Below are positions 1 through 64,000 of a stretch of 64,000 bases of DNA, in pieces. A program made the position numbers and the translations under genes. The stretch covers positions 2,234 through 66,233 of the forward strand of contig CAYNFQ010000002.1 in assembly GCA_964396715.1 (NCBI GenBank). Reading direction: 5' to 3'. Within the stretch, counting starts at the first letter, position 1. Each line of letters opens with the position of its first letter. This DNA comes from an uncultured Gammaproteobacteria bacterium (GTDB lineage: Bacteria; Patescibacteriota; Microgenomatia; Daviesbacterales; UBA10151). The notes below the pieces were generated by a model. That model had not been told where the DNA came from. It saw nothing but the letters and a program-made list of their open reading frames with translations, and searched no databases.

Positions 1-43
1 AAGCAGGCACGAATTTCCGCAAAATTGCCGCAAAATTGCCGCA

Positions 44-811
44 CTATTTTGATTTTTCTTCAGGAGCAGCTTTTCCTCCAGCTTCAGCCGGAGCCTGACC
101 TTCAGCCGGAGCTTCAGCTCCAGGCGCGCCTTCAGCAACTGCTGCACCCTCTACAGCCTCACCTTCAGCAGGAGTACCTTCGGCAGTTTCAGCCGCCGCT
201 GCAGCTGTTTCAGCAGCTTGCTCTTCCATCAACTTCTCCATTTCTGCAGTGACAGCCGGAGCAAGCTTCACCACAATTTCCTCTGGCTCGGCCTGAAGTG
301 TCAGTTTTGCCCTATCATAATTTAACTGCCCCACAGTAATGGCATCATCAATTTGCTTAAGGGGTGTAATATCCACCTCAATTTTGGAAACCATTTCAGC
401 AGGAAGTGCTTCTACTTCAATCTCATTTAAGGTTTGCAAAACAATGGCCTCGCCCAGATGAACTGATTCCGGCTGTTCACCGATTAAAACCAAAGGCACA
501 CTCACTTTCACCTTCTCCTGCAAGTTTACTTGGTAAAAATCTATATGGATTAAATCTCCGCTGATAGGATCATGCTGGACTTCCCTGATCAACACCGGCC
601 TGACTTTCTCTGTACCGATTTTTAAATCAATTAAACCTGTTTCCCCTGCCAGATGAAAAGTTCTTAAGAATTCTTTTTGGTCAACAGCCACAGTCTCGCC
701 ATCTACCCTTTTGCCAAACACATGGCCTGGAAGCAACCCGTCTTTTCTTAGTCTTTTAACTTTTTTACCAAGGATTACCCGCTCCTGCGCCTGTAAACTT
801 AATCTGTCCAT
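44..811 (-). CDS. rplY: 50S ribosomal protein L25/general stress protein Ctc, with Ala/Glu/Pro-rich low-complexity C-terminal tail
   Basis: N-terminal L25/Ctc beta-barrel motifs (GKKVKRLRKDGLLPGHVFG...); low-complexity acidic tail. Confidence 0.8.
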   Translation of the reverse strand: MDRLSLQAQERVILGKKVKRLRKDGLLPGHVFGKRVDGETVAVDQKEFLRTFHLAGETGLIDLKIGTEKVRPVLIREVQHDPISGDLIHIDFYQVNLQEKVKVSVPLVLIGEQPESVHLGEAIVLQTLNEIEVEALPAEMVSKIEVDITPLKQIDDAITVGQLNYDRAKLTLQAEPEEIVVKLAPAVTAEMEKLMEEQAAETAAAAAETAEGTPAEGEAVEGAAVAEGAPGAEAPAEGQAPAEAGGKAAPEEKSK

Positions 812-888
812 GGTCTAGTAAGATACCACATTTGCCTTTTTTGTACAAGCAACCAAATAAAGCCCAGAGTACCCTCACGTGCGTGATT

Positions 889-1305
889 TCAGGCCAATCC
901 GAGAATGATCACTCCCATAACAAGGATAACTGCTCCCATTAACACCTGCAGCTTCTTTTGAGGCTGGGTGATTTCTTTAAAATAGAAAAGCCCCCATAAA
1001 AAAGAAGATAAAATTACCAGAGAAGAAATTATCGGTACGGCTTTTGAAATACCAAGGCTTAAGATGGCAACTAAAGAAATAGCGTTTGCCACAGCCCATA
1101 AAAATCCGCTGATTAGTCCGTATACATTTAGATTTAAAGGGTATCCTAAAATTAAAGAAAGAAAAAAACCTGAAGCAAGGATACCCAAACCCATTAGTGC
1201 CTGGAATTGAATTAACCGTGAAGATTGGGATAACTTAAACGGAACAGTATAAGAACCCCAGGCCAAAGCTGCCCCCAGTGCTGCTAAAAATCCTAATGAC
1301 TCCAT
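889..1305 (-). CDS. small 4-TM membrane protein (EamA/DMT-like half transporter?)
   Basis: 138 aa, four hydrophobic helices, no other motif. Confidence 0.35.
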   Translation of the reverse strand: MESLGFLAALGAALAWGSYTVPFKLSQSSRLIQFQALMGLGILASGFFLSLILGYPLNLNVYGLISGFLWAVANAISLVAILSLGISKAVPIISSLVILSSFLWGLFYFKEITQPQKKLQVLMGAVILVMGVIILGLA

Positions 1306-1374
1306 CTAACAAGTGTACCATGCCCTGCTGCAAGCTGGCCAAATAATGCCCGAGGTTTGCTCACGTCTTGGAAA

Positions 1375-4209
1375 TTATTTGTTAAATACCACCTCAAATG
1401 ACCGGTTGCGCGACAAATCTGTGGAGATGCTTTGCTCCTGCGGGCCAATCTCTATTCCCTGTTGGGAAGATAAACTGTAGTTTAACGGGTAGGTTAGACT
1501 CCACTCAAAAGGATCTTGTAAGGTGCCGGCCTGCTTGATAACATCCAGCCTGTATTGGGCTTTGCCCTCTTTAAAATCCAGTTTGGTAGGTATTTCATAA
1601 TCTAAAACCAAACTTTTTGCCTCTTTTGGCGAAAGTGAGATCAGGAAAGAATAACCTGACCTGCCGTAGTCCACAAAGCTCTCTACATCCTTGGTAATAT
1701 CACTCTCCCCCCACAAAACTCTCACTATTTTAGCCCCAAACGGCAGATAAACCCTCATCCTGTTTTTATATTTCCCGGCCGGCCAGCTGTTGGAGGGGCT
1801 TTTGTTAATATAACCAATCCGCAGTCTGTGCCTAAGATCCCCATCCTTGCCTACCACAGTTTCCAGGCGGTAATTTCTTTCCAGATAATAGTTGGCTTTA
1901 TTTGCCCCTAAATTGGCCTCTACAGGTGCTAGAAAATCCTGAAGCGTTCCGCCTGTTTCGCTGCCGGCCCTTGGCATAGCATTTGTCCAACCCTGGGAAA
2001 CAAGGTAGGAGAACAGTTTAGGATGATCCAGATAGATGCTCATATGCTTTTCCTCCAAAGATTTTCCCAAACTAGCTACAATCCCCGGCCAATTCTGGTT
2101 AGGCACAAAGATCAGTTTATTAAATAATTGGGAAGTCAGGGCTGTCAAAAAGTTTTTCTTGGCCTGGGAGCCCGGGAAAAAGCTTAACTCCGCATGAGCG
2201 ATGGCTTTTTCAAATAAGTTATCTGCAGTGATTTTTTCATTATAATCAGGCAAATCCAACGGCCCGATCGTCTCCAGTAAATTTTCCATAGCAGAAACAT
2301 CTAGGGCTAAAACTCCCTCCACTCTCTCCCCTGTTTCCTTATTGTAAAACCACTCTGATTGCCTGGCAGATGTGGGAAAATCCGGCTCCCAGTTGGCATC
2401 CCGCAGATACCAGTCTTTTTGTCCCAAATCCTCCCTGATCTCCTTTGGTGGTTCAACATGAAAGTTCAACTGTCCATCAATTGCATAGATATCCTCAACA
2501 TCCAATCTTTTCAGTTTTCCTCCCTCAAAAGTAATGAGGGCATATGAACCAATAAAACCGCCTGCTGGCCGAAGTTCCATATTATTTTGCAGCAGTACCA
2601 GATAGCTTTTAGCACCTTCCCAAGCCACCAGTCCGGGCAGTAAAACGCTCACGGCCCGGCCGTTTTTGACCAAATTTCTATAATGTGACAGTCTGCTTTC
2701 CAAACCATCCACTTGATCTTTTAAAATAGCGGGCAGACTCATTTTAAACTCCTCTGTATTTAATAAAGCGTAGGCTTTGGAAATTTGCTCATCAGCAAAG
2801 GTCAGCTGCAAATTAGCTTTCTCAAAATACTCTTTTGGTGAACCTGTTTCCTCCCCTGTGACGCTCCTAAGCCCCTGATAAAGCTCCTCCACTCCCAAAA
2901 CTGCTGACTTGGCTGACAGTATGGAATAAGTTGCCAGGGATGAAAGCCCGTCTCCAATACTGAAAGCCGGATCCAAAACTGGCATCTTTCTTAACGGTGC
3001 CAAAGATTTAAACATATTTTTCGCACCCCCAAGTCCGTATTCAGCCTGAGAAAGGTTGATTAAACTTTTGTCAAATTCCCCTTTTCCCAAATTTTTGGCA
3101 GCCTCAAGCAATTGGTACCTGAAAGTGAAAACTGCCCACCCGACTGAAACAGCCGGCCAAATCAGCGCATAAAAAATCAGCCCGATTGCCAAAGATAAAT
3201 AAATTTTGCCCAGAGGAAGTTTAAATTTTGGTAATTTAATTGCCCGCTTTGTTTTAGGTTTTGGTGCATCTTTTTTTTCTTCTCTTAAAACCTGCAGTTG
3301 TTCTTTCTTTTCATCTTCCATCTCAGGTACTTTTAACTCGTGGTCTTTAAAATAACTTAAAGTCTCCCTTAAGGCCTTCACAATGCCCACTCTTGGGCGC
3401 CAGTTTAAAAACCTGATGGTTTTTTCTGAGTTGGGAGTTGGCCAGGGCGGTAAAGATTGCGGGCTAAAACTTCTCTCCTCATACCACAAAGGGTCTAAAA
3501 GTATTTGTTTAATCTCCGCTACTTTGATTGGCGAAGATAAAACTCCGTCAAAGATTTTTTGGGCAGTTGCTCCTGAAAAGAGGCTTTTTACCATCAAATC
3601 CAGCGCATCCTCAATATACAAAGCCCTGGTGGAAAAATCCAAAGACACCTCTTTTTGTAAATCTTCCCTCAGGGCCTGCTGGATTAATTTCACCAGAGGA
3701 TCTTTAATCTGAAAGTGCATCCTTGGCCCGTACACCGGACCGAGCCTTAACACCCTGGCATTTAAATTATTCTCCTTGGCAAAGGCAGCCAGTTTAGCCT
3801 CTATTTTTTTAAGCCAGTCGTGCTCGCCCGACCCCCGATCATATAGCTCTATTGAGGAAAGCAGCAGGCACCTTGAACCTGTCTTTTTAAGTAGCTTTAA
3901 AATATTATCTATATTCCAATCTCTGCTGGTGGATAAAACCACATAATCCAGCCTGGGAATATCCAATTCCAAATTTTGAGCATTATCTACTATGAAATGA
4001 AAATTGTTGTCTTTGACAGCATTTTCCAGATTTTGCTTAAAACCTGTGGATAAGTTATCCACCCCGATCACCTGAATTCCTTTTTTCAGCAATTCATCAA
4101 CCAGAGAAGATCCTAAAAAACCCGCTGCTCCCACGACCAAAGCCACAGGAGTGTTTCGCGAAAGGCTTATACTATTTTTTTTGATGATATTTATCTCTGT
4201 TTCATCCAC
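1375..4209 (-). CDS. NAD-dependent epimerase/dehydratase-like Rossmann domain fused to a large membrane-anchored C-terminal domain (DUF4012-like), probable cell-envelope polysaccharide protein
   Basis: N-terminal VVGAAGFLGSSLVDELL GxxGxxG motif; central TM segment; approximately 550-aa C-terminal domain of unknown function. Confidence 0.5.
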   Translation of the reverse strand: MDETEINIIKKNSISLSRNTPVALVVGAAGFLGSSLVDELLKKGIQVIGVDNLSTGFKQNLENAVKDNNFHFIVDNAQNLELDIPRLDYVVLSTSRDWNIDNILKLLKKTGSRCLLLSSIELYDRGSGEHDWLKKIEAKLAAFAKENNLNARVLRLGPVYGPRMHFQIKDPLVKLIQQALREDLQKEVSLDFSTRALYIEDALDLMVKSLFSGATAQKIFDGVLSSPIKVAEIKQILLDPLWYEERSFSPQSLPPWPTPNSEKTIRFLNWRPRVGIVKALRETLSYFKDHELKVPEMEDEKKEQLQVLREEKKDAPKPKTKRAIKLPKFKLPLGKIYLSLAIGLIFYALIWPAVSVGWAVFTFRYQLLEAAKNLGKGEFDKSLINLSQAEYGLGGAKNMFKSLAPLRKMPVLDPAFSIGDGLSSLATYSILSAKSAVLGVEELYQGLRSVTGEETGSPKEYFEKANLQLTFADEQISKAYALLNTEEFKMSLPAILKDQVDGLESRLSHYRNLVKNGRAVSVLLPGLVAWEGAKSYLVLLQNNMELRPAGGFIGSYALITFEGGKLKRLDVEDIYAIDGQLNFHVEPPKEIREDLGQKDWYLRDANWEPDFPTSARQSEWFYNKETGERVEGVLALDVSAMENLLETIGPLDLPDYNEKITADNLFEKAIAHAELSFFPGSQAKKNFLTALTSQLFNKLIFVPNQNWPGIVASLGKSLEEKHMSIYLDHPKLFSYLVSQGWTNAMPRAGSETGGTLQDFLAPVEANLGANKANYYLERNYRLETVVGKDGDLRHRLRIGYINKSPSNSWPAGKYKNRMRVYLPFGAKIVRVLWGESDITKDVESFVDYGRSGYSFLISLSPKEAKSLVLDYEIPTKLDFKEGKAQYRLDVIKQAGTLQDPFEWSLTYPLNYSLSSQQGIEIGPQEQSISTDLSRNRSFEVVFNK

Positions 4210-4271
4210 GCGTAAATCGTAGCAGAGAAAAATAAGAATGCAATATGGAGGAAGTAGATCTTAATGGATAA

Positions 4272-4682
4272 TTATTGCTTATCAAGCGCCCAATTGGCCA
4301 GTTGGTCGGCTAAGGTATTTTGTGCGCGAGGAATGTGGCTGTAAACAACACCACCCAGCTCCATTGCTAAAATTTTAATTTGTTCAATCATTGGCTTAAG
4401 ATGTTTTGCTTTAACCTTAAACCTACCCGATAATTGTTCTGCCACCAGCTTTGAATCTGCAAAAAGTTCTATTTGAAGCTGTTCCTGCCCAGGTGCATAC
4501 TGCTTAATGTGTTTTAGCGCTGCCAAAACCGCAGTATATTCTGCTACATTGTTGGTGGTAATTCCAATTATTTTACCGACTTTGTGTAAAATATTGCCCT
4601 TCTCATCAGAAATCACAAAACCATAGGCTGCAGGTCCTGGATTACCGCGGGATGCTCCATCAGTAAATATGGTTAATTTCAT
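4272..4682 (-). CDS. rnhA: ribonuclease HI
   Basis: FTDGASRGNPGPAAYG signature and DEDD catalytic residues; 136 aa. Confidence 0.85.
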   Translation of the reverse strand: MKLTIFTDGASRGNPGPAAYGFVISDEKGNILHKVGKIIGITTNNVAEYTAVLAALKHIKQYAPGQEQLQIELFADSKLVAEQLSGRFKVKAKHLKPMIEQIKILAMELGGVVYSHIPRAQNTLADQLANWALDKQ

Positions 4683-5917
4683 CTTAACAGACTAACAAGC
4701 AGCATCAGCAAAATCAAGTACTCGGATACCACAGTGGTAGTGGCTGCTGCCATAAACGAATAAGCAGGGATGTAGATAAAATTTAAGACTAAGTTGATCG
4801 CCAAACCGAACGCGTAAATTATCAGCAATGTCTTATATCTACCCTTGCCAATTAAAATCCACATCAAAAGCGAGGACAAAAAATAGGCCGGGAAACCTGC
4901 GGATAATATTTGCAGGCTTTGAGAAGAACCGATAAATCCTCCTCCTGTCAAAAGATTTATCACGGTTGGCGCCAGCATGAGTGTTAGCGCCATACCCAAA
5001 CCAGCCAGCAACAATAAACCCAGTCCAATAATCTTGCTGCCTTGGTAAGATTTCAGCATCAGCGGATAATAAGCATTCATAATAAAGGTGGGCAAAACCA
5101 GGGCTGATTGGAAAATTGAATAGGCAATATTATATATTCCGGCATCAGATACACCTTTAAAATAGGCCACCATAAATGAATCTGCCCGAAAATAGATCAC
5201 ATTTAACCCTAAAGTTGCGGCAATGGGCCAACTGCTTGTGATAAGTTTTTTGGAAAAGGTCGCATCAAAAATAGGTGTCATTGTTTGAGTAATTTTCCTG
5301 GAAAATATTACAGCCAAAAAAACTACCAGTATCCAGTTTAAAACCTGGGCAAAGATTAAATACAAAAGGGGGAAGTTGGCATTAACAAACCAGATCACCA
5401 GCAATAAATTTAACACAGTGCCTGCTGATGTTGCCGCAACAGACAAATCATATCTTAATTTGGACTGAAACAACAAGTTAATGCTGACAAAAATGGCAGA
5501 TCCAAAAATGATCGGGCTGCCAAAGATAACCAGTTTTCTGAATACATCACCCCCGATAGGCAGAAGGGGGAGCACGATTATGGAAAGTGCCATTAGTATT
5601 GCTGCCCATACAATTCTTGTTCCTAAAAGTTTCCTAAACATCTGCTTCTGCAGACTGAAGACTGAAGACTGAAGACTTTTTAAAACATGCGCATTAAAAC
5701 CAAAATCGGAAAGCAGCATAAACATGGACAGGTAAGTCAGGGCCAGAGTAAAAATACCTGTTCCTTCCTCACCAAACTTTCTGGTGATAAGACCCAAGAT
5801 GATGATGGTGGAGAAAACAGACACGGCTTTGCCTGCAATCTGCCACATTGTTTGCTGGGAAATTTTTAAAATTTGACTCACGCTTTTAATTCTAACATGG
5901 AAAGGCTCAGTCCCCAA
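4679..5917 (-). CDS. polysaccharide biosynthesis flippase (MOP/Wzx-like), 12-14 TM
   Basis: Polytopic membrane protein with Wzx-like topology. The start is probably the internal Met near 5848, because the N-terminus overlaps the upstream gene. Contains an in-frame GACTGAA x3 tandem repeat at 5652-5676. Confidence 0.55.
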   Translation of the reverse strand: MGTEPFHVRIKSVSQILKISQQTMWQIAGKAVSVFSTIIILGLITRKFGEEGTGIFTLALTYLSMFMLLSDFGFNAHVLKSLQSSVFSLQKQMFRKLLGTRIVWAAILMALSIIVLPLLPIGGDVFRKLVIFGSPIIFGSAIFVSINLLFQSKLRYDLSVAATSAGTVLNLLLVIWFVNANFPLLYLIFAQVLNWILVVFLAVIFSRKITQTMTPIFDATFSKKLITSSWPIAATLGLNVIYFRADSFMVAYFKGVSDAGIYNIAYSIFQSALVLPTFIMNAYYPLMLKSYQGSKIIGLGLLLLAGLGMALTLMLAPTVINLLTGGGFIGSSQSLQILSAGFPAYFLSSLLMWILIGKGRYKTLLIIYAFGLAINLVLNFIYIPAYSFMAAATTTVVSEYLILLMLLVSLLR

Positions 5918-7155
5918 ATTAAAAATAGCAGTCTTATTCCTTGGGGCAGGGTTAAAAAGTAGTGATCAAATAATCCTAAAAATAGCATGGTTCCCCAAAT
6001 AATTGGAAATCTGTCTGCCGACAGGCAAGATTTGAGACCTGTCTGCCGACAGGCAAGATTGGAAATCTGTCTGCCGACAGGCAAGATTGGAAATTGTTTT
6101 AATATAGGATATCCCAAAAGCCCCAACCACCCTAACAGTCCCAACATCCCTGTTTCAGAAAGAGCCAAAAGGAAAATATTATGCACCGGCTGTAAAAAGC
6201 GGCTGGGGCCTGATATTAACTCAGACGACAAAGAGGGAATAAAGTTATTTAAACCTACTCCAGATACAGGATTTTTCCAAAATAGCTCCAGTGCTGATCT
6301 AGTCAATTCTTCTCTTCTCAAAAAAGTCAGCTGATCATAGTTAAATATGGCTGCAAAACGCGTATATAAAATGGGCATTAGCAAAAAAATAACCAAAAGC
6401 AACAGTAACCGTCCTCTGGTCTTAAGTATCAGCAGAGCAGATGCCAAGCCGGCAATTATGGCTGTTCTGGAAAAAGTAAGCAGTGTCGTCATTCCCGCGA
6501 AGGCGGGAATCCAATTAGCCGTTTTGTTTATGGATCCCTGCTTCCGCAGGGATGACAGGATCACAACTGTGATAACCATAAATGCAGCCAAAATATTAGG
6601 ATGGGGGAAGGTTCCATAAGGCCTTAAAAACTCACGTCCATAAAAATCAAACTTGGCAATACCAGGGGTGGAGAGAGAAAAACTGCGCTCACCCAGTATC
6701 CAAAGACCGATTGTGCCTTCTTTTAAAAACTGCAGGATTGCCAAGGTGGATTCAAAAAGAACCGCAAAAGCTAGCGGCGTATATAACTTTGCCCTCAGCA
6801 CTGCCCACTTTGTACTCGCTATATACACCCCAAACAGCCCTGCTATCAGATACTGCTCCAATCTGATAAACCCAACCCCCAATGCTTGCGGGTTAAAAAG
6901 CAGTGAAACAGTTTGAGTCAAAATAAAAAAATAAAAAAAAGTTAAGGCTAGTCTGTTGATGTGTTTACCGGAAAAAAGGCATACCACCCATAAAACAATT
7001 ACCAAAATATCCCAAAAATAAAGAGTGGGGGAAAGATAGTCAATTGGCAGGGAATAGATAAAAGAGAACTGGGGCCAGAAATGCCGTCCAAGCTGGGTGG
7101 GAAGGAAGAGCAGGACTAAAAATAGTAAGGTTCTTTCTAAATTCGCAAGAGTCAT
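5878..7155 (-). CDS. O-antigen ligase/Wzy-like polytopic membrane protein
   Basis: Multi-TM with a large periplasmic loop typical of the WaaL/Wzy family. The 3' end runs through a 28-bp x3 palindromic tandem repeat, so the true C-terminus is uncertain. Confidence 0.5.
   Translation of the reverse strand: MTLANLERTLLFLVLLFLPTQLGRHFWPQFSFIYSLPIDYLSPTLYFWDILVIVLWVVCLFSGKHINRLALTFFYFFILTQTVSLLFNPQALGVGFIRLEQYLIAGLFGVYIASTKWAVLRAKLYTPLAFAVLFESTLAILQFLKEGTIGLWILGERSFSLSTPGIAKFDFYGREFLRPYGTFPHPNILAAFMVITVVILSSLRKQGSINKTANWIPAFAGMTTLLTFSRTAIIAGLASALLILKTRGRLLLLLVIFLLMPILYTRFAAIFNYDQLTFLRREELTRSALELFWKNPVSGVGLNNFIPSLSSELISGPSRFLQPVHNIFLLALSETGMLGLLGWLGLLGYPILKQFPILPVGRQISNLACRQTGLKSCLSADRFPIIWGTMLFLGLFDHYFLTLPQGIRLLFLIWGLSLSMLELKA
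6003..6094. repeat. 28-bp tandem repeat x3, each unit containing hairpin CTGTCTGCCGACAGGCAAG
   Basis: Units at 6011-6030, 6039-6058 and 6067-6086, with TTGGAAAT/TTTGAGAC spacers. Confidence 0.8.
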
Positions 7156-7199
7156 TTCGTAACACTCGGAATGACTCGGAGGGCCAGAATTTCAGAATA

Positions 7200-7694
7200 T
7201 CAGACGGTCTGACTTTCTGATTTATCTGAGTCTTCCTGAGTTTTCTGGATCACTGGTTTTATCACCACATGCCTATCTCTTCCCTCGCCCACACTCTCAG
7301 TCATCAGTCCCTCTATCTCACCCACCACCATATGTACCACCCTTCTTTGCCAGGGAGATTGCGGCTCAAGTTCAATTTCCTTGCCTGTTGCCAAAACTTC
7401 CTTCCCCAATTCTTTTGAACGGGCAGCCAGTTCCTCTTCTTTTTGCTTTCTCCAGCCTGAAACATCCAAGATCACCCTTTTAAACCCTTCTTCTCCAGCT
7501 TTCTTGGAAATGATCTGGTTTATCAGAAGCTGCAATCCCTCCAAAGACTCGCCTCTTGTGCCAATCAGCCTTCCCGCATCTTTTGTTTCTATGGAAACCT
7601 CAAACCCCTGATCGGTTTCTTCAATCTCATAGCTTCCCTCCAAAAGAAGCAGCCCCAATATATTATCTAGTACATCTGATAGTTGTTTTTCCAT
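7200..7694 (-). CDS. jag: Jag/KhpB-like RNA-binding protein (KH + R3H domains)
   Basis: R3H-like C-terminus (QRRVVHMVV...); conserved position downstream of yidC. Confidence 0.7.
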   Translation of the reverse strand: MEKQLSDVLDNILGLLLLEGSYEIEETDQGFEVSIETKDAGRLIGTRGESLEGLQLLINQIISKKAGEEGFKRVILDVSGWRKQKEEELAARSKELGKEVLATGKEIELEPQSPWQRRVVHMVVGEIEGLMTESVGEGRDRHVVIKPVIQKTQEDSDKSESQTV

Positions 7695-7749
7695 AACTTA
7701 TTAAATTCGAAATCCTAATATAATTTTGGATTTTGATATTTGAATTTGT

Positions 7750-8607
7750 TTAGGATTTCGGGCTTCGAATTTTGAATTTTCCGACATAGTCGGATAATCC
7801 TCCCCAGCCGGAAATTTTATACTGCTGGATAATCCCCAGTATTGTATACGTATTCCAATAAATTGCAAGCCCTATGGGAAAAGTAAAGGCAAAATAACCG
7901 ATCATCACCGGCATTAGATATACCATTTGAGACTGAACCTGTCCCATACTCTCTTCCAAACCTTCTTTTTCTTTTTTCTCTTGCGGAGAATCCGCAGGAT
8001 AGGTTTTTACTGGTTTGGCAAGCATCATTTTGGACTGGACAAAGGTGAGGGCGGCGGTAATCAAAGGTATGGTCAAAAGAATTGGTCCGTAAGTTGTAAA
8101 CTCAGAGGGTTTGACTGCCAAGTTAATACCCAAAAAGCTCGGGTCCAGCCCTGGTGGAAGTTTTAAATTTGGAAAATAAAGCAGGGTATTAATCTTATCT
8201 ATCTGCCCGCCTGCGCCGGGAATAATATTTAACAGTGCCTGATATAAAGCAATAAAAATGGGGATTTGGATTAAGGCCGGCAAACAGCCGCCTGCCGGAT
8301 TAACACCGTGTTCTTTATATAAAGCCATTTGTGCTTGTGCCAAAGCCTGTTTATTGTCAGTGTGTTTTTTCTTAAGCTCGTCCATGTGCGGTTTTAAGTC
8401 TGCCATTTTTTTGGCTGATTTTATCTGGGAGCTCATAAAAGGCCAGACCAGGATTCTAATGATTACTGTTAAAAGAATTATTGATAATCCCAGGGCTCCG
8501 GGGATAGATACTGCTTGCAACCCCTGGAAAATTAGTACCAAAAGATTGACTGTCGGGCCGTAAAAAATCAGGTTAAAAATATCCCCTATTACCCCCATTA
8601 CCTGCAC
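7750..8607 (-). CDS. yidC: membrane protein insertase YidC/Oxa1 (short form)
   Basis: Conserved GCLPALIQIPIFIALYQAL motif; five TM segments; synteny with rnpA-yidD. Confidence 0.85.
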   Translation of the reverse strand: MQVMGVIGDIFNLIFYGPTVNLLVLIFQGLQAVSIPGALGLSIILLTVIIRILVWPFMSSQIKSAKKMADLKPHMDELKKKHTDNKQALAQAQMALYKEHGVNPAGGCLPALIQIPIFIALYQALLNIIPGAGGQIDKINTLLYFPNLKLPPGLDPSFLGINLAVKPSEFTTYGPILLTIPLITAALTFVQSKMMLAKPVKTYPADSPQEKKEKEGLEESMGQVQSQMVYLMPVMIGYFAFTFPIGLAIYWNTYTILGIIQQYKISGWGGLSDYVGKFKIRSPKS

Positions 8608-8798
8608 CTCCAGATTCTTTTTATACCCAGCCAGCTTCCCCTAAAAACCCCCCAATCCCTAATCGCTGTTTTAGTATATTCAGAGCAGGAGAGGGAGTAT
8701 TTGCAGGCACCGCCAGGGGCAAAAACACACAGTAACCCCCGATCAAAAGACAAAAATCTCTGATAAAAATTTATTAAACCTATTATTATTTTTTTCAT
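8598..8798 (-). CDS. yidD: membrane protein insertion efficiency factor YidD
   Basis: 66 aa with the conserved Cys pattern (CVFAPGGACKYSLSCSEY); overlaps yidC. Confidence 0.7.
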   Translation of the reverse strand: MKKIIIGLINFYQRFLSFDRGLLCVFAPGGACKYSLSCSEYTKTAIRDWGVFRGSWLGIKRIWRCR

Positions 8799-8877
8799 AG
8801 TTTTTATGGTGACTTCTCGCTTTGCTCGAAGAATAAATTATTGTTCGAACGAAAGTGAGAACATACCTTAAAGACTA

Positions 8878-9213
8878 CTATATAATTTTTTCATCTTTAA
8901 GTTTTGACTCCACATCCAATAAGACGTCTCCTGATTTTACATTAAGTATGCTCTGTTTGGGAAGAGCCACTATATTGATGGTAGATGGTAGGTCATGGAT
9001 GATAGATTGGACAGCTTGAGATACCAAGCGTTTTACCCTATTCCTCTCAGTAGCCTTTTTAAAAATCCTTGATGAAACAGCAATGCCAACTCTGGGAGTC
9101 TTGTTTTCCCCCCACCTAATAAATAGTTTCAGATACCTGCTTTCTATCTTTTTACCAGAGGCTACCCACTTAAAATCTGTTTTTAAATTAAGTCTTTGGG
9201 ATTTGGGAAGCAT
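8878..9213 (-). CDS. rnpA: ribonuclease P protein component
   Basis: Basic 111-aa protein with LKTDFKW...RNRVKRLVSQAV motifs; directly downstream of rpmH. Confidence 0.8.
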   Translation of the reverse strand: MLPKSQRLNLKTDFKWVASGKKIESRYLKLFIRWGENKTPRVGIAVSSRIFKKATERNRVKRLVSQAVQSIIHDLPSTINIVALPKQSILNVKSGDVLLDVESKLKDEKII

Positions 9214-9352
9214 CTAGATAGTAAGCCTTGTTCTGCCCTGAACTCTTCTTCTCTTAATTACCCCTCTTCCACCGGCAGTTGCAATTCTGGCTCTGTAACC
9301 ATGTTTTCTGACTCTTTTTAATTTTTTAGGCTGGTAAACTCTTTTTGGCATA
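9214..9352 (-). CDS. rpmH: 50S ribosomal protein L34
   Basis: Hand translation of the minus strand gives [45 protein letters not shown]. Not in the ORF track because it is below the length cut-off. Confidence 0.85.
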
Positions 9353-9488
9353 GAGAAATTTTATCGGCGCTTTGAGGGCTTAGATTGAATATCCTTCTTT
9401 ATCAGTGAAAGCCAAATTCCTAATGCTATAATTGCCAACAGGCCAAATACTATAGATGAATTAAAAACATCTAACCAATTTATTTGAC

Positions 9489-9698
9489 TCATAATTGATC
9501 CTCCAGTCTCGCTAAATACCAACTGGCGAGTAAAAATATTATAACAAACAACAACCCCTTAATCAACACAAATAATATCTCCCACCAATTTGTCAGACCA
9601 CTTAAGGCAGGAGTTACAAATGCAGCAACAAAATAGGCTTTTGCAATATCCAGGCAAAAATTAGATAAAATCCCAGCCAATTTTGAATCCAAAACCAT
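9489..9698 (-). CDS. hypothetical small membrane protein
   Basis: 69-aa ORF with two hydrophobic helices; no homology recognised. Confidence 0.25.
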   Translation of the reverse strand: MVLDSKLAGILSNFCLDIAKAYFVAAFVTPALSGLTNWWEILFVLIKGLLFVIIFLLASWYLARLEDQL

Positions 9699-9805
9699 AA
9701 ATTCATTATACAGCTAAGTCATGGTCTATTGTATCGTAACTTTTTAAACTTGATCTACTTTTTAATAGTTTCTCCATATTGTGGAAAGCCTGACAGTGGA
9801 TTAAA

Positions 9806-9818
9806 TTGTGGATAAGTT
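9806..9818. promoter_or_regulatory. DnaA box (TGTGGATAA) in the dnaA leader
   Basis: Perfect reverse DnaA box at 9809-9817, about 25 bp upstream of the dnaA start. Confidence 0.5.
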
Positions 9819-9839
9819 TTCCACTGCCTCCAAGCTCCT

Positions 9840-11159
9840 ATGGACAATTTAAGGCTCTGGCATAAATTTTTACAGCTCATCAAACCCGCAGTAGGCCCTG
9901 ATAATTTCAAGGCTTACTTTTTAAAAACCCTGCTAAAATCAATGACCGGAGATAGTCTTGTTTTAAGCACCAACTCAGCTTTTATAAAAGAGAGTTTGGA
10001 TCAAAAATATAGAACATTAATTGAGGAAACTTTTGCCAAGCTTTTAGAAAAAGCAGTGAAAGTTTCATTTATTGTCGCAGAGAGCGAAACTGAAAACCGG
10101 CAAATGGAGGAGGATTTTTTCTTGCCCTTGCAAACTCAAACAAATACGCTTAACCCCAAATATACCTTGGAAAATTTCGTGGTTGGGCCCACTAACAATT
10201 TAGCCTATGCCGCTGCCCAGGCTGTTGCTCAAAACCCCGGCACCTCTTATAACCCCTTGTTTATATACGGCGGGACCGGTGTGGGCAAAACTCACTTAAT
10301 GCTGGGGATTGGCAACGCCATAGTCAAAAAACACCCCAATTTTAAAGTTAATTTTTGTTCTTCGGAAAGATTCACCAATGATTATGTAGGCGCCCTTCAG
10401 ACCAAACAGTTTGCCTCTTTCCGTAACCGCTACAGAAACACAGATATTCTGCTGATTGATGATATCCAGTTTTTTTCCGGCAGGGAAGGCACCCAGGAGG
10501 AATTTTTTCACACCTTTAATGAATTAGCTTCTAAAAACTCGCAGATTGTGATCACTTCAGACAGACCCCCGTACGAAATTGCCAAACTGGAAGACAGGTT
10601 GAAAAGCCGCTTTCAGGGAGGATTGATGGTTGATATCCAGATTCCGGATTTCGATACCAGAGTGGCCATATTAAAAAACAAGTGCGCAGAACACCACAGC
10701 TTCCTTGGGGAGGGCTGTTTAAACATGATTGCCGCCTCAGTTGAAACAAATGCCCGAGATTTGGAAGGAAAACTGATCCAGATCCTGCAGTCTTTAAAAA
10801 CAAAGAATTTGCCCCCCACAGAGGAAAATATCACAATTTTACTTGGCGCAAAAGAGAATGGCCAGTTAAAAAATCTTACACCAAGGCAAGTAATTACCAA
10901 AATCTGTGAGTATTTTACCATTAAACAGAGTGATTTAAACGGACCCAAAAGACAAAAAGAACTGGTTTTACCCCGCCACCTCACCATGTATATTTTATCA
11001 GAAGAATTAGGTCTCACTGTGGAAAAAATAGGAGAATTGCTGGGAGGAAGGGATCATACCACGGTGATGCACGGAAGAGACAAAGTCAAAAGATTAATTC
11101 TTACCAATAAGGATGTCCAAAGAATTTTTATTGAAACCAAACAGAGTTTATCCACATAA
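9840..11159 (+). CDS. dnaA: chromosomal replication initiator protein DnaA
   Basis: AAA+ Walker A GGTGVGKTHL, sensor motifs and C-terminal HTH DNA-binding domain; 439 aa. Confidence 0.95.
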   Translation: MDNLRLWHKFLQLIKPAVGPDNFKAYFLKTLLKSMTGDSLVLSTNSAFIKESLDQKYRTLIEETFAKLLEKAVKVSFIVAESETENRQMEEDFFLPLQTQTNTLNPKYTLENFVVGPTNNLAYAAAQAVAQNPGTSYNPLFIYGGTGVGKTHLMLGIGNAIVKKHPNFKVNFCSSERFTNDYVGALQTKQFASFRNRYRNTDILLIDDIQFFSGREGTQEEFFHTFNELASKNSQIVITSDRPPYEIAKLEDRLKSRFQGGLMVDIQIPDFDTRVAILKNKCAEHHSFLGEGCLNMIAASVETNARDLEGKLIQILQSLKTKNLPPTEENITILLGAKENGQLKNLTPRQVITKICEYFTIKQSDLNGPKRQKELVLPRHLTMYILSEELGLTVEKIGELLGGRDHTTVMHGRDKVKRLILTNKDVQRIFIETKQSLST

Positions 11160-11314
11160 TCTTCCTGCTTATCCACATATTTTCCCACCAAAAATAACTG
11201 CTTATTCACACGAAATTCTCCCAAAAATAAGTTCAAAAATTAACTTTTACACATATCCACACCACATATTAATATGACTAGTATTTAGTACATTTATAGT
11301 ATAATCTACAAGCA
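11148..11314. promoter_or_regulatory. oriC core: DnaA-box cluster plus AT-rich DNA unwinding element
   Basis: Perfect TTATCCACA at 11148-11156 and 11169-11177. One-mismatch boxes TTATTCACA at 11202-11210 and ATATCCACA at 11252-11260. Reverse perfect box TGTGGATAA at 11306-11314. AT-rich stretch about 11262-11300. Confidence 0.75.
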
Positions 11315-11316
11315 CT

Positions 11317-11775
11317 GTGGATAACTTTAACTGGATTTTGGTTATTCTAATAATTACAAGTTTGTTAATTGCTTATTTAGTTGGTAGGCTTCAAGGTAGA
11401 AAACCAGCAGATATTCCTACTGATTTAATAGATCTTTACAAAGGAGTCCAGGATTTGCCCGCCAAAGTATTACAGGTGATCCAGGGCTCAATTAATCCTC
11501 AAAAAGGCAGGATGGCCGAACTTTTAACCTATGCCGAACTTCGCTATGATTATGATCGTATTATTCCCTTGGGATGGCCGATTGATTTTATCGGCATTAA
11601 AAACGGGGAGCGGATAGATTTTATAGAAGTAAAGAGCGGCCAAACTTACATCTTGACAGACGAGGAAAAACACATTAAAAACTTAATTGCTGCTGGCAGG
11701 GTTAATTTCAGATTAATTAAAGTATCTGAAGAAGACATCCACAATTTTGTGACTGCCAGAAAGGGAGAAGAATAG
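11317..11775 (+). CDS. membrane-anchored PD-(D/E)xK nuclease-like protein (Hjc/YraN-like fold), encoded inside the dnaA-dnaN origin spacer
   Basis: N-terminal TM helix; D...IDFIEVKSG E-x-K motif arrangement typical of restriction-endonuclease-fold proteins. Confidence 0.4.
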   Translation: MDNFNWILVILIITSLLIAYLVGRLQGRKPADIPTDLIDLYKGVQDLPAKVLQVIQGSINPQKGRMAELLTYAELRYDYDRIIPLGWPIDFIGIKNGERIDFIEVKSGQTYILTDEEKHIKNLIAAGRVNFRLIKVSEEDIHNFVTARKGEE

Positions 11776-11816
11776 ATTTCAGTCTTCAGCTATCAGCTTT
11801 CAGACTTTAAAATTGT

Positions 11817-11844
11817 CTGACGACTGACGACTGACGACTGACGA
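11817..11844. repeat. heptamer tandem repeat (CTGACGA)x4 abutting the dnaN start codon
   Basis: Direct reading. Confidence 0.85.
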
Positions 11845-11850
11845 CTGAAA

Positions 11851-12969
11851 ATGAAATTTACCATATTACAACAGGATTTTTTGCCCAAGTTGCAATCTGT
11901 TTCCAGGTCAGTGGGCGTGCGCTCCACCCTGCCTGTTTTGGATAATATTTTACTTTCGGTAGCAGGCTCGCCTCGCGGCGAAGCGGGCAAAAAACTGAAA
12001 ATTGCCGCCACCAATTTGGAAATAGGTGTTATTAAATATTTGCCTATTGAAGGAGGGGAAGACGGAGAAATTACTATTCCTGCCAAAACCATAGTAGAGC
12101 TAATTTCCGGCTTAGACCAATCCAAGGTGGAGCTTGCCACAACAGGGGAAGGCTTGACAGTCTCAAGCGGCAAACTCAAAGCCTTCATCAATGGTATCCC
12201 TGCCTCGGAATTTCCGGCCATACCTTTATCAGAGGAGAAAGGGATCAGTTTTTCCAAAGAAGCGCTTCAAGAGTGCTCTGGGATCCTTTTTGCCTCGGCT
12301 GTGGATGAGGGCAGACCGGTTTTGACGGGGATTTTAACAGAAGCCAAAGATGACAAATTGGATTTCGTAGCCACAGACGGCTTCAGACTGGCCCACCGCC
12401 AGGTAGCATTACCCAAAGGATCACCTCAGTTTAAAAGTTTAATCCCCAGGAGAACTTTTGAGGAAGTTTTACGCATTATGGGGGAGGAGGAAGCGGAGGA
12501 GATCAAGATTGCCACCACTGAAAACCAAAACCAGGTCATATTTTCCCTGGGAACAACAATTGTGTCCTCAAGGTTGATCGAAGGTCAATTTCCTGCCTGG
12601 GAAAAGATCATCCCCGCCTCCTCGGTGGCCAGGGTGGCGGTAGATAAAGAGGAATTTTTGCGGGCCATCAAACTGGCAGCTGTTTTTACCAAAAACGAAG
12701 CCAATATTTTGGTTTTAAATACCCAAAAAAACCTCTTAAAGCTTAAATCCTTTGCCAAAGAGCTGGGCAGCCAGGAGAATGAGATTGAGGCGGAGGTGGC
12801 AGGTGAAATTGAGGTGGCCTTCAATACCAGATTTTTACAGGAGGTTATCTCCAATGCTCCCTCAACTCAAGTCAGCATTGAATTTTCAGGCCCGCTTTCT
12901 GCCTCCTTAATCAAACCAATCGGAGTCGAAGGATTGGAATATATTGTCATGCCGGTGAGGCTGAGTTAA
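11851..12969 (+). CDS. dnaN: DNA polymerase III beta sliding clamp
   Basis: 372 aa with three-domain clamp architecture; position after dnaA. Confidence 0.9.
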   Translation: MKFTILQQDFLPKLQSVSRSVGVRSTLPVLDNILLSVAGSPRGEAGKKLKIAATNLEIGVIKYLPIEGGEDGEITIPAKTIVELISGLDQSKVELATTGEGLTVSSGKLKAFINGIPASEFPAIPLSEEKGISFSKEALQECSGILFASAVDEGRPVLTGILTEAKDDKLDFVATDGFRLAHRQVALPKGSPQFKSLIPRRTFEEVLRIMGEEEAEEIKIATTENQNQVIFSLGTTIVSSRLIEGQFPAWEKIIPASSVARVAVDKEEFLRAIKLAAVFTKNEANILVLNTQKNLLKLKSFAKELGSQENEIEAEVAGEIEVAFNTRFLQEVISNAPSTQVSIEFSGPLSASLIKPIGVEGLEYIVMPVRLS

Positions 12970-13081
12970 TGACTGCTTGAAGATTTGCGTTTGCGTTCCA
13001 TTAAAGTAGGTAAAGCCAATAAGATTAATGACAAAAGGACAACTCCTAAAGCAATATAAAAAAGAAATATATCTCCTGAGT

Positions 13082-13387
13082 TCATTGTTTCACTTTCCTC
13101 ATAATCAAAACACTAAACGACCATGAAGTTACGGTAAATAACAATCCTAATACTACTATATGTAGTTTATTATTGAACCAGAATACCTCGCAGCTCTGCT
13201 GCGGGGATGAATGGTTCGATAAGAACTTGTCCCGCTTGCGGGATACCCCGCTGCTTGCAGCGGGGAGGAATTCATTTTGGTCAAGACCGGGAACTATCAA
13301 GGGTAGAATCATAGAGCCAGCAAAAAGCTGTCCAGAAGCCACACCTATGTCAGCAAGTACTTTAAGCTGATAATGGTTAAGTTTCAT
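13082..13387 (-). CDS. hypothetical protein (uncertain)
   Basis: ATGA start/stop overlap with the upstream gene suggests coupling. However, the ORF body covers two strong GC hairpins on the plus strand at 13185-13285, so it may be non-coding. Confidence 0.25.
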   Translation of the reverse strand: MKLNHYQLKVLADIGVASGQLFAGSMILPLIVPGLDQNEFLPAASSGVSRKRDKFLSNHSSPQQSCEVFWFNNKLHIVVLGLLFTVTSWSFSVLIMRKVKQ

Positions 13388-13833
13388 ATCCCCCTAAATT
13401 TTATTGTTTGGAAATGATAGATTGCCTCTTTGCCCCAATTGCCTACGCCATCGAATTTAGTCTCCGGCCCGATAAATATAGTATAGGTTACCCCCAGTTC
13501 AAAGGGGGTTTGGGGGATAATTTTGGCGGTTTTGCGATCAGGTGACAGCTCTATTTTTATTTCTGCCTTAGGATCTATCCTGAATTTAAATTCTCCGATA
13601 TTCTCCAAGGGGCGGTTAAAAGTTATCTCCACCACCTCTGTTGCGGAAACCACCGCATTTTCCAAAGGATCTGGTTTGGTGGCGATAATTTGAGGAGGTT
13701 CTGTTTGCTCATTTGCAGAAGGTTGTGGTTTAGCTTCAAAAGCTAGATCCTTTTTATAAATTCCCTTATACAGCAAAAAAGCGATCAGTAGTGTCAGTAG
13801 GCAAATTAGAGGCAGTAATGTTTTTTTATTCAT
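13384..13833 (-). CDS. signal-anchored secreted protein with Ig-like beta-sandwich domain (possible VirB8/PrgL-position protein)
   Basis: N-terminal TM/signal anchor followed by a beta-rich approximately 100-aa domain; last gene of the T4SS-like operon. Confidence 0.4.
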   Translation of the reverse strand: MNKKTLLPLICLLTLLIAFLLYKGIYKKDLAFEAKPQPSANEQTEPPQIIATKPDPLENAVVSATEVVEITFNRPLENIGEFKFRIDPKAEIKIELSPDRKTAKIIPQTPFELGVTYTIFIGPETKFDGVGNWGKEAIYHFQTIKFRGI

Positions 13834-13835
13834 AT

Positions 13836-16670
13836 TTATTGAGAAGTTATCTTTACATCATCCAGATACACAGCTGTCGGAAAATCATTTGTCACTCCAA
13901 ATCCAATATATACTCTTTTTCCTGATATTCCAATTTTTGAAAGCCCGTCAGCGCTTAAATTTATATTAATCTTTTTCCAGCCGGAAAAAGCATCAGAACA
14001 ATCAAAAGCAGCGCCTCCATCAATAATACACTCATACCCGGAGGAAAAATTCCCCTTACCACATTCGCTGAAATCAGGAACACCGGGAACATAACCAAGA
14101 AAAATTTCTTTCCCCGGATAAGGAGGAGTCTCCTCATTTGCTATATAAATATAAAACGGAGCAGACCTATTTGTCCCGACCTGATAGGTACCCTCACTTT
14201 TTATCTTGAACCAGAATTCAATTGAAATTCCGCTATTCATATTTGAGCTTTCAATATATTGTCTTACTTCAGGAAATATACGGAAACTTCCAGGTGTTGG
14301 ATCGCCCCCGTTATATATTTTGGGAGCTTGGCAAAGAGCTGCATTTTCTCCTCCAATTAGTATTGCAGATTTTCCGCTGTGAGCATCTGTAGTAAAACTT
14401 AAATTATCACTGAATTGACCCGCTTTATAAGAAGCTGTATTTGTCCACCCGGACAAAGAACTTTCAAATCCGCAGTTTTGTATAAGATTATTGCTTGTTT
14501 GGCAGGAGGCGGTATTATTTTGAGCGGAAGAAGTGCTAGTTGAAGAAGAACACCTCCCCCAGTAATTGGTATTAGTTTTTTGTACTCCGGCATAGTTATT
14601 ATCAGACAGATTGTCAGAGGACTTTAAAAGAGAGGAGTCTGGATCGGTAATCCCGATAAATCTTAAAGGGTTTACCAATACTCCGTTAATTTTAATTTTA
14701 TAGTGGACATGAGAGCCTGTTGAACCACCGCCTGTTGAGCCGACGATTCCTACAATACTTCCCCTTGTTACATTATTTCCTTTATCAACCCTGGAAGTTT
14801 GCAGATGTTCTAAAGTTATAACCGTAGATTTATCCTGACTGGTAATCTCTACAAATCTTCCCTCGTCACCATTAGCATCTGCTGCGCTGACAGTCCCATC
14901 AATGGTTGATTTTACAGGAGTAATGCCCTCTGTCCCGGCAATATCTATGCCGTTGTGGCATTGCAGAAAGCTGGAAGGACAATCTTGGTTGCGAACATTA
15001 GGATATCCTGGAATATTATAGCCGTATGGTGTGGTAATAGTTTCCTCAACAGGACAACCCAGGGATTGGTTTTGGGAGGCAATAATTTGTTGGCAGCTTT
15101 GGATGCTGGTCCAGATGTCAGTACCGTAGTTATAAGGGCCGCTGCACTTTAGTGGGTCTCCACCCCCATACTCTAAACAGCCATAATAACCTGAAGCTAC
15201 CTTATAGATAACATTTTGATTGCTATTCCAAGAAGGATCCCATTTTGTTCCATCTCCGATACCATACCCCAACTCTAATCTTTTTAAGATAAACCCAGCT
15301 GATAAAATAATACTTGTTTTAGGATCACAAAAATCTGTCTCAGTAAGCTGATCCAGGGATTTACCCAGAAAACCTGCTCCTAATTCTAATCCTGCAGAAA
15401 ACCCCCCTCTTGTACCAGGAGGCTGAAGCTGCATAATTCCTAAGGCTCCTGTTTGGCTTCTTGGACAACCGGCAATTGAGCTTAAACTGGGTAAATCTGC
15501 ATCTGTTTTAGAGGTAATTGTGGGAGACTCCACCCTGGCTATGGCAGCCAAGACAGCTGCTGGAACAGAAGAGATGCGAGAGGCTTCTTGAAAGTAATTC
15601 AAAAGAAGAGGGCTTTTATAGCTTTCTTGAGCAGGAGTTCTATCTCCTCTTGTAAACTGGCAACTGTTTAAATTTGTGATTGGGTAACTTGCAACAGGTG
15701 CAGCTTCACCTGATGGGGTTGTTTGGGAAAGGCCGCCAATTAAGCCTACACCCAAAACAAGGAAGAAAAAAGCTCCAACTAGACCCCAGATTAGCTTTTT
15801 TGATCCGGAGGACACAAAGGATTTAGATGCACTTCTTAATTCGGGACTGGAAAGTCTTTCAAAAGCATTAAGGCCGTGGTTTGCTGCTTTCCCCAAAAGA
15901 TTGTATGTGCCGGTCAGCCCAGGACCGGCAATACCTCTGCCTACTCCTTTGGCTATTTCCCAAAGACCCCTGCCTATTCTACCTAAATTTATTTTGGTAA
16001 ATCTTTGGCTAGCAGAGCCAAAATTTTTGGCTGCATTTGTAAATGAATCAGGCATTTTAAAACTGCGCCAGTTAAACCTTTGGAGAGCAGCAGTTTGCGC
16101 GTTTAGCCGGTTTGTTTCAGCTTCCAGTCTGTTTGCTTTATTAGTAGCAGCCGTGCCTTGGCCTGTTCCTCCCTCCATGCCTCCAATAGACGGAGGAGCC
16201 TGGTTGGCAATAAAAATACGCCGGGGAGTGGAAGAAATAGCTGGACCAGCAGGCAAGCCCGGCACACCCATTGTGCCCCCTGCTTCGCCAACAGGTACCT
16301 GTGTGCTTACGCCTTGTCCGGCTGAAGCTTCCTGACTGCCTACTTGTTCGCCGCTCCACCCTGCCGCAACAGGCTTTTCCCCTAACACTTTTGTTAATTC
16401 AATTTGCTGTGCCTGGGTAAAGTTACCCAAGAGAAATTTTCTATTATTTGGATCGGATAAATATCTGATAATGGCATTGTCATCTTTGAATTTGTCTCCT
16501 TGAAACTGTGGGAATCTGCGAAGCAATGAAAGACAGTAAGGTTTATCTACAGGTGTTCTTTGCCCGTTGATCATAGCAGAAGAAGGGATTTGTTTTAAGT
16601 CTTGTTTGAAGCCGCTATCTTTTAATGCCGAAAAAAATGCTATGAGTTTTTGAATATCCCTATAATCCAT
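13836..16670 (-). CDS. PrgK/VirB1-like bifunctional peptidoglycan hydrolase: lytic transglycosylase (SLT) + M23/LytM peptidase, single TM, Cys-rich C-terminal domain
   Basis: SLT motif ...ARVESP...GALGIMQL; M23 motif HNGIDIAG...GSHVHYKI; TM helix LIWGLVGAFFFLVLGVGLIGGL; adjacent to VirB4. Confidence 0.75.
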   Translation of the reverse strand: MDYRDIQKLIAFFSALKDSGFKQDLKQIPSSAMINGQRTPVDKPYCLSLLRRFPQFQGDKFKDDNAIIRYLSDPNNRKFLLGNFTQAQQIELTKVLGEKPVAAGWSGEQVGSQEASAGQGVSTQVPVGEAGGTMGVPGLPAGPAISSTPRRIFIANQAPPSIGGMEGGTGQGTAATNKANRLEAETNRLNAQTAALQRFNWRSFKMPDSFTNAAKNFGSASQRFTKINLGRIGRGLWEIAKGVGRGIAGPGLTGTYNLLGKAANHGLNAFERLSSPELRSASKSFVSSGSKKLIWGLVGAFFFLVLGVGLIGGLSQTTPSGEAAPVASYPITNLNSCQFTRGDRTPAQESYKSPLLLNYFQEASRISSVPAAVLAAIARVESPTITSKTDADLPSLSSIAGCPRSQTGALGIMQLQPPGTRGGFSAGLELGAGFLGKSLDQLTETDFCDPKTSIILSAGFILKRLELGYGIGDGTKWDPSWNSNQNVIYKVASGYYGCLEYGGGDPLKCSGPYNYGTDIWTSIQSCQQIIASQNQSLGCPVEETITTPYGYNIPGYPNVRNQDCPSSFLQCHNGIDIAGTEGITPVKSTIDGTVSAADANGDEGRFVEITSQDKSTVITLEHLQTSRVDKGNNVTRGSIVGIVGSTGGGSTGSHVHYKIKINGVLVNPLRFIGITDPDSSLLKSSDNLSDNNYAGVQKTNTNYWGRCSSSTSTSSAQNNTASCQTSNNLIQNCGFESSLSGWTNTASYKAGQFSDNLSFTTDAHSGKSAILIGGENAALCQAPKIYNGGDPTPGSFRIFPEVRQYIESSNMNSGISIEFWFKIKSEGTYQVGTNRSAPFYIYIANEETPPYPGKEIFLGYVPGVPDFSECGKGNFSSGYECIIDGGAAFDCSDAFSGWKKININLSADGLSKIGISGKRVYIGFGVTNDFPTAVYLDDVKITSQ

Positions 16671-16685
16671 ATCATTAGTGTATCA

Positions 16686-18449
16686 TCAAACATTTTGCCG
16701 GGCCAATAATTCCTCCGGGTTTGAGGTGATTAACTGATGTTCGGAAGGCGAGGCTACCACTCTCATGGCCACATGGGTATTTCCGGCAAAAAACAATCCT
16801 TCCCCGATGCCCTCAGACATCAAAAGCCTTTGTTCCCCTTCCGACAAATTAAAAACCCGGCCCAACAGATCAATTGAGGCGGGAGCCTGTTTTAACAGGA
16901 TTTGGATTGAAGAGTTGGAGATAATTTCCTTGCCCCGGTCGGTTGATAAAAAATCCTCCACATCCTGGGTGATAGTGGTCAGCCCCAAATAATACTTTCT
17001 TGATCTTTTGGCAATATCCACCAAAAAATCAGCCGAATCCTGATTTCTCATCAAATACCAGGCTTCATCTACAATCAGGATGCGTTTTTTGAGTTTGCTG
17101 CGGATCTTGGTCCAAATAAAATCCAATATCAGATGAATTGCCAGAGGCCTTAGCTGATCAGCCAAATCCCTGACTGAAAAAACAGTGAATGAGTTGGATA
17201 AATCAATATTGGAGCGGGAGGAAAATATGCCTGCTAAAGAGCCCTTGATAAATCTTTCCAAGCGGGCAGCCAGCTCCATGGCAGAGGGTTCTTCCATGCC
17301 GATCAACACCTTATACAAATCCTCCATCAAAGGAGGGCCGGATGGCGGGTTAATTTGAGTTTTGGGATCATCGGTGATGCCTTTTTGTTGGTATGTTTGT
17401 TTTAAGCTTCTGTCCAAAATTGCCGCCTCGGTGGCGGAAAGCGTCCCCAGGACAATTTTTAAAAATGCGGTTAAGGATAAAATTTTTCTTCCCAGCTCAT
17501 TCTCACCTGAGGATACATCAAAAGATAAATCAAACGGATTAATTTTGGCAGGGGATGATGATGAAAAATTAATATATTCCCCCCCGACAGCCTGCGACAG
17601 TGTTAAATACTCCTGCTCAGGGTCAATCACAATAATTTCCGTGCCAAACATTAAAGAACGCATAGCTTCCAGTTTTACTAAATAACTTTTTCCCGCTCCT
17701 GATTTGGCGAAGACCACAGAATTGGCATTCTCTAAACTGAACCTATCAAACAAAATCAGCGAATCATTATGCTCATTGATGCCGTACATGATCCCCTCAT
17801 TGGCTGTTAGCTCAGATGAGGCAAAAGGGAAAGTGGTGGCCAAAGCCGTGGTGTCCATATTGTGGGTTAAATTTAACAGGTCTTCTCCCAAAGGCAGGGT
17901 GGATTTAAAACCATCCTCCATTTGCAGTGTGGTTGGTTTGGCGCTCATGGAGAGCGATGCCAGGGTTCCCTCAACCAGTTTGGAAGTATTGTGCAATTCT
18001 TCCAAATTAACGCTGGGGACAGTGATGTACAAAGCAAACTGGAAAAATCTTTCCACGCCTTTGACCAGTTGGTCCTGCAATCCTCTGGCATCTTCCAGCG
18101 CCACCTCAACAGAGGGATCAATAGCTCTGCCCCGTTCCAGATCTGTTTGGATGGTTGCCTCCATCTCGGCAATTTTTCTTTTCAACTCATCCAAAACCCC
18201 GGCGGACTGGGAAGGATAAATAAACATGGAGATTAAAAGAGAATGGTCAAAGGAGATGACCGGTTCCAGCCAGTTTGGTTCCACAAAGCGGGGGTAACTG
18301 GATACAAAATAAGTTCGGGAAAACCTGTTGTCTATTCTGATGTGGTTAAAATCAACTTCAATTTCCGCAGGAGCAATCACGTCCTCCAAAGTTAATTGGA
18401 TAGTGGTATCTTCTGTTTTATTTTTTTTACCAAACAGGTTAAATTTCAT
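16686..18449 (-). CDS. virB4: VirB4/TrbE/CagE-family ATPase, C-terminal ATPase portion
   Basis: Walker A FAKSGAGKSYLVK; Walker B LIVDEAWYLM; 587 aa. Confidence 0.85.
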   Translation of the reverse strand: MKFNLFGKKNKTEDTTIQLTLEDVIAPAEIEVDFNHIRIDNRFSRTYFVSSYPRFVEPNWLEPVISFDHSLLISMFIYPSQSAGVLDELKRKIAEMEATIQTDLERGRAIDPSVEVALEDARGLQDQLVKGVERFFQFALYITVPSVNLEELHNTSKLVEGTLASLSMSAKPTTLQMEDGFKSTLPLGEDLLNLTHNMDTTALATTFPFASSELTANEGIMYGINEHNDSLILFDRFSLENANSVVFAKSGAGKSYLVKLEAMRSLMFGTEIIVIDPEQEYLTLSQAVGGEYINFSSSSPAKINPFDLSFDVSSGENELGRKILSLTAFLKIVLGTLSATEAAILDRSLKQTYQQKGITDDPKTQINPPSGPPLMEDLYKVLIGMEEPSAMELAARLERFIKGSLAGIFSSRSNIDLSNSFTVFSVRDLADQLRPLAIHLILDFIWTKIRSKLKKRILIVDEAWYLMRNQDSADFLVDIAKRSRKYYLGLTTITQDVEDFLSTDRGKEIISNSSIQILLKQAPASIDLLGRVFNLSEGEQRLLMSEGIGEGLFFAGNTHVAMRVVASPSEHQLITSNPEELLARQNV

Positions 18450-19195
18450 ACTTCTGTTCCTAATTCTTCCACCACAAACGGGTGGTTTCTTGAGTACTGG
18501 GTGGTAAGTGGCGGTACAGGAGGCTGGTTGAGTTTTTGTTCGGGAAGTGCTGATTTTAAGTCCGGTTGCACAACTATCTTTTGCGGCTCCTTTAGGGTCA
18601 CCTCCATCTGCCGGCCGCTTATTGAGAGGGGTTGGCTGCTTTGGAAACTCTGACCATTGTAGATACTGTAAAAAAGCTCAAGCAATTCTTGGCCGGTCAG
18701 TTGTGAAGTCTTAAGTCCGACTCTTGACAGTTGTCTTAAGACTTGATCCCTTCTTGGCAGCAGCACGGTTTTAATTTTCTGCTGCAGCGACTCTGTTGAG
18801 GCAGTCAGTCCCAACTCTAAGGAAAAAAGAGGAATGACTACATAGAATTTTTTATCCAGGACATCATTTTCCTTAATGGTAGTTTGAATAAACTGGCGAT
18901 AACTGACAATCATTTTTGATAAAAGCAGATTAGTCTGTATTTTTTGGGCCTTGTCCAAAAGGGTGAGGTATGAGTTGATATTTAACCTTTGAGAGTGGAT
19001 GACGATTTGGATACTGAATGATAAGGAGTTTAGCATTTGGGCAAAGCTGCCAATGATGGCCATTTGCTCTCTTTGGGAAAGCAGGCCAAAATTAACTGCC
19101 CCCACTTGTAAAACCAGTGCCCCTCCGCCTCCTTTGAGGATTAAAATGTCCTCCCGAATATCCTTAATAGACAAATGCTGCTGTGTTGTGCTCAT
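18446..19195 (-). CDS. VirB4 N-terminal domain encoded as a separate ORF (split VirB4)
   Basis: 249-aa ORF with a VirB4/CagE N-domain-like pattern; 4-nt ATGA overlap with the ATPase ORF. Confidence 0.55.
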   Translation of the reverse strand: MSTTQQHLSIKDIREDILILKGGGGALVLQVGAVNFGLLSQREQMAIIGSFAQMLNSLSFSIQIVIHSQRLNINSYLTLLDKAQKIQTNLLLSKMIVSYRQFIQTTIKENDVLDKKFYVVIPLFSLELGLTASTESLQQKIKTVLLPRRDQVLRQLSRVGLKTSQLTGQELLELFYSIYNGQSFQSSQPLSISGRQMEVTLKEPQKIVVQPDLKSALPEQKLNQPPVPPLTTQYSRNHPFVVEELGTEV

Positions 19196-20214
19196 CCTAC
19201 TGCCTCCTTTGCTGTGATTGTCAAAGGTGAGATCACCTGTCCTGTTAGTTCAATTTGCAAGACATCAAAACCGAAAGTATCTTTTTCCAATTCAATTTTA
19301 TAGGTGCCGTTTGGCAAAGGCGTTGCCCCTGAGAATTGGCCCAATTTGTTAGTTTTTAAGGCTCGGACAGGCAACCCTTCTTTATCGTAAATAACCACCA
19401 CCACGCCTTCCAGGGAGTTTCCGCGGGCATCCTTGATAATGCCGTTAATCACATTGGGAAAAGAAGTCAGGGCAATTTGGGTCGCTTTGCTTTTTTGTGG
19501 GGTGATAACTTTTACCTCAGGTTTGGCCATAGGCACAGGTATGGTTTGAGATTTTAGCTCCTCCTCGCCGACAGTTTCCAGTTGTTGTTTAATCTGCGAT
19601 GCCTGGTTGACCAAATTTTGCAAATCAGCCAAAACCTGGTTGACCTGCCCACTGTAATCAACAGGGATAGGTTTTGGTTTTTGCGCTTCTTCCCTGATAT
19701 GACTTAAGGTCCGTTCGGTTTGGATGATCTTCCATTGCAAATTTTGTGCCTCTTTTGCCAAATCAACAGTTTTTTTCAGATCATCCGCAGTAGGTATGGG
19801 TTCTGGCGGTATGACAGCCTGGCTGGGGACGGTGGTGGCTTCAGCCGGAGCTGGGGGATAAAGACCGGAAACATAGGTGACAAAGCGAGAACCAAACAGC
19901 GGGTCATTAACAGCAGTTTTGTTGTTTTTCTGCCAGACTCTTTTGGTGGGAGAATAAACAGCTTTTAAAAATGCCCCCAGCCAATAATCCAGAGGTCTTG
20001 AATTTATAGGCAAAAAAGCAAACGCAAAGCCCAAAGAGGCGGAAATTACAATCAGCGGCCAGGCAATTAAGGGATAGGCAGAGGAGACAAACACAAACAA
20101 AACATAGGCAATAGTTGAACCTGCTGCCAGATACATAAATTGTTTTAAGGTCATATCCCCGATCAGATGAAACTCAAAAGTGGTCACATTTTGCGGAATA
20201 GGATGCGGTTCCAT
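19192..20214 (-). CDS. VirB3/PrgI-like membrane protein fused to C-terminal carboxypeptidase-regulatory-like beta-sandwich domain
   Basis: N-terminal two-TM PrgI-like segment (FEFHLIGDMTLKQFMYLAAGSTIAYVLF). C-terminal GVVVVIYDKEGLPV...GTYKIELEKDTFGF CarbopepD_reg-like domain. ATGA overlap with the downstream VirB4-N ORF. Confidence 0.5.
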   Translation of the reverse strand: MEPHPIPQNVTTFEFHLIGDMTLKQFMYLAAGSTIAYVLFVFVSSAYPLIAWPLIVISASLGFAFAFLPINSRPLDYWLGAFLKAVYSPTKRVWQKNNKTAVNDPLFGSRFVTYVSGLYPPAPAEATTVPSQAVIPPEPIPTADDLKKTVDLAKEAQNLQWKIIQTERTLSHIREEAQKPKPIPVDYSGQVNQVLADLQNLVNQASQIKQQLETVGEEELKSQTIPVPMAKPEVKVITPQKSKATQIALTSFPNVINGIIKDARGNSLEGVVVVIYDKEGLPVRALKTNKLGQFSGATPLPNGTYKIELEKDTFGFDVLQIELTGQVISPLTITAKEAVG

Positions 20215-20270
20215 TAGGTAGGGTATAGCGTATAGAGAATAGGGTATAGTTGAATCTTCATAACTATAAG

Positions 20271-20660
20271 CTAAACGCTACTGACTAAACGCTTACTAAT
20301 ACCTCCTTTCTCTCTGTATACCATGACGCATAACATCTTGATGACTTCTAATAGTAATTCCTCCGATTTGCTAAAGCTCTCAGTTGGCGCTAACTGGAGT
20401 TCTTTAGAAATAACAAGCTGAGTATCCAATTCTAAAGCAGATCCGTAAGCAATAGCGTAAAATTGTAAGTATTCTTTATGTGATCGTCTAGCATAACCCT
20501 CTGCTATATTAGAAGGAATAGAAATTACTGCTCTGTGAATCTGTGAAATAATAACAAATTGCTCATTTCTGGGAAACAACGATGTTAATTTATATACCTC
20601 TTTGACTAATTGTATAGATTTTTGCCAGACAATTAATTCTTTATATGATTGTATTTTCAT
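20271..20660 (-). CDS. four-helix-bundle protein of the 23S rRNA intervening-sequence family (TIGR02436-like), copy 1
   Basis: WQKS...IAEGYAR...EYLQFYAIAYGSALELDTQL motif pattern; flanked by CTATACGCTAAACGC-type inverted repeats. Confidence 0.75.
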   Translation of the reverse strand: MKIQSYKELIVWQKSIQLVKEVYKLTSLFPRNEQFVIISQIHRAVISIPSNIAEGYARRSHKEYLQFYAIAYGSALELDTQLVISKELQLAPTESFSKSEELLLEVIKMLCVMVYREKGGISKRLVSSV

Positions 20661-20865
20661 AACTATACGCTAAACGCTACTCTCTATACGCTTCGTTATA
20701 CAATGTGAAAAAAATAATGGCAAGCAGCACAAAGGGGATCATTATGGGACAAATATGGTTAAATGACAAAATCCAAATGCCAAATTACAAATGAAATCTT
20801 AATTTCAAATTTTAAATTTTAGTCATTTGATATTGGAAATTTGAAATTCTTATGTTATTCTTAAT

Positions 20866-21053
20866 TTGTGGTGCACTAGTCCGATGTCATATCGGACCAA
20901 GGTGCAAAAAGGGAATCCGGTTAAAATCCGGAGCTGTGCCGCAACTGTGATTAGTTAGAGAATAGTAAATAGCGTACAGCGTTTAGTTATAAACAACTAT
21001 ACGCTAAACGCTTCTCTCTATACCCTAACTTTAAGTCAGGAGACCGACCACAA
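20866..21053 (+). ncRNA. cobalamin (B12) riboswitch
   Basis: Core AAGGGAATCCGGTTAAAATCCGGAGCTGTGCCGCAACTGTGA. B12-box-like AGTCAGGAGACCGACC. P1 candidates TTGTGGT/ACCACAA. Lies in the 5' leader of 21078..21986. Confidence 0.6.
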
Positions 21054-21077
21054 TTTAGATCCCGTAGCAGGAAAAAT

Positions 21078-21986
21078 ATGTCAGTTCAACAACTTGAAAG
21101 AGAACAATTACCAACTTTTTATTCCCAGAAAGCTGAAGAGCATGCCTCCCGTGTTTTAGAAACCCACAGGATTCCTGATCCCTATTATTTTTTAATAGAT
21201 CAAGATGGTGATTTATTTTCTCCGTCAGCACACTTAAAGGTTAGGGAGAAAATAGATACCAGTACAAGAGTAGGGATGTTGGAAGCTCAAGCATTTCAGG
21301 AGACCTCTCATTGGGCATCTGGTGCCGAAGCTGGTGCAAGTGCCTGGGTTAGCCCACCAGGACATTATCCTGTCTCCAAAATTATTATAAGCGAGATTGA
21401 GAAAGTTAATGGAGTAAAAAGGATTTTTAATAGAGCAATAGTTTTGGATATTAATGAAAGCGAGTGTTTGGATTTAGGACGAAGGCTTAGTGCTTATTCA
21501 CTAAATCAGCCGTTTTTGACCTATTCAGACCAGTTAAGAAGTACTCCAATAATATTGGACACAAAAGAAAAAAATTGGCTTGAGATTATGGAAGAGGTAA
21601 TGCCTGATTCTTTTTTGTGGGAGAGTATTAGAAGAGGGGATGAGGTGATTGCCAAACAAGCAGCTTTAGCAGAAGCAGAAAGAATTTTTGCCAAATATAG
21701 AGTGCCTGGAAGAGATCACAATGACTATGCTGATAATAGAGAGATGCAGAGGGATATGCAAAGCATGCTGGGAGATAAACCGGAAAGCTGTCCTCCCAGA
21801 CTATCTTCTGGTGCGGGGCAAACTGCTTTTCAGGTTTTTTCTGAAAACGCCTTGACATTTAGTAGTTCAGCAAACAAAGACCCTGATTTTTGCGAGGTTT
21901 GTCCTGCCTGTGAAGAAATAATTAATTGTGTTGTTAAAACAGGTAGCAGTTGTCCTAAATGCGGAGCAGTCAAAAGATGTGGTTGA
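21078..21986 (+). CDS. hypothetical protein with C-terminal CxxC...CxxC zinc-ribbon; putative B12-riboswitch-controlled gene
   Basis: 302-aa ORF with AGGA RBS; C-terminal CEVCPACEE...CPKCG motif; no recognisable family. Confidence 0.5.
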   Translation: MSVQQLEREQLPTFYSQKAEEHASRVLETHRIPDPYYFLIDQDGDLFSPSAHLKVREKIDTSTRVGMLEAQAFQETSHWASGAEAGASAWVSPPGHYPVSKIIISEIEKVNGVKRIFNRAIVLDINESECLDLGRRLSAYSLNQPFLTYSDQLRSTPIILDTKEKNWLEIMEEVMPDSFLWESIRRGDEVIAKQAALAEAERIFAKYRVPGRDHNDYADNREMQRDMQSMLGDKPESCPPRLSSGAGQTAFQVFSENALTFSSSANKDPDFCEVCPACEEIINCVVKTGSSCPKCGAVKRCG

Positions 21987-22165
21987 CAAAGTTAGCTAAG
22001 TTAGAAACTTATAGAAATTGGTAGAAATAAATGGAAATACAGTAGATATATAATAGAAATTAACTGAACAATTTTATCGCTAGTACTTACAAATCTAAAG
22101 AAAAGCAATAAATTTCAATTTATTTCGCAAACTTTGTTTGCATATTTCTATCTGTTTCCGATCTC

Positions 22166-22300
22166 TTTTGTCAGAATTTTAAGACGCGCAAGCGTCGCAA
22201 GCTCCGCTTATCAGTTTAATATCAAGCACTTCGACTACGCTCAGTGTAAACTTTTTCCAAGAATTGACACCAGGTTTGGGAAATTCTATGCTGGTTTAGC
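22166..22300 (+). repeat. dispersed promoter-bearing repeat, copy A (short variant)
   Basis: Shares ATCAGTTTAATATCAAGCAC...TGTTTGGGAAATTCTATGCTGG with three other loci. Ends in TTGACA-17nt-TATGCT. Confidence 0.7.
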
Positions 22301-22963
22301 ATTAAGTAATAATTTATTTGCCTGATTAACAAAATATTCTATCATCCCTTCTTTATTAAAAGGCACCAGTATTTTCGGGAAATCCTTCAGGTTATTTACC
22401 TCAAGAAGCATATGCGCAAAATAAAATTCGGAAAGCCCTAAATCTTTCTTTTTTGCATCCTGTAAAAGTTTATCAAATGTAAATATTTTTCTTTGAATGA
22501 TGAAATATAAATCAATAAAATCTTTAGCTTCAGTTCTCCCTAAAATAGCCGTCATTTTATTGCTACCAATATTTTCAATTGAATCAACCCTTATTCTGCC
22601 GAAATTTTTTATCTGGCCAAAATGTACAGGCTGTTCTCTGACAAAGTCAATTTTTAACTCTTTACCCTTGCCGATTAGAAAAAAAAGGTGGAAGTTTACT
22701 GTAGCCACACGATGATCCAGTTTAGTATTTGTTTGTTTTGCTATATCTGTCAATACTGCCTTAATGGAATTAACTTCAATATCCTCAAAGGTGAAAAGAT
22801 CAAGATCAATACTTCTACGGTGTTTGAAATAAAAACCTGCAAGAGCAGTACCTCCTGTCAGGAAATACTTTTTCCCTATAGTTTTTTCGAAAAAAAGATC
22901 AAGGACAGTTTGTTGTAAATTAGTGAGAGGAGTGTCTTTTTTCATCTTTATTCCATAAATCAA
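22286..22963 (-). CDS. nucleotidyltransferase AbiEii/AbiGii-family toxin (DUF1814)
   Basis: GGTALAGFYFKHRRSIDLDLF motif. Confidence 0.7.
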   Translation of the reverse strand: MIYGIKMKKDTPLTNLQQTVLDLFFEKTIGKKYFLTGGTALAGFYFKHRRSIDLDLFTFEDIEVNSIKAVLTDIAKQTNTKLDHRVATVNFHLFFLIGKGKELKIDFVREQPVHFGQIKNFGRIRVDSIENIGSNKMTAILGRTEAKDFIDLYFIIQRKIFTFDKLLQDAKKKDLGLSEFYFAHMLLEVNNLKDFPKILVPFNKEGMIEYFVNQANKLLLNAKPA

Positions 22964-23195
22964 GTGTATAATCCCATATTTTTTTGATTTGTGGACGCAC
23001 TTTTAGATAAGGAAAGTAAGTTTTTAGCTGGGATAAGGTAACATAGCGCCAGATTGTTTCATAAGGAAGATTTTCAATAATTCTCCCAATAATCCAAATC
23101 TTTTGCTTTTTTGTACCAGACTTAAGTTTGGAAAGCAATTCATTTTCAGAAAAATTATAATCCCAGAATGCCTGGGCAATAGAAACCTGTTTCAT
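22920..23195 (-). CDS. hypothetical protein in antitoxin position upstream of AbiEii (short AbiEi-like partner?)
   Basis: 91-aa ORF overlapping the AbiEii start; no clear motif. Confidence 0.3.
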   Translation of the reverse strand: MKQVSIAQAFWDYNFSENELLSKLKSGTKKQKIWIIGRIIENLPYETIWRYVTLSQLKTYFPYLKVRPQIKKIWDYTLDLWNKDEKRHSSH

Positions 23196-23244
23196 ATAAA
23201 CTATTTTATCATAAGTGAGATCATTTTGTCTTCTAGCCTCCTTT

Positions 23245-23400
23245 CCGTCAGAATTTTATCAGTTTAATATCAAGCACATTATTAGTTTATCGTTTATCGT
23301 AAGATCGTTTATTGGTAACGATATCCGATATACAAAGAGGTCCGTTTTTTCGGACCGTTACGATAAACAATTTGACACAATGTTTGGGAAATTCTATTTT
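23245..23400 (+). repeat. dispersed promoter-bearing repeat, copy B (long variant)
   Basis: About 150 bp near-identical to copy C. Nested inverted repeats GTTTATCGTAA/TTACGATAAAC, GATCGTT/AACGATATC and GGTCCG/CGGACC. Ends in TTGACA-17-TATTTT. Confidence 0.7.
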
Positions 23401-23460
23401 GGTTCTTGACACCAGTCTTAACAATATACTAAAATCCGTATACTGGTAAGTGATGAATGG

Positions 23461-23817
23461 TTGGTAGTTTTTTATGTTGAGGAAAACGGTAATGAGCCAG
23501 TAAGGAAATTTCTTAGCAGCCTTGATTTAAAAACACAAGCCAGATTTAATTGGTCAATTGAACAGTTAAAGATAAGGAATGTGACTGCTAGGGAACCATT
23601 AGTCCGCCATCTTGAGGATAAGATTTGGGAGTTGCGTGAGGAGAGCAGCACCAATATCTTCAGATTGTTGTACTTTTTCTTTACCGGCAAGCAGATTGTA
23701 TTTGTTCATGGGTTTGTTAAGAAAAAACAGAAAACTTCTCGTAGTGAGATTAAAACCGCACTTGAACGAATGAAAGATTTTAGCAAAAGGTATGCAGAAT
23801 TAGAAGAGAGGAGGTGA
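23461..23817 (+). CDS. higB: HigB/Gp49-like (RelE/ParE superfamily) toxin
   Basis: ...IWELREES..FRLLYFF.GKQIVFVHGFVKKKQKT pattern. Confidence 0.65.
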   Translation: MVVFYVEENGNEPVRKFLSSLDLKTQARFNWSIEQLKIRNVTAREPLVRHLEDKIWELREESSTNIFRLLYFFFTGKQIVFVHGFVKKKQKTSRSEIKTALERMKDFSKRYAELEERR

Positions 23818-24167
23818 ATATAATGAAAAGCAAACATAATGTAGTAATGGAAGGTAAAAAGAGTTATCGTAATTGGCAAAGGAAGCTAGTGGAAAATCCG
23901 GGCTATTCAGCTATCTATCAAGAAGAGGCTGCCAAAAAGCAGTTATGGCTACAATTGGTAGAAGCTCGCCAAAAGGTAGGGTTAACCCAGCAAGAAATGG
24001 CTAGAAGGTTAGGTGTCTCACAAGCCCAAGTGGCCAGAATTGAAAAACGTGGCTATGAAACATACACCCTGACTAGTCTTCGTCGTTATATTCAGGCGTT
24101 GGGTAAGGGGTTCTCTTTACAAGTTACTATTTATAGACCTGCAGAATATACAACAGCATACCGTTAA
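23814..24167 (+). CDS. higA: HigA-like XRE-family HTH antitoxin
   Basis: HTH LTQQEMARRLGVSQAQVARIE; overlaps the toxin stop. Confidence 0.7.
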   Translation: MNIMKSKHNVVMEGKKSYRNWQRKLVENPGYSAIYQEEAAKKQLWLQLVEARQKVGLTQQEMARRLGVSQAQVARIEKRGYETYTLTSLRRYIQALGKGFSLQVTIYRPAEYTTAYR

Positions 24168-24196
24168 AGTAAGAGCACCAGAGAATAGTTTTATCC

Positions 24197-24362
24197 TGAA
24201 ATCCGTCAGGATTTAATCAGTTTAATATCAAGCACATTATTAGTTTATCGTTTATCGTAAGATCGTTTATTGGTAACGATATCCGATATACAAAGAGGTC
24301 CGTTTTTTCGGACCGTTACGATAAACAATTTGACACAATGTTTGGGAAATTCTATGCTGGAT
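24197..24362 (+). repeat. dispersed promoter-bearing repeat, copy C (long variant)
   Basis: Near-identical to copy B; ends in TTGACA-17-TATGCT. Confidence 0.7.
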
Positions 24363-24482
24363 ATATAGCTATCAGTCATCAGACGTCAGTCGTCAGACAA
24401 AAAATCTGAAAGCTGAAGACTGAAAGCTGAAAGCTAATTTAAGGCCATGGAATTTTCCAGACGGAAATGGTAAAATTGTTTC

Positions 24483-24737
24483 ATGAATACAGTAACATTA
24501 CCAATCTCTATTATTGAAAGAGTAGAAAAAAAGCTCTATTCTGCTTTAGAGGAAGTTCGTGCGCTTAAAAGAGTAAGCTCAAGAAGAAGCTCTAAACCAG
24601 TTCATTTCTGGACAAAAGCTCAATGGGAAAAGGCAGAAAAAGAAGCTGATGAAGATATTGCTGCCGGGCGGGTAGTAGGCCCATTTAAGAGCGCTAAAGA
24701 TTTAATCGAATCCTTGCATAGAGAAGCCGGGGTTTAG
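24483..24737 (+). CDS. putative antitoxin partner of the downstream RelE-family toxin
   Basis: 84 aa, acidic C-terminus, immediately upstream of a RelE-like ORF. Confidence 0.4.
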   Translation: MNTVTLPISIIERVEKKLYSALEEVRALKRVSSRRSSKPVHFWTKAQWEKAEKEADEDIAAGRVVGPFKSAKDLIESLHREAGV

Positions 24738-24749
24738 TCAAGTATTTTA

Positions 24750-25007
24750 ATGTTTCAGTCATACTTCAGTAAAAAATTCACAAAGCAGTATTCAAAATTA
24801 CCACTTTCTACCCGGAATAAATTTGACAAACAGATTCAATATCTTCTTTCGGACTTAAGACACCCCTCTATTCATGCCAAGAAAAAGCAAGGAGAAGTAG
24901 ATGTTTGGGAAGGGAGAGTTGATAGATTTTACAGATTCACCTTTACTCTTTCGGAGGATGTAATTACTCTACGTGCAATAGGTCCACATGATGAGGCACT
25001 AGATTAA
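24750..25007 (+). CDS. RelE/ParE (YafQ-like) mRNA interferase toxin
   Basis: K.F.K.....L......KQGEVDVWEGRVDRFYRFTF...DVITLRAIGPHD pattern. Confidence 0.6.
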   Translation: MFQSYFSKKFTKQYSKLPLSTRNKFDKQIQYLLSDLRHPSIHAKKKQGEVDVWEGRVDRFYRFTFTLSEDVITLRAIGPHDEALD

Positions 25008-25039
25008 TTTCAATTTTAGCCTTAAATTCATCAGGATTT

Positions 25040-25130
25040 TGTAAGGAATAAATCAAGCAGTTTGACTCCGCTCAATGTAAACTTATCCCGGACTTGCAAA
25101 GATGTTTGGGAAATTCTATGCTGAAGTTAG
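25040..25130 (+). repeat. dispersed promoter-bearing repeat, copy D (short variant)
   Basis: Same conserved ends; TTGCAA-17-TATGCT promoter pointing into the 1391-aa ORF. Confidence 0.65.
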
Positions 25131-25272
25131 GGACTAGGGATTAGCAACTAGGGTTTAGTAAAAACAAACTATACCCTAAACCCTACACCCTATACCCAAA
25201 AAAAGGCCATGGAATTTTCCCAAGTATAATTGTAGAAAGTTATAACCTTGAGCGAAGCCGAAAGGGAAAAAT

Positions 25273-28200
25273 ATGGCAGAAAGATTAAGCATGGCAGAAG
25301 CAACATCCGGCCCAGGGCCAGAAGCTACACCTCCTGTGGGTGAGGGTCAAGCTGTCCCTCAATCATCAGGTGAATTAAGTCCTCAAAGACCCTGGCATAT
25401 CTCAAAAGAGTTTGATCCTAAAAGGACAGATTATACTTCAAGGGAAGAAGGGAACTGGAATATTTTTGTTGACCCTAAAACAAACAAAGAAGTAGCAAGG
25501 GCAATAAAAATGTCAGGAGGGGCAGATAAAGAAGATGGTGAATACTATGATGGTTCGCAAGAAAAACCAAAAGAATGGTGGCCTTTCACAGAGGATGAAT
25601 GGAAAAATCTTGACATTAAGGATAGGATAGTTGAGGCTGCAGTTTTGGCAATGCGGCATTATTATGACATGGATAATGTAGATAGAGCAGCTAAAGAAAA
25701 AGAATTTTCCATGGCCTATCAAGATTTTTCAGAATACGCTTTGGGTAAAAAACTTTATGACGGAAAAGATACCCGGGTTATTGCACTAGAGTTAGAACTG
25801 GTGAGCTTTGATAAAACAGAAATAGAAAAATATAAAGCAGATCCCGAAAAACAAGGACAGATTGAAGAAGCTCTAAATAACCTGGATGCTCTTGAACATG
25901 AGCAAGCCGGTATTCAAAATGCCTGGAAGGATTACGGCATTACAGATCAAAATAAGAATGATGATCAGTTACGCCCCCCGCATGTTGCACAAGATGAATG
26001 GAAGAAGTATTTGGAAGGAAAGGATGAGATTAAGACAAGATTAGAAGCAGCAAAACAGGCACTTGTAGCTTTAACCAGCCAGGAATTTTTCAATAAAAGA
26101 GAAAAAATCAAAATAGAAGTTGGAGATAAAGTCAAAGAATTAAAAGAAGAAATGGAGAAAAAAGAAAAGGAAGCAAAAAAAGAAGGTGTCCGGGTTGATG
26201 CAGAACAATGGGAGATAGATGCATATAAATTGGAGAAAGAATTGGAAAGAAGCTTATTACAGGGGACAGAAGTCTCTTCGGATCCAGATAAATCGGATGC
26301 TGATGTACCAGTTGAAGAAATACTTAGGTTTATAAAAGAAGAAGGAGAAAAGCCTGTTGCCGAACAATATACAACTGGTTTGGAACGGGCAAAAAAAGTT
26401 CTGGAATGGAATTTTCATGAGGCAAGAAAGCTTGGCATTCTGGAAGATTTGGAAGAAAGGTTTGAGGAAAGATATAAGGAACTGGCAACAGCCGTATTTT
26501 CCAAAAGCAGGACTGATCAGGGTGATACGGAGATTGAAACAAGAAGAGGTCCTCGTAATCTGACCATTGCCGAGATAAAAGAAACATTAGCCAGAGAAGC
26601 AGATGAGCGTAATCCGAATTCGCTCTCAAATACGGCAGAATCAGATACTTTCTGGAAATATCTTGTTAGAGACGGTCTTGTACCCGGAGACAGAGTAAAT
26701 CATTTTAAGGGCATCAGAAAAGCCTTTGTTGACGGGACATATGATCAAATATATGATTCTTTGTCTAACTTATATAATCGCTATAGAGCGGATGAGCTAA
26801 GAGGAAAATTGCAGCAGCAGTTAGACCGGGATGTAATAACTCAACAGCAATATGACAGAAGAATCAATGAAATAAACAACCCAAGAAATATACAAAGGAT
26901 ATCCGGAGAATGGGATGTCCGGAAATATGAAAGAGATATAATGGCCGGTCTGGATAATGAAGAGAGGGCAGAAGCAGGAAGGTTATTTTATATAGACAGG
27001 TATTACCTTACTTTAACAGGCACAACAGAAGCGCAGATTGAACAGGGTGTAAATAATTATCTGACAAGCATTTTGGAAGGAGCGCATGTTTATGATGTTC
27101 AAACAATAATGCAGAAAATGCAATATTTATCTCAGGCTATCATGTCAAAAAAAGATGTTCTTATGCAGTCCGGTATGTCAGCAACTGATGCCCAGGCAGC
27201 CTTAACCAGAATCAATATACTCGCAGAAAACAGGGGAGAATTCTATGTTATGAATTTTTCCGCGCAGAATCTTTTGATGGATGAATACTTTATTCCTTTA
27301 TATGATAAATGGGGGGGAGTGAAAGGGATTGAAAAACTGAAAGAGAGTTTGGATATGAATGATGGTTTAATTGCACCGTGTATGCTTTTGTTTTTAGATA
27401 AAAAGAACCGTTTATTATTTCAACCGGCCGGATTTAAAGGGCAGGGCATGAAAAATATTTGGGCCCAGAGAACCCTGCGGGATAAAATTAAAGGGCAGAT
27501 AGCAGAAGAGCTGGTAAATTTTCAGGCTAAAAAAGCCAATTCTACGGAATTGATGGAACAAGCCACATGGCAGGATTTCTTAAGAATGAAGTTTGAAAAA
27601 AGGTGGGATAAAAAAGATGAACAAGATAATAAAATATTTTTTAAACCAAAAGAGGAAACAGATGCTGCTAAAAAAGCATATCAGGCTGAATATATGCGGG
27701 TTAAAACGGCAGCAAAGCCTGAAGATTTGGAAAGTCTAAAAAGGTTAAGGGAGGAGTACACAAAACAAAAGAATAGGTACGATAGATTGTTGGATCGGGC
27801 CAAAAGCGCTGTTGAGACTACTTGGCAGGTGTTCAATATTTTTGGAGAATCAGCCCGTCTTGGTGCCCCTTCAATAATCATGCGTAACGGTGACCATATC
27901 AGCATTGAGGATGCAACTTATTTCTATAAATTCGTTCTATTGGATGCAATGAAGAAAAGCGGAGATACCCCGGCAATGATGAGGTGGAGAGCCTATCAAT
28001 GGGTTAAGAACCACAGGCAAAGCGAAAAAAATCCAGTTATAAAAGACGGTGTGACTACTTATGAATTAGTTGCAGGACTTGAAGATACAGGGATAACAAA
28101 AGGGGAATACGATGAATTTTTGAAAGCAGTTAAGGAGTTGAGGCTAAACGGTTATAAAGCAGCATTTAGGGAATACAGTTTTGAAGAAATTATCAGCAGA

Positions 28201-29448
28201 AATGATGTCAGACCTGTTAGGAATAATTTTATCAGTAACTATAAATCATCCAGAGAGATATTTGCTAATCCAACAGCCATGAGAGAAGCCAAAAAAGGCA
28301 GACAGCCTTTCATAAAGAATATTCTGGAAAGGTTAGACCGTTCCGGCAGGGGTCAATTTACGGCCCTGGATAGGGCAAAGATAGATGGGAAGCCTTTAGA
28401 TGGGAAGCCTTTAGATGGGAAGCCTTTAGATAAAGTACCGGACGAAAGATTAAAAGAGATTTTTGAAGATGCAATCACGGATTCTTTTGTATTCCATATT
28501 ACTGCCAGGCAATTAGCTCTCTGGGAGGCAACCTTGGAATCTTCTGTGGATGCTCAAGATAATATTGTTTACACAGATAAATTTTCCACTGGCCGGATTT
28601 ACTATGGTAGTCAGGATATCCCCTGGGGAGTTAAGAGACTGCAATATCTGCCGGAATACTGGATGACTAATAAAAGGGAAAGAATAGGCAGGGCATGGAA
28701 ACTTTTGCCATTTGTCCCTCTTTTGAAATCCGGTCTTGCCCAGGAATGTGACGCAGAAAATCTGCCGGATCTGATTCTTAATGTTAATAAAGAACATATT
28801 GATGAGCCGGGACTTAAACAAATAGCAGCAGGTTATAAAGATGCGCAGGGTTGGAGACAGCGGGGGGAGACATCAGTGGATGAACAAAGAGGGGAAACAA
28901 ATTGGGCCTGGTGGGATAAGCTGACAGTAGATGCAGCTCAGATTCTTAAAACTTTACCACAATTAGACTTTCCTCCACAATCTAAAAATGATGCTACAAA
29001 ATTAGGCATATTTGATTATATTATTGATGTACCTAACCCAGAAGAATTTATGAAGAATCATCCAATCCCGTTTGCTTCTAGAAAGGTGCTTGTTGATACA
29101 GCTAGGGAAATACTTAAAAGAGAAGCACCATTAAATGTTTTCCTGGAGGCTCAACTGGGTTATAACCGGAGCGCAGGAGGTTCCGGAATAGGCCTTGAAA
29201 TGGGTGAGAGATGGCATTACAGGATATTAAACTGGTGGTTATCAGAAGTACCAGGTGATATAGATAATAAAAGAGGCACGGAAGGAGGATTAGAAGTTAA
29301 CAGTGATGCTGCAATATTCCTAAAGTTTATTACTATCAAAAATAGCTGGTCAGCAGGTGTATCTATTTTAGACGAGGCATGGAGGCAGGCGCGGGGTACT
29401 CGTGATGCCGGTGCTTCTGATAAATTGCCGCAGGAAATTATTACTTAA
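25273..29448 (+). CDS. giant hypothetical protein (1391 aa), K/E-rich, predicted alpha-helical/coiled-coil, no signal peptide
   Basis: Uninterrupted 4.2-kb ORF with AGGGAAAAATATG RBS. Contains a (DGKPL)x3 15-bp tandem repeat at 28384-28428. No catalytic motif recognised. Confidence 0.6.
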   Translation: MAERLSMAEATSGPGPEATPPVGEGQAVPQSSGELSPQRPWHISKEFDPKRTDYTSREEGNWNIFVDPKTNKEVARAIKMSGGADKEDGEYYDGSQEKPKEWWPFTEDEWKNLDIKDRIVEAAVLAMRHYYDMDNVDRAAKEKEFSMAYQDFSEYALGKKLYDGKDTRVIALELELVSFDKTEIEKYKADPEKQGQIEEALNNLDALEHEQAGIQNAWKDYGITDQNKNDDQLRPPHVAQDEWKKYLEGKDEIKTRLEAAKQALVALTSQEFFNKREKIKIEVGDKVKELKEEMEKKEKEAKKEGVRVDAEQWEIDAYKLEKELERSLLQGTEVSSDPDKSDADVPVEEILRFIKEEGEKPVAEQYTTGLERAKKVLEWNFHEARKLGILEDLEERFEERYKELATAVFSKSRTDQGDTEIETRRGPRNLTIAEIKETLAREADERNPNSLSNTAESDTFWKYLVRDGLVPGDRVNHFKGIRKAFVDGTYDQIYDSLSNLYNRYRADELRGKLQQQLDRDVITQQQYDRRINEINNPRNIQRISGEWDVRKYERDIMAGLDNEERAEAGRLFYIDRYYLTLTGTTEAQIEQGVNNYLTSILEGAHVYDVQTIMQKMQYLSQAIMSKKDVLMQSGMSATDAQAALTRINILAENRGEFYVMNFSAQNLLMDEYFIPLYDKWGGVKGIEKLKESLDMNDGLIAPCMLLFLDKKNRLLFQPAGFKGQGMKNIWAQRTLRDKIKGQIAEELVNFQAKKANSTELMEQATWQDFLRMKFEKRWDKKDEQDNKIFFKPKEETDAAKKAYQAEYMRVKTAAKPEDLESLKRLREEYTKQKNRYDRLLDRAKSAVETTWQVFNIFGESARLGAPSIIMRNGDHISIEDATYFYKFVLLDAMKKSGDTPAMMRWRAYQWVKNHRQSEKNPVIKDGVTTYELVAGLEDTGITKGEYDEFLKAVKELRLNGYKAAFREYSFEEIISRNDVRPVRNNFISNYKSSREIFANPTAMREAKKGRQPFIKNILERLDRSGRGQFTALDRAKIDGKPLDGKPLDGKPLDKVPDERLKEIFEDAITDSFVFHITARQLALWEATLESSVDAQDNIVYTDKFSTGRIYYGSQDIPWGVKRLQYLPEYWMTNKRERIGRAWKLLPFVPLLKSGLAQECDAENLPDLILNVNKEHIDEPGLKQIAAGYKDAQGWRQRGETSVDEQRGETNWAWWDKLTVDAAQILKTLPQLDFPPQSKNDATKLGIFDYIIDVPNPEEFMKNHPIPFASRKVLVDTAREILKREAPLNVFLEAQLGYNRSAGGSGIGLEMGERWHYRILNWWLSEVPGDIDNKRGTEGGLEVNSDAAIFLKFITIKNSWSAGVSILDEAWRQARGTRDAGASDKLPQEIIT
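28384..28428 (+). repeat. 15-bp in-frame tandem repeat x3 (DGKPL) within the 1391-aa ORF
   Basis: GATGGGAAGCCTTTA x3. Confidence 0.85.
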
Positions 29449-31252
29449 TTAATCCTGGTCTTCTTGGCCACGAAAAACCACCTTTCCATCCAACGAAATT
29501 GCCCGCTTTATCAAGTACTTGAGTATGTTGAGGGTTCCAAATAGGTCCTGATGTTTCTCCAAAAAGCGCTTTATTCCATCCGCCTAATTGTCCGCCTACG
29601 GCGCCTCGTCCTTGAGCAAAATATCCCTGACCGCTTCTGATACCTCCGGAAATTTCCTGACCAAGCAACTGTCCTGCCTGGCCCATTTTCCCAATAGCGC
29701 TAACAACGATATCCGGAATTTTAGGTAATGCCACCAATGCCCCGAAAGCCAAAAGAATTTTAATAAACTCCAAATCCATGCCACCCAAAAGAGGAAAGGT
29801 TGTGTTGCCTACAATTTGTATTGGTTCCGCAGCCAAAGCAACAGGCATAAAATTGTTGCCTGCAGGACTTACTGCATCAGTAACAACTTTAAGCGGTCCA
29901 AAATCCTTCCCCAAAATAAATGCTATAAAATAAAAGACAGCCAAGACTGCGGGAAAGATTAAAATATTACCCAGCATATTTAATACCCAGTTAGTGGCAA
30001 TTCCTTGTCTGCCGGGCAGGGAAGCAGCCAGAAATTGAAAGGGAGCGCTGATTGTTAGGAAAATAATGGTCAGATAAGCGGTGATTAAACGCAGGAGCAG
30101 TTTGAGCATAGCGTATATTAGCGCAATCATAGCAATGAAACTTAATATAAATCCTAACCAAAATTGAGTAGTGGCAGCTACGATACCTCCGGCTACTGCG
30201 GTTATTAGCGGACCCAGCCACAGCCCCAAAGGGGGAGGAATAGCCGATGTTAAGGGACTGACAAATTGAGCGGCGATAAAGCCTGTAAAAAGCCTTAGCC
30301 ATCCCTGGACCTCTCCGCTTAGTTTATCAAATATAGCTATCACTGCATTTTCTGCTTTTTCTTGGGTAACTATGCTCACAAATTCACTAAAAATACTTAA
30401 AACACTATCGCCTGATATTTGCTGTACCAAGTTTGTTCTTTGCGGGTCATCTAATTTTCCTTGAGCTGCTGCAAAATAATAGCCGACTGCGTTAGTACCA
30501 ATAAAAGCAGTATCAGAAATAAATCCTGCCAAAAAGTAGGAAAAAGTAATTAAAATTAAACCAATAACTAACCCAGGTAGTGCTGCCTGGGCTGTGATGA
30601 CTGTCTGTGGGTTAATCCTTTGCCGAAACATCACCATCAGCCCGATTATGACAAAAATTATTATCATCACCAGATAAGAAATATTTCTGGAAACCTGCCA
30701 GAGGGATAAAATTGGACTTAAGACACTGGCCCCTGATCCACCTACTTGAGCCCGGGCCTCTTTTACAACTCCCAGGCCTTCTCCCAAAGATGCCAGGTAA
30801 TCTGCTGTTCTGATAGGAGGGTTTGCATAAAGTCCTGCTATAAGGCCTGTGGTGGTCCCTAAAAGCCCTCCTGAAAGATTAGCTGAGGAAAGCACCGGAA
30901 TGGACTGAATTGCTCCCTGGGCATTCTGGGTCAGCTGATAAGTTAGACAGGGTTGGCCGATTACTGATGAACCAATAGAAAGACAGGAAAAGGTATGGAA
31001 TATGTTATGCACCAGAAGGTCTGTGTATAAAGGGGAGGTGGGGGGGATGGTAGGTGGTAGTGAGTAGGTTGTAGGTTGTAGGGAAGAAGGAGAAGGAGTA
31101 GAAGTTTGGGCAAAAACAGGAGTGGTGAATAATGTCAAAATCAAAATGACAAATAACAAATGAATGACAAAGCCAAAATGACAAATAACAAATTTTTTGA
31201 AATTTAGATTTGATTTGACATTTGACATTTGAGCTTTGAGTTTTCCAACCAT
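29441..31252 (-). CDS. VirB6/TrbL-like polytopic membrane protein (putative T4SS channel component) with Gly-rich C-terminus
   Basis: Signal peptide followed by at least six TM helices and large loops; location next to the pilin and VirB4 loci. The first approximately 20 codons are encoded by AAATGTCAAAT-type repeats, so the real start may be internal. Confidence 0.4.
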   Translation of the reverse strand: MVGKLKAQMSNVKSNLNFKKFVICHFGFVIHLLFVILILTLFTTPVFAQTSTPSPSSLQPTTYSLPPTIPPTSPLYTDLLVHNIFHTFSCLSIGSSVIGQPCLTYQLTQNAQGAIQSIPVLSSANLSGGLLGTTTGLIAGLYANPPIRTADYLASLGEGLGVVKEARAQVGGSGASVLSPILSLWQVSRNISYLVMIIIFVIIGLMVMFRQRINPQTVITAQAALPGLVIGLILITFSYFLAGFISDTAFIGTNAVGYYFAAAQGKLDDPQRTNLVQQISGDSVLSIFSEFVSIVTQEKAENAVIAIFDKLSGEVQGWLRLFTGFIAAQFVSPLTSAIPPPLGLWLGPLITAVAGGIVAATTQFWLGFILSFIAMIALIYAMLKLLLRLITAYLTIIFLTISAPFQFLAASLPGRQGIATNWVLNMLGNILIFPAVLAVFYFIAFILGKDFGPLKVVTDAVSPAGNNFMPVALAAEPIQIVGNTTFPLLGGMDLEFIKILLAFGALVALPKIPDIVVSAIGKMGQAGQLLGQEISGGIRSGQGYFAQGRGAVGGQLGGWNKALFGETSGPIWNPQHTQVLDKAGNFVGWKGGFSWPRRPGLIK

Positions 31253-31295
31253 ACTTTAACATTAAAACAAAGTGGCTATCTTTGCAACTCTCTTG

Positions 31296-31676
31296 TTATA
31301 CAAATTCCAAATCTTTAATTCCCTGAAAATCTTTTTTATTTAAAGTGGCAAAAGAGGCTTTGTTAATGATGGCTGTGGCGGCAATAGCCGCATCTGCAAG
31401 ATCTAACCTAGAGATACTGTCTCTGGCAATTTCGCCTGCAAGTTTGGCTACTTCATATGTATAGGATAGAATCTTAAACAAGGAAATTGTATTTATCAGT
31501 TTTTTGTGACGTACTTCATCTTTAATGCTTTTCCCTTCATAAAGTTCTTGGATAGTGATTATAGAAATTGTCAGGTTTTTTTGTGGGTACTTATTGGCAA
31601 GCTTTCTTAAATGTGTTAGTTTATCATCCGGCTGACGTAAATGATCAATAATAATGCTGGTATCTACGATTACCAT
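31296..31676 (-). CDS. vapC: PIN-domain toxin VapC
   Basis: IVDTSIIID...D...ATAI PIN acidic residue pattern; overlaps the upstream antitoxin. Confidence 0.7.
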   Translation of the reverse strand: MVIVDTSIIIDHLRQPDDKLTHLRKLANKYPQKNLTISIITIQELYEGKSIKDEVRHKKLINTISLFKILSYTYEVAKLAGEIARDSISRLDLADAAIAATAIINKASFATLNKKDFQGIKDLEFV

Positions 31677-31975
31677 GCCTTTTTTCTTTCTCTGGATGCT
31701 TTAAGCTCAATTTTCCTTCTTCTTTTTTCTGTTTCAGGCCAGTCATCTCCTGCCCAGGCTCCTTGTGTGCTTTTCAGAATTTCAAGGAAAACTTCTCTCT
31801 TATTGCTTTTTTCTTCCTCAGTCACCACCTCATTTACCGGGTACATATGTATTCCGCCATTGCTGACGATCACATTTAAAAGTTGACCTGCAGAAATATT
31901 TAAATCATCCCTGATTTTTTTAGGAATGACAATCTGACCTTTTATGTTTGGGGTGACTATTGTGCCAATATTCAT
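31670..31975 (-). CDS. vapB: AbrB/MazE/SpoVT-type antitoxin VapB
   Basis: KGQIVIPKKIRDDLNISAGQLL swapped-hairpin motif. Confidence 0.6.
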   Translation of the reverse strand: MNIGTIVTPNIKGQIVIPKKIRDDLNISAGQLLNVIVSNGGIHMYPVNEVVTEEEKSNKREVFLEILKSTQGAWAGDDWPETEKRRRKIELKASRERKKAW

Positions 31976-32082
31976 AAGTCATTATGAATACAAGATTTTC
32001 TTATATTCATACTGGTAATATTTTACTACTTTCGTTAGAAAATAGCAAGCTTTGCTTATTACTTTTACCACAATTTGTCAAC

Positions 32083-32181
32083 CTATTGCGGCAAAATTTT
32101 AATGTTAAAGGTAGTTACATCTATTCCGGTAAAGGCTTTTATAAGTTGTAAAATCAGCCAGGCCAGGGCCATAAAGACCAT
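32083..32181 (-). pseudogene. C-terminal remnant of a VirB2/TrbC-like pilin paralog
   Basis: Encodes MVFMALAWLILQLIKAFTGIDVTTFNIKILPQ*. About 94% DNA identity over 68 bp with the 3' end of pilin gene 33970..34290. Confidence 0.5.
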
Positions 32182-32187
32182 AGGCGG

Positions 32188-33960
32188 TTAGCGGCGGAAT
32201 GGGTTGGGGGCGTTTCGACTTTGCTCAGATCCTATAAACTCACAGCCCTGTATGGGAAAAGGTTTTGTAGTTTTGAGTGCACCATCTGTAAGCGTCACTA
32301 CCGCTTCGGTAAAGTCTAGTACCTCTCCTTCTACGAGATTGTAGCCCCCACGGCCTACTCCGATATCCCCCCTACCCTGTGATCCTAGAGACTGAATGAA
32401 AACCCATGTGGCTAGTGGAGGGAAAATGCTCTCTCGTGGCTCTCTCGTACGTCCTACGATACCTTTTCCTGGAACGAGTTCGCCGGTGTATGACCATGAT
32501 ATTCTTGATGATCTTTCGTCTCCACGATCGACTCTTTTGTATATTCCATTAAACTCTGCAGTGAACCTTAGGTAGTCGCCTCCCGTATATTGCGTTGATA
32601 CCTCACATATCATTATGCCTTTCTCGAACGACGCTTTGCCAGTGGTAGCAATCATGATAGTTTTCCACCAGATTTCTGGATTTTTAATACTCTGTCCGTC
32701 GACTGTGTATATCTCAACACCGGTTTTTTGGACAAAGTCGATATTTACTTCCCCTGTTTGATACCGGCCTCGGAAAATGGTATCTGGTGGGAATCGCCGT
32801 AGGTTTTCAGCTGATGAGCGGGTGCACCATTCTGTATTGTCCGCTGTCGGGTCGCAGTACTTACTAAGGCCAATCTTGACTACTGTATCTTCAAAAGGTG
32901 AAACTGTAAATTCCTCAGGACGATATTGGAAGGTAGGTTGAGGTTTTAGGCGCACTGCTACCTTGTGGGGTTGTGGAGTGTTATTTTCTAATGTAATAGG
33001 CCACCAATATTCTGCCTGATCCTCTCCCCGTATACCTACCTGTTTAATAGCTACTGCAAGTTTGGCTTCTACCCCCAAAACAGCCCCCTTATCCAAATCA
33101 TTCCTTATTCCCCCACAAGCCTTTATAGAATCTTCATTAGGCCCGCATCTTCTTTTATCAGCAGTTCTGACTAAATTATCAGGGCCGATTAATGTACCAT
33201 CTTTATTTGTTGGGCTGGCTTTGATCTGTCCCTGGGGAAACTTTATTCCATCAGCAGGCAGAAATTTCCCATCCTTTTTGGCATACCAATGAAGATGAAT
33301 ACCAGAGGTATCTCCTCCAGATGGTTTTTCACAAGAAGGATTGCCCAACCTTTCCCCCTGTTTCACTTCTTGACCAACGTTTACTAACATGTTGGCAAGA
33401 TGCATATAACCGGTTCTTAAGCCTTGGCCGTGATCTATCTCCACAAGGCTGTGATTTTTATCAGTGGGATCTTTTTCATTTCCCACAACAGCTATCTTTC
33501 CAGAGGCTGATGCTTCCACAAACCTATTTTCCACAGGTTTACCACCAGGACAAGCCACCACCTCTGGTTGAGCAAAATCCAAAGCAGCGCGTACCCCGTT
33601 GGTTGAACCATCCGAGTGAGGACCAGCACTTAAATACCACAAGCCACTGAAAGGATAATCAAAACTGATTTCGCTTCTTGATTCAGCTGACTGGGCAGAT
33701 ACATTTGGCTGTGAGGGGGGCTTGGCTTCAGGGCCACAGGCAGCAGCTAGCAGACTCAAAGATGTTACACCTACAGCGTAAAGTGTTTTGACAGGTCTTG
33801 GTAAGATTTTTAACCAAGCTCTATGTCCTGGTTTAGGATCAGCAAGAGGGAGATCAACAATTCTTGCAACAGAGGCTATTCTTGCTTGTTCAAGTAACAT
33901 TTTTCTTGCTTGACTACCTTGTTCAAGTCTTTGGAAGATATTAGGCCCAAATTCTTTCAT
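32188..33960 (-). CDS. secreted/lipoprotein M23 (LytM) family metallopeptidase with large C-terminal domain of unknown function
   Basis: Lipobox-like LLAAAC; M23 motifs HGQGLRTGYMHL...GIHLHW. Confidence 0.7.
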   Translation of the reverse strand: MKEFGPNIFQRLEQGSQARKMLLEQARIASVARIVDLPLADPKPGHRAWLKILPRPVKTLYAVGVTSLSLLAAACGPEAKPPSQPNVSAQSAESRSEISFDYPFSGLWYLSAGPHSDGSTNGVRAALDFAQPEVVACPGGKPVENRFVEASASGKIAVVGNEKDPTDKNHSLVEIDHGQGLRTGYMHLANMLVNVGQEVKQGERLGNPSCEKPSGGDTSGIHLHWYAKKDGKFLPADGIKFPQGQIKASPTNKDGTLIGPDNLVRTADKRRCGPNEDSIKACGGIRNDLDKGAVLGVEAKLAVAIKQVGIRGEDQAEYWWPITLENNTPQPHKVAVRLKPQPTFQYRPEEFTVSPFEDTVVKIGLSKYCDPTADNTEWCTRSSAENLRRFPPDTIFRGRYQTGEVNIDFVQKTGVEIYTVDGQSIKNPEIWWKTIMIATTGKASFEKGIMICEVSTQYTGGDYLRFTAEFNGIYKRVDRGDERSSRISWSYTGELVPGKGIVGRTREPRESIFPPLATWVFIQSLGSQGRGDIGVGRGGYNLVEGEVLDFTEAVVTLTDGALKTTKPFPIQGCEFIGSEQSRNAPNPFRR

Positions 33961-33969
33961 AGTTAATCT

Positions 33970-34290
33970 TTAAGGTTGGCATATATTTTTTCCATTAGGA
34001 AGGACACACAAAGTTTTTATATCAAAAAAAGTTACATCTATTCCGGTAAAGGCTTTTATAAGTTGCAGTATCAGCCAGGCCAGGGCCATAAAAACCATTC
34101 CCAGAAGGGCCCAGGTGACTGTCTGGTGGGCTGCTGATACTGCCTTGGGTTCCCCTCCGGACATTAAATACTTAAAACCCGCCCAAATAAGCATAACCAA
34201 AAGGACAATAAATCCTAAGCCAACTATTACAGAAACCACGCTACTAAACACTTGTTCGATTTGTTCTAAGCCGGCTGGAGGTGGACCCAT
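33970..34290 (-). CDS. VirB2/TrbC-like T4SS pilin paralog 1
   Basis: Hydrophobic N-terminal helix, W.GFKYLMSGGEPKA...ALLGMVFMALAWLI two-helix pilin signature shared by five neighbouring genes. Confidence 0.55.
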   Translation of the reverse strand: MGPPPAGLEQIEQVFSSVVSVIVGLGFIVLLVMLIWAGFKYLMSGGEPKAVSAAHQTVTWALLGMVFMALAWLILQLIKAFTGIDVTFFDIKTLCVLPNGKNICQP

Positions 34291-34332
34291 ACTTTTAACT
34301 TAGCATGAAGAAGGACTAAAGATCAAATAGTG

Positions 34333-34746
34333 CTAGGGGGTCGGGGTCTTGAATTCCGCTGGGGTCGGGATAGGTAACGTGGTGAGGTCGGTAAATCCTA
34401 AAATTTGTGCTCCCACTCTCGCCAAAGCAAAGGCCACAGCCAAAACAGCCAGGCCGATTAAGGCGTTAATAATCCTGTTTCGCGCCTTTCCAACAGCTTC
34501 CTTATCCCCGCCTGAGACAATCCACTCAAACGCCCCCCAAATCAGCATCACCAAAACTACCAGCAGGGCAACAGCAAAAGAAATAGAAACAATGTTGGTC
34601 ACAAAGTCGCCAATCTGTTTATAGCCTTGGGGAGGAGGACTGATGGTGATGTCTGCTGCTGCCAGAGCTTGAACAGGCTGAAGTAAAGAGGCAATTGATG
34701 CACCGATAAAGGTAATTTTTTTCATTACTGACTTAACTATATCCAA
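34333..34746 (-). CDS. VirB2/TrbC-like T4SS pilin paralog 2
   Basis: Signal peptide with AAADI cleavage region; WGAFEWIVSGGDKEAVGKARNRIINALIGLAVLAVAFAL. Confidence 0.55.
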   Translation of the reverse strand: MDIVKSVMKKITFIGASIASLLQPVQALAAADITISPPPQGYKQIGDFVTNIVSISFAVALLVVLVMLIWGAFEWIVSGGDKEAVGKARNRIINALIGLAVLAVAFALARVGAQILGFTDLTTLPIPTPAEFKTPTP

Positions 34747-34779
34747 ATAATAACTGATTTGTCAAGAGGGGCAAAAATG

Positions 34780-35115
34780 TTACTGCTGCTGGTCGACAAA
34801 AAATGTGAATCCAGTAAATTGTCCCAAAACTTGGATTACCGCAAAAGCCACGGCAAAAAGCAGTATGCCGATGATGGCATTAATTATTTTTCTTTTGGCA
34901 GACTCCAGCTTTTCCTTATCCCCCTCAGATGTCAGCCAGTCCCATGCCCCCCAAAGCAGCATCAAGATTAAAACCACAGCTGCCAGAGAATAAATTAAGG
35001 CAATCAGGTTGTTTAAAAATTTAGAAATCCCCTCAGCCCCAAAACCAAATCTTTGAATTTCGGGAGGAGGACTAATAGTGCCAAAAGTATCTTTTATATC
35101 AGCAATAAGTTTCAT
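34780..35115 (-). CDS. VirB2/TrbC-like T4SS pilin paralog 3
   Basis: WGAWDWLTSEGDKEKLESAKRKIINAIIGILLFAVAFAV. Confidence 0.55.
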   Translation of the reverse strand: MKLIADIKDTFGTISPPPEIQRFGFGAEGISKFLNNLIALIYSLAAVVLILMLLWGAWDWLTSEGDKEKLESAKRKIINAIIGILLFAVAFAVIQVLGQFTGFTFFVDQQQ

Positions 35116-35546
35116 CCGATTATTTTTAAATCACTAATATTAAGTAGTCTTGCCAATAAAAACTGTAATATTAAAAATGCAAACATCAGTATTATAAACC
35201 CTACTATAGCATGGGTGATCATCTGTCTTGCCGAATCCATATCTTCTTTATTCCCTCCGGCCTTTAAAAACCTGAATGCTCCCAGCAGGAAATAAAGTAT
35301 TACCAAAAATGCGGCTACTTGAAATAAAGGCTTGACTAGCCTGGAGGTTCCACAACCTAAAGAGGTTATATCTCCAAAACCAAATTTAGAACCAATATCA
35401 ACCCCCTTTGCAGTTGTAGAGGCTGTATTTACCTCACTCTTGCATGGATCTTGTTCTTGGTCCGCGGCAAAGACAGGAGTAACAAGCAGTAGATAACTTG
35501 TAAGCAAAACTGTAAACTGTAAACTGTAAACTGTAACCTTTCTCAA
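35112..35546 (-). CDS. VirB2/TrbC-like T4SS pilin paralog 4
   Basis: Same signature (GAFRFLKAGGNKEDMDSARQMITHAIVGFIILMFAF). Probable TTG start at 35546 after a GGAGG RBS. The ORF track's ATG at 35639 would overlap the upstream gene by 97 bp. The signal peptide contains an (AAACTGT)x4 tandem repeat. Confidence 0.45.
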   Translation of the reverse strand: MRKVTVYSLQFTVLLTSYLLLVTPVFAADQEQDPCKSEVNTASTTAKGVDIGSKFGFGDITSLGCGTSRLVKPLFQVAAFLVILYFLLGAFRFLKAGGNKEDMDSARQMITHAIVGFIILMFAFLILQFLLARLLNISDLKIIG

Positions 35547-35875
35547 AATGGCGAGCCTCCTTTTGGTGGTAATATTTGAGCAGCAAAGGTGGCAATCAGG
35601 TAGGCTGTCAGTATCACCATCAGTCCGATTATGGCCCATTTAATTCTTTCTCTGGCTTTGGCCAGCTCTTCTTTTTTGCCTGAGGCTAAAATGTACTGGA
35701 ACGCCCCCCAAAGCAGCCAGTAAAAAGCCATAAAGATGGCAATATAAAAAGCAATATTTAAAAGACCGGATAAAACATCAGCCAGTTTAGCATTTTCGAA
35801 TTTAAAATTAAGGGCTTTTAAGCCGGAATCTTTTAGTAAATCGTTTAACATAAGTTTAGTAATGCCAAAGCTCAA
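35543..35875 (-). CDS. VirB2/TrbC-like T4SS pilin paralog 5
   Basis: WGAFQYILASGKKEELAKARERIKWAIIGLMVILTAYLI. Confidence 0.55.
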   Translation of the reverse strand: MSFGITKLMLNDLLKDSGLKALNFKFENAKLADVLSGLLNIAFYIAIFMAFYWLLWGAFQYILASGKKEELAKARERIKWAIIGLMVILTAYLIATFAAQILPPKGGSPF

Positions 35876-35977
35876 AGTCCAAATGTCAAATGAATTTCAA
35901 AGCCTAAATGACAAATTTTTTGTCTTTGGCATTTAGATTTGATTTGTCATTTGTAATTTGGATTTTGACATTTTACT

Positions 35978-36376
35978 TTACTTTCTGATAATTGCCGAAA
36001 AAATTAAAGTCAATTCCTGAGCTTCTTGCCAATGCTTCCTTGCTTCCGGTGCAAGGTTTGGTACAGCTTTTGCCACCATCCTGAGCCAATGTTTGGTTTC
36101 CTTGGCTTCTTTTTTACAAATGCCTATTTTATGTTTGAAGTCTTTTTTGCTTTCCGCCCCGTCTGCTTCGCAATAGTTAGCTCCTATACTGGTGCCTGAT
36201 CGGACTAGTTGGCTGATAACAGGCAGTGTTACGGGATTTTGCGGTATTTTTTTAGCAAACTCCAGAGTCTTTTCCCCAAACTTGGCAGTCCTTTCCTCAA
36301 GATCATATTTCTTTTTAGTATTTGGATTTTGACCTTCATTTGTAATTTGAAATTTGTAATTTGACATTGTCATCAT
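35978..36376 (-). CDS. four-helix-bundle protein of the 23S rRNA intervening-sequence family, copy 2, embedded in the pilin operon
   Basis: GTSIGANYCEADGAESKKDFKHKIGICKKEAKETKHWL motif. ATGA overlap with the upstream pilin-adhesin gene. N-terminus is encoded by AAATGTCAAAT repeats. Confidence 0.7.
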   Translation of the reverse strand: MMTMSNYKFQITNEGQNPNTKKKYDLEERTAKFGEKTLEFAKKIPQNPVTLPVISQLVRSGTSIGANYCEADGAESKKDFKHKIGICKKEAKETKHWLRMVAKAVPNLAPEARKHWQEAQELTLIFSAIIRK

Positions 36377-37875
36377 GGTTCTCCAAACTGTTCCCCCAGT
36401 CCCAGTATACCAACTCCAATAATCTGAAGCAGCAAAACTGCAAAAATAACAAACAACAGTCCAATTATGGCAGATTGGAACCTGTCTCTTCCTGTCTGTA
36501 AAGTTTCCGGGTTTCCGGCAGAAGTGACCATCTGGAATGCTCCCAAAAGCATCATTAAAAAAGCCAACCCTCCGGAAATTCCCAGAATAAACTTTAAAAA
36601 GTCCTTAATGAATCCCACCGGTGAGGTATGTATACAGCCAATGGCTGTTTGGATGCCTGGATTTTTTGGATCTGCTGTATCACATGGCGTCCCTCCTGCT
36701 GTGGTTGGCGGACCTTGTGGTGTGGTTGTGGTTGGGGTTTGTTGCCCTGATCCTGGTTGAGTTATAACTCCTGTTGGAGCTGGTTGATCAGACACAACTG
36801 TTAGTTGAGCTCCTCCCTGAATGCTTGAGTTACTTAAACTTGTGACAATGATAGAATAAGAACCACCGCTTAACCCGTCTCCGAGTTGTAAATTATAAGT
36901 ACATCCTGGCCCTGAACAACTAAAAGTATTAGCCAGTAGCTTGCTGCTTATTTCAACTTTATAGGTTTCATTTGTTGAGCCGTCAACTAGCTTGATCTGT
37001 ATTGTTCTATTTTTAGAAGCACTTGCTTGTATAGTAGAAGGGTTAATTTCTACTTTTAAAGCAGTTGGAACAGGACCTTTGACTGTGAATGTTTTTTGAA
37101 TTTTATCTGATATTTCTTTTGGTATTGAGAGCGAAGTTACACCAACAACGTATGATTGATTTTCAATAAGGTTACTGCCACTAAGCTCGAATGTAACTAA
37201 TTTAGTTCCGGATACGTAGTCTAAATTTTCATCACCCTTTGTCTCACCTTTTAAAATAGTGCAAGTTTCTTTGTTAGGATCACAAAACAACTTAATATAC
37301 ACAATTGCAGCAGACCCGCCAGCCATTGTTATTCTAATTTCATAATTTGAAGCCAGAGGTTTTGTGAGTGCTACTACTACAATTACTTTTTCTGCTTTAG
37401 TAATTTCTGTTGAGGATAGTTGTATTGTTGGTATACCGATTAGTTTCTCCCAAGCGTAAGAAACCCAACCCGTTTGACCTCCTGCCCTCAGGTCCCAAGT
37501 GTCTTTGTACCCATCTCTTAAAAAAACCCTTGCGGATGTATCAGGTTGTCCATTAATCCACCTGACTACGTTCTTGATCAGAATGTTAGTATTGCCTGTT
37601 GTGCTAGCGTCAAGTTCCCTGACTCCTATACAAGGTCCGTAAGTAAATGGTCCTCTTCTTGGACAATCTCCGTCATGGGGAGTTTCAAATGTATATTTTT
37701 TATCAGGATTTTTTGTTTCAACAGTAATTTGCATATCACTATTGCTCCCGAAACTTGCATTCTCCAAGAGCTCTACTGGTCCGAACAGAATTTTGTCAGC
37801 AGCCATGACAGTGGTAGGTCTAAAAGAAACGAGAGTTAAAAAAATAGCAATTGCAGAAATAAGTATTTTGGACAT
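36373..37875 (-). CDS. large secreted protein with N-terminal Ig-like/adhesin-like region, Thr/Pro-rich linker and C-terminal VirB2/TrbC-like pilin domain
   Basis: Signal peptide; beta-rich 350 aa; PTTTTPQGPPTTAGG linker; C-terminal LGAFQMVTSAGNPETLQTGRDRFQSAIIGLLFVIFAVLLL matches the neighbouring pilins. Confidence 0.5.
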   Translation of the reverse strand: MSKILISAIAIFLTLVSFRPTTVMAADKILFGPVELLENASFGSNSDMQITVETKNPDKKYTFETPHDGDCPRRGPFTYGPCIGVRELDASTTGNTNILIKNVVRWINGQPDTSARVFLRDGYKDTWDLRAGGQTGWVSYAWEKLIGIPTIQLSSTEITKAEKVIVVVALTKPLASNYEIRITMAGGSAAIVYIKLFCDPNKETCTILKGETKGDENLDYVSGTKLVTFELSGSNLIENQSYVVGVTSLSIPKEISDKIQKTFTVKGPVPTALKVEINPSTIQASASKNRTIQIKLVDGSTNETYKVEISSKLLANTFSCSGPGCTYNLQLGDGLSGGSYSIIVTSLSNSSIQGGAQLTVVSDQPAPTGVITQPGSGQQTPTTTTPQGPPTTAGGTPCDTADPKNPGIQTAIGCIHTSPVGFIKDFLKFILGISGGLAFLMMLLGAFQMVTSAGNPETLQTGRDRFQSAIIGLLFVIFAVLLLQIIGVGILGLGEQFGEP

Positions 37876-37952
37876 TAGTTTCAGCTTACCACAATTATGT
37901 AACTAATTGTGGCTTAGCACATTTTGGCTGGAAATGGTAAAATTTTAAGATT

Positions 37953-39659
37953 ATGCCCCGTTTTCTTGCTGTATTTTTACTTGTTACTTTTGCCTTGTTA
38001 CTTGTTACTTTTCCTGTCCATGCTGATGAAATAGAGGATTTACAAAAGCAAATAAATTCTCTGAATGAGGAATATCAAAGAGTAGAGAAAGCCAAAGCTC
38101 CTTTGGAAGGACAGCTGGATTCCTTAAAAAGGCAGCTGGCCCAAATTCAAGCCACCTTAGACAATTTATCAGCCAATATAACAATAAAACAGCAGGAGCT
38201 GGATTTAAGAGAAGATAAATTGGCTTTCCAGCAGGCCCTTTTGGAGGAAAGAGTCAGGGCATATTATATCCGCTCATACCTGACAGATCCCCTTTTGGTG
38301 ATTCTTTCCTCCTTTAAGGCCGGTGATTTATTCCGCGAGCTATCCTACAGACAAACCGTGACCAGGGAAGACAAACAGGTGATCACCTCCATTACCAACC
38401 AGGTCTTAGATCTTTTAACTGAAAAAGAAAAACTGGAAAAAGATAAAGCCAGGCTCGCTCTTTTACAAGCTGATGTTGATAAAAATGCCAAGTTTTTGGG
38501 AGGGGAAATCACCAAGGCAAAGGTGTATCAGCAAGAATTATCCACAAAAATTGCTCAACTGACTGCCCGCCAGCAGGCAATCATTGCCCAAAGGCAGGCT
38601 GCTTTGGGTCTGCCTACCTCATTAGGTGCAGGTCCACTTTTCTGCACTGATGATAGAAAACTTGACCCGGGCTTTAGACCGGCCTTTGCCTTTTTCACTT
38701 ACGGTATTCCTCACAGAGTGGGTATGAACCAATACGGAGCATACGGCAGATCCCAGGCAGGCCAAAATCATGAAGATATCTTAAGAGCCTACTTTCAGGA
38801 TTTTTCTTTTGAGCAAAGACCTAACATCAATATTTCTGTTTCCGGCTACGGTTCAATGCCTTTGGAAACATATCTTTTGGGGATCTATGAAATGCCGGAC
38901 TCCTGGCCGGCTGAATCCCTCAAAGCTCAAGCTATTGCTGCCCGCTCTTATGCCTTATCCTATACCAACAACGGTTCCAAGGAAATTTGTACCACTCAAC
39001 AGTGTCAGGTTTACAAGGGTGGCAATAAAGGAGGCAATTGGGAACAGGCAGTAAAAGCAACTGAAGGCAAAACTATGATCTCAGGTGGCTCGCCTGTTAC
39101 TGCCTGGTATTCTTCAACAGACGGCGGGTACACATACACAGCCTCGGATATTGGCTGGGGAGGACGCTCTTTTACCAAAAGGTTAAGGGATACAAGCGGG
39201 GATATAGGTAGTTTTGGGGATCTTTCTTCCAAAGCTTATGACCGTGATTCCCCTTGTTTTTATGCGGCCCAGGGCTTTAGGCCTGAGTATGCAAAGTCTG
39301 CCTGGCTAAAATCAGAAGAGGTAGCGGATATTGCCAATGTGGTAATGCTTGTCAAAAGAGATAGCGGGGTTTCTGCGCATATTTACCAGACAGATAAACC
39401 TAATCCCGAGGGAGGGGAAACATGGAATGCGGATAGGGTCAAGGAGGAGTTAAGAAATAAAGGGGGCACTCCCTTTAACAGCGTATCAGGGGTATCTGTG
39501 GGGGTGGATTTCGGATCCGGCATGGTCACATCTGTCACAGTTTCAGGGGACAGGGGCTCTGAAACATTTAACGGGTCAGAATTTAAAAACTTCTTTAATC
39601 TTCGTGCCCCTGCCAATATCCAAATAGTAGGACCGCTCTTCAACGTTGAGACAAAATAA
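37953..39659 (+). CDS. SpoIID/LytB-domain peptidoglycan-remodelling protein with N-terminal coiled-coil
   Basis: Signal peptide, coiled-coil (approximately 35-200), then the SpoIID/LytB motif region YLLGIYEMPDSWPAESLKAQAIAARSYAL...QQCQVYKG. Confidence 0.65.
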   Translation: MPRFLAVFLLVTFALLLVTFPVHADEIEDLQKQINSLNEEYQRVEKAKAPLEGQLDSLKRQLAQIQATLDNLSANITIKQQELDLREDKLAFQQALLEERVRAYYIRSYLTDPLLVILSSFKAGDLFRELSYRQTVTREDKQVITSITNQVLDLLTEKEKLEKDKARLALLQADVDKNAKFLGGEITKAKVYQQELSTKIAQLTARQQAIIAQRQAALGLPTSLGAGPLFCTDDRKLDPGFRPAFAFFTYGIPHRVGMNQYGAYGRSQAGQNHEDILRAYFQDFSFEQRPNINISVSGYGSMPLETYLLGIYEMPDSWPAESLKAQAIAARSYALSYTNNGSKEICTTQQCQVYKGGNKGGNWEQAVKATEGKTMISGGSPVTAWYSSTDGGYTYTASDIGWGGRSFTKRLRDTSGDIGSFGDLSSKAYDRDSPCFYAAQGFRPEYAKSAWLKSEEVADIANVVMLVKRDSGVSAHIYQTDKPNPEGGETWNADRVKEELRNKGGTPFNSVSGVSVGVDFGSGMVTSVTVSGDRGSETFNGSEFKNFFNLRAPANIQIVGPLFNVETK

Positions 39660-39724
39660 ATTTCAAATATCAAATGTCAAATGAAATCTAAATGCCAAAT
39701 TTTTAAAATATTTGGATTTTAACA

Positions 39725-40333
39725 TTGATTTGTCATTTGGATTTTGTCATTTGGATTTTTATGGAGTATACTCCAATCATCATGTTCTCATCCTATGTTG
39801 AAAATCCCTCAAACTGCCGTTTTGAGGGCCAGGACACTGATGAAAAGATTCTTTTGCTTTTAAGGGCCCACCCCATCACCAATTTAAGATGGATAATGCC
39901 TGCGATTTTACTTTTCTTTGCCCCATTTTTTATACAGGAAATTTTTTTACTTCTGAATTTAGATTTATCAAAAGTACCGGAAACTTTTGCCATAGTTTTT
40001 TTAATCATTAACTATCTTCTGGTTTTAACTATTGTATTTGAAGGATTTTTATACTGGTACTTTAATGTCTACATTGTCACTGATAAAAATATTGTGGATG
40101 TGGATTTTCACTCCATTCTATTTAAAAATATTGATGTGGCCCCCTTAAGAAACATTGAGGATACCTCATCATCAATGGGTGGAATTTTGCATGCCGTCTT
40201 TCACTATGGTGATGTTTTTATTCAAACAGCCGGAGCATCCAGAAATATTGATTTCATATCTGTGCCAAGACCGCACCATGTGGCTGATTTTATCTTGGAT
40301 GAAGCACACAAAATTTATGGAAGGGGGACGTGA
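39725..40333 (+). CDS. hypothetical membrane protein (bPH/YdbS-like?)
   Basis: Two or three TM helices followed by a soluble domain; start may be the Met at 39758. Confidence 0.35.
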   Translation: MICHLDFVIWIFMEYTPIIMFSSYVENPSNCRFEGQDTDEKILLLLRAHPITNLRWIMPAILLFFAPFFIQEIFLLLNLDLSKVPETFAIVFLIINYLLVLTIVFEGFLYWYFNVYIVTDKNIVDVDFHSILFKNIDVAPLRNIEDTSSSMGGILHAVFHYGDVFIQTAGASRNIDFISVPRPHHVADFILDEAHKIYGRGT

Positions 40334-40569
40334 TGCCTACTACCACCCCGATTAATTTTTTTGATTCAGAGGCAGTTTTGATATTTTTAAAGATCGCCAT
40401 TTTGATAATTTTGCTTTTTTACGCTATATTTGCTCTGATGGTTGTCAGACAAGTGGATTTGATGAATCAGACTTTGATTACTAAAATATCAGCTATCCTT
40501 AAAGTCTTTTCTATAGTTCATGCCGGAGTTGCCATCGGGCTAATTATTTTAGCCTGGGGAATACTATGA
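40330..40569 (+). CDS. hypothetical small two-TM membrane protein
   Basis: 79 aa, overlaps both neighbours by 4 bp. Confidence 0.35.
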   Translation: MMPTTTPINFFDSEAVLIFLKIAILIILLFYAIFALMVVRQVDLMNQTLITKISAILKVFSIVHAGVAIGLIILAWGIL

Positions 40570-42374
40570 ACTTAAAGATAGCTCAAGTTATTGGGCTCAA
40601 CACTGACCAGAAAGCTGCCCAGGTGCTTTCTTCGCAACAGGAAGAAAAGGGCACTTTTTTGGCAGTTTGCGAACTGGTCTGTGATGATGCTTTTACCCGC
40701 GGCAGGCAGATTCTGTCCGATCTTTTGGATTTCTATTTTGAATTTGAAGGTTCAATACCGGAAAAACTGAATGCTGCTTTCAAGGAGGCTGAAGCGAAAC
40801 TTTTAGAAATTGACGGTGTTAATTTGGTGCTTTCGGCAATTTCAGGTAAAGCTTTATACTTAATAGCCCGCGGGCAGGTTGAGGTTTACCTGAAAAGAGA
40901 GGACAAACTCTCGTCACTGTTGTCTGTCGGAAGGCAGGCTCAGTTAATCTCGGGTTTTCTCAAGGAAGGCGACAGGCTGCTTTTTGCCACAAAAAACCTA
41001 ATCACTTTTTTAGGTGCGGATTTAGCCAAATCTTTGGATCTGCCGATAGAAACGTTTGAGGAAGAGATTTCGGATAGGGTGGGGGCTTCTGATTTGGAGA
41101 ATCAGGGACTGGCAGCTCTGGCTTTGGAGGTTGAAGCGGATCAAGAGGCGGCCATTGAAAATTTGGAAGAGAAGGAAACTGCCGGTATTCAGAAATCTTC
41201 TAAAATTTCAATAGTTAAAAATATCGGCTTCAATCTTGTCGGTTTTATCTTAAAATCCGGAAAATATTTCCCCAAAGGGGGCAGGGAAAGGCTGATTTTG
41301 GCGGTAGTTTTGATCATGATATTAGTGGCTGGTTTGGGCTTTAAATATATCAGTTCCAAAAATGAGCAAAAACAGGCTCAATTTCAAAAAATTTTACAAG
41401 AGGCACAAGATGATTTTAATGGGGCCAAGGGTTTAACCACACTTTCTCCTGCCGAGGCCAAAGCAAGATTGGATGCTGCCAAAGAAAAAATTAACAAAGC
41501 GCTCAATCTGGATGCCAAGAACAAAAATGCCCTGGATTTAAAACAGCAAATAGAAGAACAGTCAAGCTCAATTTTACAGCAGGTTTCCGTTGCCCAGTTC
41601 CCGGAATTTTTAGATATGGATTTGGTTAAAAAAAACTTCAGGGCTAAGAGTTTGAGTTTGTCGGCAGGCAAACTGCTGCTTTTAGATCCTGCGGTTAAAA
41701 CCTTAGGTTTAGTGGATACTGCCAAAAAAAGCAACCAGATTCTGGCAGGAGAAAGCCAGCTTGGGGATGGGCTTTTTGCTTCTTTGAATGGTGAAATGGC
41801 CTTTGTCTACTCCCAGGATAAGGGTTTACTCAGGATTGATTCTACCAATCAAAAAGTGACAACTGTTTCCCAAAATGATGAAGGCTGGGGGGATATCTTG
41901 GATATGTATGGTTTTGCCGGCAATATTTACTTGTTAGACTCTCTCAAAAACCAAATATGGAAATACTTGCCAACTGCTGAGGGATATTCGGATAAGAGAG
42001 AATACTTGACGAAAGATACGAAGGTAGATTTGGCAAATGCCCTCAGAATGCAGATTGAATCTTCTGTCTATATTTTGAAGCAAGGTGGAGAAATTTTAAG
42101 ATTTACCAGGGGGGCAAAAGACAACTTTGGTTTAGAGGGTTTACCTTCAGGAGTAAAAGACCCAAAAAGTTTCTTTGTTTCATCAGACACAGATAATTTA
42201 TATGTCTTGGATTCGGGTAATTCCAGGCTGCTGATCTTGACCAAAATTGGAGCTTACAAAGGGCAGATGGCAGGAGAAAAATTTGGTTCAGCTTCTGATT
42301 TGGTGGTGGATGAGAAGGGGAAGAAAGTGTATCTTTTAGAAGGAAGCAAGATATTTCAAGTGGACTTGAAATAG
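40566..42374 (+). CDS. hypothetical membrane-anchored protein with C-terminal beta-propeller-like region
   Basis: 602 aa, central TM LILAVVLIMILVAGLGF, repetitive beta-strand-rich C-terminus. Confidence 0.4.
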   Translation: MNLKIAQVIGLNTDQKAAQVLSSQQEEKGTFLAVCELVCDDAFTRGRQILSDLLDFYFEFEGSIPEKLNAAFKEAEAKLLEIDGVNLVLSAISGKALYLIARGQVEVYLKREDKLSSLLSVGRQAQLISGFLKEGDRLLFATKNLITFLGADLAKSLDLPIETFEEEISDRVGASDLENQGLAALALEVEADQEAAIENLEEKETAGIQKSSKISIVKNIGFNLVGFILKSGKYFPKGGRERLILAVVLIMILVAGLGFKYISSKNEQKQAQFQKILQEAQDDFNGAKGLTTLSPAEAKARLDAAKEKINKALNLDAKNKNALDLKQQIEEQSSSILQQVSVAQFPEFLDMDLVKKNFRAKSLSLSAGKLLLLDPAVKTLGLVDTAKKSNQILAGESQLGDGLFASLNGEMAFVYSQDKGLLRIDSTNQKVTTVSQNDEGWGDILDMYGFAGNIYLLDSLKNQIWKYLPTAEGYSDKREYLTKDTKVDLANALRMQIESSVYILKQGGEILRFTRGAKDNFGLEGLPSGVKDPKSFFVSSDTDNLYVLDSGNSRLLILTKIGAYKGQMAGEKFGSASDLVVDEKGKKVYLLEGSKIFQVDLK

Positions 42375-42447
42375 TGATTAGCGTTTAGGGTACAGCGTAT
42401 AGTTGAATTTGAATAACTAAACGCTATACGCTATTCTCTATACGCTT

Positions 42448-42885
42448 ATGAAGATAATTAACAAAAAAGCCCTTCATAATTATCATATCCTGGAATCTCT
42501 GGAAGCAGGTATAGTTCTATCCGGAGGAGAAGTGAAATCTATCAGGGGTGGAAGGTTGGATTTAGGGGAATCTCATGTCAGAGTTTTAGGGTCTGAAGCT
42601 TTTTTAATAAATGCCCACATTCCTCCATATCAGGGATCATATGAAGGTTACGATCCGCAAAGATCAAGAAAACTGCTTTTGCATAAAACTCAAATAAACT
42701 CACTTATTGGTAAGGTATCAAAAGGGGGAATAACTTTAGTTCCAGTCTCAATTTATGAAAAAAACAACAGGTTTAAGGTGGAAATAGGTTTAGCAAAGAG
42801 CAAAAAAGAGTTTGACAAGCGCCGGGGGATTAAAGAAAAAGATCAGATAAGACGTGTGGAGCAGGAGCTTCGCGGTAAAGAATAA
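42448..42885 (+). CDS. smpB: SsrA-binding protein SmpB
   Basis: Characteristic SmpB sequence (NKKALHNY...GGEVKSIR...LLLHKTQI). Confidence 0.9.
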   Translation: MKIINKKALHNYHILESLEAGIVLSGGEVKSIRGGRLDLGESHVRVLGSEAFLINAHIPPYQGSYEGYDPQRSRKLLLHKTQINSLIGKVSKGGITLVPVSIYEKNNRFKVEIGLAKSKKEFDKRRGIKEKDQIRRVEQELRGKE

Positions 42886-42966
42886 ATTTAGTATAAAAGT
42901 AAGTTGTACTTGATGCAATTATTATATTACTCTATAATATAGAAAGTTAGAAAGGAGGAAATTCTT

Positions 42967-43224
42967 ATGCAGCAATTTTATCAGGAGGAAATTGTCAAAA
43001 TTCAACCAAAGGGTTTAGTAACTATCCCCAAAAAATTCCGTAATGAATTAGGTTTTGCAGAAAATAGTTTGGTGAGAATTAAAGAAGAGAAAGGAAGATT
43101 AGTGATGGAGGCTGTGCGTACTCTCTCCTATCCTGTTAGAAGTTATACAGATTCGGAGATTGATCAGTTTTTTGAGCTTGATGAAAAAGAATCAAAGGAT
43201 TTGAGAAAAAAGGGGTTGTTGTAG
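42967..43224 (+). CDS. AbrB/SpoVT-type antitoxin
   Basis: KGLVTIPKKFRNELGF motif; RBS GGAGGAAAT. Confidence 0.5.
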   Translation: MQQFYQEEIVKIQPKGLVTIPKKFRNELGFAENSLVRIKEEKGRLVMEAVRTLSYPVRSYTDSEIDQFFELDEKESKDLRKKGLL

Positions 43225-43649
43225 TGGCGAAGAGAACCCCGTCTGTCTTATTTAATGCCTCAGTTATTTTAGCAGGTTTTAAATCTCCAACAGGTGGTTC
43301 AGCTAAGGTGATCTCATGGGTTGAAGAAGGAAAAATCAAAGGGGTAATCTCCGAAGTAATCTTAGATGAAATTTTAAGAAATGCTCAAAAAATTAGCTTT
43401 GATAGAATGAAATTGAATAAAAAAATTGAGAAAAATTTTAAGATAAGGACAGCACCAAAACAAGAAACTGTAGATCAATTTAAAAGTATTGTTTTGAATT
43501 TTGGAGATGCTCATGTATTGGCATCATGTCAAGAATCCAAAGCAGATTTTCTGGTGACACTAGATCGAAAACATCTGTTAGTTTTAAAAAATCAAATAAA
43601 AAAATTTAAGATATTTACTCCCGGGCAGTTAATTGAGATTTTAAGTTAG
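43224..43649 (+). CDS. PIN-domain toxin (PIN_3-like)
   Basis: 141 aa, overlapping the antitoxin stop; conserved acidic residues (LDEIL..., VTLDRKHL). Confidence 0.55.
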   Translation: MAKRTPSVLFNASVILAGFKSPTGGSAKVISWVEEGKIKGVISEVILDEILRNAQKISFDRMKLNKKIEKNFKIRTAPKQETVDQFKSIVLNFGDAHVLASCQESKADFLVTLDRKHLLVLKNQIKKFKIFTPGQLIEILS

Positions 43650-43669
43650 GTAATAACACTGACTTAGAA

Positions 43670-44107
43670 TAATGGGTGGAGATGGGCGGTTTGAACCGCC
43701 GTCCAAAATTGTGACTTTTAAAACTTCTACAAGCTTATCTTTACTATATTTTTGAGTGTTAATTTGTAACCGTAAAGAAGGAAGATTAACACTTAATCCA
43801 AATTTCTTGGTTCTGATTATGGATTAGATATCAGAAGCTGCATCCTGACTGGGTACATTACTTTAGGTTCTAGCCAGAAAAAGAATTCTAAAATAGATGC
43901 TTTAAGTTCTAGCGTATGCAACAGGAGTAAATACTCCAGTTACACCTGCAAAAAGTTTTGCAACTTCTTGCTCTGCCATTGCTTTGGCATCACGGACAAG
44001 TTTATTGCCGTTTGTTGTTTGAAACAGTATTTTACGTTTAATGTTTCCTTAACAGCTTGCAGTTTTTAAAGAGCAATCCTGTCGAGACTATACATCCCCA
44101 GGTCATT
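43670..44107 (-). ncRNA. ssrA: tmRNA (SsrA)
   Basis: 5' end GGGGAUGUAUAGUCUCGACAGGAU matches the tmRNA consensus GGGGcUGauUcuGGAUUCGACGGGAU. 3' tRNA-like end GGACGGCGGUUCAAACCGCCCAUCUCCACC(CA). Adjacent to smpB. Confidence 0.7.
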
Positions 44108-44142
44108 ATATTACCATATGATCAGATCAGAAGCAAATTTTA

Positions 44143-44841
44143 ATGAACTTTTTATTAGATATTTTATTTTCCAAAAAATGCGTAGGCTGTAAAAAAGAGG
44201 GTAGCTATTTTTGTCAGGGTTGTGTCTTAAATATTTTGCAAACAGATTTGGTTTGTCCAAGATGCGAAAAATTGGCAGTCGGAGGCCAGACCCACCCTAT
44301 TTGCCAAAGAAAATATGGTTTAGACGGGCTTTGGAGTTTAGGGATTTATAAGGATCCTCTGCGATCCGCCATCCAGCAGCTTAAATATAAAGGGGTTAAA
44401 GAGCTGGCAGAAATTCTGGTCAATATAACCTTGGAGTATTGGGCAAAATACCAGCCTTTTATTTTAGACCAAATAAAAAGGGACAGAGGAAAAGGCTGGG
44501 TGGTGATACCTGTTCCTTTGCATTGGTGGAGAGCTAACAGCAGGGGATTTAACCAGGCATCTCTTATAGGACAAATTTTATCCAAAAAATTAGGTTTGGA
44601 CTATTGTGATGGGTTAAAACGTATTCGTTACACCAGGTCTCAGGTAAAACTAAAAGGCAAACAGAGAAAGAAAAATATTTCTGGTGCTTTTGGGGTGACT
44701 TCTAACTATACCCTATACCCTAAACCCTACACCCTACTCATTGACGATGTCTGGACTACTGGTTCAACTTTAAAAGAATGCTGCTATGTTTTAAAAAGAA
44801 ACGGTGCCAAAAAGGTTTGGGCCCTAACTTTGGCTAGATAG
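44143..44841 (+). CDS. comFC: competence protein ComFC (double zinc ribbon + phosphoribosyltransferase)
   Basis: N-terminal CxxC x4; C-terminal LLIDDVWTTGSTL PRTase motif; contains an in-frame dispersed-repeat insertion. Confidence 0.8.
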   Translation: MNFLLDILFSKKCVGCKKEGSYFCQGCVLNILQTDLVCPRCEKLAVGGQTHPICQRKYGLDGLWSLGIYKDPLRSAIQQLKYKGVKELAEILVNITLEYWAKYQPFILDQIKRDRGKGWVVIPVPLHWWRANSRGFNQASLIGQILSKKLGLDYCDGLKRIRYTRSQVKLKGKQRKKNISGAFGVTSNYTLYPKPYTLLIDDVWTTGSTLKECCYVLKRNGAKKVWALTLAR

Positions 44842-44872
44842 TGAATCCCCGTTCTGGTAAAATGAGGCAATT

Positions 44873-44962
44873 GGAGGAGTCGCATAGTGGCCGAGTGCCG
44901 CGCAGTGCTAATGCGCTATACCTGTAAGGGTATCGTGGGTTCGAATCCCACCTCCTCCGCCA
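44873..44962 (+). tRNA. tRNA-Ser(GCU), CCA encoded
   Basis: Hand fold: acceptor GGAGGAG/CTCCTCC, anticodon loop GTGCTAA, long variable arm, T-loop TTCGAAT. Confidence 0.8.
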
Positions 44963-44989
44963 GGTTATAACCCTGAGTGTAATCGAAGG

Positions 44990-45077
44990 GGAGAGGTCGC
45001 CTAGCGGTTTTATGGCGGAAGTCTTGAAAACTTCTAGGGGCGCAAGTCCCTCGTGGGTTCGAATCCCACCCTCTCCG
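44990..45077 (+). tRNA. tRNA-Ser(UGA)
   Basis: Acceptor GGAGAGG/CCTCTCC, anticodon loop CTTGAAA, long variable arm, T-loop TTCGAAT. Confidence 0.8.
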
Positions 45078-45125
45078 CAGATTCAGATACTTGACTGGTT
45101 ATCCGCCAGGGCGTACAGTAAAATC

Positions 45126-45710
45126 ATGAGGCAAACGTCTGTCCTGGTGCCGATCAGTTTGTCGGCTGTAGTCGTTGCAACCTATGTTCTTCGCAGAACA
45201 CTTCAAGAAACCGGCTTTCCAATTGACCCTTATTACGCCATTCTTTTTGCCTTACCAATTTTCCTTATTCTTTTCAAAAAATTCTCTTTCGCTGATTTAG
45301 GGTTTAGAGTAGGTAAACCCCTTGTTGGAATATTTTTTATATTCTTAATTCCGGTAATTTTATATTTAAGATGGTATTTTATGGGACGTCAATTCATTTT
45401 GCCTGTGGATTTACCATTAATGCTTTTGATTGGTTCTTTTGCCGAAGAATTTTTCTTCCGGGGGTACCTGCAGGAAGATTTTAAAAAAAGATTTGGCGGG
45501 AATATCTGGATCAGTTTGGTTATTACCAATATTATTTTTGCCTCGGTTCACTTGGTTAAAGGTTATTCTTTGCCGGCTGCTGGTATAACTGGGCTGATAG
45601 GTACTTATTTTGGGATTACCAAAGATGAGCAAGGAGGAAATTCTTTGTTTTACTCCATGGCTGCTCATGGTTTATATAACTTAATTGCTATTTCTGTAAT
45701 GCCATTATAG
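45126..45710 (+). CDS. CPBP-family (CAAX/Abi) intramembrane glutamic protease
   Basis: EEFFFRGYLQ and FASVHL motifs. Start moved to 45126 because the track ORF start at 45012 overlaps tRNA-Ser. Confidence 0.7.
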   Translation: MRQTSVLVPISLSAVVVATYVLRRTLQETGFPIDPYYAILFALPIFLILFKKFSFADLGFRVGKPLVGIFFIFLIPVILYLRWYFMGRQFILPVDLPLMLLIGSFAEEFFFRGYLQEDFKKRFGGNIWISLVITNIIFASVHLVKGYSLPAAGITGLIGTYFGITKDEQGGNSLFYSMAAHGLYNLIAISVMPL

Positions 45711-45711
45711 T

Positions 45712-47550
45712 ATGAAAATAAGCGAAGCTTTTCTACGAATAAACAAATTCTCTCCTTTAGTAATTATTGTTGCTTTACTGGGTATAGTTTGGCCTTCAAC
45801 TATTAAGGCTAACTTGTCGCAATGGCCGGCGTTTCATGGAGATTCGGCCCGAACCGGTTTTTCCGATTCCAAAATTCCCTCCTCCCCAAATGTGTTATGG
45901 GAAATAACCACCGGCCAGCTGAAAGAATATGGCGTTGATAATTTTGAAATTCACTCGCCTATAATTGATCAGAATAAGGTTTTTTTCTCCTCTGTCCAGG
46001 TATTTGCCGCTGATTTATCTTCCGGGAAAATTCTTTGGAATTATAAGGGAGACAGGCCGGATTTTTTTGCTGATACAGTCGCTGCAGGAGACGGCAAAAT
46101 TTTTGTCAGGGTGACTAATAGCAGCCTGCTTAAAAATATGTTTTCCGGCTTTATTTACGCTTTTGATGAGGAAACAGGCAAACTTCTTTGGAAATATCAA
46201 ACTAAAAAACAAATTTCTCACTCCAATCCGCTCTTTGCTGAAGGTAAGGTGTTTGTTGGTGACGAGTCAGGCACTGTGTATGCCATTGAGGCTAACAGCG
46301 GTAAGTTAGTCTGGCAAAAGCAACTAGAGGCGTTGTGGATTCATTCTTCCCCGGCTTATGAGCAAGGAGTAATTTATGTGGGAACTGAAACATCAGATAT
46401 AGGAGACGGAAAGACAGGCAGAGGATCTTTCCTTTATGCTCTGGGTGCCAAAGACGGCAGGGTGCTTTGGCGTTTTGAGAGTGACTGGAGGGGTTATGAC
46501 ATGGCTAATTTTATTCATGGCACACCGGCGGTTTTAGATGATGCAGTTTATTTTGGGTCGGAAAACGGCTATTTTTATGCCTTGAACAAAGATAGCGGAC
46601 AACTCATCTGGAAAAAGATTATTACCAAAGGGACAAGGACTTTTGCTCGGGAAGCAGAAGGGTCAGGTCTGGTCGGAGTCTCAACCGCGCCTGCTTTGGG
46701 ATATGGGAAGATTTTTGTCGGAACCTGGGAGGGAAATTTTCTGGCACTCTCACAAAAAGACGGGGCAACTGTTTGGGAATACCCATATGGTACAGAAGGG
46801 ACTGATTCTTCAGCAGTGGTAGCTGATAAAAAAGTTTGCTTGGGTTCACACTATGAATACTTTTACTGTTTTAATGAAGGTAACGGTAAAGTCTTATGGA
46901 AAGAAAAATTAGGCGGGCCTTCAGCAGCTCTGTCAGGTGGAATCTTGGTTGTCCCCAATGCTTTGGCTGGTGAGAGTCCGGGAAGCATTCTTGTTGCCTT
47001 TTCTGATAGGGGCATACCGGGAGCTTCTAATCCAATTGTATCAATATTCTCTTTTGATAACCCGAATTTTCAAAAAGCAGTTGCCGCTATTTTGGGTTTA
47101 GTTTTAGTAGTAATTTTTTACAAGCTGTTACAATCCAGAAAAATTACCGTTAAACAGTTGTTAATTTATGGGGGAATACCTCTGGTACTTGTTGTTGCAG
47201 GATATGTCATTTATTCAAATTACATGGGGTCAAAAAAGACCGAGCAACAAGATGCTTTGATCAAAGAAGGTAAAATTGATCCAGCAACAGGTAGTTTTAT
47301 TGCAAATGACGGTTCACCCAAACATATAGAATACCAAGGCAGAAAATACTTTTTGGATGGAGGTTTCTGCTCCAGGTCAGGCCTAGAGCGTTTTAGTATT
47401 CAAGTCAAAAGGGTCAATGGAGCAGCAGGGGCAGAGGGAGGAGATGGTAATACCATGTATGCTATAGGCAGTAAAAATAACCCCGAGTATATCGGCAGCT
47501 CTAAGGCGAGCGATACCAAAAAAGATTGCTGGAAGGGAGAACCTCAATGA
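45712..47550 (+). CDS. PQQ-like beta-propeller repeat protein with C-terminal TM and Cys-containing tail
   Basis: At least seven G(K/R)(L/V)LW..... repeats. Confidence 0.6.
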   Translation: MKISEAFLRINKFSPLVIIVALLGIVWPSTIKANLSQWPAFHGDSARTGFSDSKIPSSPNVLWEITTGQLKEYGVDNFEIHSPIIDQNKVFFSSVQVFAADLSSGKILWNYKGDRPDFFADTVAAGDGKIFVRVTNSSLLKNMFSGFIYAFDEETGKLLWKYQTKKQISHSNPLFAEGKVFVGDESGTVYAIEANSGKLVWQKQLEALWIHSSPAYEQGVIYVGTETSDIGDGKTGRGSFLYALGAKDGRVLWRFESDWRGYDMANFIHGTPAVLDDAVYFGSENGYFYALNKDSGQLIWKKIITKGTRTFAREAEGSGLVGVSTAPALGYGKIFVGTWEGNFLALSQKDGATVWEYPYGTEGTDSSAVVADKKVCLGSHYEYFYCFNEGNGKVLWKEKLGGPSAALSGGILVVPNALAGESPGSILVAFSDRGIPGASNPIVSIFSFDNPNFQKAVAAILGLVLVVIFYKLLQSRKITVKQLLIYGGIPLVLVVAGYVIYSNYMGSKKTEQQDALIKEGKIDPATGSFIANDGSPKHIEYQGRKYFLDGGFCSRSGLERFSIQVKRVNGAAGAEGGDGNTMYAIGSKNNPEYIGSSKASDTKKDCWKGEPQ

Positions 47551-48239
47551 TGCGAAAGGAAAAAGGGGTTACTCCGGTTGTGATAGTACTTAGCATAGCT
47601 TTGGTGGTAGCTTTAGCCGGAGTCGGTTATTTTTATCTCCAAACACAAAAATCCGGGTCTTCGAAAGATAATATCAAAACAGCCAAAGATGTACCTCCTC
47701 CCAAAAGGGAAGCGCCTACTCCTTTAGTAGCCCAACCTCCGGCAGACCAGATGGTTTATAAAACATTCAAAAGTGCTGATAGTCAATTCTCTTTTGACTA
47801 TCCCGTGAGTTGGACACAAATTGATATTAAAAATTTGGAAAGTATTGTTCCAAAGGAAATGATTGACAAAAATGAACTGAAAATGCCGCTTCTTTTAACA
47901 GACCCAACAGGGGGGAGACTGGTTTTTAGTACATACCGTTTTGATTCCAAGATGGATCTGGACCAGGTGATGGATTCACTAAAGGCAGATTCAGAGAGGA
48001 TGGGAGCACCATATGAGGAAATCAGCCGTAAGACAGAAGAAGAAAGTCTAGTGGTAGACGCAAAAATAAGAGCAGGCGGAGTTATCGTGATGAATAGAGA
48101 TATTGTTTTTATGGTTGCAGACAGTCCTACAAACAGTGTTTATGTTATTAGCTTAGCATCACCTGAAAATGTTTGGACAAAATTTGAAACGATTTTTGCC
48201 AAAGTTCAGTCATCTGCAAAACTAACTGTTTCGCAATAG
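47547..48239 (+). CDS. hypothetical membrane-anchored protein
   Basis: Start at MMRKEK; N-terminal TM; approximately 200-aa extracellular domain. Confidence 0.45.
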   Translation: MMRKEKGVTPVVIVLSIALVVALAGVGYFYLQTQKSGSSKDNIKTAKDVPPPKREAPTPLVAQPPADQMVYKTFKSADSQFSFDYPVSWTQIDIKNLESIVPKEMIDKNELKMPLLLTDPTGGRLVFSTYRFDSKMDLDQVMDSLKADSERMGAPYEEISRKTEEESLVVDAKIRAGGVIVMNRDIVFMVADSPTNSVYVISLASPENVWTKFETIFAKVQSSAKLTVSQ

Positions 48240-48240
48240 T

Positions 48241-50064
48241 ATGAAACTGAAAAAACTCATTGTTTTGAGTCTCCTCTTATTTAGCTTTTTCTATTCCCCC
48301 GAATCAATTTTTGCTGAAGCCAAAATTGATTCATCTTTAGGCCCTCCGGCAGGCATAATACCTAAACTGCCACAAACTGCCAATGATCCTGAACTTCTGA
48401 ATGGCCGTGTTTATCCTAATTGGGGCCCTCCTTGCCAAAGATACACTTACTCGGTTGTTTACCGCGACAAAGAGGGAAGAAAGCCGGAGTATATGAAGAT
48501 TTACTTTAACGGCAAAATGATTGACATGCAAAAGGAAAACCAAAGCGACAATGATTACAAAAAAGGGGTGAAATATATTTATAAATATGTGCCCAATAAA
48601 ATCGATTCCAACTTTTACTATTTTGAGGCCTCAAATGGGCTGGGGAAAGCTCGCGCCTCAATTATTGATTCACCTGACAATGGCCCGGTACTATTTGAGA
48701 GTGCTTTTGATAAAAACGAAATTGCCGTTGTTGATAAGCAAACAGGTAAAAAAGTGTTAAGTTTTCCTACAGGAAAAGAGTGGATTGGAGGGGTAGCTTT
48801 ATCTGATGATGGAAAGTTATTGGCAGTTAAAACTTCACAGCATGTTTATCTTTTTGATACTTCAAAACCAAATAAGCCTTTATGGCAGTTTAACTGCGAA
48901 CAATGCAGAATTGGTGAAGATGTCAAGGGCGGGGTTGATATTTCCGGCGATGGGTCAAAAATCATTGCCGCTTTTGGGGAAAAGGTGGCGCTTTTTTATA
49001 AATCAAGCAGTAAACCCATCTGGATATATTCCGGCGGAAATTCTTATAATGTGGCCATCTCCAAAGATGGAAAATACATGGCCGCAGCCACAGCTGGAGA
49101 TGAAGCAGACCTTAATGCAAACCTGATTATTTTATGGAATGGCAAAAGCGAAAAACCGCTTTGGCAATACCATGCTGCCGGCAATTTCCATGATGTTTCA
49201 CTGTCTGATGATGGCAGTTTTATCACCGGATCAACCGGTTGTCCGGACAGACGTTTTTACCTTTTTTCTAAAGACTCCAATAAGCCGATAATAAGAACAG
49301 AACCATTAACCCGCGACTCGCCTGTTCATCGGGCAAAAATATCAGCTGATGGAATGCTGACGGCAGTTGGCAGTGAGGCAGATGACGGCGCGGTGTTTCT
49401 TTTTTCCAAAGATTCCAAAAATCCGGTTTGGAAATTCTCAACACCCCAGCGGAGTTCTGTCAGAGCCTTAAACTTTACTCCCAATGGTAAATATATCGGG
49501 GCGGCCACTTTTGGCGGAGATGCCTATATTTTTGACAAAGATAAAAATAGCCCGATTGCTTCTTGGAAAGTAAATGCATCTTTGGGGGGTATAGATATTG
49601 CCGATGATGGCAGTTTCATTGCAACAGGCGGAACCGACAGCAAGCTTCACATTTTTGATAAAAATTCAAAAAAAGAGATAACAATTCCTTTTAGCGAATA
49701 CATTGAAGAAATAGATATTTCGGCAAACGGCAAATATATTGCGGCAGGAACAGGTGGATCTGTTTACTTTTTTGAGACCTACATATCCCAAGACCGGGAA
49801 CAGGTTTTTGACTGCTCAAAAGTAATTGAGCCCACTTCGGAAAGCCAAATGATAGGTGGAGGGAGTTTCGGTGAACCAGGCCAATTAAGTTTTTGGGGAA
49901 GAATTGTCAGGTTTGTTAAAAATTTATTTGTAAAGAGTGAGAACTCCCCACCAGAACAGGCATTTCCCAAAGGCGAAGAAAGTGTCTGCGGCAATGATCT
50001 GTGTGAACCTTCCTTGGGTGAGACGAGGGAAAATTGTCCTAAGGATTGTACAGGTGAAGATTAA
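48241..50064 (+). CDS. secreted beta-propeller (WD40/PQQ-like) repeat protein with Cys-rich C-terminus
   Basis: Signal peptide; repeated GKY(I/M)AA.T / DGSFI.TGG units; C-terminal CGNDLCEPS...CPKDCTG. Confidence 0.5.
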   Translation: MKLKKLIVLSLLLFSFFYSPESIFAEAKIDSSLGPPAGIIPKLPQTANDPELLNGRVYPNWGPPCQRYTYSVVYRDKEGRKPEYMKIYFNGKMIDMQKENQSDNDYKKGVKYIYKYVPNKIDSNFYYFEASNGLGKARASIIDSPDNGPVLFESAFDKNEIAVVDKQTGKKVLSFPTGKEWIGGVALSDDGKLLAVKTSQHVYLFDTSKPNKPLWQFNCEQCRIGEDVKGGVDISGDGSKIIAAFGEKVALFYKSSSKPIWIYSGGNSYNVAISKDGKYMAAATAGDEADLNANLIILWNGKSEKPLWQYHAAGNFHDVSLSDDGSFITGSTGCPDRRFYLFSKDSNKPIIRTEPLTRDSPVHRAKISADGMLTAVGSEADDGAVFLFSKDSKNPVWKFSTPQRSSVRALNFTPNGKYIGAATFGGDAYIFDKDKNSPIASWKVNASLGGIDIADDGSFIATGGTDSKLHIFDKNSKKEITIPFSEYIEEIDISANGKYIAAGTGGSVYFFETYISQDREQVFDCSKVIEPTSESQMIGGGSFGEPGQLSFWGRIVRFVKNLFVKSENSPPEQAFPKGEESVCGNDLCEPSLGETRENCPKDCTGED

Positions 50065-50477
50065 ACTTTTCCTTTGCGCCTCAAATATTCAAACCAAAGG
50101 TTATAGATAACTATCGGTACTGCCAACACCAACAGTATGCTGTAGTGGCTACGAGAACCTAAATATCCAAAATACGGCAACAGAAAGGTGATATATAAAT
50201 CATAAGTGGCAAAAGCGATAACCAAATTAGTCAGAACTATCTCTTCCCCTTTTGGCAGGTGCTCAAACCTTTCTGTTATCCAACCAAAGATTCTGACTGC
50301 CAAATAAAAAATAGCCAAAGCTATTGGCGCCAGAACCCATAAAGCATTAATACCGAACGTTTCCACCACAGGTCTCCATAAAGGATTACCCTCTGCTCCT
50401 TTTTGATAAGTCAGAAAAGCATCCCAGAAGACAAGGAGTGTTAGCAGTAGCCAGCCGATACTTTTGGGCAGTACCAT
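50061..50477 (-). CDS. hypothetical 4-TM membrane protein
   Basis: 138 aa, hydrophobic. Confidence 0.35.
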   Translation of the reverse strand: MVLPKSIGWLLLTLLVFWDAFLTYQKGAEGNPLWRPVVETFGINALWVLAPIALAIFYLAVRIFGWITERFEHLPKGEEIVLTNLVIAFATYDLYITFLLPYFGYLGSRSHYSILLVLAVPIVIYNLWFEYLRRKGKV

Positions 50478-50686
50478 AATATTCTTTTATTATATCCTAT
50501 TTTGCTATAATTTAGAGTAAACAAGTGCCGGTTTGACCTGTCGTACGTCGCCAAAGGCTATGCCGACGGCGCGAGAGAGAGGAGCAACAAGTTGTTCTAA
50601 TTGCTCCTTGAAATAATTTCCAACATAGTCAACCAGGCACCGCCACTTTACACATTTAATTTTTAGAGTTACACTTTAAAAAGATT

Positions 50687-51262
50687 ATGCCCCAAGCAAC
50701 TAAAAAAGTTCAGGCAAAAAAACAGCCGGCTGATACAGGTCCTCTCCACCCCAAAATCATGGAGGCAGGAGAGGTCAGAACCTTACTTTCCTGGGAAGCG
50801 CCATCCAGGCCTTTCAGAAAAAAAGACCGTTCCTACTATACCACCATTGCCATTATTGTCATGTTACTAATCCTGATAGCCTTTCTTTTTAGGGAATTTC
50901 TGCTGATCGGTGCCATTTTGGCTTTAATGTTTGTAGCATATGTTTTGGCCTTTGTTCCCCCGCACAATATCAAATATAGAATCTCCACCCAAGGAGTAAC
51001 TATTGGTAATGATTTTTACTTCTGGCATTTTTTAGATGCTTTTTGGTTTAAGGAAAAAGAAGGTGCAAAAATTTTAATTATTCAGACCAGGTTTAGATTT
51101 CCCGGTCAGCTGATGCTGGTACTGGCGGATCAGGACGAAGAGAAGGTGAAAAAGATTGTGGCTCGCTTTTTGCCATTTGTGGAAGTGCCGTATAAATCCT
51201 GGATGGAAAAATGGTCAGAATCTTTGCAGAAAAACTTCCCGCTGGAAAATATTCACCGTTGA
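50687..51262 (+). CDS. hypothetical two-TM membrane protein
   Basis: 191 aa. Confidence 0.35.
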   Translation: MPQATKKVQAKKQPADTGPLHPKIMEAGEVRTLLSWEAPSRPFRKKDRSYYTTIAIIVMLLILIAFLFREFLLIGAILALMFVAYVLAFVPPHNIKYRISTQGVTIGNDFYFWHFLDAFWFKEKEGAKILIIQTRFRFPGQLMLVLADQDEEKVKKIVARFLPFVEVPYKSWMEKWSESLQKNFPLENIHR

Positions 51263-51328
51263 CTTTATTAAGATCTTTTGCTAGACTAATTATTAGACCA
51301 ATAACTAGACTAATAATAGACTGATTCT

Positions 51329-52546
51329 ATGAATAACATAGCTACACAAAAACCATTTGTACACACCTTTTTATCCCAACTGGTATTTACACCCAGTTTA
51401 TTGCCATTTACCGATGAGGAAATTAAAAAAGTAGATAGTCAGTTAGGGGAGTATGAGCAGGTGTTTTTAAACCCGGATATTGAAAGAAACCTGATTAGCA
51501 GAAATGAATTATTAGCCTCATTTGCCATCTCTAAAGCAGAGAATTCCTCCTTAACCTTACAAGAAGCTAAAGATGTCTATAATGTGATCTTGGCTAACAA
51601 AGAATACACTTTTATCAGTGATAAACTCAAAGCAAATCAAAAACTAACAAGGAAAGATTATGAGAAACTGGAGTTTTTCAATATCGCTAAAACCTTCCGC
51701 AGTTTAAACCAATCGACGCTAAAAATTGATGATGTCGCACCGGATACATTGCGGGATATTCATCACAGTTTAAGTAAAGGGTTAGATATTTTTGCCAAGT
51801 ATCTACCCGAGTTTACTGTCTATAAAGCTGGTAGATATAGGGATAATGATTTAATCAGGGTAGGCACATATATTCCAGCCCCGTACAAAGAAATTGAAAA
51901 AGGCGTAGAGGAATTACTAAGCTGGTTTAAAGAACATAAAACAATTACTGGTGTGGCGCTGTTTCATACTGCGCTTTATGCACTCCATGCCTTTAATAAT
52001 GGGAATAAAAGGGTTTGTAGGGTTTTAGAGCACCTTTTTTTCCGTGATCTGGGTATTAATCAAAAAAACCTTTATAGCACCTCATACTATTACCATAAGC
52101 AGAAAGAGAGGTATTATAAATACCTGTTATATTCCCTTGAGAGGAAGAACCTAAACCACTTTGTTTCTTTTGTCCAGGAAGCACTGGTACTGTCTATGAT
52201 TGATGTGGTGAAACTGAGTCTTGAAGCAAAACGGAATGAGTTTCTTGAAAGACAAGATGCTGAAACCCAAATTAAATCAATTCTTAAGCCATTAATAAAA
52301 CGGTCTGAGCTGCAGTTTAAGAATCTCTTCAAACACAGTAAAGGCAAAATTGCCAGACAAACATTTGTTAATTACCTACAAAGGGTAACTAATGAGGGAA
52401 TAATTACAAAACGGGAAGCAGGTAGAACTACATATTATGGTTTTAATCTCAAGACTCCACAGCCAGAGGAAGAAACATTGAAAGAATGGCTTACGTTTGC
52501 CAAAGAAAGACTCCCCTTTATACCTGATGATATAAAATTAATGTGA
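51329..52546 (+). CDS. Fic/DOC-family protein with degenerate Fic motif
   Basis: HAFNNGNKRVCR resembles HPFx(D/E)GNGR. Confidence 0.5.
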   Translation: MNNIATQKPFVHTFLSQLVFTPSLLPFTDEEIKKVDSQLGEYEQVFLNPDIERNLISRNELLASFAISKAENSSLTLQEAKDVYNVILANKEYTFISDKLKANQKLTRKDYEKLEFFNIAKTFRSLNQSTLKIDDVAPDTLRDIHHSLSKGLDIFAKYLPEFTVYKAGRYRDNDLIRVGTYIPAPYKEIEKGVEELLSWFKEHKTITGVALFHTALYALHAFNNGNKRVCRVLEHLFFRDLGINQKNLYSTSYYYHKQKERYYKYLLYSLERKNLNHFVSFVQEALVLSMIDVVKLSLEAKRNEFLERQDAETQIKSILKPLIKRSELQFKNLFKHSKGKIARQTFVNYLQRVTNEGIITKREAGRTTYYGFNLKTPQPEEETLKEWLTFAKERLPFIPDDIKLM

Positions 52547-52616
52547 TTTCACGGAAAAAATTTAGTCCGGAAAATTGTTTAAAGTTTCCAGCTACAGTAT
52601 AATCTACAGCGTATAA

Positions 52617-52688
52617 GCCCTCGTAGGCTAACGGATAAACCTCGAGCTTGCGGAGTTCGTAATGTGGGTTCGATTCCCGCCGAGGGCG
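52617..52688 (+). tRNA. probable tRNA-Arg (anticodon GCG by hand fold; weak D-stem)
   Basis: Acceptor GCCCTCG/CGAGGGC, T-arm GTGGG-TTCGATT-CCCGC, anticodon stem CGAGC/GTTCG with loop TTGCGGA. D-stem only 3/4 pairs, so the isotype is uncertain. Confidence 0.45.
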
Positions 52689-52693
52689 CTTAA

Positions 52694-52775
52694 GGAGGGT
52701 GGACTGGACGGTAAAGTAATGGTTTCGAAAACCATCGGGCGTAAGCCCTAGCAGGTTCGACTCCTGCACCCTCCG
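52694..52775 (+). tRNA. tRNA-Ser(CGA)
   Basis: Acceptor GGAGGGT/ACCCTCC, anticodon arm ATGGT-TTCGAAA-ACCAT, long variable arm, T-arm GCAGG-TTCGACT-CCTGC; position 8 is G (unusual). Confidence 0.55.
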
Positions 52776-52792
52776 CTACATCAGCTAAGTGA

Positions 52793-53017
52793 TTAAAATG
52801 TGGTGGTTTGCGAATATATGGGATTTAACAATAAAATTAGTATGAGAGAAATAACCATTAAAACTAATGGTAGAGAAATAACAATTTTAACCCATGTTGG
52901 CCATCTTATCTTCCAAAACCACATCACGATTATCCCAATAGGATAAAGAAATACCAACAGTAATACTGTCACTAGCATTCTGGTATCTGTAGATACTTCA
53001 TTTTGTGGCTGTGTCAT
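52793..53017 (-). CDS. hypothetical small two-TM membrane protein
   Basis: 74 aa. Confidence 0.3.
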   Translation of the reverse strand: MTQPQNEVSTDTRMLVTVLLLVFLYPIGIIVMWFWKIRWPTWVKIVISLPLVLMVISLILILLLNPIYSQTTTF

Positions 53018-53124
53018 TTAAGTTTAATTATCGATTAAGCGTAACCTAATGTCAAACATGATTTTGTCCAGTAATCTGTAATCAGAATCCTTGACAAGCT
53101 GTAATAATCCTGTAATTATTATAT

Positions 53125-53319
53125 ATGAAACAACTGATTGCTGATGAAGAATTTGTTAGTATCCAGCAAGCTCAAGCTCGTTTAACTAGAATAATTAAAG
53201 AGGCAGAGAGAAAAGGTAAAATACTTAGGATTATGAGAAATAATGAATCTTTAGGGGTACTTATTCCAAATAAAATCTTCTTAAAATTTGTTAAACTTCT
53301 GGAGACTTTATCCGTATAA
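53125..53319 (+). CDS. Phd/YefM-like antitoxin-family small protein, copy 1
   Basis: 64 aa. About 90% identical to 54226..54417. Preceded by TTGACA...TATTATAT promoter-like sequence. Confidence 0.45.
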   Translation: MKQLIADEEFVSIQQAQARLTRIIKEAERKGKILRIMRNNESLGVLIPNKIFLKFVKLLETLSV

Positions 53320-53348
53320 AATGAAAAGAGAATTTTCTGCCAGTGGGT

Positions 53349-53750
53349 TTATTTTTCCAGTCTTTCAATTTGGGGAAATTTATCAAAATCCTCATCAAAA
53401 GAATAAATTTGCTTGACTTTTTTCTTCTGCATAAAGACTGCATTATAGGCATCAGTTAAACTAATATTTTTCTCAACATAGTATTCAAAGATGATATCTA
53501 AAAGACCTTTTTGCTCTACAAGCACATTTTCCAAATGAAAAATAGGCAGCAATTTCTCGGCAATTTCTTTTTTGGGTAATTTAATGGAATTTTGCAATAC
53601 AAATACTACCTCAAGAATAGTGGGCCAGGAAATATAAACTTTGACCTCGCCCCTGTCAATTTTTTCAATAATCTCTTCTGCTTTAGGAGAATAAATAGGG
53701 TGATCTTTGAGAATAAACCTAAGAATGATGTTTGTGTCTAAAAATATCAT
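53349..53750 (-). CDS. vapC: PIN-domain toxin VapC
   Basis: IFLDTNIIL...D PIN motifs. Confidence 0.7.
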   Translation of the reverse strand: MIFLDTNIILRFILKDHPIYSPKAEEIIEKIDRGEVKVYISWPTILEVVFVLQNSIKLPKKEIAEKLLPIFHLENVLVEQKGLLDIIFEYYVEKNISLTDAYNAVFMQKKKVKQIYSFDEDFDKFPQIERLEK

Positions 53751-54037
53751 CTATTTTTACTTTTTAAATCTCTCTCCACAGCAGCTTCAGGCCAAACCTG
53801 TTCTTCCTTTTTGATAATTTTATAAATGTCATCTGTTTTCTTATATTTAATCCTTGGTTTTAAAGAGCCATAAAGCGACATGATGGAGAATTTTTTAGCC
53901 GGTTTTAATTGAGCTGCTTTCTTGCCTGTTAGACTGAATTTAACCTGATCGCCTCTTTTTAAGCCTAAGGTTCTTCTAATGAGAGAGGGAATTGTGACTT
54001 GCCCTTTTTGAGTAACGGTGGTAAGTTGTATCTGCAT
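53747..54037 (-). CDS. vapB: AbrB/MazE-type antitoxin VapB
   Basis: KGQVTIPSLIRRTLGLKRGDQV. Confidence 0.6.
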   Translation of the reverse strand: MQIQLTTVTQKGQVTIPSLIRRTLGLKRGDQVKFSLTGKKAAQLKPAKKFSIMSLYGSLKPRIKYKKTDDIYKIIKKEEQVWPEAAVERDLKSKNR

Positions 54038-54225
54038 AGTAATACCTATTTTATAGTAATACTAAATGTTTGTCAATCCTTCAACCCTTCAATAAAATTC
54101 AGGGTTGTCCTGAGGGATTCGAAGGACAACAAGTTCAGGATTGACCCTGAGTGGAATCGAATGGGTCAATGGTATAATGCTTGGATGCTTGACAAACTGT
54201 AAGGATTCTGTAATAATTATTACAT

Positions 54226-54417
54226 ATGAGACAATTAATCGCTGATGAAGAATTTATCAGTATACAGCAAGCTCAAGCTGGTTTAACAAAAATAATTAAA
54301 GAAGCAGAGAGAAAAGGTAAGATATTGAGGATTATGAGAAATAATGAATCTTTAGGGGTACTTATTCCAAATAAAATCTTCTTAAAATTTGTAAAACTTC
54401 TGGAATCTTTATCTTAA
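54226..54417 (+). CDS. Phd/YefM-like antitoxin-family small protein, copy 2
   Basis: Paralog of 53125..53319 with the same upstream promoter-like sequence. Confidence 0.45.
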   Translation: MRQLIADEEFISIQQAQAGLTKIIKEAERKGKILRIMRNNESLGVLIPNKIFLKFVKLLESLS

Positions 54418-54418
54418 T

Positions 54419-54823
54419 ATGAAACGGGAATTTTCTGCTGGTGGAATAGTTTTTAATGAGGCTGGTCAAGTGCTTTTGACCAAGCATTCTCAAAATCACC
54501 ACTGGAGTTTTCCCAAGGGTTTAATTGACCCCGGACAAACTTCCGAGCAGGCAGCCTTAAGAGAGGTCAAAGAAGAAGGTGGGGTGGAAGCGCAAATTTT
54601 AGGCAAAGTTGGTTATTCAAAGTATGTTTATAGCCATAAAGGTGAGAAGATCTTTAAAGTGGTGACTTATTTTTTAATGAAATATTTATCCGGTGATCCC
54701 AAGGATCATGACTGGGAAGTTGAGGAAGCTGGTTGGTTTGAGGTTGATGAAGCGTTAAAGCAACTAACTTTTTCTCAAGACAAAGCATTATTTAAAAAAG
54801 CTCTTCAAATATATGGCAAGTGA
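54419..54823 (+). CDS. NUDIX hydrolase
   Basis: Nudix box ...GLIDPGQTSEQAALREVKEEGGV... Confidence 0.8.
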   Translation: MKREFSAGGIVFNEAGQVLLTKHSQNHHWSFPKGLIDPGQTSEQAALREVKEEGGVEAQILGKVGYSKYVYSHKGEKIFKVVTYFLMKYLSGDPKDHDWEVEEAGWFEVDEALKQLTFSQDKALFKKALQIYGK

Positions 54824-55451
54824 CCAATTTGTATCTCGTGGTGGGGAGAAGCTTCAGGCAGCAATTGAAAATTGGAAGCTAAATTTGGAAAATTTGACTT
54901 GTTTGGATGTGGGTTCCTCTACTGGCGGATTTGTGGATTGCCTTTTGCAAAATGGGGCCAAAAAAGTTTATGCCCTGGATACTGCATATGGGGAATTAGC
55001 CTGGAAACTTCGCAATGATGAAAGAGTGGTAGTAATGGAGCGAGTCAATATCCTGCATCTTGAAAGCCTTCCTTCTTCCGTCATGGCGAGGAGTATAGCG
55101 ACGAAGCAATCTAGAAAAGAGATTACCACGCTTCCTGTGGTCGCTCGCAATGACAATGTGAGAGTGGACTTAATTACTATAGATGCTGGCTGGACAAAAT
55201 TAGAGTTGGTTTTACCTGTTGTAAAAAAGTTTTTAAAGCCAGGTGGCACAATTATTGCATTAGTTAAACCGCACTATGAAGCTGATAAGAAGTTGCTGGT
55301 AAAAGGGGTTTTGACTCCAGAAATTGCAGAACAAGTTAAAAATGAGGTTTTGAAATGGTTACAGGTTTTAGGTTTTAGGTTACAGGGTGAAATGGAATCT
55401 CCGATTTTAGGTGGGGGAGGGAATAAGGAATATTTACTTCTAATTAGCTAG
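54813..55451 (+). CDS. TlyA-like FtsJ-family rRNA 2'-O-methyltransferase (no S4 domain) with about 25-aa insertion
   Basis: FVSRGGEKL...LDVGSSTGGFVDCLLQNGAKKVYALDTAYGEL matches TlyA. A palindromic DNA segment at about 55066-55165 adds an extra peptide between conserved blocks. Confidence 0.65.
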   Translation: MASDQFVSRGGEKLQAAIENWKLNLENLTCLDVGSSTGGFVDCLLQNGAKKVYALDTAYGELAWKLRNDERVVVMERVNILHLESLPSSVMARSIATKQSRKEITTLPVVARNDNVRVDLITIDAGWTKLELVLPVVKKFLKPGGTIIALVKPHYEADKKLLVKGVLTPEIAEQVKNEVLKWLQVLGFRLQGEMESPILGGGGNKEYLLLIS

Positions 55452-55538
55452 CGGAGAGGGAGGGATTTGAACCCTCGATACCCTTGCGGATATGCGATCT
55501 TTCCAAGATCGTGCACTAGGCCACTATGCGACCTCTCC
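55452..55538 (-). tRNA. tRNA-Ser(GGA)
   Basis: Minus strand: acceptor GGAGAGG/CCTCTCC, anticodon arm CGATC-TTGGAAA-GATCG, long variable arm, T-loop TTCAAAT. Confidence 0.75.
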
Positions 55539-55619
55539 AGGTTTCCATATTATACCAATCCAAGGCTTGACAAGCTAGAATGCATATATTAGTATGTACA
55601 TACCAAAGATGTACTAGAT

Positions 55620-55910
55620 ATGCCAAAAAAGAAACAGCGTTTTGAATGGGACTTTGGAAATGTAGCGCATTTATGGGAGCGGCATCAGGTTCGACCGTTT
55701 GAGGCGGAAGAAGCAATGAAAGACCCTAATGCCATCAAAGGCCCGGATGAACCTCATTCCCAAATTGAAGCCCGTTTTTCAGTAATTGGTAAAACGCGAA
55801 AATCAAGAATACTCTTTTTGGTATTTACTACCAGATTCGGCCGTATAAGGATACTTCATGCACGGGACGTAAAACGAAAGGAGGTAAAAATTTATAAGCA
55901 AAGCTTGTAA
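55620..55910 (+). CDS. brnT: BrnT-like (DUF497) ribonuclease toxin
   Basis: FEWD..N..H...H.V...E.EE pattern. Confidence 0.6.
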   Translation: MPKKKQRFEWDFGNVAHLWERHQVRPFEAEEAMKDPNAIKGPDEPHSQIEARFSVIGKTRKSRILFLVFTTRFGRIRILHARDVKRKEVKIYKQSL

Positions 55911-55919
55911 ATAAGATTT

Positions 55920-56189
55920 ATGAAGAAAAAATTAATAGTACCTAAATTTAAAACTGAAGAAAAGGAGCATCAATTCTGGATGGAGATCGACCTGTCTGAT
56001 TATTTTGCTTCATCCGATTTTAAACATTTTGATTTGGAACAATTTCTAAAAGTTCATGGTGAGCAAAAAACAACCAGGGTAACGATGCGCATACCAACAA
56101 AGATTGTTAAACGCTATAAAGAGAGAGCTTCTGAACTTGATGTGCCATATCAAAGTTTGATGAAGCAACAACTGGCAAAAGGTATATAA
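55920..56189 (+). CDS. brnA: BrnA-like antitoxin
   Basis: 89 aa immediately downstream of BrnT; C-terminal RHH-like. Confidence 0.5.
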   Translation: MKKKLIVPKFKTEEKEHQFWMEIDLSDYFASSDFKHFDLEQFLKVHGEQKTTRVTMRIPTKIVKRYKERASELDVPYQSLMKQQLAKGI

Positions 56190-56314
56190 AAAGTTTTCAA
56201 CCAGCAGGATTTTGGTCTGGAGTTGTTTTCGGGATCTTTTTGGTGTATTATTTGCCCAGCAATCTCTAGTGGTAACCATTAGCTTGGAACGACTGGATGA
56301 ATTACTGATAAAGA

Positions 56315-58090
56315 ATGGATGACAAAGATTTAATCAAAGAGAAAATTAATATTGTAGATCTGATCTCCGAGTATTTAACCTTAAAAAAATCAGGTATTAA
56401 CTTTAAGGCTAATTGCCCATTCCATAACGAGAAGACCCCGTCATTTGTAGTTTCACCGGAACGTCAAATCTGGCATTGTTTTGGATGTTCCAAGGGCGGC
56501 GACATTTATACCTTTTTAATGGAAAAAGAGGGGATGGAGTTTAAAGAAGCATTAGAGATTTTAGCAAAGAAAGCAGGAATTACCTTAACAAGAATTGAGG
56601 GCAAAAAAGATTTTCGGGATAGGCTATTTGAGATTAACCTGAAAGCCCAGGAATTTTTTCACTACATTTTAACCAAACACCCTTTAGGTAAAAGAGCCTT
56701 AAAATATTTGCAAGATAGGGGAGTGTCAGATTCTGCTGTTGAAGAATTCTGTCTAGGTTATGCCCCCAATTCCTGGGAGTCTTTGACAAAATTTTTACTC
56801 AAAAGACACTTTACCTTGAAGGAGATTATCGATTCTGGTTTAGGGGTGCCTGCAAAATCAGGCTGTTATGACAGATTCAGAGGCAGGATAACATACCCTT
56901 TAATTGATGGAAAAGAAAAATTAAGGGGTTTTTCCGGCAGGGTTTTGACCCACCAAGAGCCAAAATATATCAATACTCCCCAAACCCCCATTTTCGACAA
57001 AGGCAGTTTCCTTTTTGGCATGAATTTGGCAAGAGGAGAAATCAGGAATAAAAAGGAAGCTGTTTTGGTGGAGGGTGAGATGGATGTAATTTTATCCCAT
57101 CAGGCGGGCTTTAAAAACGTGGTTGCCTCAAAAGGTACTGCTCTAACAGAGGGTCAAATAGAACTGATTAAAAAATACACTCCAACTATCACCTTGGGAT
57201 TTGATATGGATTTGGCAGGAGATAGTGCCTGCCGGAGGGGTATTGAGATGGCAGATAAAGCAGGGTTGGATATAAAAGTTATTCAACTGATGGGCGGAAA
57301 AGATGCGGCTGATGCGGTACTGGAGGATGTGCAGGTTTGGCAAAAAGCCATAGAGGGGGCTGTACCGATTTATGATTATTATCTGGTATCCGTATCCAAA
57401 AGATTGGACAGCAAAAATCCGCAAGATCTGAAAAAAATCGGAGAAGAACTGATACCTGTTTGGGCAAAAATTACCAATGATTTGGTTCGTGAGCACTATA
57501 TTCAAAAGTTATCGGCATTTTTAAAAACCGATGAAAAAATAATCAGGGAAAATATTGATCAGACAAGAAAGGCGGGAATAAGCACTTTTACTCAGGTATT
57601 AAAACAGCATCCTGCTCAGGATAATGTGGTAGCTGTCAAAAACAGACGGGAGCTTTTGGAAGATTATCTAATAGCCCTCCTGCTTCATCCGCCTGCCGGA
57701 CTTAACTTTGTACCTAACTTTCCTGAAACGCTCTTTTTAAGAGAATACTTCAGACAGATTTATGTGCTGCTGTTTTTATATTTGGACTCAATATCGTTCA
57801 AAAGCCAGTCTTTTAATATTAATGAGTTTATTAAGGAATTGCCGAAAGAGTTACTTTCAGAAGTTGACAGGTTGTATTTAACGGAAATTGACAGTAAACT
57901 TCTCGATGGTAAACTTTGGCAGCAAGAGATAGAAAGTGTGGTTTCCGAACTTAAGAAAGCTTTAATCAAAGCTTCTTTGGAAAAACTCTCTTTGGAGATT
58001 AAAAATGCCCAGGAGTTTGGTAAGATGGAAGTGGTGGAGTCTTTGAACAAAAGATTTAGGGATTTATCAGTGAAGCTCAAGAATTTATAA
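56315..58090 (+). CDS. dnaG: DNA primase
   Basis: Zinc finger CPFHNEKTPSF...WHCFGC; TOPRIM domain. Confidence 0.9.
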   Translation: MDDKDLIKEKINIVDLISEYLTLKKSGINFKANCPFHNEKTPSFVVSPERQIWHCFGCSKGGDIYTFLMEKEGMEFKEALEILAKKAGITLTRIEGKKDFRDRLFEINLKAQEFFHYILTKHPLGKRALKYLQDRGVSDSAVEEFCLGYAPNSWESLTKFLLKRHFTLKEIIDSGLGVPAKSGCYDRFRGRITYPLIDGKEKLRGFSGRVLTHQEPKYINTPQTPIFDKGSFLFGMNLARGEIRNKKEAVLVEGEMDVILSHQAGFKNVVASKGTALTEGQIELIKKYTPTITLGFDMDLAGDSACRRGIEMADKAGLDIKVIQLMGGKDAADAVLEDVQVWQKAIEGAVPIYDYYLVSVSKRLDSKNPQDLKKIGEELIPVWAKITNDLVREHYIQKLSAFLKTDEKIIRENIDQTRKAGISTFTQVLKQHPAQDNVVAVKNRRELLEDYLIALLLHPPAGLNFVPNFPETLFLREYFRQIYVLLFLYLDSISFKSQSFNINEFIKELPKELLSEVDRLYLTEIDSKLLDGKLWQQEIESVVSELKKALIKASLEKLSLEIKNAQEFGKMEVVESLNKRFRDLSVKLKNL

Positions 58091-58155
58091 GGTAACAGGT
58101 AACTAGTGACAAGTAACAAGTTATAAATACTTGTGCCTGGTTACCTTTACTGTAC

Positions 58156-59262
58156 TTGTTACTAACCATTATGGCTAAACACAAGAAAGAAGTACAACTG
58201 GATGCTAAAAAATTATTAAAACTCGGTCAGGAACGGGGTTTCATTACCCAGGAGGAAATTTTGCAAATTTTCCCCAAGCCTGAAGAGGAAATTGAGAGTT
58301 TAGATGAATTCTATATTAAATTGATCAATGAAAACATTGATGTTTTTGAAACAACAGCAGAGGAGCTGGATGCCGATTCTAAAACCGCCACAGAGCTGGA
58401 GAAAGAATTGGAGCTGTTGTCCACTTTGGAAGAAGGCTCAGTGACAGATCCGGTCAGGCAATATTTGCGGGATATTGGCAAAATTCCTCTGCTAACAGCT
58501 ACTGATGAGATAGAATTGGCCAAAAAAGCGGAAAAAGGGGAGAAAAAAGCCAGAGACAGATTAACCTCTGCCAATTTGAGGCTGGTTGTCTCCATTGCCA
58601 AAAAATATGTCGGACGCGGCATGAGTCTTTTGGATTTGATTGAGGAGGGGAATATCGGGTTGATGAGGGCGGTTGATAAATACGACTGGAGAAGAGGCTA
58701 TAAATTCTCCACCTATGCCACCTGGTGGATTAGACAGGCTATCACCAGGGCCATTGCAGACCAGGCCAGGACCATCAGGATTCCGGTTCACATGGTGGAA
58801 ACCATCAACCGTTTTAATAGGACGCAAAGGAGGCTGATGCAGGAATTGGGTAGGGAACCGGCCCCTGAGGAGGTTGCCAAAGCTTTGGAAATTGACCCCA
58901 GCAAAGCCCGTGAGATTATCAAAGTTTCCCAAGAACCTACTTCTTTGGAAACGCCAGTGGGGGATGAGGAGGATTCTCATTTAGGGGATTTTATTGCTGA
59001 CCAGGGTTTACAGCCGGATGAGCAGGCCACTCGTGAGCTTTTAAAAATTCATTTAGATGAGGTGTTGGATTCGCTTTCCCCCAGGGAAAAAAGAGTGCTG
59101 CAGCTAAGATTTGGTTTGGAGGATGGGAAACAAAGGACATTGGAGGAGGTGGGGAAAGAGTTTGGGGTTACCAGGGAAAGAATCAGACAAATTGAGGCCA
59201 AAGCCATCAGGAAATTAAAGCACCCCACCAGGGCCAAAAAACTGCGGGACTACTTAGAATAA
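58156..59262 (+). CDS. rpoD: RNA polymerase sigma-70 factor RpoD
   Basis: Region 2.4 [25 protein letters not shown]; region 4.2 HTH. Confidence 0.9.
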
Positions 59263-59282
59263 TGTAAAATGTACAATGTAGA

Positions 59283-59648
59283 ATGTACAAAGAAGCTCCA
59301 ATTTATCACATCCGAGAGCGAAGCCTAAAATTCAGTATTCGAATAGTTCAACTAGTACGAACTTTCCCAAAAGACACTTCAGGATTCGCTATTGGCAATC
59401 AAATTATCAGGTCTGGAACAAGCGTGGGTGCAAATATAGAAGAGGCTCAAAACTGTGGATCTAAAAAGGAATTTATCCATACCATGACGATTGCTTTAAA
59501 AGAAGCTAGGGAAACAGAATATTGGCTTAAAATTACAAATGAGGTAAAATTAACCGATAAAGATTTGGTAAGTAACTTACTTTTAGAAGTAAACGAACTT
59601 ATCAAAATCTTAACTTCGATTATTAAGAAGTCAAAACTTAATAGTTGA
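59283..59648 (+). CDS. four-helix-bundle protein of the 23S rRNA intervening-sequence family, copy 3
   Basis: GTSVGANIEEAQNCGSKKEFIHTMTIALKEARETEYWL; flanked by inverted GTACAATGT/TGTACAAAG-type repeats. Confidence 0.75.
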   Translation: MYKEAPIYHIRERSLKFSIRIVQLVRTFPKDTSGFAIGNQIIRSGTSVGANIEEAQNCGSKKEFIHTMTIALKEARETEYWLKITNEVKLTDKDLVSNLLLEVNELIKILTSIIKKSKLNS

Positions 59649-59733
59649 TCGCACCTTAAATTTTATTTCTTTGTACAGTTTATATATTGTATTTTTATAC
59701 ATTTTACATTGTAAATTGTACATTGACCTATAT

Positions 59734-59997
59734 TCCCCTGTAGCTCAACGGTAGAGCGGGATCCTGTAAAATATTGCAGCTTCTTCGAAAAATCGGAGTT
59801 GAAAAATTGGGTTAATTGTCGGGAAACCTTTAAAATGGTAATCCGCAGCCAAGGTCCGATGTAATATCGGACAAGGTTCAGAGACTATACGCCTGAAGCC
59901 TAAAGCGAAAGCAATGGTTATGAGATAGTCCAAGTCCTGATGAAAATCGGGAGCACTTGTAAGATCAAGGTTCGTGGTTCGAATCCACGCGGGGGAG
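59734..59997 (+). tRNA. tRNA-Asn(GUU) interrupted by a 192-nt group-I-like intron (exons 59734-59767 and 59960-59997)
   Basis: Exons assemble to TCCCCTG-TA-GCTC-AACGGTA-GAGC-G-GGATC-CTGT^TAA-GATCA-AGGTT-CGTGG-TTCGAAT-CCACG-CGGGGGA-G, closely resembling E. coli tRNA-Asn. 5' exon ends in U and the intron ends in G. Confidence 0.6.
59768..59959 (+). ncRNA. group-I-like intron in the tRNA-Asn anticodon loop
   Basis: AAUCCGCAGCCAAG...AAGGUUCAGAGACUAUAC ... GAUAGUCC P7 pairing. Candidate P1 between exon CUGU and intron GCAG. Confidence 0.55.
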
Positions 59998-60023
59998 CTG
60001 AGTGGCACTTAATATACCCAAAA

Positions 60024-61700
60024 TTAGGCAATAGCGGGAATAAGGGAGGGTCTGACTTTCTCTATGTCTTCTCTTATCTGTTGTACTAGTCTAAAATCCT
60101 CAAATGTTTTGATAGTACATGCTAATTGTGCAGTTGTATTAAAGTTATGATTCTCGGCACTTGTTACACCAAGGTGAGCCTCATTAAGAACCTGAAGTGC
60201 CGGTGTATATTCAACTTCCACGATTTTCTTGTCTTTTGCCCATATCTTTTGAAAGAAGAAGTGCAGGTAGGCCCTTTTATGGTCTATATCAGCTTTAGCA
60301 TAGCTTCTAGCGATATTTCTAGTTAATTCCAATACGTCATTTACTACCGATATATCAACTGTTCTTATCTTCTCTACCTCTGCTAATTCCTTTTGAATAG
60401 CAAGCATTTCTGCATCTAATTTAGCATTAAGCCTTAGCAGTAATTCAGCAGGTATCTTGTTATTACCATAATCGGTTTCTATCTTTTCTTTTCTCATTTC
60501 AATAGCATCGCGCCTGTTACAGATACCCTTTCTGAAAACTTTTACTCTCTCAATACTGTCTGTATAAACCTCATTTATGTATTTATTAACTGCATCAATG
60601 AAATCTTGCTTAAATTCCAGTTTTTCAACTTGATCCTGTACTTGCTGTTCGAGATCAGTTAGCAATACATACCTTGAGGGACACTTGCCACGTTTCCCAG
60701 TTTGACTGCAGTGGTACATTCCAATTCGGCCATTACCTGTTTTATATTTTTCGTGATAGTGCCATTCAGCCACATACCTGCGACCACAGTCTTTACAAAA
60801 TACAATTCCCCTAAGCAGAAAGTTGTGTTTTCTTTTTCTCAATCCAAAAGCACCCTTTTCATCCAGGATTTTCTGTACTAAATCAAAAGTTTCTTTATCA
60901 ATTATTGGCTCATGCTTACCCATACCCTCCAAACCTCCATGATGCATCCAACCCCAATGAAATTTGTTTCTTAACATTGTGTGAGTAACTGAAAATTGTA
61001 ATGGTCTTCCTTTCTTGCCCAAAACACCATGCTTATTTAGATACTGCCGAATATCGTAAATTGAATAGTTACGAGTTGCATACATTTTAAATGCTTGAGT
61101 AATAAACGGAGCAGAGTTAGGGTCAGGGACTACAATTTTTTTATCATAAGAACCACTTGGGTTAGGATTAAGTATGTTTTTATAGCCTAAAGGAGCAACG
61201 GAAGGATAATAACCTGCTTTGAATTTCTCTGCGGCTGTTTGTTTGACTTTGAAGCTGGTCATTCGTGGATGCAGGGCATTTACGACCGCCATCATTTCAT
61301 CCATTGTCTGGCTTATTGGATCGTCATCAACTATTCCTGTGAGGGGAATGACTTTAACTCCGAATTTTTTCAACTCACTTTTGATATATAGGTATTCGAA
61401 AGTATTGCGGGAGATACGGGAGCTATCTTGAACGATTAAATAGTCAATGTCTTTTTTAGAACACCTAGCTAAAAGAGCTTGGAGTCCTGGCCTATTCATC
61501 GAAGTTCCCGATATGCCATTATCAATGTAACAATCTTCGGCAAGATAACCACCTAAATCTTCTATCTTTTCGAGTATCTTTATCTGCTGGGTTTCAATGC
61601 TTAGATTATCCTTTTGTTCCAACGTAGATACCCGGCAATATGAAAGACAGGCAGGTTTTTTATTGTTTTCGCTGATTGTTTGGTTATCTGATGATCGCAT
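60024..61700 (-). CDS. large serine recombinase (resolvase/invertase N-domain + recombinase + zinc-ribbon domains)
   Basis: Catalytic CLSYCRVSTLEQ...; approximately 560 aa typical of phage/ICE serine integrases. Confidence 0.85.
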   Translation of the reverse strand: MRSSDNQTISENNKKPACLSYCRVSTLEQKDNLSIETQQIKILEKIEDLGGYLAEDCYIDNGISGTSMNRPGLQALLARCSKKDIDYLIVQDSSRISRNTFEYLYIKSELKKFGVKVIPLTGIVDDDPISQTMDEMMAVVNALHPRMTSFKVKQTAAEKFKAGYYPSVAPLGYKNILNPNPSGSYDKKIVVPDPNSAPFITQAFKMYATRNYSIYDIRQYLNKHGVLGKKGRPLQFSVTHTMLRNKFHWGWMHHGGLEGMGKHEPIIDKETFDLVQKILDEKGAFGLRKRKHNFLLRGIVFCKDCGRRYVAEWHYHEKYKTGNGRIGMYHCSQTGKRGKCPSRYVLLTDLEQQVQDQVEKLEFKQDFIDAVNKYINEVYTDSIERVKVFRKGICNRRDAIEMRKEKIETDYGNNKIPAELLLRLNAKLDAEMLAIQKELAEVEKIRTVDISVVNDVLELTRNIARSYAKADIDHKRAYLHFFFQKIWAKDKKIVEVEYTPALQVLNEAHLGVTSAENHNFNTTAQLACTIKTFEDFRLVQQIREDIEKVRPSLIPAIA

Positions 61701-61751
61701 AGTTTAATGATTTATTAGTGATCTATATCTATATTTTCAATGGTTTTAGGT

Positions 61752-62030
61752 TCAATGGCACCGATCAATTCCTGTTAATTGTGCTTCTTGCATCTGGTTG
61801 AGCAATAGCTCACACCAAGCCTTAGCCAACTTTTCTACTTCTTTATTAGCTTGACCGGGGGTAGTATCTTTCCTTTGAACCAACTTTCTATCTAGCCCAT
61901 TTCCTTTTATGGAATTATTAGTTCTTGATGATATCTCTCCTTTTGATATTGAGGCACCCGACAAAAGAGCCAGCCGATCCATCTGATTTTTTAAGATTGA
62001 TTTGTTTGGCTGGCTCCTTCGGGTATTCAT
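61752..62030 (-). CDS. hypothetical protein (island cargo)
   Basis: 92-aa ORF. Confidence 0.3.
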   Translation of the reverse strand: MNTRRSQPNKSILKNQMDRLALLSGASISKGEISSRTNNSIKGNGLDRKLVQRKDTTPGQANKEVEKLAKAWCELLLNQMQEAQLTGIDRCH

Positions 62031-62204
62031 AGTTATTGAAGGACTAATACTTTCCCTTCGAATTCACTTGAATCCAGAAAGTTATCTCCCTGTGATCTAA
62101 CGATGCTATTGTCTGCAAGATAAAAGACATCACCAATAAACCACGTTTTCCCGCCATCCTCAGTGTATAAAGAACACTTTAGTTTCATATCGTCGGGTAA
62201 ATTT

Positions 62205-62513
62205 TTATTCACTTTTGTCCACCTCCCTTCTTTGGGGATTTGAAATCATAAGGGCGGTATTCAATTCATTCCCATTACTATTAACTTTTAAATTAGAGTC
62301 TTGAACTTCGAAGCTAAATGAGTCTTTAATACTCTTTATTTGATTATTTGTATTCCTAGTAAAAATGGTTAAAAACTGATACTTTTCTTTTAATTTTCTA
62401 GTTAATCTTAAATAATCATTACTAATACCTAATTCCCTATGTGTACTTATGTATACATAAGTTAAGTAAACATCTAGTCCATATAAGTCAAAGTTAATAT
62501 AAGTGTTGTTCAT
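62205..62513 (-). CDS. hypothetical protein (island cargo)
   Basis: 102-aa ORF; ATGA overlap with the upstream ORF. Confidence 0.3.
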   Translation of the reverse strand: MNNTYINFDLYGLDVYLTYVYISTHRELGISNDYLRLTRKLKEKYQFLTIFTRNTNNQIKSIKDSFSFEVQDSNLKVNSNGNELNTALMISNPQRREVDKSE

Positions 62514-62872
62514 ATTGGTAATTCATCAATGTTTAATTCTTCTTCTTTTTCTTTATTTACGGCGGCTTCAATTTTTTTAAATTCGTCAGGATAGTAGTGT
62601 TCTTTAGCGGCTTGAATGAATTCTTGTATTACTTTTTCTTGAAGCTCTTTGTAATCGTTTTCGTTTAAAATGACGACACAGTTCTGAAAACCATTGGATT
62701 TAAGAGATGGCATCGTGAAGAAAAGACCAGTATGACTTTGTTTCCAGAGTATAGGGCAAAATCTAAGCTCGATTTCGTCATTTAAGTTCAGAGTAACTAT
62801 AGCCAAGGGATTTTCGTCAATTCCTTTGAGCTTTATTTTAATTTTTACGGTATCTAGTATTTTCATATTCAT
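62510..62872 (-). CDS. hypothetical protein (island cargo)
   Basis: 120-aa ORF. Confidence 0.35.
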   Translation of the reverse strand: MNMKILDTVKIKIKLKGIDENPLAIVTLNLNDEIELRFCPILWKQSHTGLFFTMPSLKSNGFQNCVVILNENDYKELQEKVIQEFIQAAKEHYYPDEFKKIEAAVNKEKEEELNIDELPI

Positions 62873-62888
62873 ATTTGATTGGTTACTA

Positions 62889-63137
62889 CTATTTTTGATA
62901 AATGATCTGTTTTAGCCTTTTTTGGGCCGCAAAGAAAGCCATAGGTTCAACCATGGCTTGCATCTGAAAATATTTATCGATAAGTAAACTCAATTCGTTG
63001 GAGGTTTGGTAAACAAAGGTAACTCTGTTATTCTCTTCTCTTACTGTTCCTGTTAAGGGGATATTTTTTGCCAGCAGGTATGCTGCTAAGCAGAAATCTG
63101 ATGTTTTATAATTCTTATCGTTCATTTCCATATTCAT
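62889..63137 (-). CDS. hypothetical protein (island cargo)
   Basis: 82-aa ORF. Confidence 0.3.
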   Translation of the reverse strand: MNMEMNDKNYKTSDFCLAAYLLAKNIPLTGTVREENNRVTFVYQTSNELSLLIDKYFQMQAMVEPMAFFAAQKRLKQIIYQK

Positions 63138-63217
63138 TGAGTTTTTGAATAACTAGCTATATTTTCGCTCAATGCACAGGAAAGATTAATGAAAGTTACA
63201 GGCCTGTAAAATGCACC

Positions 63218-63802
63218 TTACAGCTCAAGAAGTCTTTTGTAGGTTTGTATCCCTTTTAAAACAACATTTTCGTCTGCTCCAGAGTCAGATTCTTCCGCTA
63301 AAGGATTGACCATCCATTCGTCAGCAATAGTGGTATATTTTTTTCCTGATAAATGTTCCCAATGCCAATGGCGATATTTTCTGATATTCGGTGCAGTATC
63401 AGTCCGTGGTTTATAGTACGATAACCTTTCTTCGGTTTTCATCAATTCTTTCGCTTTCCTAAACTCTTCTTTAACATCTTCGTAGGTTGAAGTCGGAGAA
63501 ACAAATATAGCTATTTGCTCTAATGCTGGCCATGCAGTAACCACGGAAAAATTGACAGTTCTAACCTGAGTTGGTTCAAAGAAGGAAGCATCAGTAGCTC
63601 CGCAATAAATGGCTTGCTTTATGGGTTCAAGAAAGTACGGGGGTCTGTTAAACTCGTAACATATCAAATCGCACTCTGCATCCATAGTTTCAGGTAAGAC
63701 ATGAGAAGTTTTAATATGGTCATAAAATTCAGAAAAAGATTCTTTGACTTCCTCAATCTTGGTATACTTTGATAGGTCGATTTTTACTTTTGTATCTTCC
63801 AT
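63218..63802 (-). CDS. hypothetical protein (island cargo)
   Basis: 194-aa ORF. Confidence 0.35.
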   Translation of the reverse strand: MEDTKVKIDLSKYTKIEEVKESFSEFYDHIKTSHVLPETMDAECDLICYEFNRPPYFLEPIKQAIYCGATDASFFEPTQVRTVNFSVVTAWPALEQIAIFVSPTSTYEDVKEEFRKAKELMKTEERLSYYKPRTDTAPNIRKYRHWHWEHLSGKKYTTIADEWMVNPLAEESDSGADENVVLKGIQTYKRLLEL

Positions 63803-64000
63803 ATAATAGCCTCTTTCGTAATAATTAAGTTCTTCATCATAATCGCTGAGAGGGAGAAGAGTGGTAACATGGTATGTTTTACGTAGGACTGGTAGTAAAT
63901 TCAGAAATTCAGGTTTATCAAATAATAAAGCAAGCTCTTGATAGTAAATGTCGTTATCGGTTTGAATATCAATTTTTAATTCTAATAAATCTTCATTTTG

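Follow-up and report, generated by a model that had tools for sequence, protein, structure and literature searches.

The ORF at 35978..36376 (-) of the window, the 64-kb stretch of DNA that was analysed as a whole, is probably cargo, carried by a promoterless cassette of the IVS type that rides on a T4SS-pilin operon of Candidatus Daviesbacteria. According to this reading, a gene with a four-helix-bundle core of ~110 residues (S23p / 23S_rRNA_IVP) would lie between terminal inverted repeats of ~49 nt, each a tandem array of 7-nt units, and would have been inserted in sense and without a promoter into the spacer of a few nucleotides between the genes of an adhesin-pilin and of the first small pilin. 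The whole cassette, delimited by comparison with relatives that have an empty site (L107, L006), comprises ~530 bp (about 35853..36382 (-)) and consists of a 5' arm, the ORF, a repeat copy and a 3' arm.

The longest ORF encodes 132 aa, or 129 aa from the probable conserved start ATG at 36367. With 53.6 bits against PF05635 (cutoff 33.8) and 71.7 bits against TIGR02436 (cutoff 24), the 132-aa product lies above the curated cutoffs and belongs to this family by sequence. It also does so by fold: the AF2 monomer model (pLDDT 87.6) consists of four helices (26-41, 50-72, 77-104 and 106-131) that form a bundle like those of 2RLD and 2GSC. A profile search against the PDB returned 2RLD with E = 2e-17, and Foldseek with the model returned 2RLD (TM 0.74/0.90) and 2GSC (TM 0.72/0.83), with Avd 4DWL ranking next. 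The 2RLD entry contains five chains, and the S23p protein of Xanthomonas is described as a homopentamer (PMC4990558). The S23p/IVS protein family is large, with more than 7,800 clusters at 50% identity. The PADLOC defence-system models gave no match for this copy and one marginal match (E = 0.0078) for a paralogue in the window (copy 1); a defence-system reading was dropped for want of PADLOC support. Together with neighbours that carry PF18895, the family and fold matches bear out the preliminary description of an IVS-type four-helix-bundle gene in a pilin operon.

The family is the closest relative of Avd in sequence and fold (4DWL and 8UB7 appeared in the fold search), copies 1 and 3 of the window weakly match NF033474/PF22296, and a variable adhesin is encoded next door. 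One could hence think of an Avd-like accessory protein of a diversity-generating retroelement (DGR) that diversifies this adhesin. However, no reverse transcriptase was found among the operon neighbours or the ten large ORFs scanned. The target copy has no match to the Avd models, and the scores of copies 1 and 3 (22.4 and 17.4 bits) fall far short of the cutoff of 80. A repeat scan confined to the cassette region (35700-36500) showed heptamer arms only and no pair of template and variable repeats there. In view of the missing reverse transcriptase and the sub-threshold Avd scores this explanation was rejected as extremely improbable.

The junction between the adhesin stop and the ORF start reads ...GGAGAACC ATG A TG ACA ATG TCA AAT. 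A homologue search and alignment showed that homologues mostly start with MSN-K-Q, which makes codon 4 (ATG 36367..36365), and not the first ATG, the probable conserved start. Translation would then begin 5 nt past the adhesin stop, probably without any overlap. The ATGA overlap with the adhesin stop described previously is indeed present in the sequence, but the conserved start probably lies 9 nt further in. Residues 1-22 of the ORF are encoded by heptamers, lie outside the family profile (which matches from residue 27-28) and are predicted to be disordered. As had been proposed, the first ~20 codons are thus repeat-encoded, by NNCAAAT heptamers, and the same heptamers occur again past the ORF stop. 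A heptamer-coded N-terminus is kept in thousands of homologues from other organisms.

The repeats form three segments. The 5' arm (36320..36368 (-)), which holds the probable start codon and codons 3-19, represents both the left terminal inverted repeat and the first copy of a direct repeat of NNCAAAT heptamers. The second, direct copy of this arm (35925..35982 (-)), located just past the stop and detected by repeat scan and folding, is the proximal arm of a local 125-nt hairpin. The 3' or distal arm (35858..35915 (-)) is the right terminal inverted repeat and ends 6 nt ahead of the pilin ATG. With at most one mismatch, AAATGTCAAAT occurs 16 times compared with 4.7 expected, a number reached in 0 of 100 shuffles, and heptamer-phased CAAA/TTTG runs were found 19 times compared with 0.1 in shuffles. 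A 61-nt segment (36308-36368) recurs directly at 35919-35979 (72%), and the arms at 36320-36368 and 35861-35909 are 73% complementary. This is in line with the repeats noted earlier on both flanks of the gene, which proved to be inverted arms plus a direct repeat. As RNA, the 125-nt palindrome (35858-35982) has an MFE of -37.8 kcal/mol (z = -6.45), while the duplex of the 5' arm with the distal arm reaches -31.3 kcal/mol over 41 pairs (shuffles -14.3 +/- 3.8). The unconstrained RNA fold of this copy favours the local hairpin over a stem that encloses the ORF. Promoter- and terminator-like matches at the cassette were no commoner than in shuffles, and no T-tract follows the hairpin.

Upstream of the cassette lies the gene of a 500-aa 'pilin-adhesin' (36373..37875 (-)), which has a C-terminal T4SS_pilin domain (PF18895, residues 418-486) and is syntenic with L006 and L107-L110. 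The downstream gene (35543..35851 (-)) encodes the first small T4SS pilin of 102 aa, also a PF18895 protein, for which ATG 35851 is a more likely start than TTG 35875. Altogether, PF18895 was found in the upstream 500-aa ORF and in five downstream ORFs. In two syntenic relatives (L006, L107) the slot is empty and the adhesin gene is followed by the pilin gene over a spacer of 6-9 nt (9 nt in L006) without repeat remnants; L107 aligns to 36665-36383 and 35852-35538 of the window and to nothing in between. These empty slots support the earlier view of an inserted cassette rather than a fixed ancestral operon member. Cassettes of the window type occupy the slot in L008/L009 and L108. L110 carries a 61%-identical cassette with TTTACAA/TTTTCAA arms, and L106 and L109 carry an unrelated PF05635 lineage (28-32% identity to the window copy) with different arms. 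The preliminary description had suggested a check of orthologous pilin loci. Relatives often do hold a PF05635 gene here, as expected for an ancestral member, but it is not the same one and two of the slots are empty. The slot is therefore reused by unrelated cassette lineages and is a recurrent landing place.

The flanks of L106 are 83-90% DNA-identical to those of L008/L009, yet its cassette module is homologous to that of L109; here entire slot modules have visibly been swapped through homologous recombination in the conserved flanks. Synonymous divergence between the window and L108 was 0.93 for the adhesin C-terminus, 0.31 for the four-helix-bundle gene and 1.27 for the pilin; the corresponding values for L008 were 2.19, 0.625 and 0.68. 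The cassette is an insertion/deletion polymorphism whose synonymous divergence is at odds with that of its flanks.

Sequence comparison shows strong purifying selection on the protein as well as on the two outer arms. The dN/dS ratio of the ORF against L008 is 0.107. The 5' arm is 98-100% identical at the nucleotide level to those of L008 and L108, for which dS of the ORF is 0.31-0.63, and the 3' arm is 96.5% identical to both; the middle arm copy (35925-35982), unlike the two outer arms, evolves at a near-neutral rate (83-89% identity). Among six orthologous loci, identity was 0.55 at third-codon positions, 0.33 in the linker and 0.39 in the spacer, compared with 0.80 in the 5' arm and 0.915 in the 3' arm; conservation of the arms thus exceeds that of synonymous sites. 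Their GC content remains at 0.31-0.33 in a host of 0.58 GC. Strong purifying selection on ORF and arms at orthologous sites over dS > 0.6 goes beyond what would be expected of a purely selfish immobile insert; this counts to some extent against an IVS-type cassette and hints at a role at the level of the host.

One alternative is a dedicated member of the pilin/T4SS operon. It would act on the pilins or their mRNA, for instance as a chaperone or as a regulator of the adhesin:pilin stoichiometry, and its slot would be kept filled by selection. The slot is filled in six of the eight sampled lineages, even by non-orthologous PF05635 genes, and protein and arms are under purifying selection. Several close homologues lie directly upstream of pilin genes, both of type IV N_methyl pilins (L010-L012, L026) and of T4SS pilins (L014-L019), and copy 1 of the window heads a PrgI/VirB4-like operon. 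We nevertheless consider a dedicated function unlikely. Two syntenic relatives with clean spacers lack the gene, genes of the same subfamily occur within a tRNA cluster and a ribosomal-protein operon and have neighbours from over 100 unrelated families, and the homologous family is present in rRNA insertions. Of the 130 co-directional neighbours that were scanned, only a handful belong to pilus or secretion families. A family-wide pilin association was dropped because the neighbour families are highly diverse and the five loci seen first, most of them linked to pilins, were unrepresentative; a family-wide pilin function of PF05635 cassettes is not supported. The suggested co-expression with pilins agrees with a probable co-transcription: the gene runs in sense and takes up the spacer, and signals for a promoter or terminator do not exceed chance. 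A functional tie is unsupported.

The cassette reading was extended to 80 related metagenome loci, whose gene calls are crude longest-ORF calls. An unusual context for this family had been assumed for the window copy; this was not the case, since the family's genes in these loci are typically wedged in sense between members of more than 100 Pfam families (121 + 111 neighbour families). Hosts other than pilin operons include a ribosomal operon (S17|cassette|L14) and a tRNA cluster; Rfam searches on 20 loci with large gaps revealed this tRNA cluster only and no rRNA context. Where the flanks were co-oriented, 52 cassettes were in sense and 2 in antisense (p = 1.6e-13), and 89% of the cassette genes were co-directional with their neighbours compared with a baseline of 75%.

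The plan with inverted arms was present in 62-65 of 73 loci. Arms of ~49 nt made of heptamers extend from -65 to -17 relative to the conserved core, where the 5' arm covers the start codon, and from +16 to +66 relative to the stop, so that the 3' arm begins ~16 nt past it; the neighbouring genes are 6 and 12 nt away. A lag of 7 was the top periodicity in 61 of 79 5' zones and 50 of 77 3' zones, and this periodicity is absent within the ORF. The inverted-repeat score between 5' and 3' zones exceeded the 99th percentile of shuffles in 65 of 73 loci, and its median was 40 within the same locus versus 25 across loci (p = 3e-18). Arm boundaries rest on local alignment. When long zones were folded as RNA duplexes the pairing ran on too far, and only the energy difference between same-locus and cross-locus pairs was used. 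Two loci with two cassettes each (L082, L087) contain unrelated heptamers per cassette, with each cassette's own arms matched (in L082, AGCGGAA x4 / TTCCGCT x4). These data show that arms co-vary within a cassette and differ between cassettes. Direct repeats of 28-61 nt surround some cassettes, among them window copies 1 and 2, L106 and L011, and were found in 17 of 73 loci overall.

Two further cassettes in the window share this plan and use different heptamer families. Cassette 1 (20213..20701 (-); ORF 20271..20660) is located at the head of the PrgI/VirB4-like operon and has GCGTATA/GCGTTTA arms, with a 58-nt direct repeat (81%) and inverted arms that are 72-89% complementary. Cassette 3 (59261..59724 (+); ORF 59283..59648), situated between a sigma-factor-like gene and an intron-containing tRNA, has ATGTA[ACG]A arms of 31 nt that are 87% complementary and 402 nt apart. 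Their proteins are 26% and 34% identical to that of the copy in the pilin operon. The copies in the window are old and divergent (26-34% identity), and nothing points to transposition within this genome in recent times.

Gene-less palindromes of CAAAT-type heptamers were found at three other junctions. One (39659..39760 (+)) lies between the stop of SpoIID and the next gene and is absent there in L006. Another (31130..31252 (-)) overlaps the predicted N-terminus of a 603-aa ORF, which has no Pfam match and is named after the VirB6 position that it takes in the operon; at this site the palindrome of L006 consists of other heptamers. The third (20760..20850 (-)) is located between cassette 1 and a cobalamin riboswitch. 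No rRNA is present in the 64-kb window. These solitary palindromes might indicate ordinary genome-wide REP-like intergenic elements that stabilize mRNA, two of which enclose a gene by chance. This seems very improbable, since the heptamer-coded N-terminus is conserved in thousands of homologues, the arms keep 31-33% GC in a 58% GC host, and arms differ among the three window cassettes and between two in one locus but match within each. The comparison of same-locus with cross-locus arms contradicts it as well.

Alternatively, the cassette could be mobile or recombining at the DNA level, in a MITE-like or integron-like manner. The repeats would then be sites where a recombinase or transposase acts in trans or where homologous exchange takes place; pairing of the RNA would play no part, and the ORF would be a mere passenger. 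Terminal inverted repeats, gene-less palindromes of the same heptamers, the direct repeats around some cassettes and the exchange of modules between lineages all fit. So do the mismatches within the arms: in the sense transcript, G.U and A.C mismatches numbered 72 and 90 (p = 0.18), without significant bias. Pairing at the level of RNA thus gains no specific support, and roles at the level of DNA are an equally good fit. On the other hand, there is no recombinase nearby; the one serine recombinase lies far off and belongs to a tRNA-linked island. Neither target-site duplications at the arm ends (32 loci inspected) nor near-identical copies (in the 64 kb of genome seen) were found, and a 52:2 sense bias and strong purifying selection on the ORF are unexpected for a passenger. 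On balance we regard a purely DNA-level cassette as rather unlikely, if less so than a dedicated operon function.

For the favoured IVS-type cassette, we propose that transcription would occur by read-through of the operon and that translation would start within the A-rich 5' arm by termination-reinitiation after the adhesin gene. The two outer arms would serve as cis-acting sites. By analogy with 23S rRNA IVS, they most likely pair in the transcript and loop out the cassette for RNase III-type processing; a putative second role is that the protein, presumably pentameric, may also bind the arms in a 7-nt register. In the window copy the extra arm past the stop would form the more stable local hairpin and so keep the start codon exposed. 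The link to pilins would be positional, reflecting a favoured slot in a strongly transcribed operon rather than a family-wide function. Against this model stand the lack of a mobility enzyme in or beside the cassette and of a target-site duplication, the RNA fold of the window copy with its preference for the local hairpin, and the missing G.U bias.

The S23p/IVS family has been without a function since the 1990s; it has passed either for an oddity found in fragmented 23S rRNA or for Avd, the helper of DGRs. In candidate-phyla bacteria, the PF05635 gene comes in a defined cassette with matched arms of 7-nt repeats and a start within the 5' arm, and it is nearly always in sense in operons. The findings tie rRNA IVS to a general element and offer RNase III looping-out and protein binding in a 7-nt register as testable hypotheses. 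More speculatively, and with considerable doubt, PF05635 genes with heptamer inverted arms may form a very large undescribed class of self-contained cassettes that colonize the transcribed spacers of many operons, among them those for rRNA, tRNA, ribosomal proteins and pilins. The best-known landing site of this class would be the 23S rRNA IVS. Each subunit of the ring-shaped protein would recognize one unit of the protein's own 7-nt arrays, and processing, self-regulation or movement of the cassette would be driven in this way. If true, this would give the long-orphan protein a function and explain the spread of IVS. The literature searched holds no account of such cassettes outside rRNA, which is no proof that none exists. 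For annotation, the presence of a PF05635 gene in an operon is no reason to assume that it works together with the adjacent genes, such proteins have a repeat-coded N-terminus of ~20 residues, and N-termini of neighbouring genes are sometimes called within arms.

Among known systems, the closest is the 23S rRNA IVS with an S23p ORF of Coxiella burnetii, Leptospira and others (PMC4990558). In Coxiella this ORF is preceded just 5' of its ATG by three tandem heptamers (GACAGAT), and the IVS is excised by RNase III (PMC4990558); 23S_rRNA_IVP ORFs also occur in 16S and 23S insertions of CPR bacteria (PMC11270868). Shared features are the PF05635 protein, tandem heptamers at its start, terminal inverted repeats able to enclose the ORF in a stem (in the window and in 65 of 73 loci), sporadic presence, sense insertion into a strongly transcribed unit and a size of ~430-530 nt. 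The host differs: the window cassette is flanked by protein-coding pilin genes (ribosomal-protein and tRNA operons in relatives) and not by helix 25/45 of 23S or any other 23S/16S rRNA helix. Unlike the Coxiella ORF, which is decaying and probably untranslated, the window ORF is under strong purifying selection. Excision by RNase III, known for Coxiella, is a prediction for the window cassette.

Avd of DGRs (Bordetella phage bAvd; 4DWL, 8UB7) has the same fold, and 2RLD, 2GSC and Avd were all solved as assemblies of several chains. Since Avd contacts nucleic acid as part of an RNP, one may reasonably guess that the window protein binds nucleic acid too. The window protein differs from Avd in its own inverted arms, in having neither an adjacent reverse transcriptase nor template and variable repeats, and in scores far below the NF033474/PF22296 cutoff. 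With MITEs, and with REPINs and their RAYT, the cassette shares its short size, terminal inverted arms, scattered gene-less palindromic derivatives and a gene flanked by repeats on which it possibly acts. It differs from them in encoding a small helical bundle without a known catalytic motif, in its arms of 7-nt units, in the missing target-site duplication and in copies that are divergent rather than near-identical (in the 64 kb seen). Integron cassettes are likewise promoterless small ORFs followed by an imperfect palindrome (~60-125 nt), inserted in sense, with different cassettes per site. Here, however, repeats lie on both sides of the ORF and the sites are ordinary operon spacers. There is no IntI or attI/Pc, no tyrosine integrase was found among the scanned proteins, and RYYYAAC/GTTRRRY (attC) core sites, judged by eye, are missing; with no integrase and arms on both sides, an integron-cassette reading was dropped. 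Tandem heptamer repeats of cyanobacteria, also named STRR, offer a last comparison. Like the TAACTGA repeats of cyanobacteria and Beggiatoaceae (PMC4679880), the window arms are intergenic 7-nt arrays near start codons with a patchy distribution; whereas those are described as direct arrays without an ORF family, the arms found here are matched, inverted and placed around a PF05635 gene.

The 132-aa ORF at 35978..36376 (−) in this Candidatus Daviesbacteria MAG scored above the curated cutoffs of PF05635 (23S_rRNA_IVP) and TIGR02436 ("four helix bundle protein"), with the match beginning at residue 27–28. The AlphaFold model contains four confidently predicted helices and a repeat-encoded N-terminal stretch that is disordered; in structural comparisons 2RLD and 2GSC ranked first and the DGR protein Avd next. 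By sequence and fold this ORF (copy 2) is a PF05635/TIGR02436 member; two paralogues lie within the window, copy 1 (20271..20660, −) and copy 3 (59283..59648, +). The preliminary description had the gene overlapping the stop of the upstream adhesin gene by ATGA. This holds for the longest ORF, the minus strand at the junction reading ...GGAGAACC-ATG-ATG-ACA-ATG-TCA-AAT.... Most homologues, however, start with MSN-K-Q, so that the conserved start is probably ATG 36367, 5 nt beyond the adhesin stop.

The adhesin, a 500-aa ORF (36373..37875, −), carries a T4SS_pilin domain at its C-terminus. Five small T4SS pilin ORFs lie downstream of copy 2; further along the operon come an M23 peptidase and an ORF of 603 aa that has no Pfam match and that we call VirB6-like from its operon position only. 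In the related metagenomic loci L006, L009 and L107–L110 the C-terminal pilin domain of the adhesin is kept; its N-terminal ~300–400 aa are barely alignable and lengths range from 329 to 500 aa. Neighbouring genes of the pilin operon differ 3–4 fold in dS, and the operon is a recombination mosaic. The T4SS/pilin cluster also contains a toxin of the PIN type together with a small protein resembling an antitoxin, and the position of this pair varies between relatives. In the window the pair, judged by sequence appearance, separates the M23 peptidase from the VirB6-position ORF (31296–31975, −); in L108 it lies between SpoIID and the adhesin (706–1411; PF01850 (PIN) and PF04014 (MazE_antitoxin)). 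It is another mobile small module of this locus.

Codons 3–19 of copy 2 consist of NNCAAAT heptamers, which bears out the repeat-encoded N-terminus of the preliminary description. Repeats on both sides of the gene were likewise found: the 5′ arm (36320..36368) recurs straight after the stop (middle arm, 35925–35982) and, inverted, at 35858–35915 (distal arm). The motif had 16 matches compared with 4.7 expected, and heptamer-phased runs numbered 19 versus 0.1 in shuffles. Middle and distal arms fold into a 125-nt hairpin (−37.8 kcal/mol, z = −6.45). Pairing energies with the distal arm were −31.3 kcal/mol for the 5′ arm and −39.2 kcal/mol for the middle arm next to it, and in an unconstrained fold the distal arm pairs with the middle arm, not the 5′ one. 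Heptamers also occur elsewhere in the operon. Four tandem TTACAGT units right after the first pilin stop (35507–35537, minus strand), a direct array without an inverted partner, precede or enter the signal peptide of the next pilin and push its longest-ORF start too far upstream. A heptamer palindrome overlaps the predicted N-terminus/signal peptide of the 603-aa ORF in the window (31130–31252) and in L006 (9040–9160), with heptamers of the CAAAT and the TTAGAAT/TAAGCAA type, respectively; either a hydrophobic leader can tolerate being encoded by such palindromes, or the starts have been predicted wrongly.

All three window copies share a common plan, in which a 5′ arm spans the start codon and the stop is followed by an inverted arm, built from different heptamers (copy 2, NNCAAAT; copy 1, GCGTATA/GCGTTTA; copy 3, ATGTA[ACG]A). 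In copies 1 and 2 the 5′ arm is also repeated in direct orientation, across the stop or immediately behind it. Scanning metagenomes with a subfamily alignment yielded 80 loci of 60–74% identity. A lag of 7 was the top periodicity in 61/79 upstream and 50/77 downstream zones and was absent within the ORF. The upstream zone matched the downstream zone, taken as its reverse complement, beyond the 99th percentile of shuffles in 65 of 73 loci, and inverted-arm scores were far higher within a locus (median 40) than across loci (median 25, p = 3e-18). Where the arms aligned with a score of ≥30 (62 loci), they are ~49 nt long, span −65 to −17 from the conserved YDLEERT core and +16 to +66 past the stop, and leave 6 and 12 nt to the genes on either side. 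Two loci contain two different PF05635 cassettes less than 3 kb apart (L082, 707–1030 and 3561–3887; L087, 1812–2141 and 3531–3857), each with its own heptamer family, unrelated between cassettes and matched within each; one of these cassettes, from a GC-rich host, has near-perfect arms of four AGCGGAA upstream and four TTCCGCT downstream. The 7-nt register and the pairing of the arms are conserved, whereas the arm sequence is not. In L011/L012, the PF05635 stop is immediately followed by a second copy of the cassette 5′ end (CAAATGACAAATCAAGCC...CAAAATCCCAATGACAAAAAG; L011, about 915–1020); this repeat is split by a GC-rich 33-nt hairpin, and the inverted arm follows ~230 nt further on. The arrangement may represent a nested insertion or a second-cassette remnant.

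The ORF of copy 2 showed a dN/dS of 0.107 (versus L008). Identity to L008 and L108 was 96.5–100% for the outer arms, 83–89% for the middle arm, 85–92% for the ORF core and 75–86% for the flanks. In a second set, six orthologous loci from an organism with 58% GC and with the cassette between a SIS and a HAD gene, mean pairwise identity was 0.80 in the 5′ arm and 0.915 in the 3′ arm, compared with 0.55 at third codon positions, 0.33 in the N-terminal linker and 0.39 in the post-stop spacer; the GC content of these arms was 31–33% despite the GC-richer host. Conservation and low GC content of the arms suggest functional cis elements rather than decaying scars, and the conservation argues that the cassette is still active or in a role selected by the host.

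The spacer between adhesin and first pilin (the slot) was compared in eight lineages with a syntenic SpoIID/adhesin/pilin locus. It is empty in L006 (first pilin 64% identical to the window; 9-nt spacer without repeat remnants) and L107 (75%; 6-nt spacer, lacking the segment 36382..35853 of the window). The same cassette is present in L008/L009 (90%; 4HB gene product 89% identical) and L108 (69%; 4HB 95%), and in L110 (70%) a PF05635 gene of 61% identity is flanked by TTTACAA/TTTTCAA arms. L106 (84%) and L109 (72%) carry an unrelated PF05635 lineage, 32% and 28% identical to the window copy, respectively, and 51% to each other. The L106 flanks share 83–90% DNA identity with L008/L009; its 571-nt middle is non-homologous to these and alignable with L109. 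Synonymous divergence of the 4HB gene is incongruent with that of adhesin and pilin: dS for adhesin C-terminus, 4HB and pilin was 0.93, 0.31 and 1.27 against L108, and 2.19, 0.625 and 0.68 against L008. Empty and filled slots, the L106 mosaic and the incongruent dS values thus demonstrate that the slot is polymorphic, that no fewer than two unrelated lineages of cassettes have made use of it, and that cassette modules have been exchanged between lineages. Of the two origins considered in the preliminary description, inserted cassette or ancestral operon member, the second is not borne out: some family member is often present in relatives, but not by vertical inheritance as part of the operon. 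In L106, a 28-nt direct repeat (93%; 384–411 and 768–795) brackets the cassette. The start region of the PF05635 ORF is thereby almost the same as that of the pilin downstream (ATGACACATAATACAATTAA/ATGATACATAATACAATTAA). The repeat resembles a footprint of recombination in which the initiation region of the downstream gene was duplicated; no inverted arms were found in the L106 cassette.

Between co-oriented neighbours the cassette lay in sense in 52 cases and in antisense in 2 (p = 1.6e-13); it was co-directional with its neighbours in 89%, against a baseline of 75% at the same loci. Beside the cassettes we found 121 Pfam families downstream and 111 upstream, with just a handful of pilus/secretion genes. 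Sites include a tRNA cluster, regions upstream of type IV pilins, a position with a giant VWA protein on one side and T4SS pilins on the other, and a ribosomal operon, where the cassette lies between S17 and L14 with its start abutting the S17 stop. This last case is one organism seen in many samples (L020–L025, about 3756–5404), in which an unannotated 163-aa ORF comes next and no inverted arm was found directly beyond the PF05635 stop; hence, this cassette may carry two genes. Over the window cassette and its surroundings (35400–38100), matches resembling promoters or terminators were no commoner than in shuffles; most plausibly, the cassette has no promoter and relies on host transcription. 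Near copy 1, a cobalamin riboswitch (20852–21066, +; 63.6 bits) upstream of the ORF at 21078 is divergent from the cassette. Beyond copy 3, a tRNA gene missed by ARAGORN is split by a group I intron (59733–59998, +; Rfam RF00028, 81.9 bits). The rule that the exon ends in U and the intron in G gives a 73-nt spliced product consistent with tRNA-Asn(GUU); other splice choices give other identities. The Rfam P1/P2 assignment (59671–59730) probably swallows the 3′ arm of copy 3. This tRNA is followed by a large serine recombinase (60024..61700, −) and by small ORFs of phage-like appearance, which suggest an island integrated there. The window also contains a tmRNA gene (43674–44099, −; 100.1 bits).

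The 23S IVS of Coxiella burnetii has an S23p ORF, inverted-repeat ends, RNase III excision and three tandem heptamers (GACAGAT) just before the ATG (PMC4990558), and PF05635 ORFs are on record in CPR 16S/23S insertions (PMC11270868). From these precedents we propose that the arms pair within the operon transcript, so that the cassette is looped out and undergoes processing of the RNase III type. The ORF would be translated from a start in the 5′ arm only when this arm is free of pairing; in copy 2, stronger middle–distal pairing, by which the middle arm outcompetes the 5′ arm for the distal one, would leave the start codon open. More speculatively, the ring-shaped protein could bind the 7-nt arrays, as its closest characterised relative, Avd, is a nucleic-acid-binding part of an RNP. 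Arm mismatches showed no G·U bias in the sense strand (72 vs. 90), which counts against an RNA-only view, and direct repeats of 28–61 nt flanking some cassettes look like a footprint of DNA recombination. No mobility enzyme was found by a large-ORF scan, and no target-site duplication at the inspected arm ends.

Taken alone, a single gene coupled into a pilin operon is a modest finding; the main yield is a conserved, very widespread cassette architecture and one operon slot that is recurrently used. Identity with Avd was rejected, as the proteins scanned included no RT and the score against the Avd model was sub-threshold; readings as an integron cassette or a typical MITE were also rejected. 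In the searchable literature we found no description of this design outside rRNA. For PF05635, a family without a function for three decades, the architecture is of real interest. In its working the cassette most closely resembles the rRNA IVS, but without the residence in rRNA that defines the latter.

Follow-up and report, generated by a model that had tools for sequence, protein, structure and literature searches.

A compact ORF-less group I intron, probably functional, inside the anticodon of a tRNA-Asn(GUU) gene from a Daviesbacteria-like CPR bacterium

A tRNA-Asn gene split within its anticodon

The analysed stretch of DNA (64,000 nucleotides, referred to as the window) contains, downstream of rpoD, two tRNA-like segments that are separated by 192 nt, which raises the question of whether these segments belong to a single gene and what the intervening insert is. 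The original prediction had proposed that the segments rebuild a tRNA-Asn with anticodon loop CUGU^UAA, and that the insert is a group I-like intron. The features of the locus are as follows.

56315-58090, dnaG
58171-59262, rpoD
59283-59648, gene for a four-helix-bundle protein of the 23S_rRNA_IVP family (121 aa)
59734-59767 (+), 5′ exon of tRNA-Asn (34 nt, positions 1-35), found by ARAGORN on both spliced and unspliced sequence
59768-59959 (+), group I intron (192 nt) between U35 and U36, last base G
59959 (+), terminal guanosine (omega-G), the last intron base, read from the sequence
59960-59997 (+), 3′ exon of tRNA-Asn (38 nt, from U36 to discriminator G73), found by ARAGORN
60024-61700 (-), large serine recombinase gene (558 aa), convergent with the split tRNA-Asn

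The interval 59734-59997 on the (+) strand corresponds to a tRNA-Asn(GUU) gene that is split between anticodon bases U35 and U36. Its 5′ exon (UCCCCUG UA GCUC AACGGUA GAGC G GGAUC CUGU) holds the 5′ acceptor strand, the D arm, the 5′ side of the anticodon stem and the loop bases C32, U33, G34 and U35, while the 3′ exon (UAA GAUCA AGGUU CGUGG UUCGAAU CCACG CGGGGGA G) supplies the remainder. When joined, the exons fold into a clean cloverleaf of 72 nt, in which U1 pairs with A72, G73 is the discriminator and the anticodon loop reads CUGUUAA; ARAGORN typed it as tRNA-Asn(gtt). Given the unspliced DNA and with introns allowed, the same program called tRNA-Asn(gtt) i(35,192), and the proposed exon reconstruction was thus borne out in both ways. 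In its default mode, ARAGORN called five other tRNAs on the window and missed the split tRNA-Asn. Across the intron, the anticodon stem is formed by G28-C42, A29-U41, U30-A40 and C31-G39. As CCA is absent from the sequence of the 3′ exon, its addition must be post-transcriptional.

The junction could in principle be read differently, as a tRNA-Thr(UGU) whose intron lies two bases upstream, between CU and UGUAA. In the survey of homologous loci described below, ARAGORN intron mode indeed returned both Asn(gtt) and “Thr(tgt)” calls for the matches listed, with about 25 loci read as “Thr(tgt) pos33”. These calls read one and the same junction two bases out of frame (CU+UGUAA versus CUGU+UAA). Taken literally, they would leave U in place of G as the last intron base and would abolish the P1 pairing between CUGU and GCAG with its U-G wobble. 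Moreover, all of the “Thr” bodies show the TCC... start, the U1-A72 pair and the discriminator G that are typical of Asn, and all of these loci retype as Asn under group I splice rules. We therefore consider a true tRNA-Thr identity to be exceedingly improbable, and retain tRNA-Asn(GUU).

An assembly chimera, in which a tRNA gene has been fused to an unrelated group I intron, was also weighed, since two short-read contigs (L002 and L003) terminate at 59759, within the 5′ exon. Such breaks at conserved tRNA k-mers are expected of metagenome contigs. A third, independent contig (L004) from another sequencing run (SRR12113418) is 100% identical to the window over 59081-59995 and crosses the entire intron, indicating that the split arrangement is not an assembly artefact, and the same architecture recurs in at least about 93 other genomes. 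We accordingly give practically no credence to a chimera and treat the split gene as real.

Identity and boundaries of the intron

Searching with the Rfam covariance model RF00028 (Intron_gpI), the check that had been suggested for this insert, gave a match of 81.9 bits (E = 2.7e-19), well above the gathering score of 50. The alignment was correct over P3-P9; its 5′ end (59671-59717) was a spurious placement of P1/P2 on AT-rich DNA upstream of the tRNA, the true P1/P2 being located at 59764-59798. The core elements that the original prediction had named were found as AAUCCGCAGCCAAG (59840-59853), GUUCAGAGACUA (59876-59887) and the P7 partner GAUAGUC (59924-59930), and are backed both by RF00028 and by covariation among 85 homologues. 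Its other statements on the insert proved equally accurate: the length of 192 nt is exact at 59768-59959, the longest ORF on the intron's own strand spans a mere 21 codons, and the terminal G is seen at 59959, following a covarying P9.0. This G is the sole 3′ choice that gives a 7-nt loop (CUGUUAA) and a tRNA of normal length.

The Rfam alignment and the window sequence served to build a P1-P9 model by hand (window coordinate = 59767 + intron nt), which comprises the following elements.

59764-59779 (+), P1: exon C32-U35 and intron nt 1-2 with nt 7-12; loop AAUA
59783-59798 (+), P2 hairpin: 6 bp, nt 16-21 with 26-31; loop AAAA
59807-59812 with 59891-59896 (+), P3: nt 40-45 with 124-129
59817-59823 with 59842-59847 (+), P4: nt 50-56 with 75-80; 3′ strand inside AAUCCGCAGCCAAG
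59826-59839 (+), P5: minimal, enclosed by P4; nt 59-61 with 70-72
59849-59876 (+), P6/P6a hairpin: nt 82-83 with 108-109 and nt 87-93 with 99-105
59881-59887 with 59926-59931 (+), P7: nt 114 and 116-120 with 159-164; pseudoknot with bulged A115
59897-59919 (+), P8 hairpin: nt 130-133 with 149-152 and nt 138-139 with 144-145; GAAA loop
59932-59934 with 59956-59958 (+), P9.0: AAG with CUU, nt 165-167 with 189-191
59935-59952 (+), P9: nt 168-174 with 179-185; GAAA tetraloop; enclosed by P9.0

In P1, CUGU|A1 A2 pairs with U7 U8 G9 C10 A11 G12, with the 5′ splice site at the U35-G9 wobble. The 5′ strand of P7 (G114 and G116-A120) lies inside GUUCAGAGACUA and its 3′ strand inside GAGAUAGUCC. No convincing pairing for a P10 helix was found at the locus.

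Covariation supports the structural model

The model was projected onto a MAFFT alignment of the window intron with 84 other tRNA-Asn introns (85 sequences). Over P1-P9 and the anticodon stem, 94.1% of the 5236 cells are standard pairs, compared with 34-42% after sliding the 3′ partners by 1-3 columns, a comparison that is favoured by the model having been built on the window sequence. Both sides change in 43 of the 63 pairs, with 1258 compensatory cells, and the observed values were reached in none of 500 shuffles.

Compensatory support extends to the anticodon stem, the P1 extension, P2, P3, P4, P6a, P8, P9.0 and P9. The anticodon stem, which spans the intron, covaries at 5/5 pairs (97.2% paired), P2 changes on both sides at 6/6 pairs (97.8% paired), and P3 shows compensatory changes at 4/6 pairs (98.8% paired). 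Pairs in P4 alternate between CG and GC or among CG, GC and AU, while compensatory changes occur at 7/7 pairs of P6a (92% paired), at 4/4 basal pairs of P8 (97.9% paired), and at 3/3 pairs of P9.0 and 7/7 of P9 (about 85% paired). P7, the guanosine-binding helix, is essentially invariant and 99.8% paired, and matches the Rfam consensus. The invariance of exon CUGU, of guide GCAG and of part of the P4/P6 core is imposed by the search pattern with which the relatives were found, and the terminal G and following UAA of the relatives are fixed by the rule used for splice-site selection. The P1 pairing that had been proposed between exon CUGU and intron GCAG gains support from its extension pair, which covaries among the 85 sequences (AU 41, GC 15, CG 9, UA 2).

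The internal loop of P8 (CCUAAAG/CAAUGG) is close to the 11-nt tetraloop receptor CCUAAG/UAUGG, and some relatives, such as L136 (CCTAAG...TATGG), carry the exact receptor, suggesting a tetraloop-receptor-like motif in the window intron as well.

Proposed splicing pathway and state of the intron

Taken together, we hold it to be very probable that, in a Daviesbacteria-like CPR bacterium, the tRNA-Asn(GUU) gene of the chromosome is split between U35 and U36 by a compact, ORF-less group I intron; as judged from its sequence, the locus is a genuine and probably functional group I tRNA intron with an ordinary mechanism. The gene would be transcribed into a precursor of about 264 nt, in which the intron would fold into P1-P9. 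The guide UUGCAG would then pair with C32-U35 and the first two intron bases, thereby putting the U35-G wobble on the 5′ splice site, where a free guanosine bound in the P7 pocket would attack 3′ of U35. P9.0 would position the terminal G (59959, nt 192), which would subsequently occupy the P7 pocket, and the 3′-OH of U35 would attack after G192. Exon ligation would yield the loop CUGUUAA with anticodon G34-U35-U36 and hence a normal tRNA-Asn. Throughout, the exons would be kept together by the anticodon stem and not by P10; the exons of the Anabaena pre-tRNA-Leu intron are reportedly held in this way (Zaug et al. 1993, listed in PMC3984707).

With regard to intactness, the window copy agrees with the family consensus at 82 of the 83 columns that show at least 90% conservation in the listed homologues. 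It departs from the consensus solely at the opening base of the P2 loop (intron nt 22), where A replaces G (AAAA, against GNRA and usually GAAA in the family). Only one pair of the model is broken in the window copy, G27-A43 in the tRNA, a count that is again favoured by the model having been built on this sequence. Nothing in the catalytic core points to decay.

This bears on the possibility that the locus is a dead copy, i.e. a tRNA-Asn pseudogene with a non-splicing intron, Asn decoding being provided by a gene elsewhere. The split gene does adjoin a mobile element with a serine recombinase. However, every intron helix is intact besides the 82 retained positions, and the gene occupies a conserved rpoD-adjacent tRNA-Asn slot. 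Furthermore, tRNAs are usually single-copy in CPR genomes, and the window copy may be the only tRNA-Asn of its genome. We therefore deem a dead copy to be quite unlikely.

A more serious rival holds that the intron is real but not autonomous in vivo, its trimmed periphery calling for a host chaperone or splicing cofactor in order to fold and splice. The window P5 is limited to about 3 bp, whereas most relatives have a longer, receptor-like hairpin starting with CCUAA. With its 192 nt, the intron is also among the shortest of the family (181-352 nt, median 233, among the matches listed). Two tertiary clamps, the AAAA loop L2 (at the only deviating conserved position) and the reduced P5, may thus be weak, and efficient splicing may need high Mg2+ or a protein; it is this possible weakness of the peripheral clamps that motivates the rival. 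Against it, the P3-P8 core, the P7 pocket, P9.0 and the GAAA loop of P9 are intact, the comparably small Azoarcus tRNA intron (about 200 nt) is well known to self-splice, and the locus has no linked candidate gene for a cofactor. Dependence on a protein thus seems rather unlikely, though less so than a dead copy, and we favour an intron that would splice by the pathway outlined above.

Host and genomic surroundings

Among the listed loci, the best named relative of the window is L186, from Candidatus Daviesbacteria RIFCSPHIGHO2_02_FULL_39_12, the RpoD and DnaG of which are 92% and 74% identical to those encoded in the window. These identities mark the host as Daviesbacteria-like and as belonging to the Microgenomates of the CPR (Patescibacteria). 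The window corresponds to contig JACPUL010000006.1 of NCBI assembly GCA_016192255.1, from an uncultivated groundwater bacterium. On the other side of the split gene, phage-like genes are present beyond the serine recombinase gene. No exact match of at least 14 nt to the tRNA 3′ end, as an att-type direct repeat would provide, was found in the window or in the 5.6 kb downstream of it, which is to be expected for serine recombinases. A scan for promoters and terminators around the split gene returned no more candidates than in shuffled sequence.

A family of split tRNA genes

Species-representative genomes were scanned with the pattern CTGT-N4-14-GCAG-N42-72-GGNAATCCNNAGCCAAG, which yielded at least 120 matches, so that the counts below are lower bounds. 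The 3′ splice sites were assigned by group I rules with length limits, as ARAGORN otherwise absorbs leftover intron into variable arms. The loci were distributed as follows.

tRNA-Asn(GUU) split at 35/36, typed directly: at least 85 loci
Asn-like bodies mis-typed by the fallback (L223, L238): 2 loci
Asn-type 5′ exons with the 3′ part outside the fetched block: 6 loci
tRNA-Asn in total: at least about 93 loci
tRNA-Tyr(GUA) split at the same position, mainly in Omnitrophota: at least about 13 loci
tRNA-Asp(GUC), a clean cloverleaf (L161): at least 1 locus
Chance finds of classical CAU-tRNA introns (L127, L151): 2 loci
Other or unclear: about 12 remaining loci among the matches listed

The Asn, Tyr and Asp cases are all split at the CUGU| site. 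G34-U35 and the loop start CUGU are common to these three tRNA types, and it is CUGU that the guide GCAG reads. The relatives L157, L203 and L186 score 90-106 bits on RF00028. A single “His” call (L229) combines a poor anticodon stem with a Tyr-like body, and is probably a tRNA-Tyr with a wrongly placed 3′ splice site. The generic core motif AATCCNNAGCCAAG...GGTTCAGAGACT was rejected as a signal: at least 120 viral contigs match it, almost none of them in tRNAs, so that it marks group I introns in general and is uninformative on Asn.

Labelled hosts among the matches listed are mostly Patescibacteria, namely Saccharibacteria, Paceibacterota, and Nomura-, Collier-, Davies-, Beckwith-, Peregrini-, Zambryski-, Adler-, Buchanan- and Berkelbacteria. 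Other labels are Omnitrophota, Elusimicrobia, Limnocylindria/Chloroflexota, Aminicenantes/Acidobacteriota, Planctomycetota and Spirochaetia, next to MAGs assigned to delta- and gamma-proteobacteria. Some host labels are doubtful: the tRNA-Asn of two “uncultured Pseudomonadales” MAGs (L165, L172) is identical to that of a Collierbacteria locus (L236).

None of the introns among the matches listed is long enough for a homing endonuclease gene, the longest being 352 nt in a search that ranged over 560 nt on the 3′ side for most loci and over 3.5 kb for unclassified ones. Any mobility would thus have to proceed by reverse splicing or recombination.

Presence, absence and descent

The order dnaG-rpoD-tRNA-Asn(intron) recurs in about 20 CPR loci among the matches listed, L186 included. 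For comparison, 80 metagenome loci anchored on RpoD were sampled from many phyla, independently of the intron, so that their frequencies are not a measure of prevalence in Daviesbacteria. At least 8 of these 80 loci carry an uninterrupted tRNA-Asn downstream of rpoD, and none contains a group I core motif, indicating that this genomic position also occurs without the intron. One of the intron-less genes, in L246 (RpoD 69% identical), is 83% identical to the spliced product of the window, with which it is colinear, and shares its acceptor stem and the loop CTGTTAA. Exact colinearity with uninterrupted genes is hence established, as are the anatomy, covariation and conservation of the split gene.

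The intron of L186 is only 61% identical to that of the window (76% for the tRNA exons), and differs from it by another P4 sequence type, an additional hairpin after P7 and a bigger P8. Among the matches listed, the window intron is nearest to that of L203 (76%) and to Collierbacteria introns. Correspondingly, a crude neighbour-joining tree (188 conserved columns, without support values) placed the window with L203 and a Collierbacteria clade, apart from L186. Most of the remaining clades in this tree track host phyla (Limnocylindria, Aminicenantes, delta-proteobacterial MAGs and Parcubacteria groups), and the Tyr introns form one clade. This pattern suggests that descent inside phyla was mostly vertical and that the intron, or the entire tRNA locus, was occasionally replaced.

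As a tentative and more far-reaching reading, to which we assign a lesser chance than to its being wrong, these introns might constitute one large, undescribed, endonuclease-free lineage, the GCAG guide of which targets the CUGU of G34-U35 (queuosine-family) tRNAs. This lineage might have moved from one tRNA type to another (Asn, Tyr and Asp) and across phyla, for which reverse splicing or whole-locus replacement would be the most plausible routes. In reduced CPR genomes with single-copy tRNAs, the decoding of all Asn codons would then rely on a guanosine-requiring ribozyme.

Comparison with known introns

Classical insertion sites of group I introns in bacterial tRNAs lie between positions 34 and 35 in tRNA-Leu and between 36 and 37, 3′ of the anticodon, in tRNA-Ile, tRNA-Arg and tRNA-fMet. 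The window intron probably belongs to the class of bacterial tRNA introns usually called IC3, which combines a compact architecture (P2 present, P2.1 and P5abc absent) with L2-P8 and L9-P5 tetraloop-receptor clamps. In the window intron the compact architecture and the L9 GAAA are present and P8 is near-receptor, but L2 is AAAA and P5 truncated, and many relatives have an additional hairpin pair between P7 and P3′. Like the IC3 introns in the tRNA-Ile(CAU) of Azoarcus sp. BH72 and in other proteobacterial CAU-tRNAs, the window intron interrupts the anticodon loop, lacks an ORF and measures about 200 nt. In both, the layout is P1-P2-P3-P4/5/6-P7-P8-P9, P5abc and P2.1 are missing, P9 ends in a GAAA loop, P8 bears a receptor-like motif, and the anticodon stem keeps the exons together. 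The two CAU-tRNA comparators from our scan, L151 (Giesbergeria) and L127, carry the same core motifs as the window intron, with RF00028 scores of 92 and 66 bits, respectively. In contrast, the Azoarcus type resides in tRNA-Ile and is inserted after position 36, whereas the window intron resides in tRNA-Asn, after U35 and inside the anticodon. The guide GCAG acting on CUGU, the truncated P5 and the AAAA of L2 further distinguish the window intron, which is only about 50% identical to classical CAU-tRNA introns.

The tRNA-Leu intron of cyanobacteria and plastids is likewise ORF-less, self-splicing and inside the anticodon, and is patchily distributed, being present in some relatives and absent from others (PMC179611, as cited in PMC8450103). 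It shares the core motif AAUCC..AGCCAAG ... GGUUCAGAGACU with the window intron, but lies between U34 and A35 and in cyanobacteria and plastids, as opposed to between U35 and U36 in a CPR tRNA-Asn. The introns of tRNA-fMet (cyanobacteria) and tRNA-Arg(CCU) (alpha-proteobacteria) are also group I introns of the anticodon loop with a sporadic distribution, and are missed by tRNAscan-SE (PMC8450103). A homing endonuclease ORF is present in some fMet introns, whereas the Asn introns among the matches listed are too short to hold one (at most 352 nt). Group I introns in CPR rRNA genes come from the same host radiation and also interrupt structural RNA genes (PMC11270868, PMC8172020), but those are located in 16S and 23S genes and often encode LAGLIDADG proteins, whereas the window intron sits in a tRNA gene and has no ORF. 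Archaeal and eukaryotic bulge-helix-bulge introns, finally, can split the anticodon loop as well, including that of tRNA-Tyr. These depend on a protein endonuclease and a ligase, usually lie at 37/38 and have no ribozyme core, while the window insert has a complete group I core.

Lui et al. (2021) stated that some CPR tRNAs “had Group I introns”, giving neither isotype nor site (PMC8172020). The tRNAscan-SE 2.0 paper gives fMet and Ile2 cases (PMC8450103), tRNADB-CE reports introns in Burkholderia tRNA-Leu(TAA) genes (PMC2686568), and an Asn case is absent from a 2014 review of bacterial group I introns (PMC3984707). No description of an Asn-hosted group I intron was found in the searchable literature, a body of texts that leaves subscription journals largely outside. 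The host tRNA-Asn(GUU) falls outside the described set of Leu(UAA), fMet, Ile(CAU) and Arg(CCU), a set that is historical rather than mechanistic. The expectation that an Asn location would be unusual therefore holds with respect to the classical literature (Leu, fMet, Ile and Arg) but not with respect to the databases, which contain at least about 93 split tRNA-Asn genes. The window intron differs from the classical introns in its Asn host tRNA and its 35/36 insertion site; its architecture and its location in the anticodon loop match theirs.

Implications

The split gene is invisible to ARAGORN in default mode, and tRNAscan-SE was not designed for introns of this kind (PMC8450103). Because default finders miss such genes, many MAGs of CPR bacteria, Omnitrophota and other groups will seem to lack tRNA-Asn or tRNA-Tyr, and this apparent tRNA loss distorts completeness estimates as well as inferences on the genetic code. 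The locus extends the textbook list of host tRNAs for bacterial group I introns and adds the intra-anticodon site 35/36. If the window gene is the sole tRNA-Asn gene of its genome, the translation of every Asn codon would rely on RNA self-splicing. More than to this one locus, the main interest attaches to the extensive and unannotated Asn/Tyr/Asp family of which it is a member: with its approximately 100 members and their intron-less syntenic alleles, this family provides a data set on the persistence and movement of endonuclease-free group I introns.

Gene neighbourhood of the split tRNA-Asn

The following features were placed in the window, in L001 and, for comparison, in L186 (Candidatus Daviesbacteria RIFCSPHIGHO2_02_FULL_39_12), the closest relative among the fetched loci:

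window 20852-21066 (+), cobalamin riboswitch (RF00174, 63.6 bits)
window 43674-44099 (-), tmRNA gene (RF00023, 100 bits)
window 55620-56189 (+), BrnT/CopG-type toxin-antitoxin pair, upstream of dnaG
window 59283-59648 (+), 121-aa four-helix-bundle protein of the 23S_rRNA_IVP family (PF05635)
window 60024-61700 (-), large serine recombinase of 558 aa, convergent with tRNA-Asn
window 60024 on to 64000, and L001 10742-20366, element with the recombinase and phage-like genes
L186 939-3980, dnaG ORF
L186 5672-6219, putative two-gene pair (94 and 86 aa; our own ORF reading), downstream of tRNA-Asn

The PF05635-family gene lies between rpoD and tRNA-Asn in the window; L186 is without such a gene, and its tRNA directly follows rpoD. 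Because the toxin-antitoxin pair stands upstream of dnaG in the window, whereas the comparable pair of L186 lies downstream of tRNA-Asn, the gene order suggests that genes flanking the conserved dnaG-rpoD-tRNA block have been rearranged locally. The dnaG ORF of L186 encodes 1013 aa, versus 591 aa for that of the window, with the additional ~400 aa placed directly after the conserved HCFGC zinc-finger motif; this insert looks like an intein.

Contig ends and related introns

Two independent short-read contigs (L002 and L003) both ended at window position 59759, within the 5′ exon of the tRNA. This shared stop likely reflects an assembly graph broken by conserved tRNA k-mers, although strain heterogeneity at the tRNA-Asn locus may also lie behind it. 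The 352-nt 'intron' of comparison locus L147 (1498-1873) includes a stretch of Ns, and part of its core is present twice; it is almost certainly a scaffolding artefact and not a genuine long intron.

In the metagenome-assembled genome CAYHKW01, related group I introns interrupt two separate tRNA genes at the CUGU| site: one is tRNA-Asn (L189), the other a Tyr-like tRNA (L229) that the filter mis-called as tRNA-His. The generic group I core motif was matched by at least 120 viral contigs, giant-virus MAGs among them, and one such contig (L079, IMGVR_UViG_3300034096_001425, 1591-8163) held five copies in 7 kb. Almost none of the matches in these contigs fell in tRNA genes as called by ARAGORN.

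A possible integration hotspot beside tRNA-Asn

Only 26 nt separate the 3′ end of tRNA-Asn from the end of the convergent recombinase gene, which is followed by a phage-like set (SpoVG-like, DUF5659, HTH, D12 methyltransferase and LexA/S24 repressor genes) and then by a Piwi-domain (prokaryotic Argonaute) gene. A search for exact att repeats of at least 14 nt between the tRNA 3′ end and the window plus 5.6 kb downstream found none. The convergent layout, with gaps of 7-754 nt, recurred at 12 further intron-bearing tRNA-Asn loci among the matches listed (including L191, L163, L172, L214, L237 and L133), and from this arrangement the 3′ side of tRNA-Asn looks like a recurrent integration hotspot.
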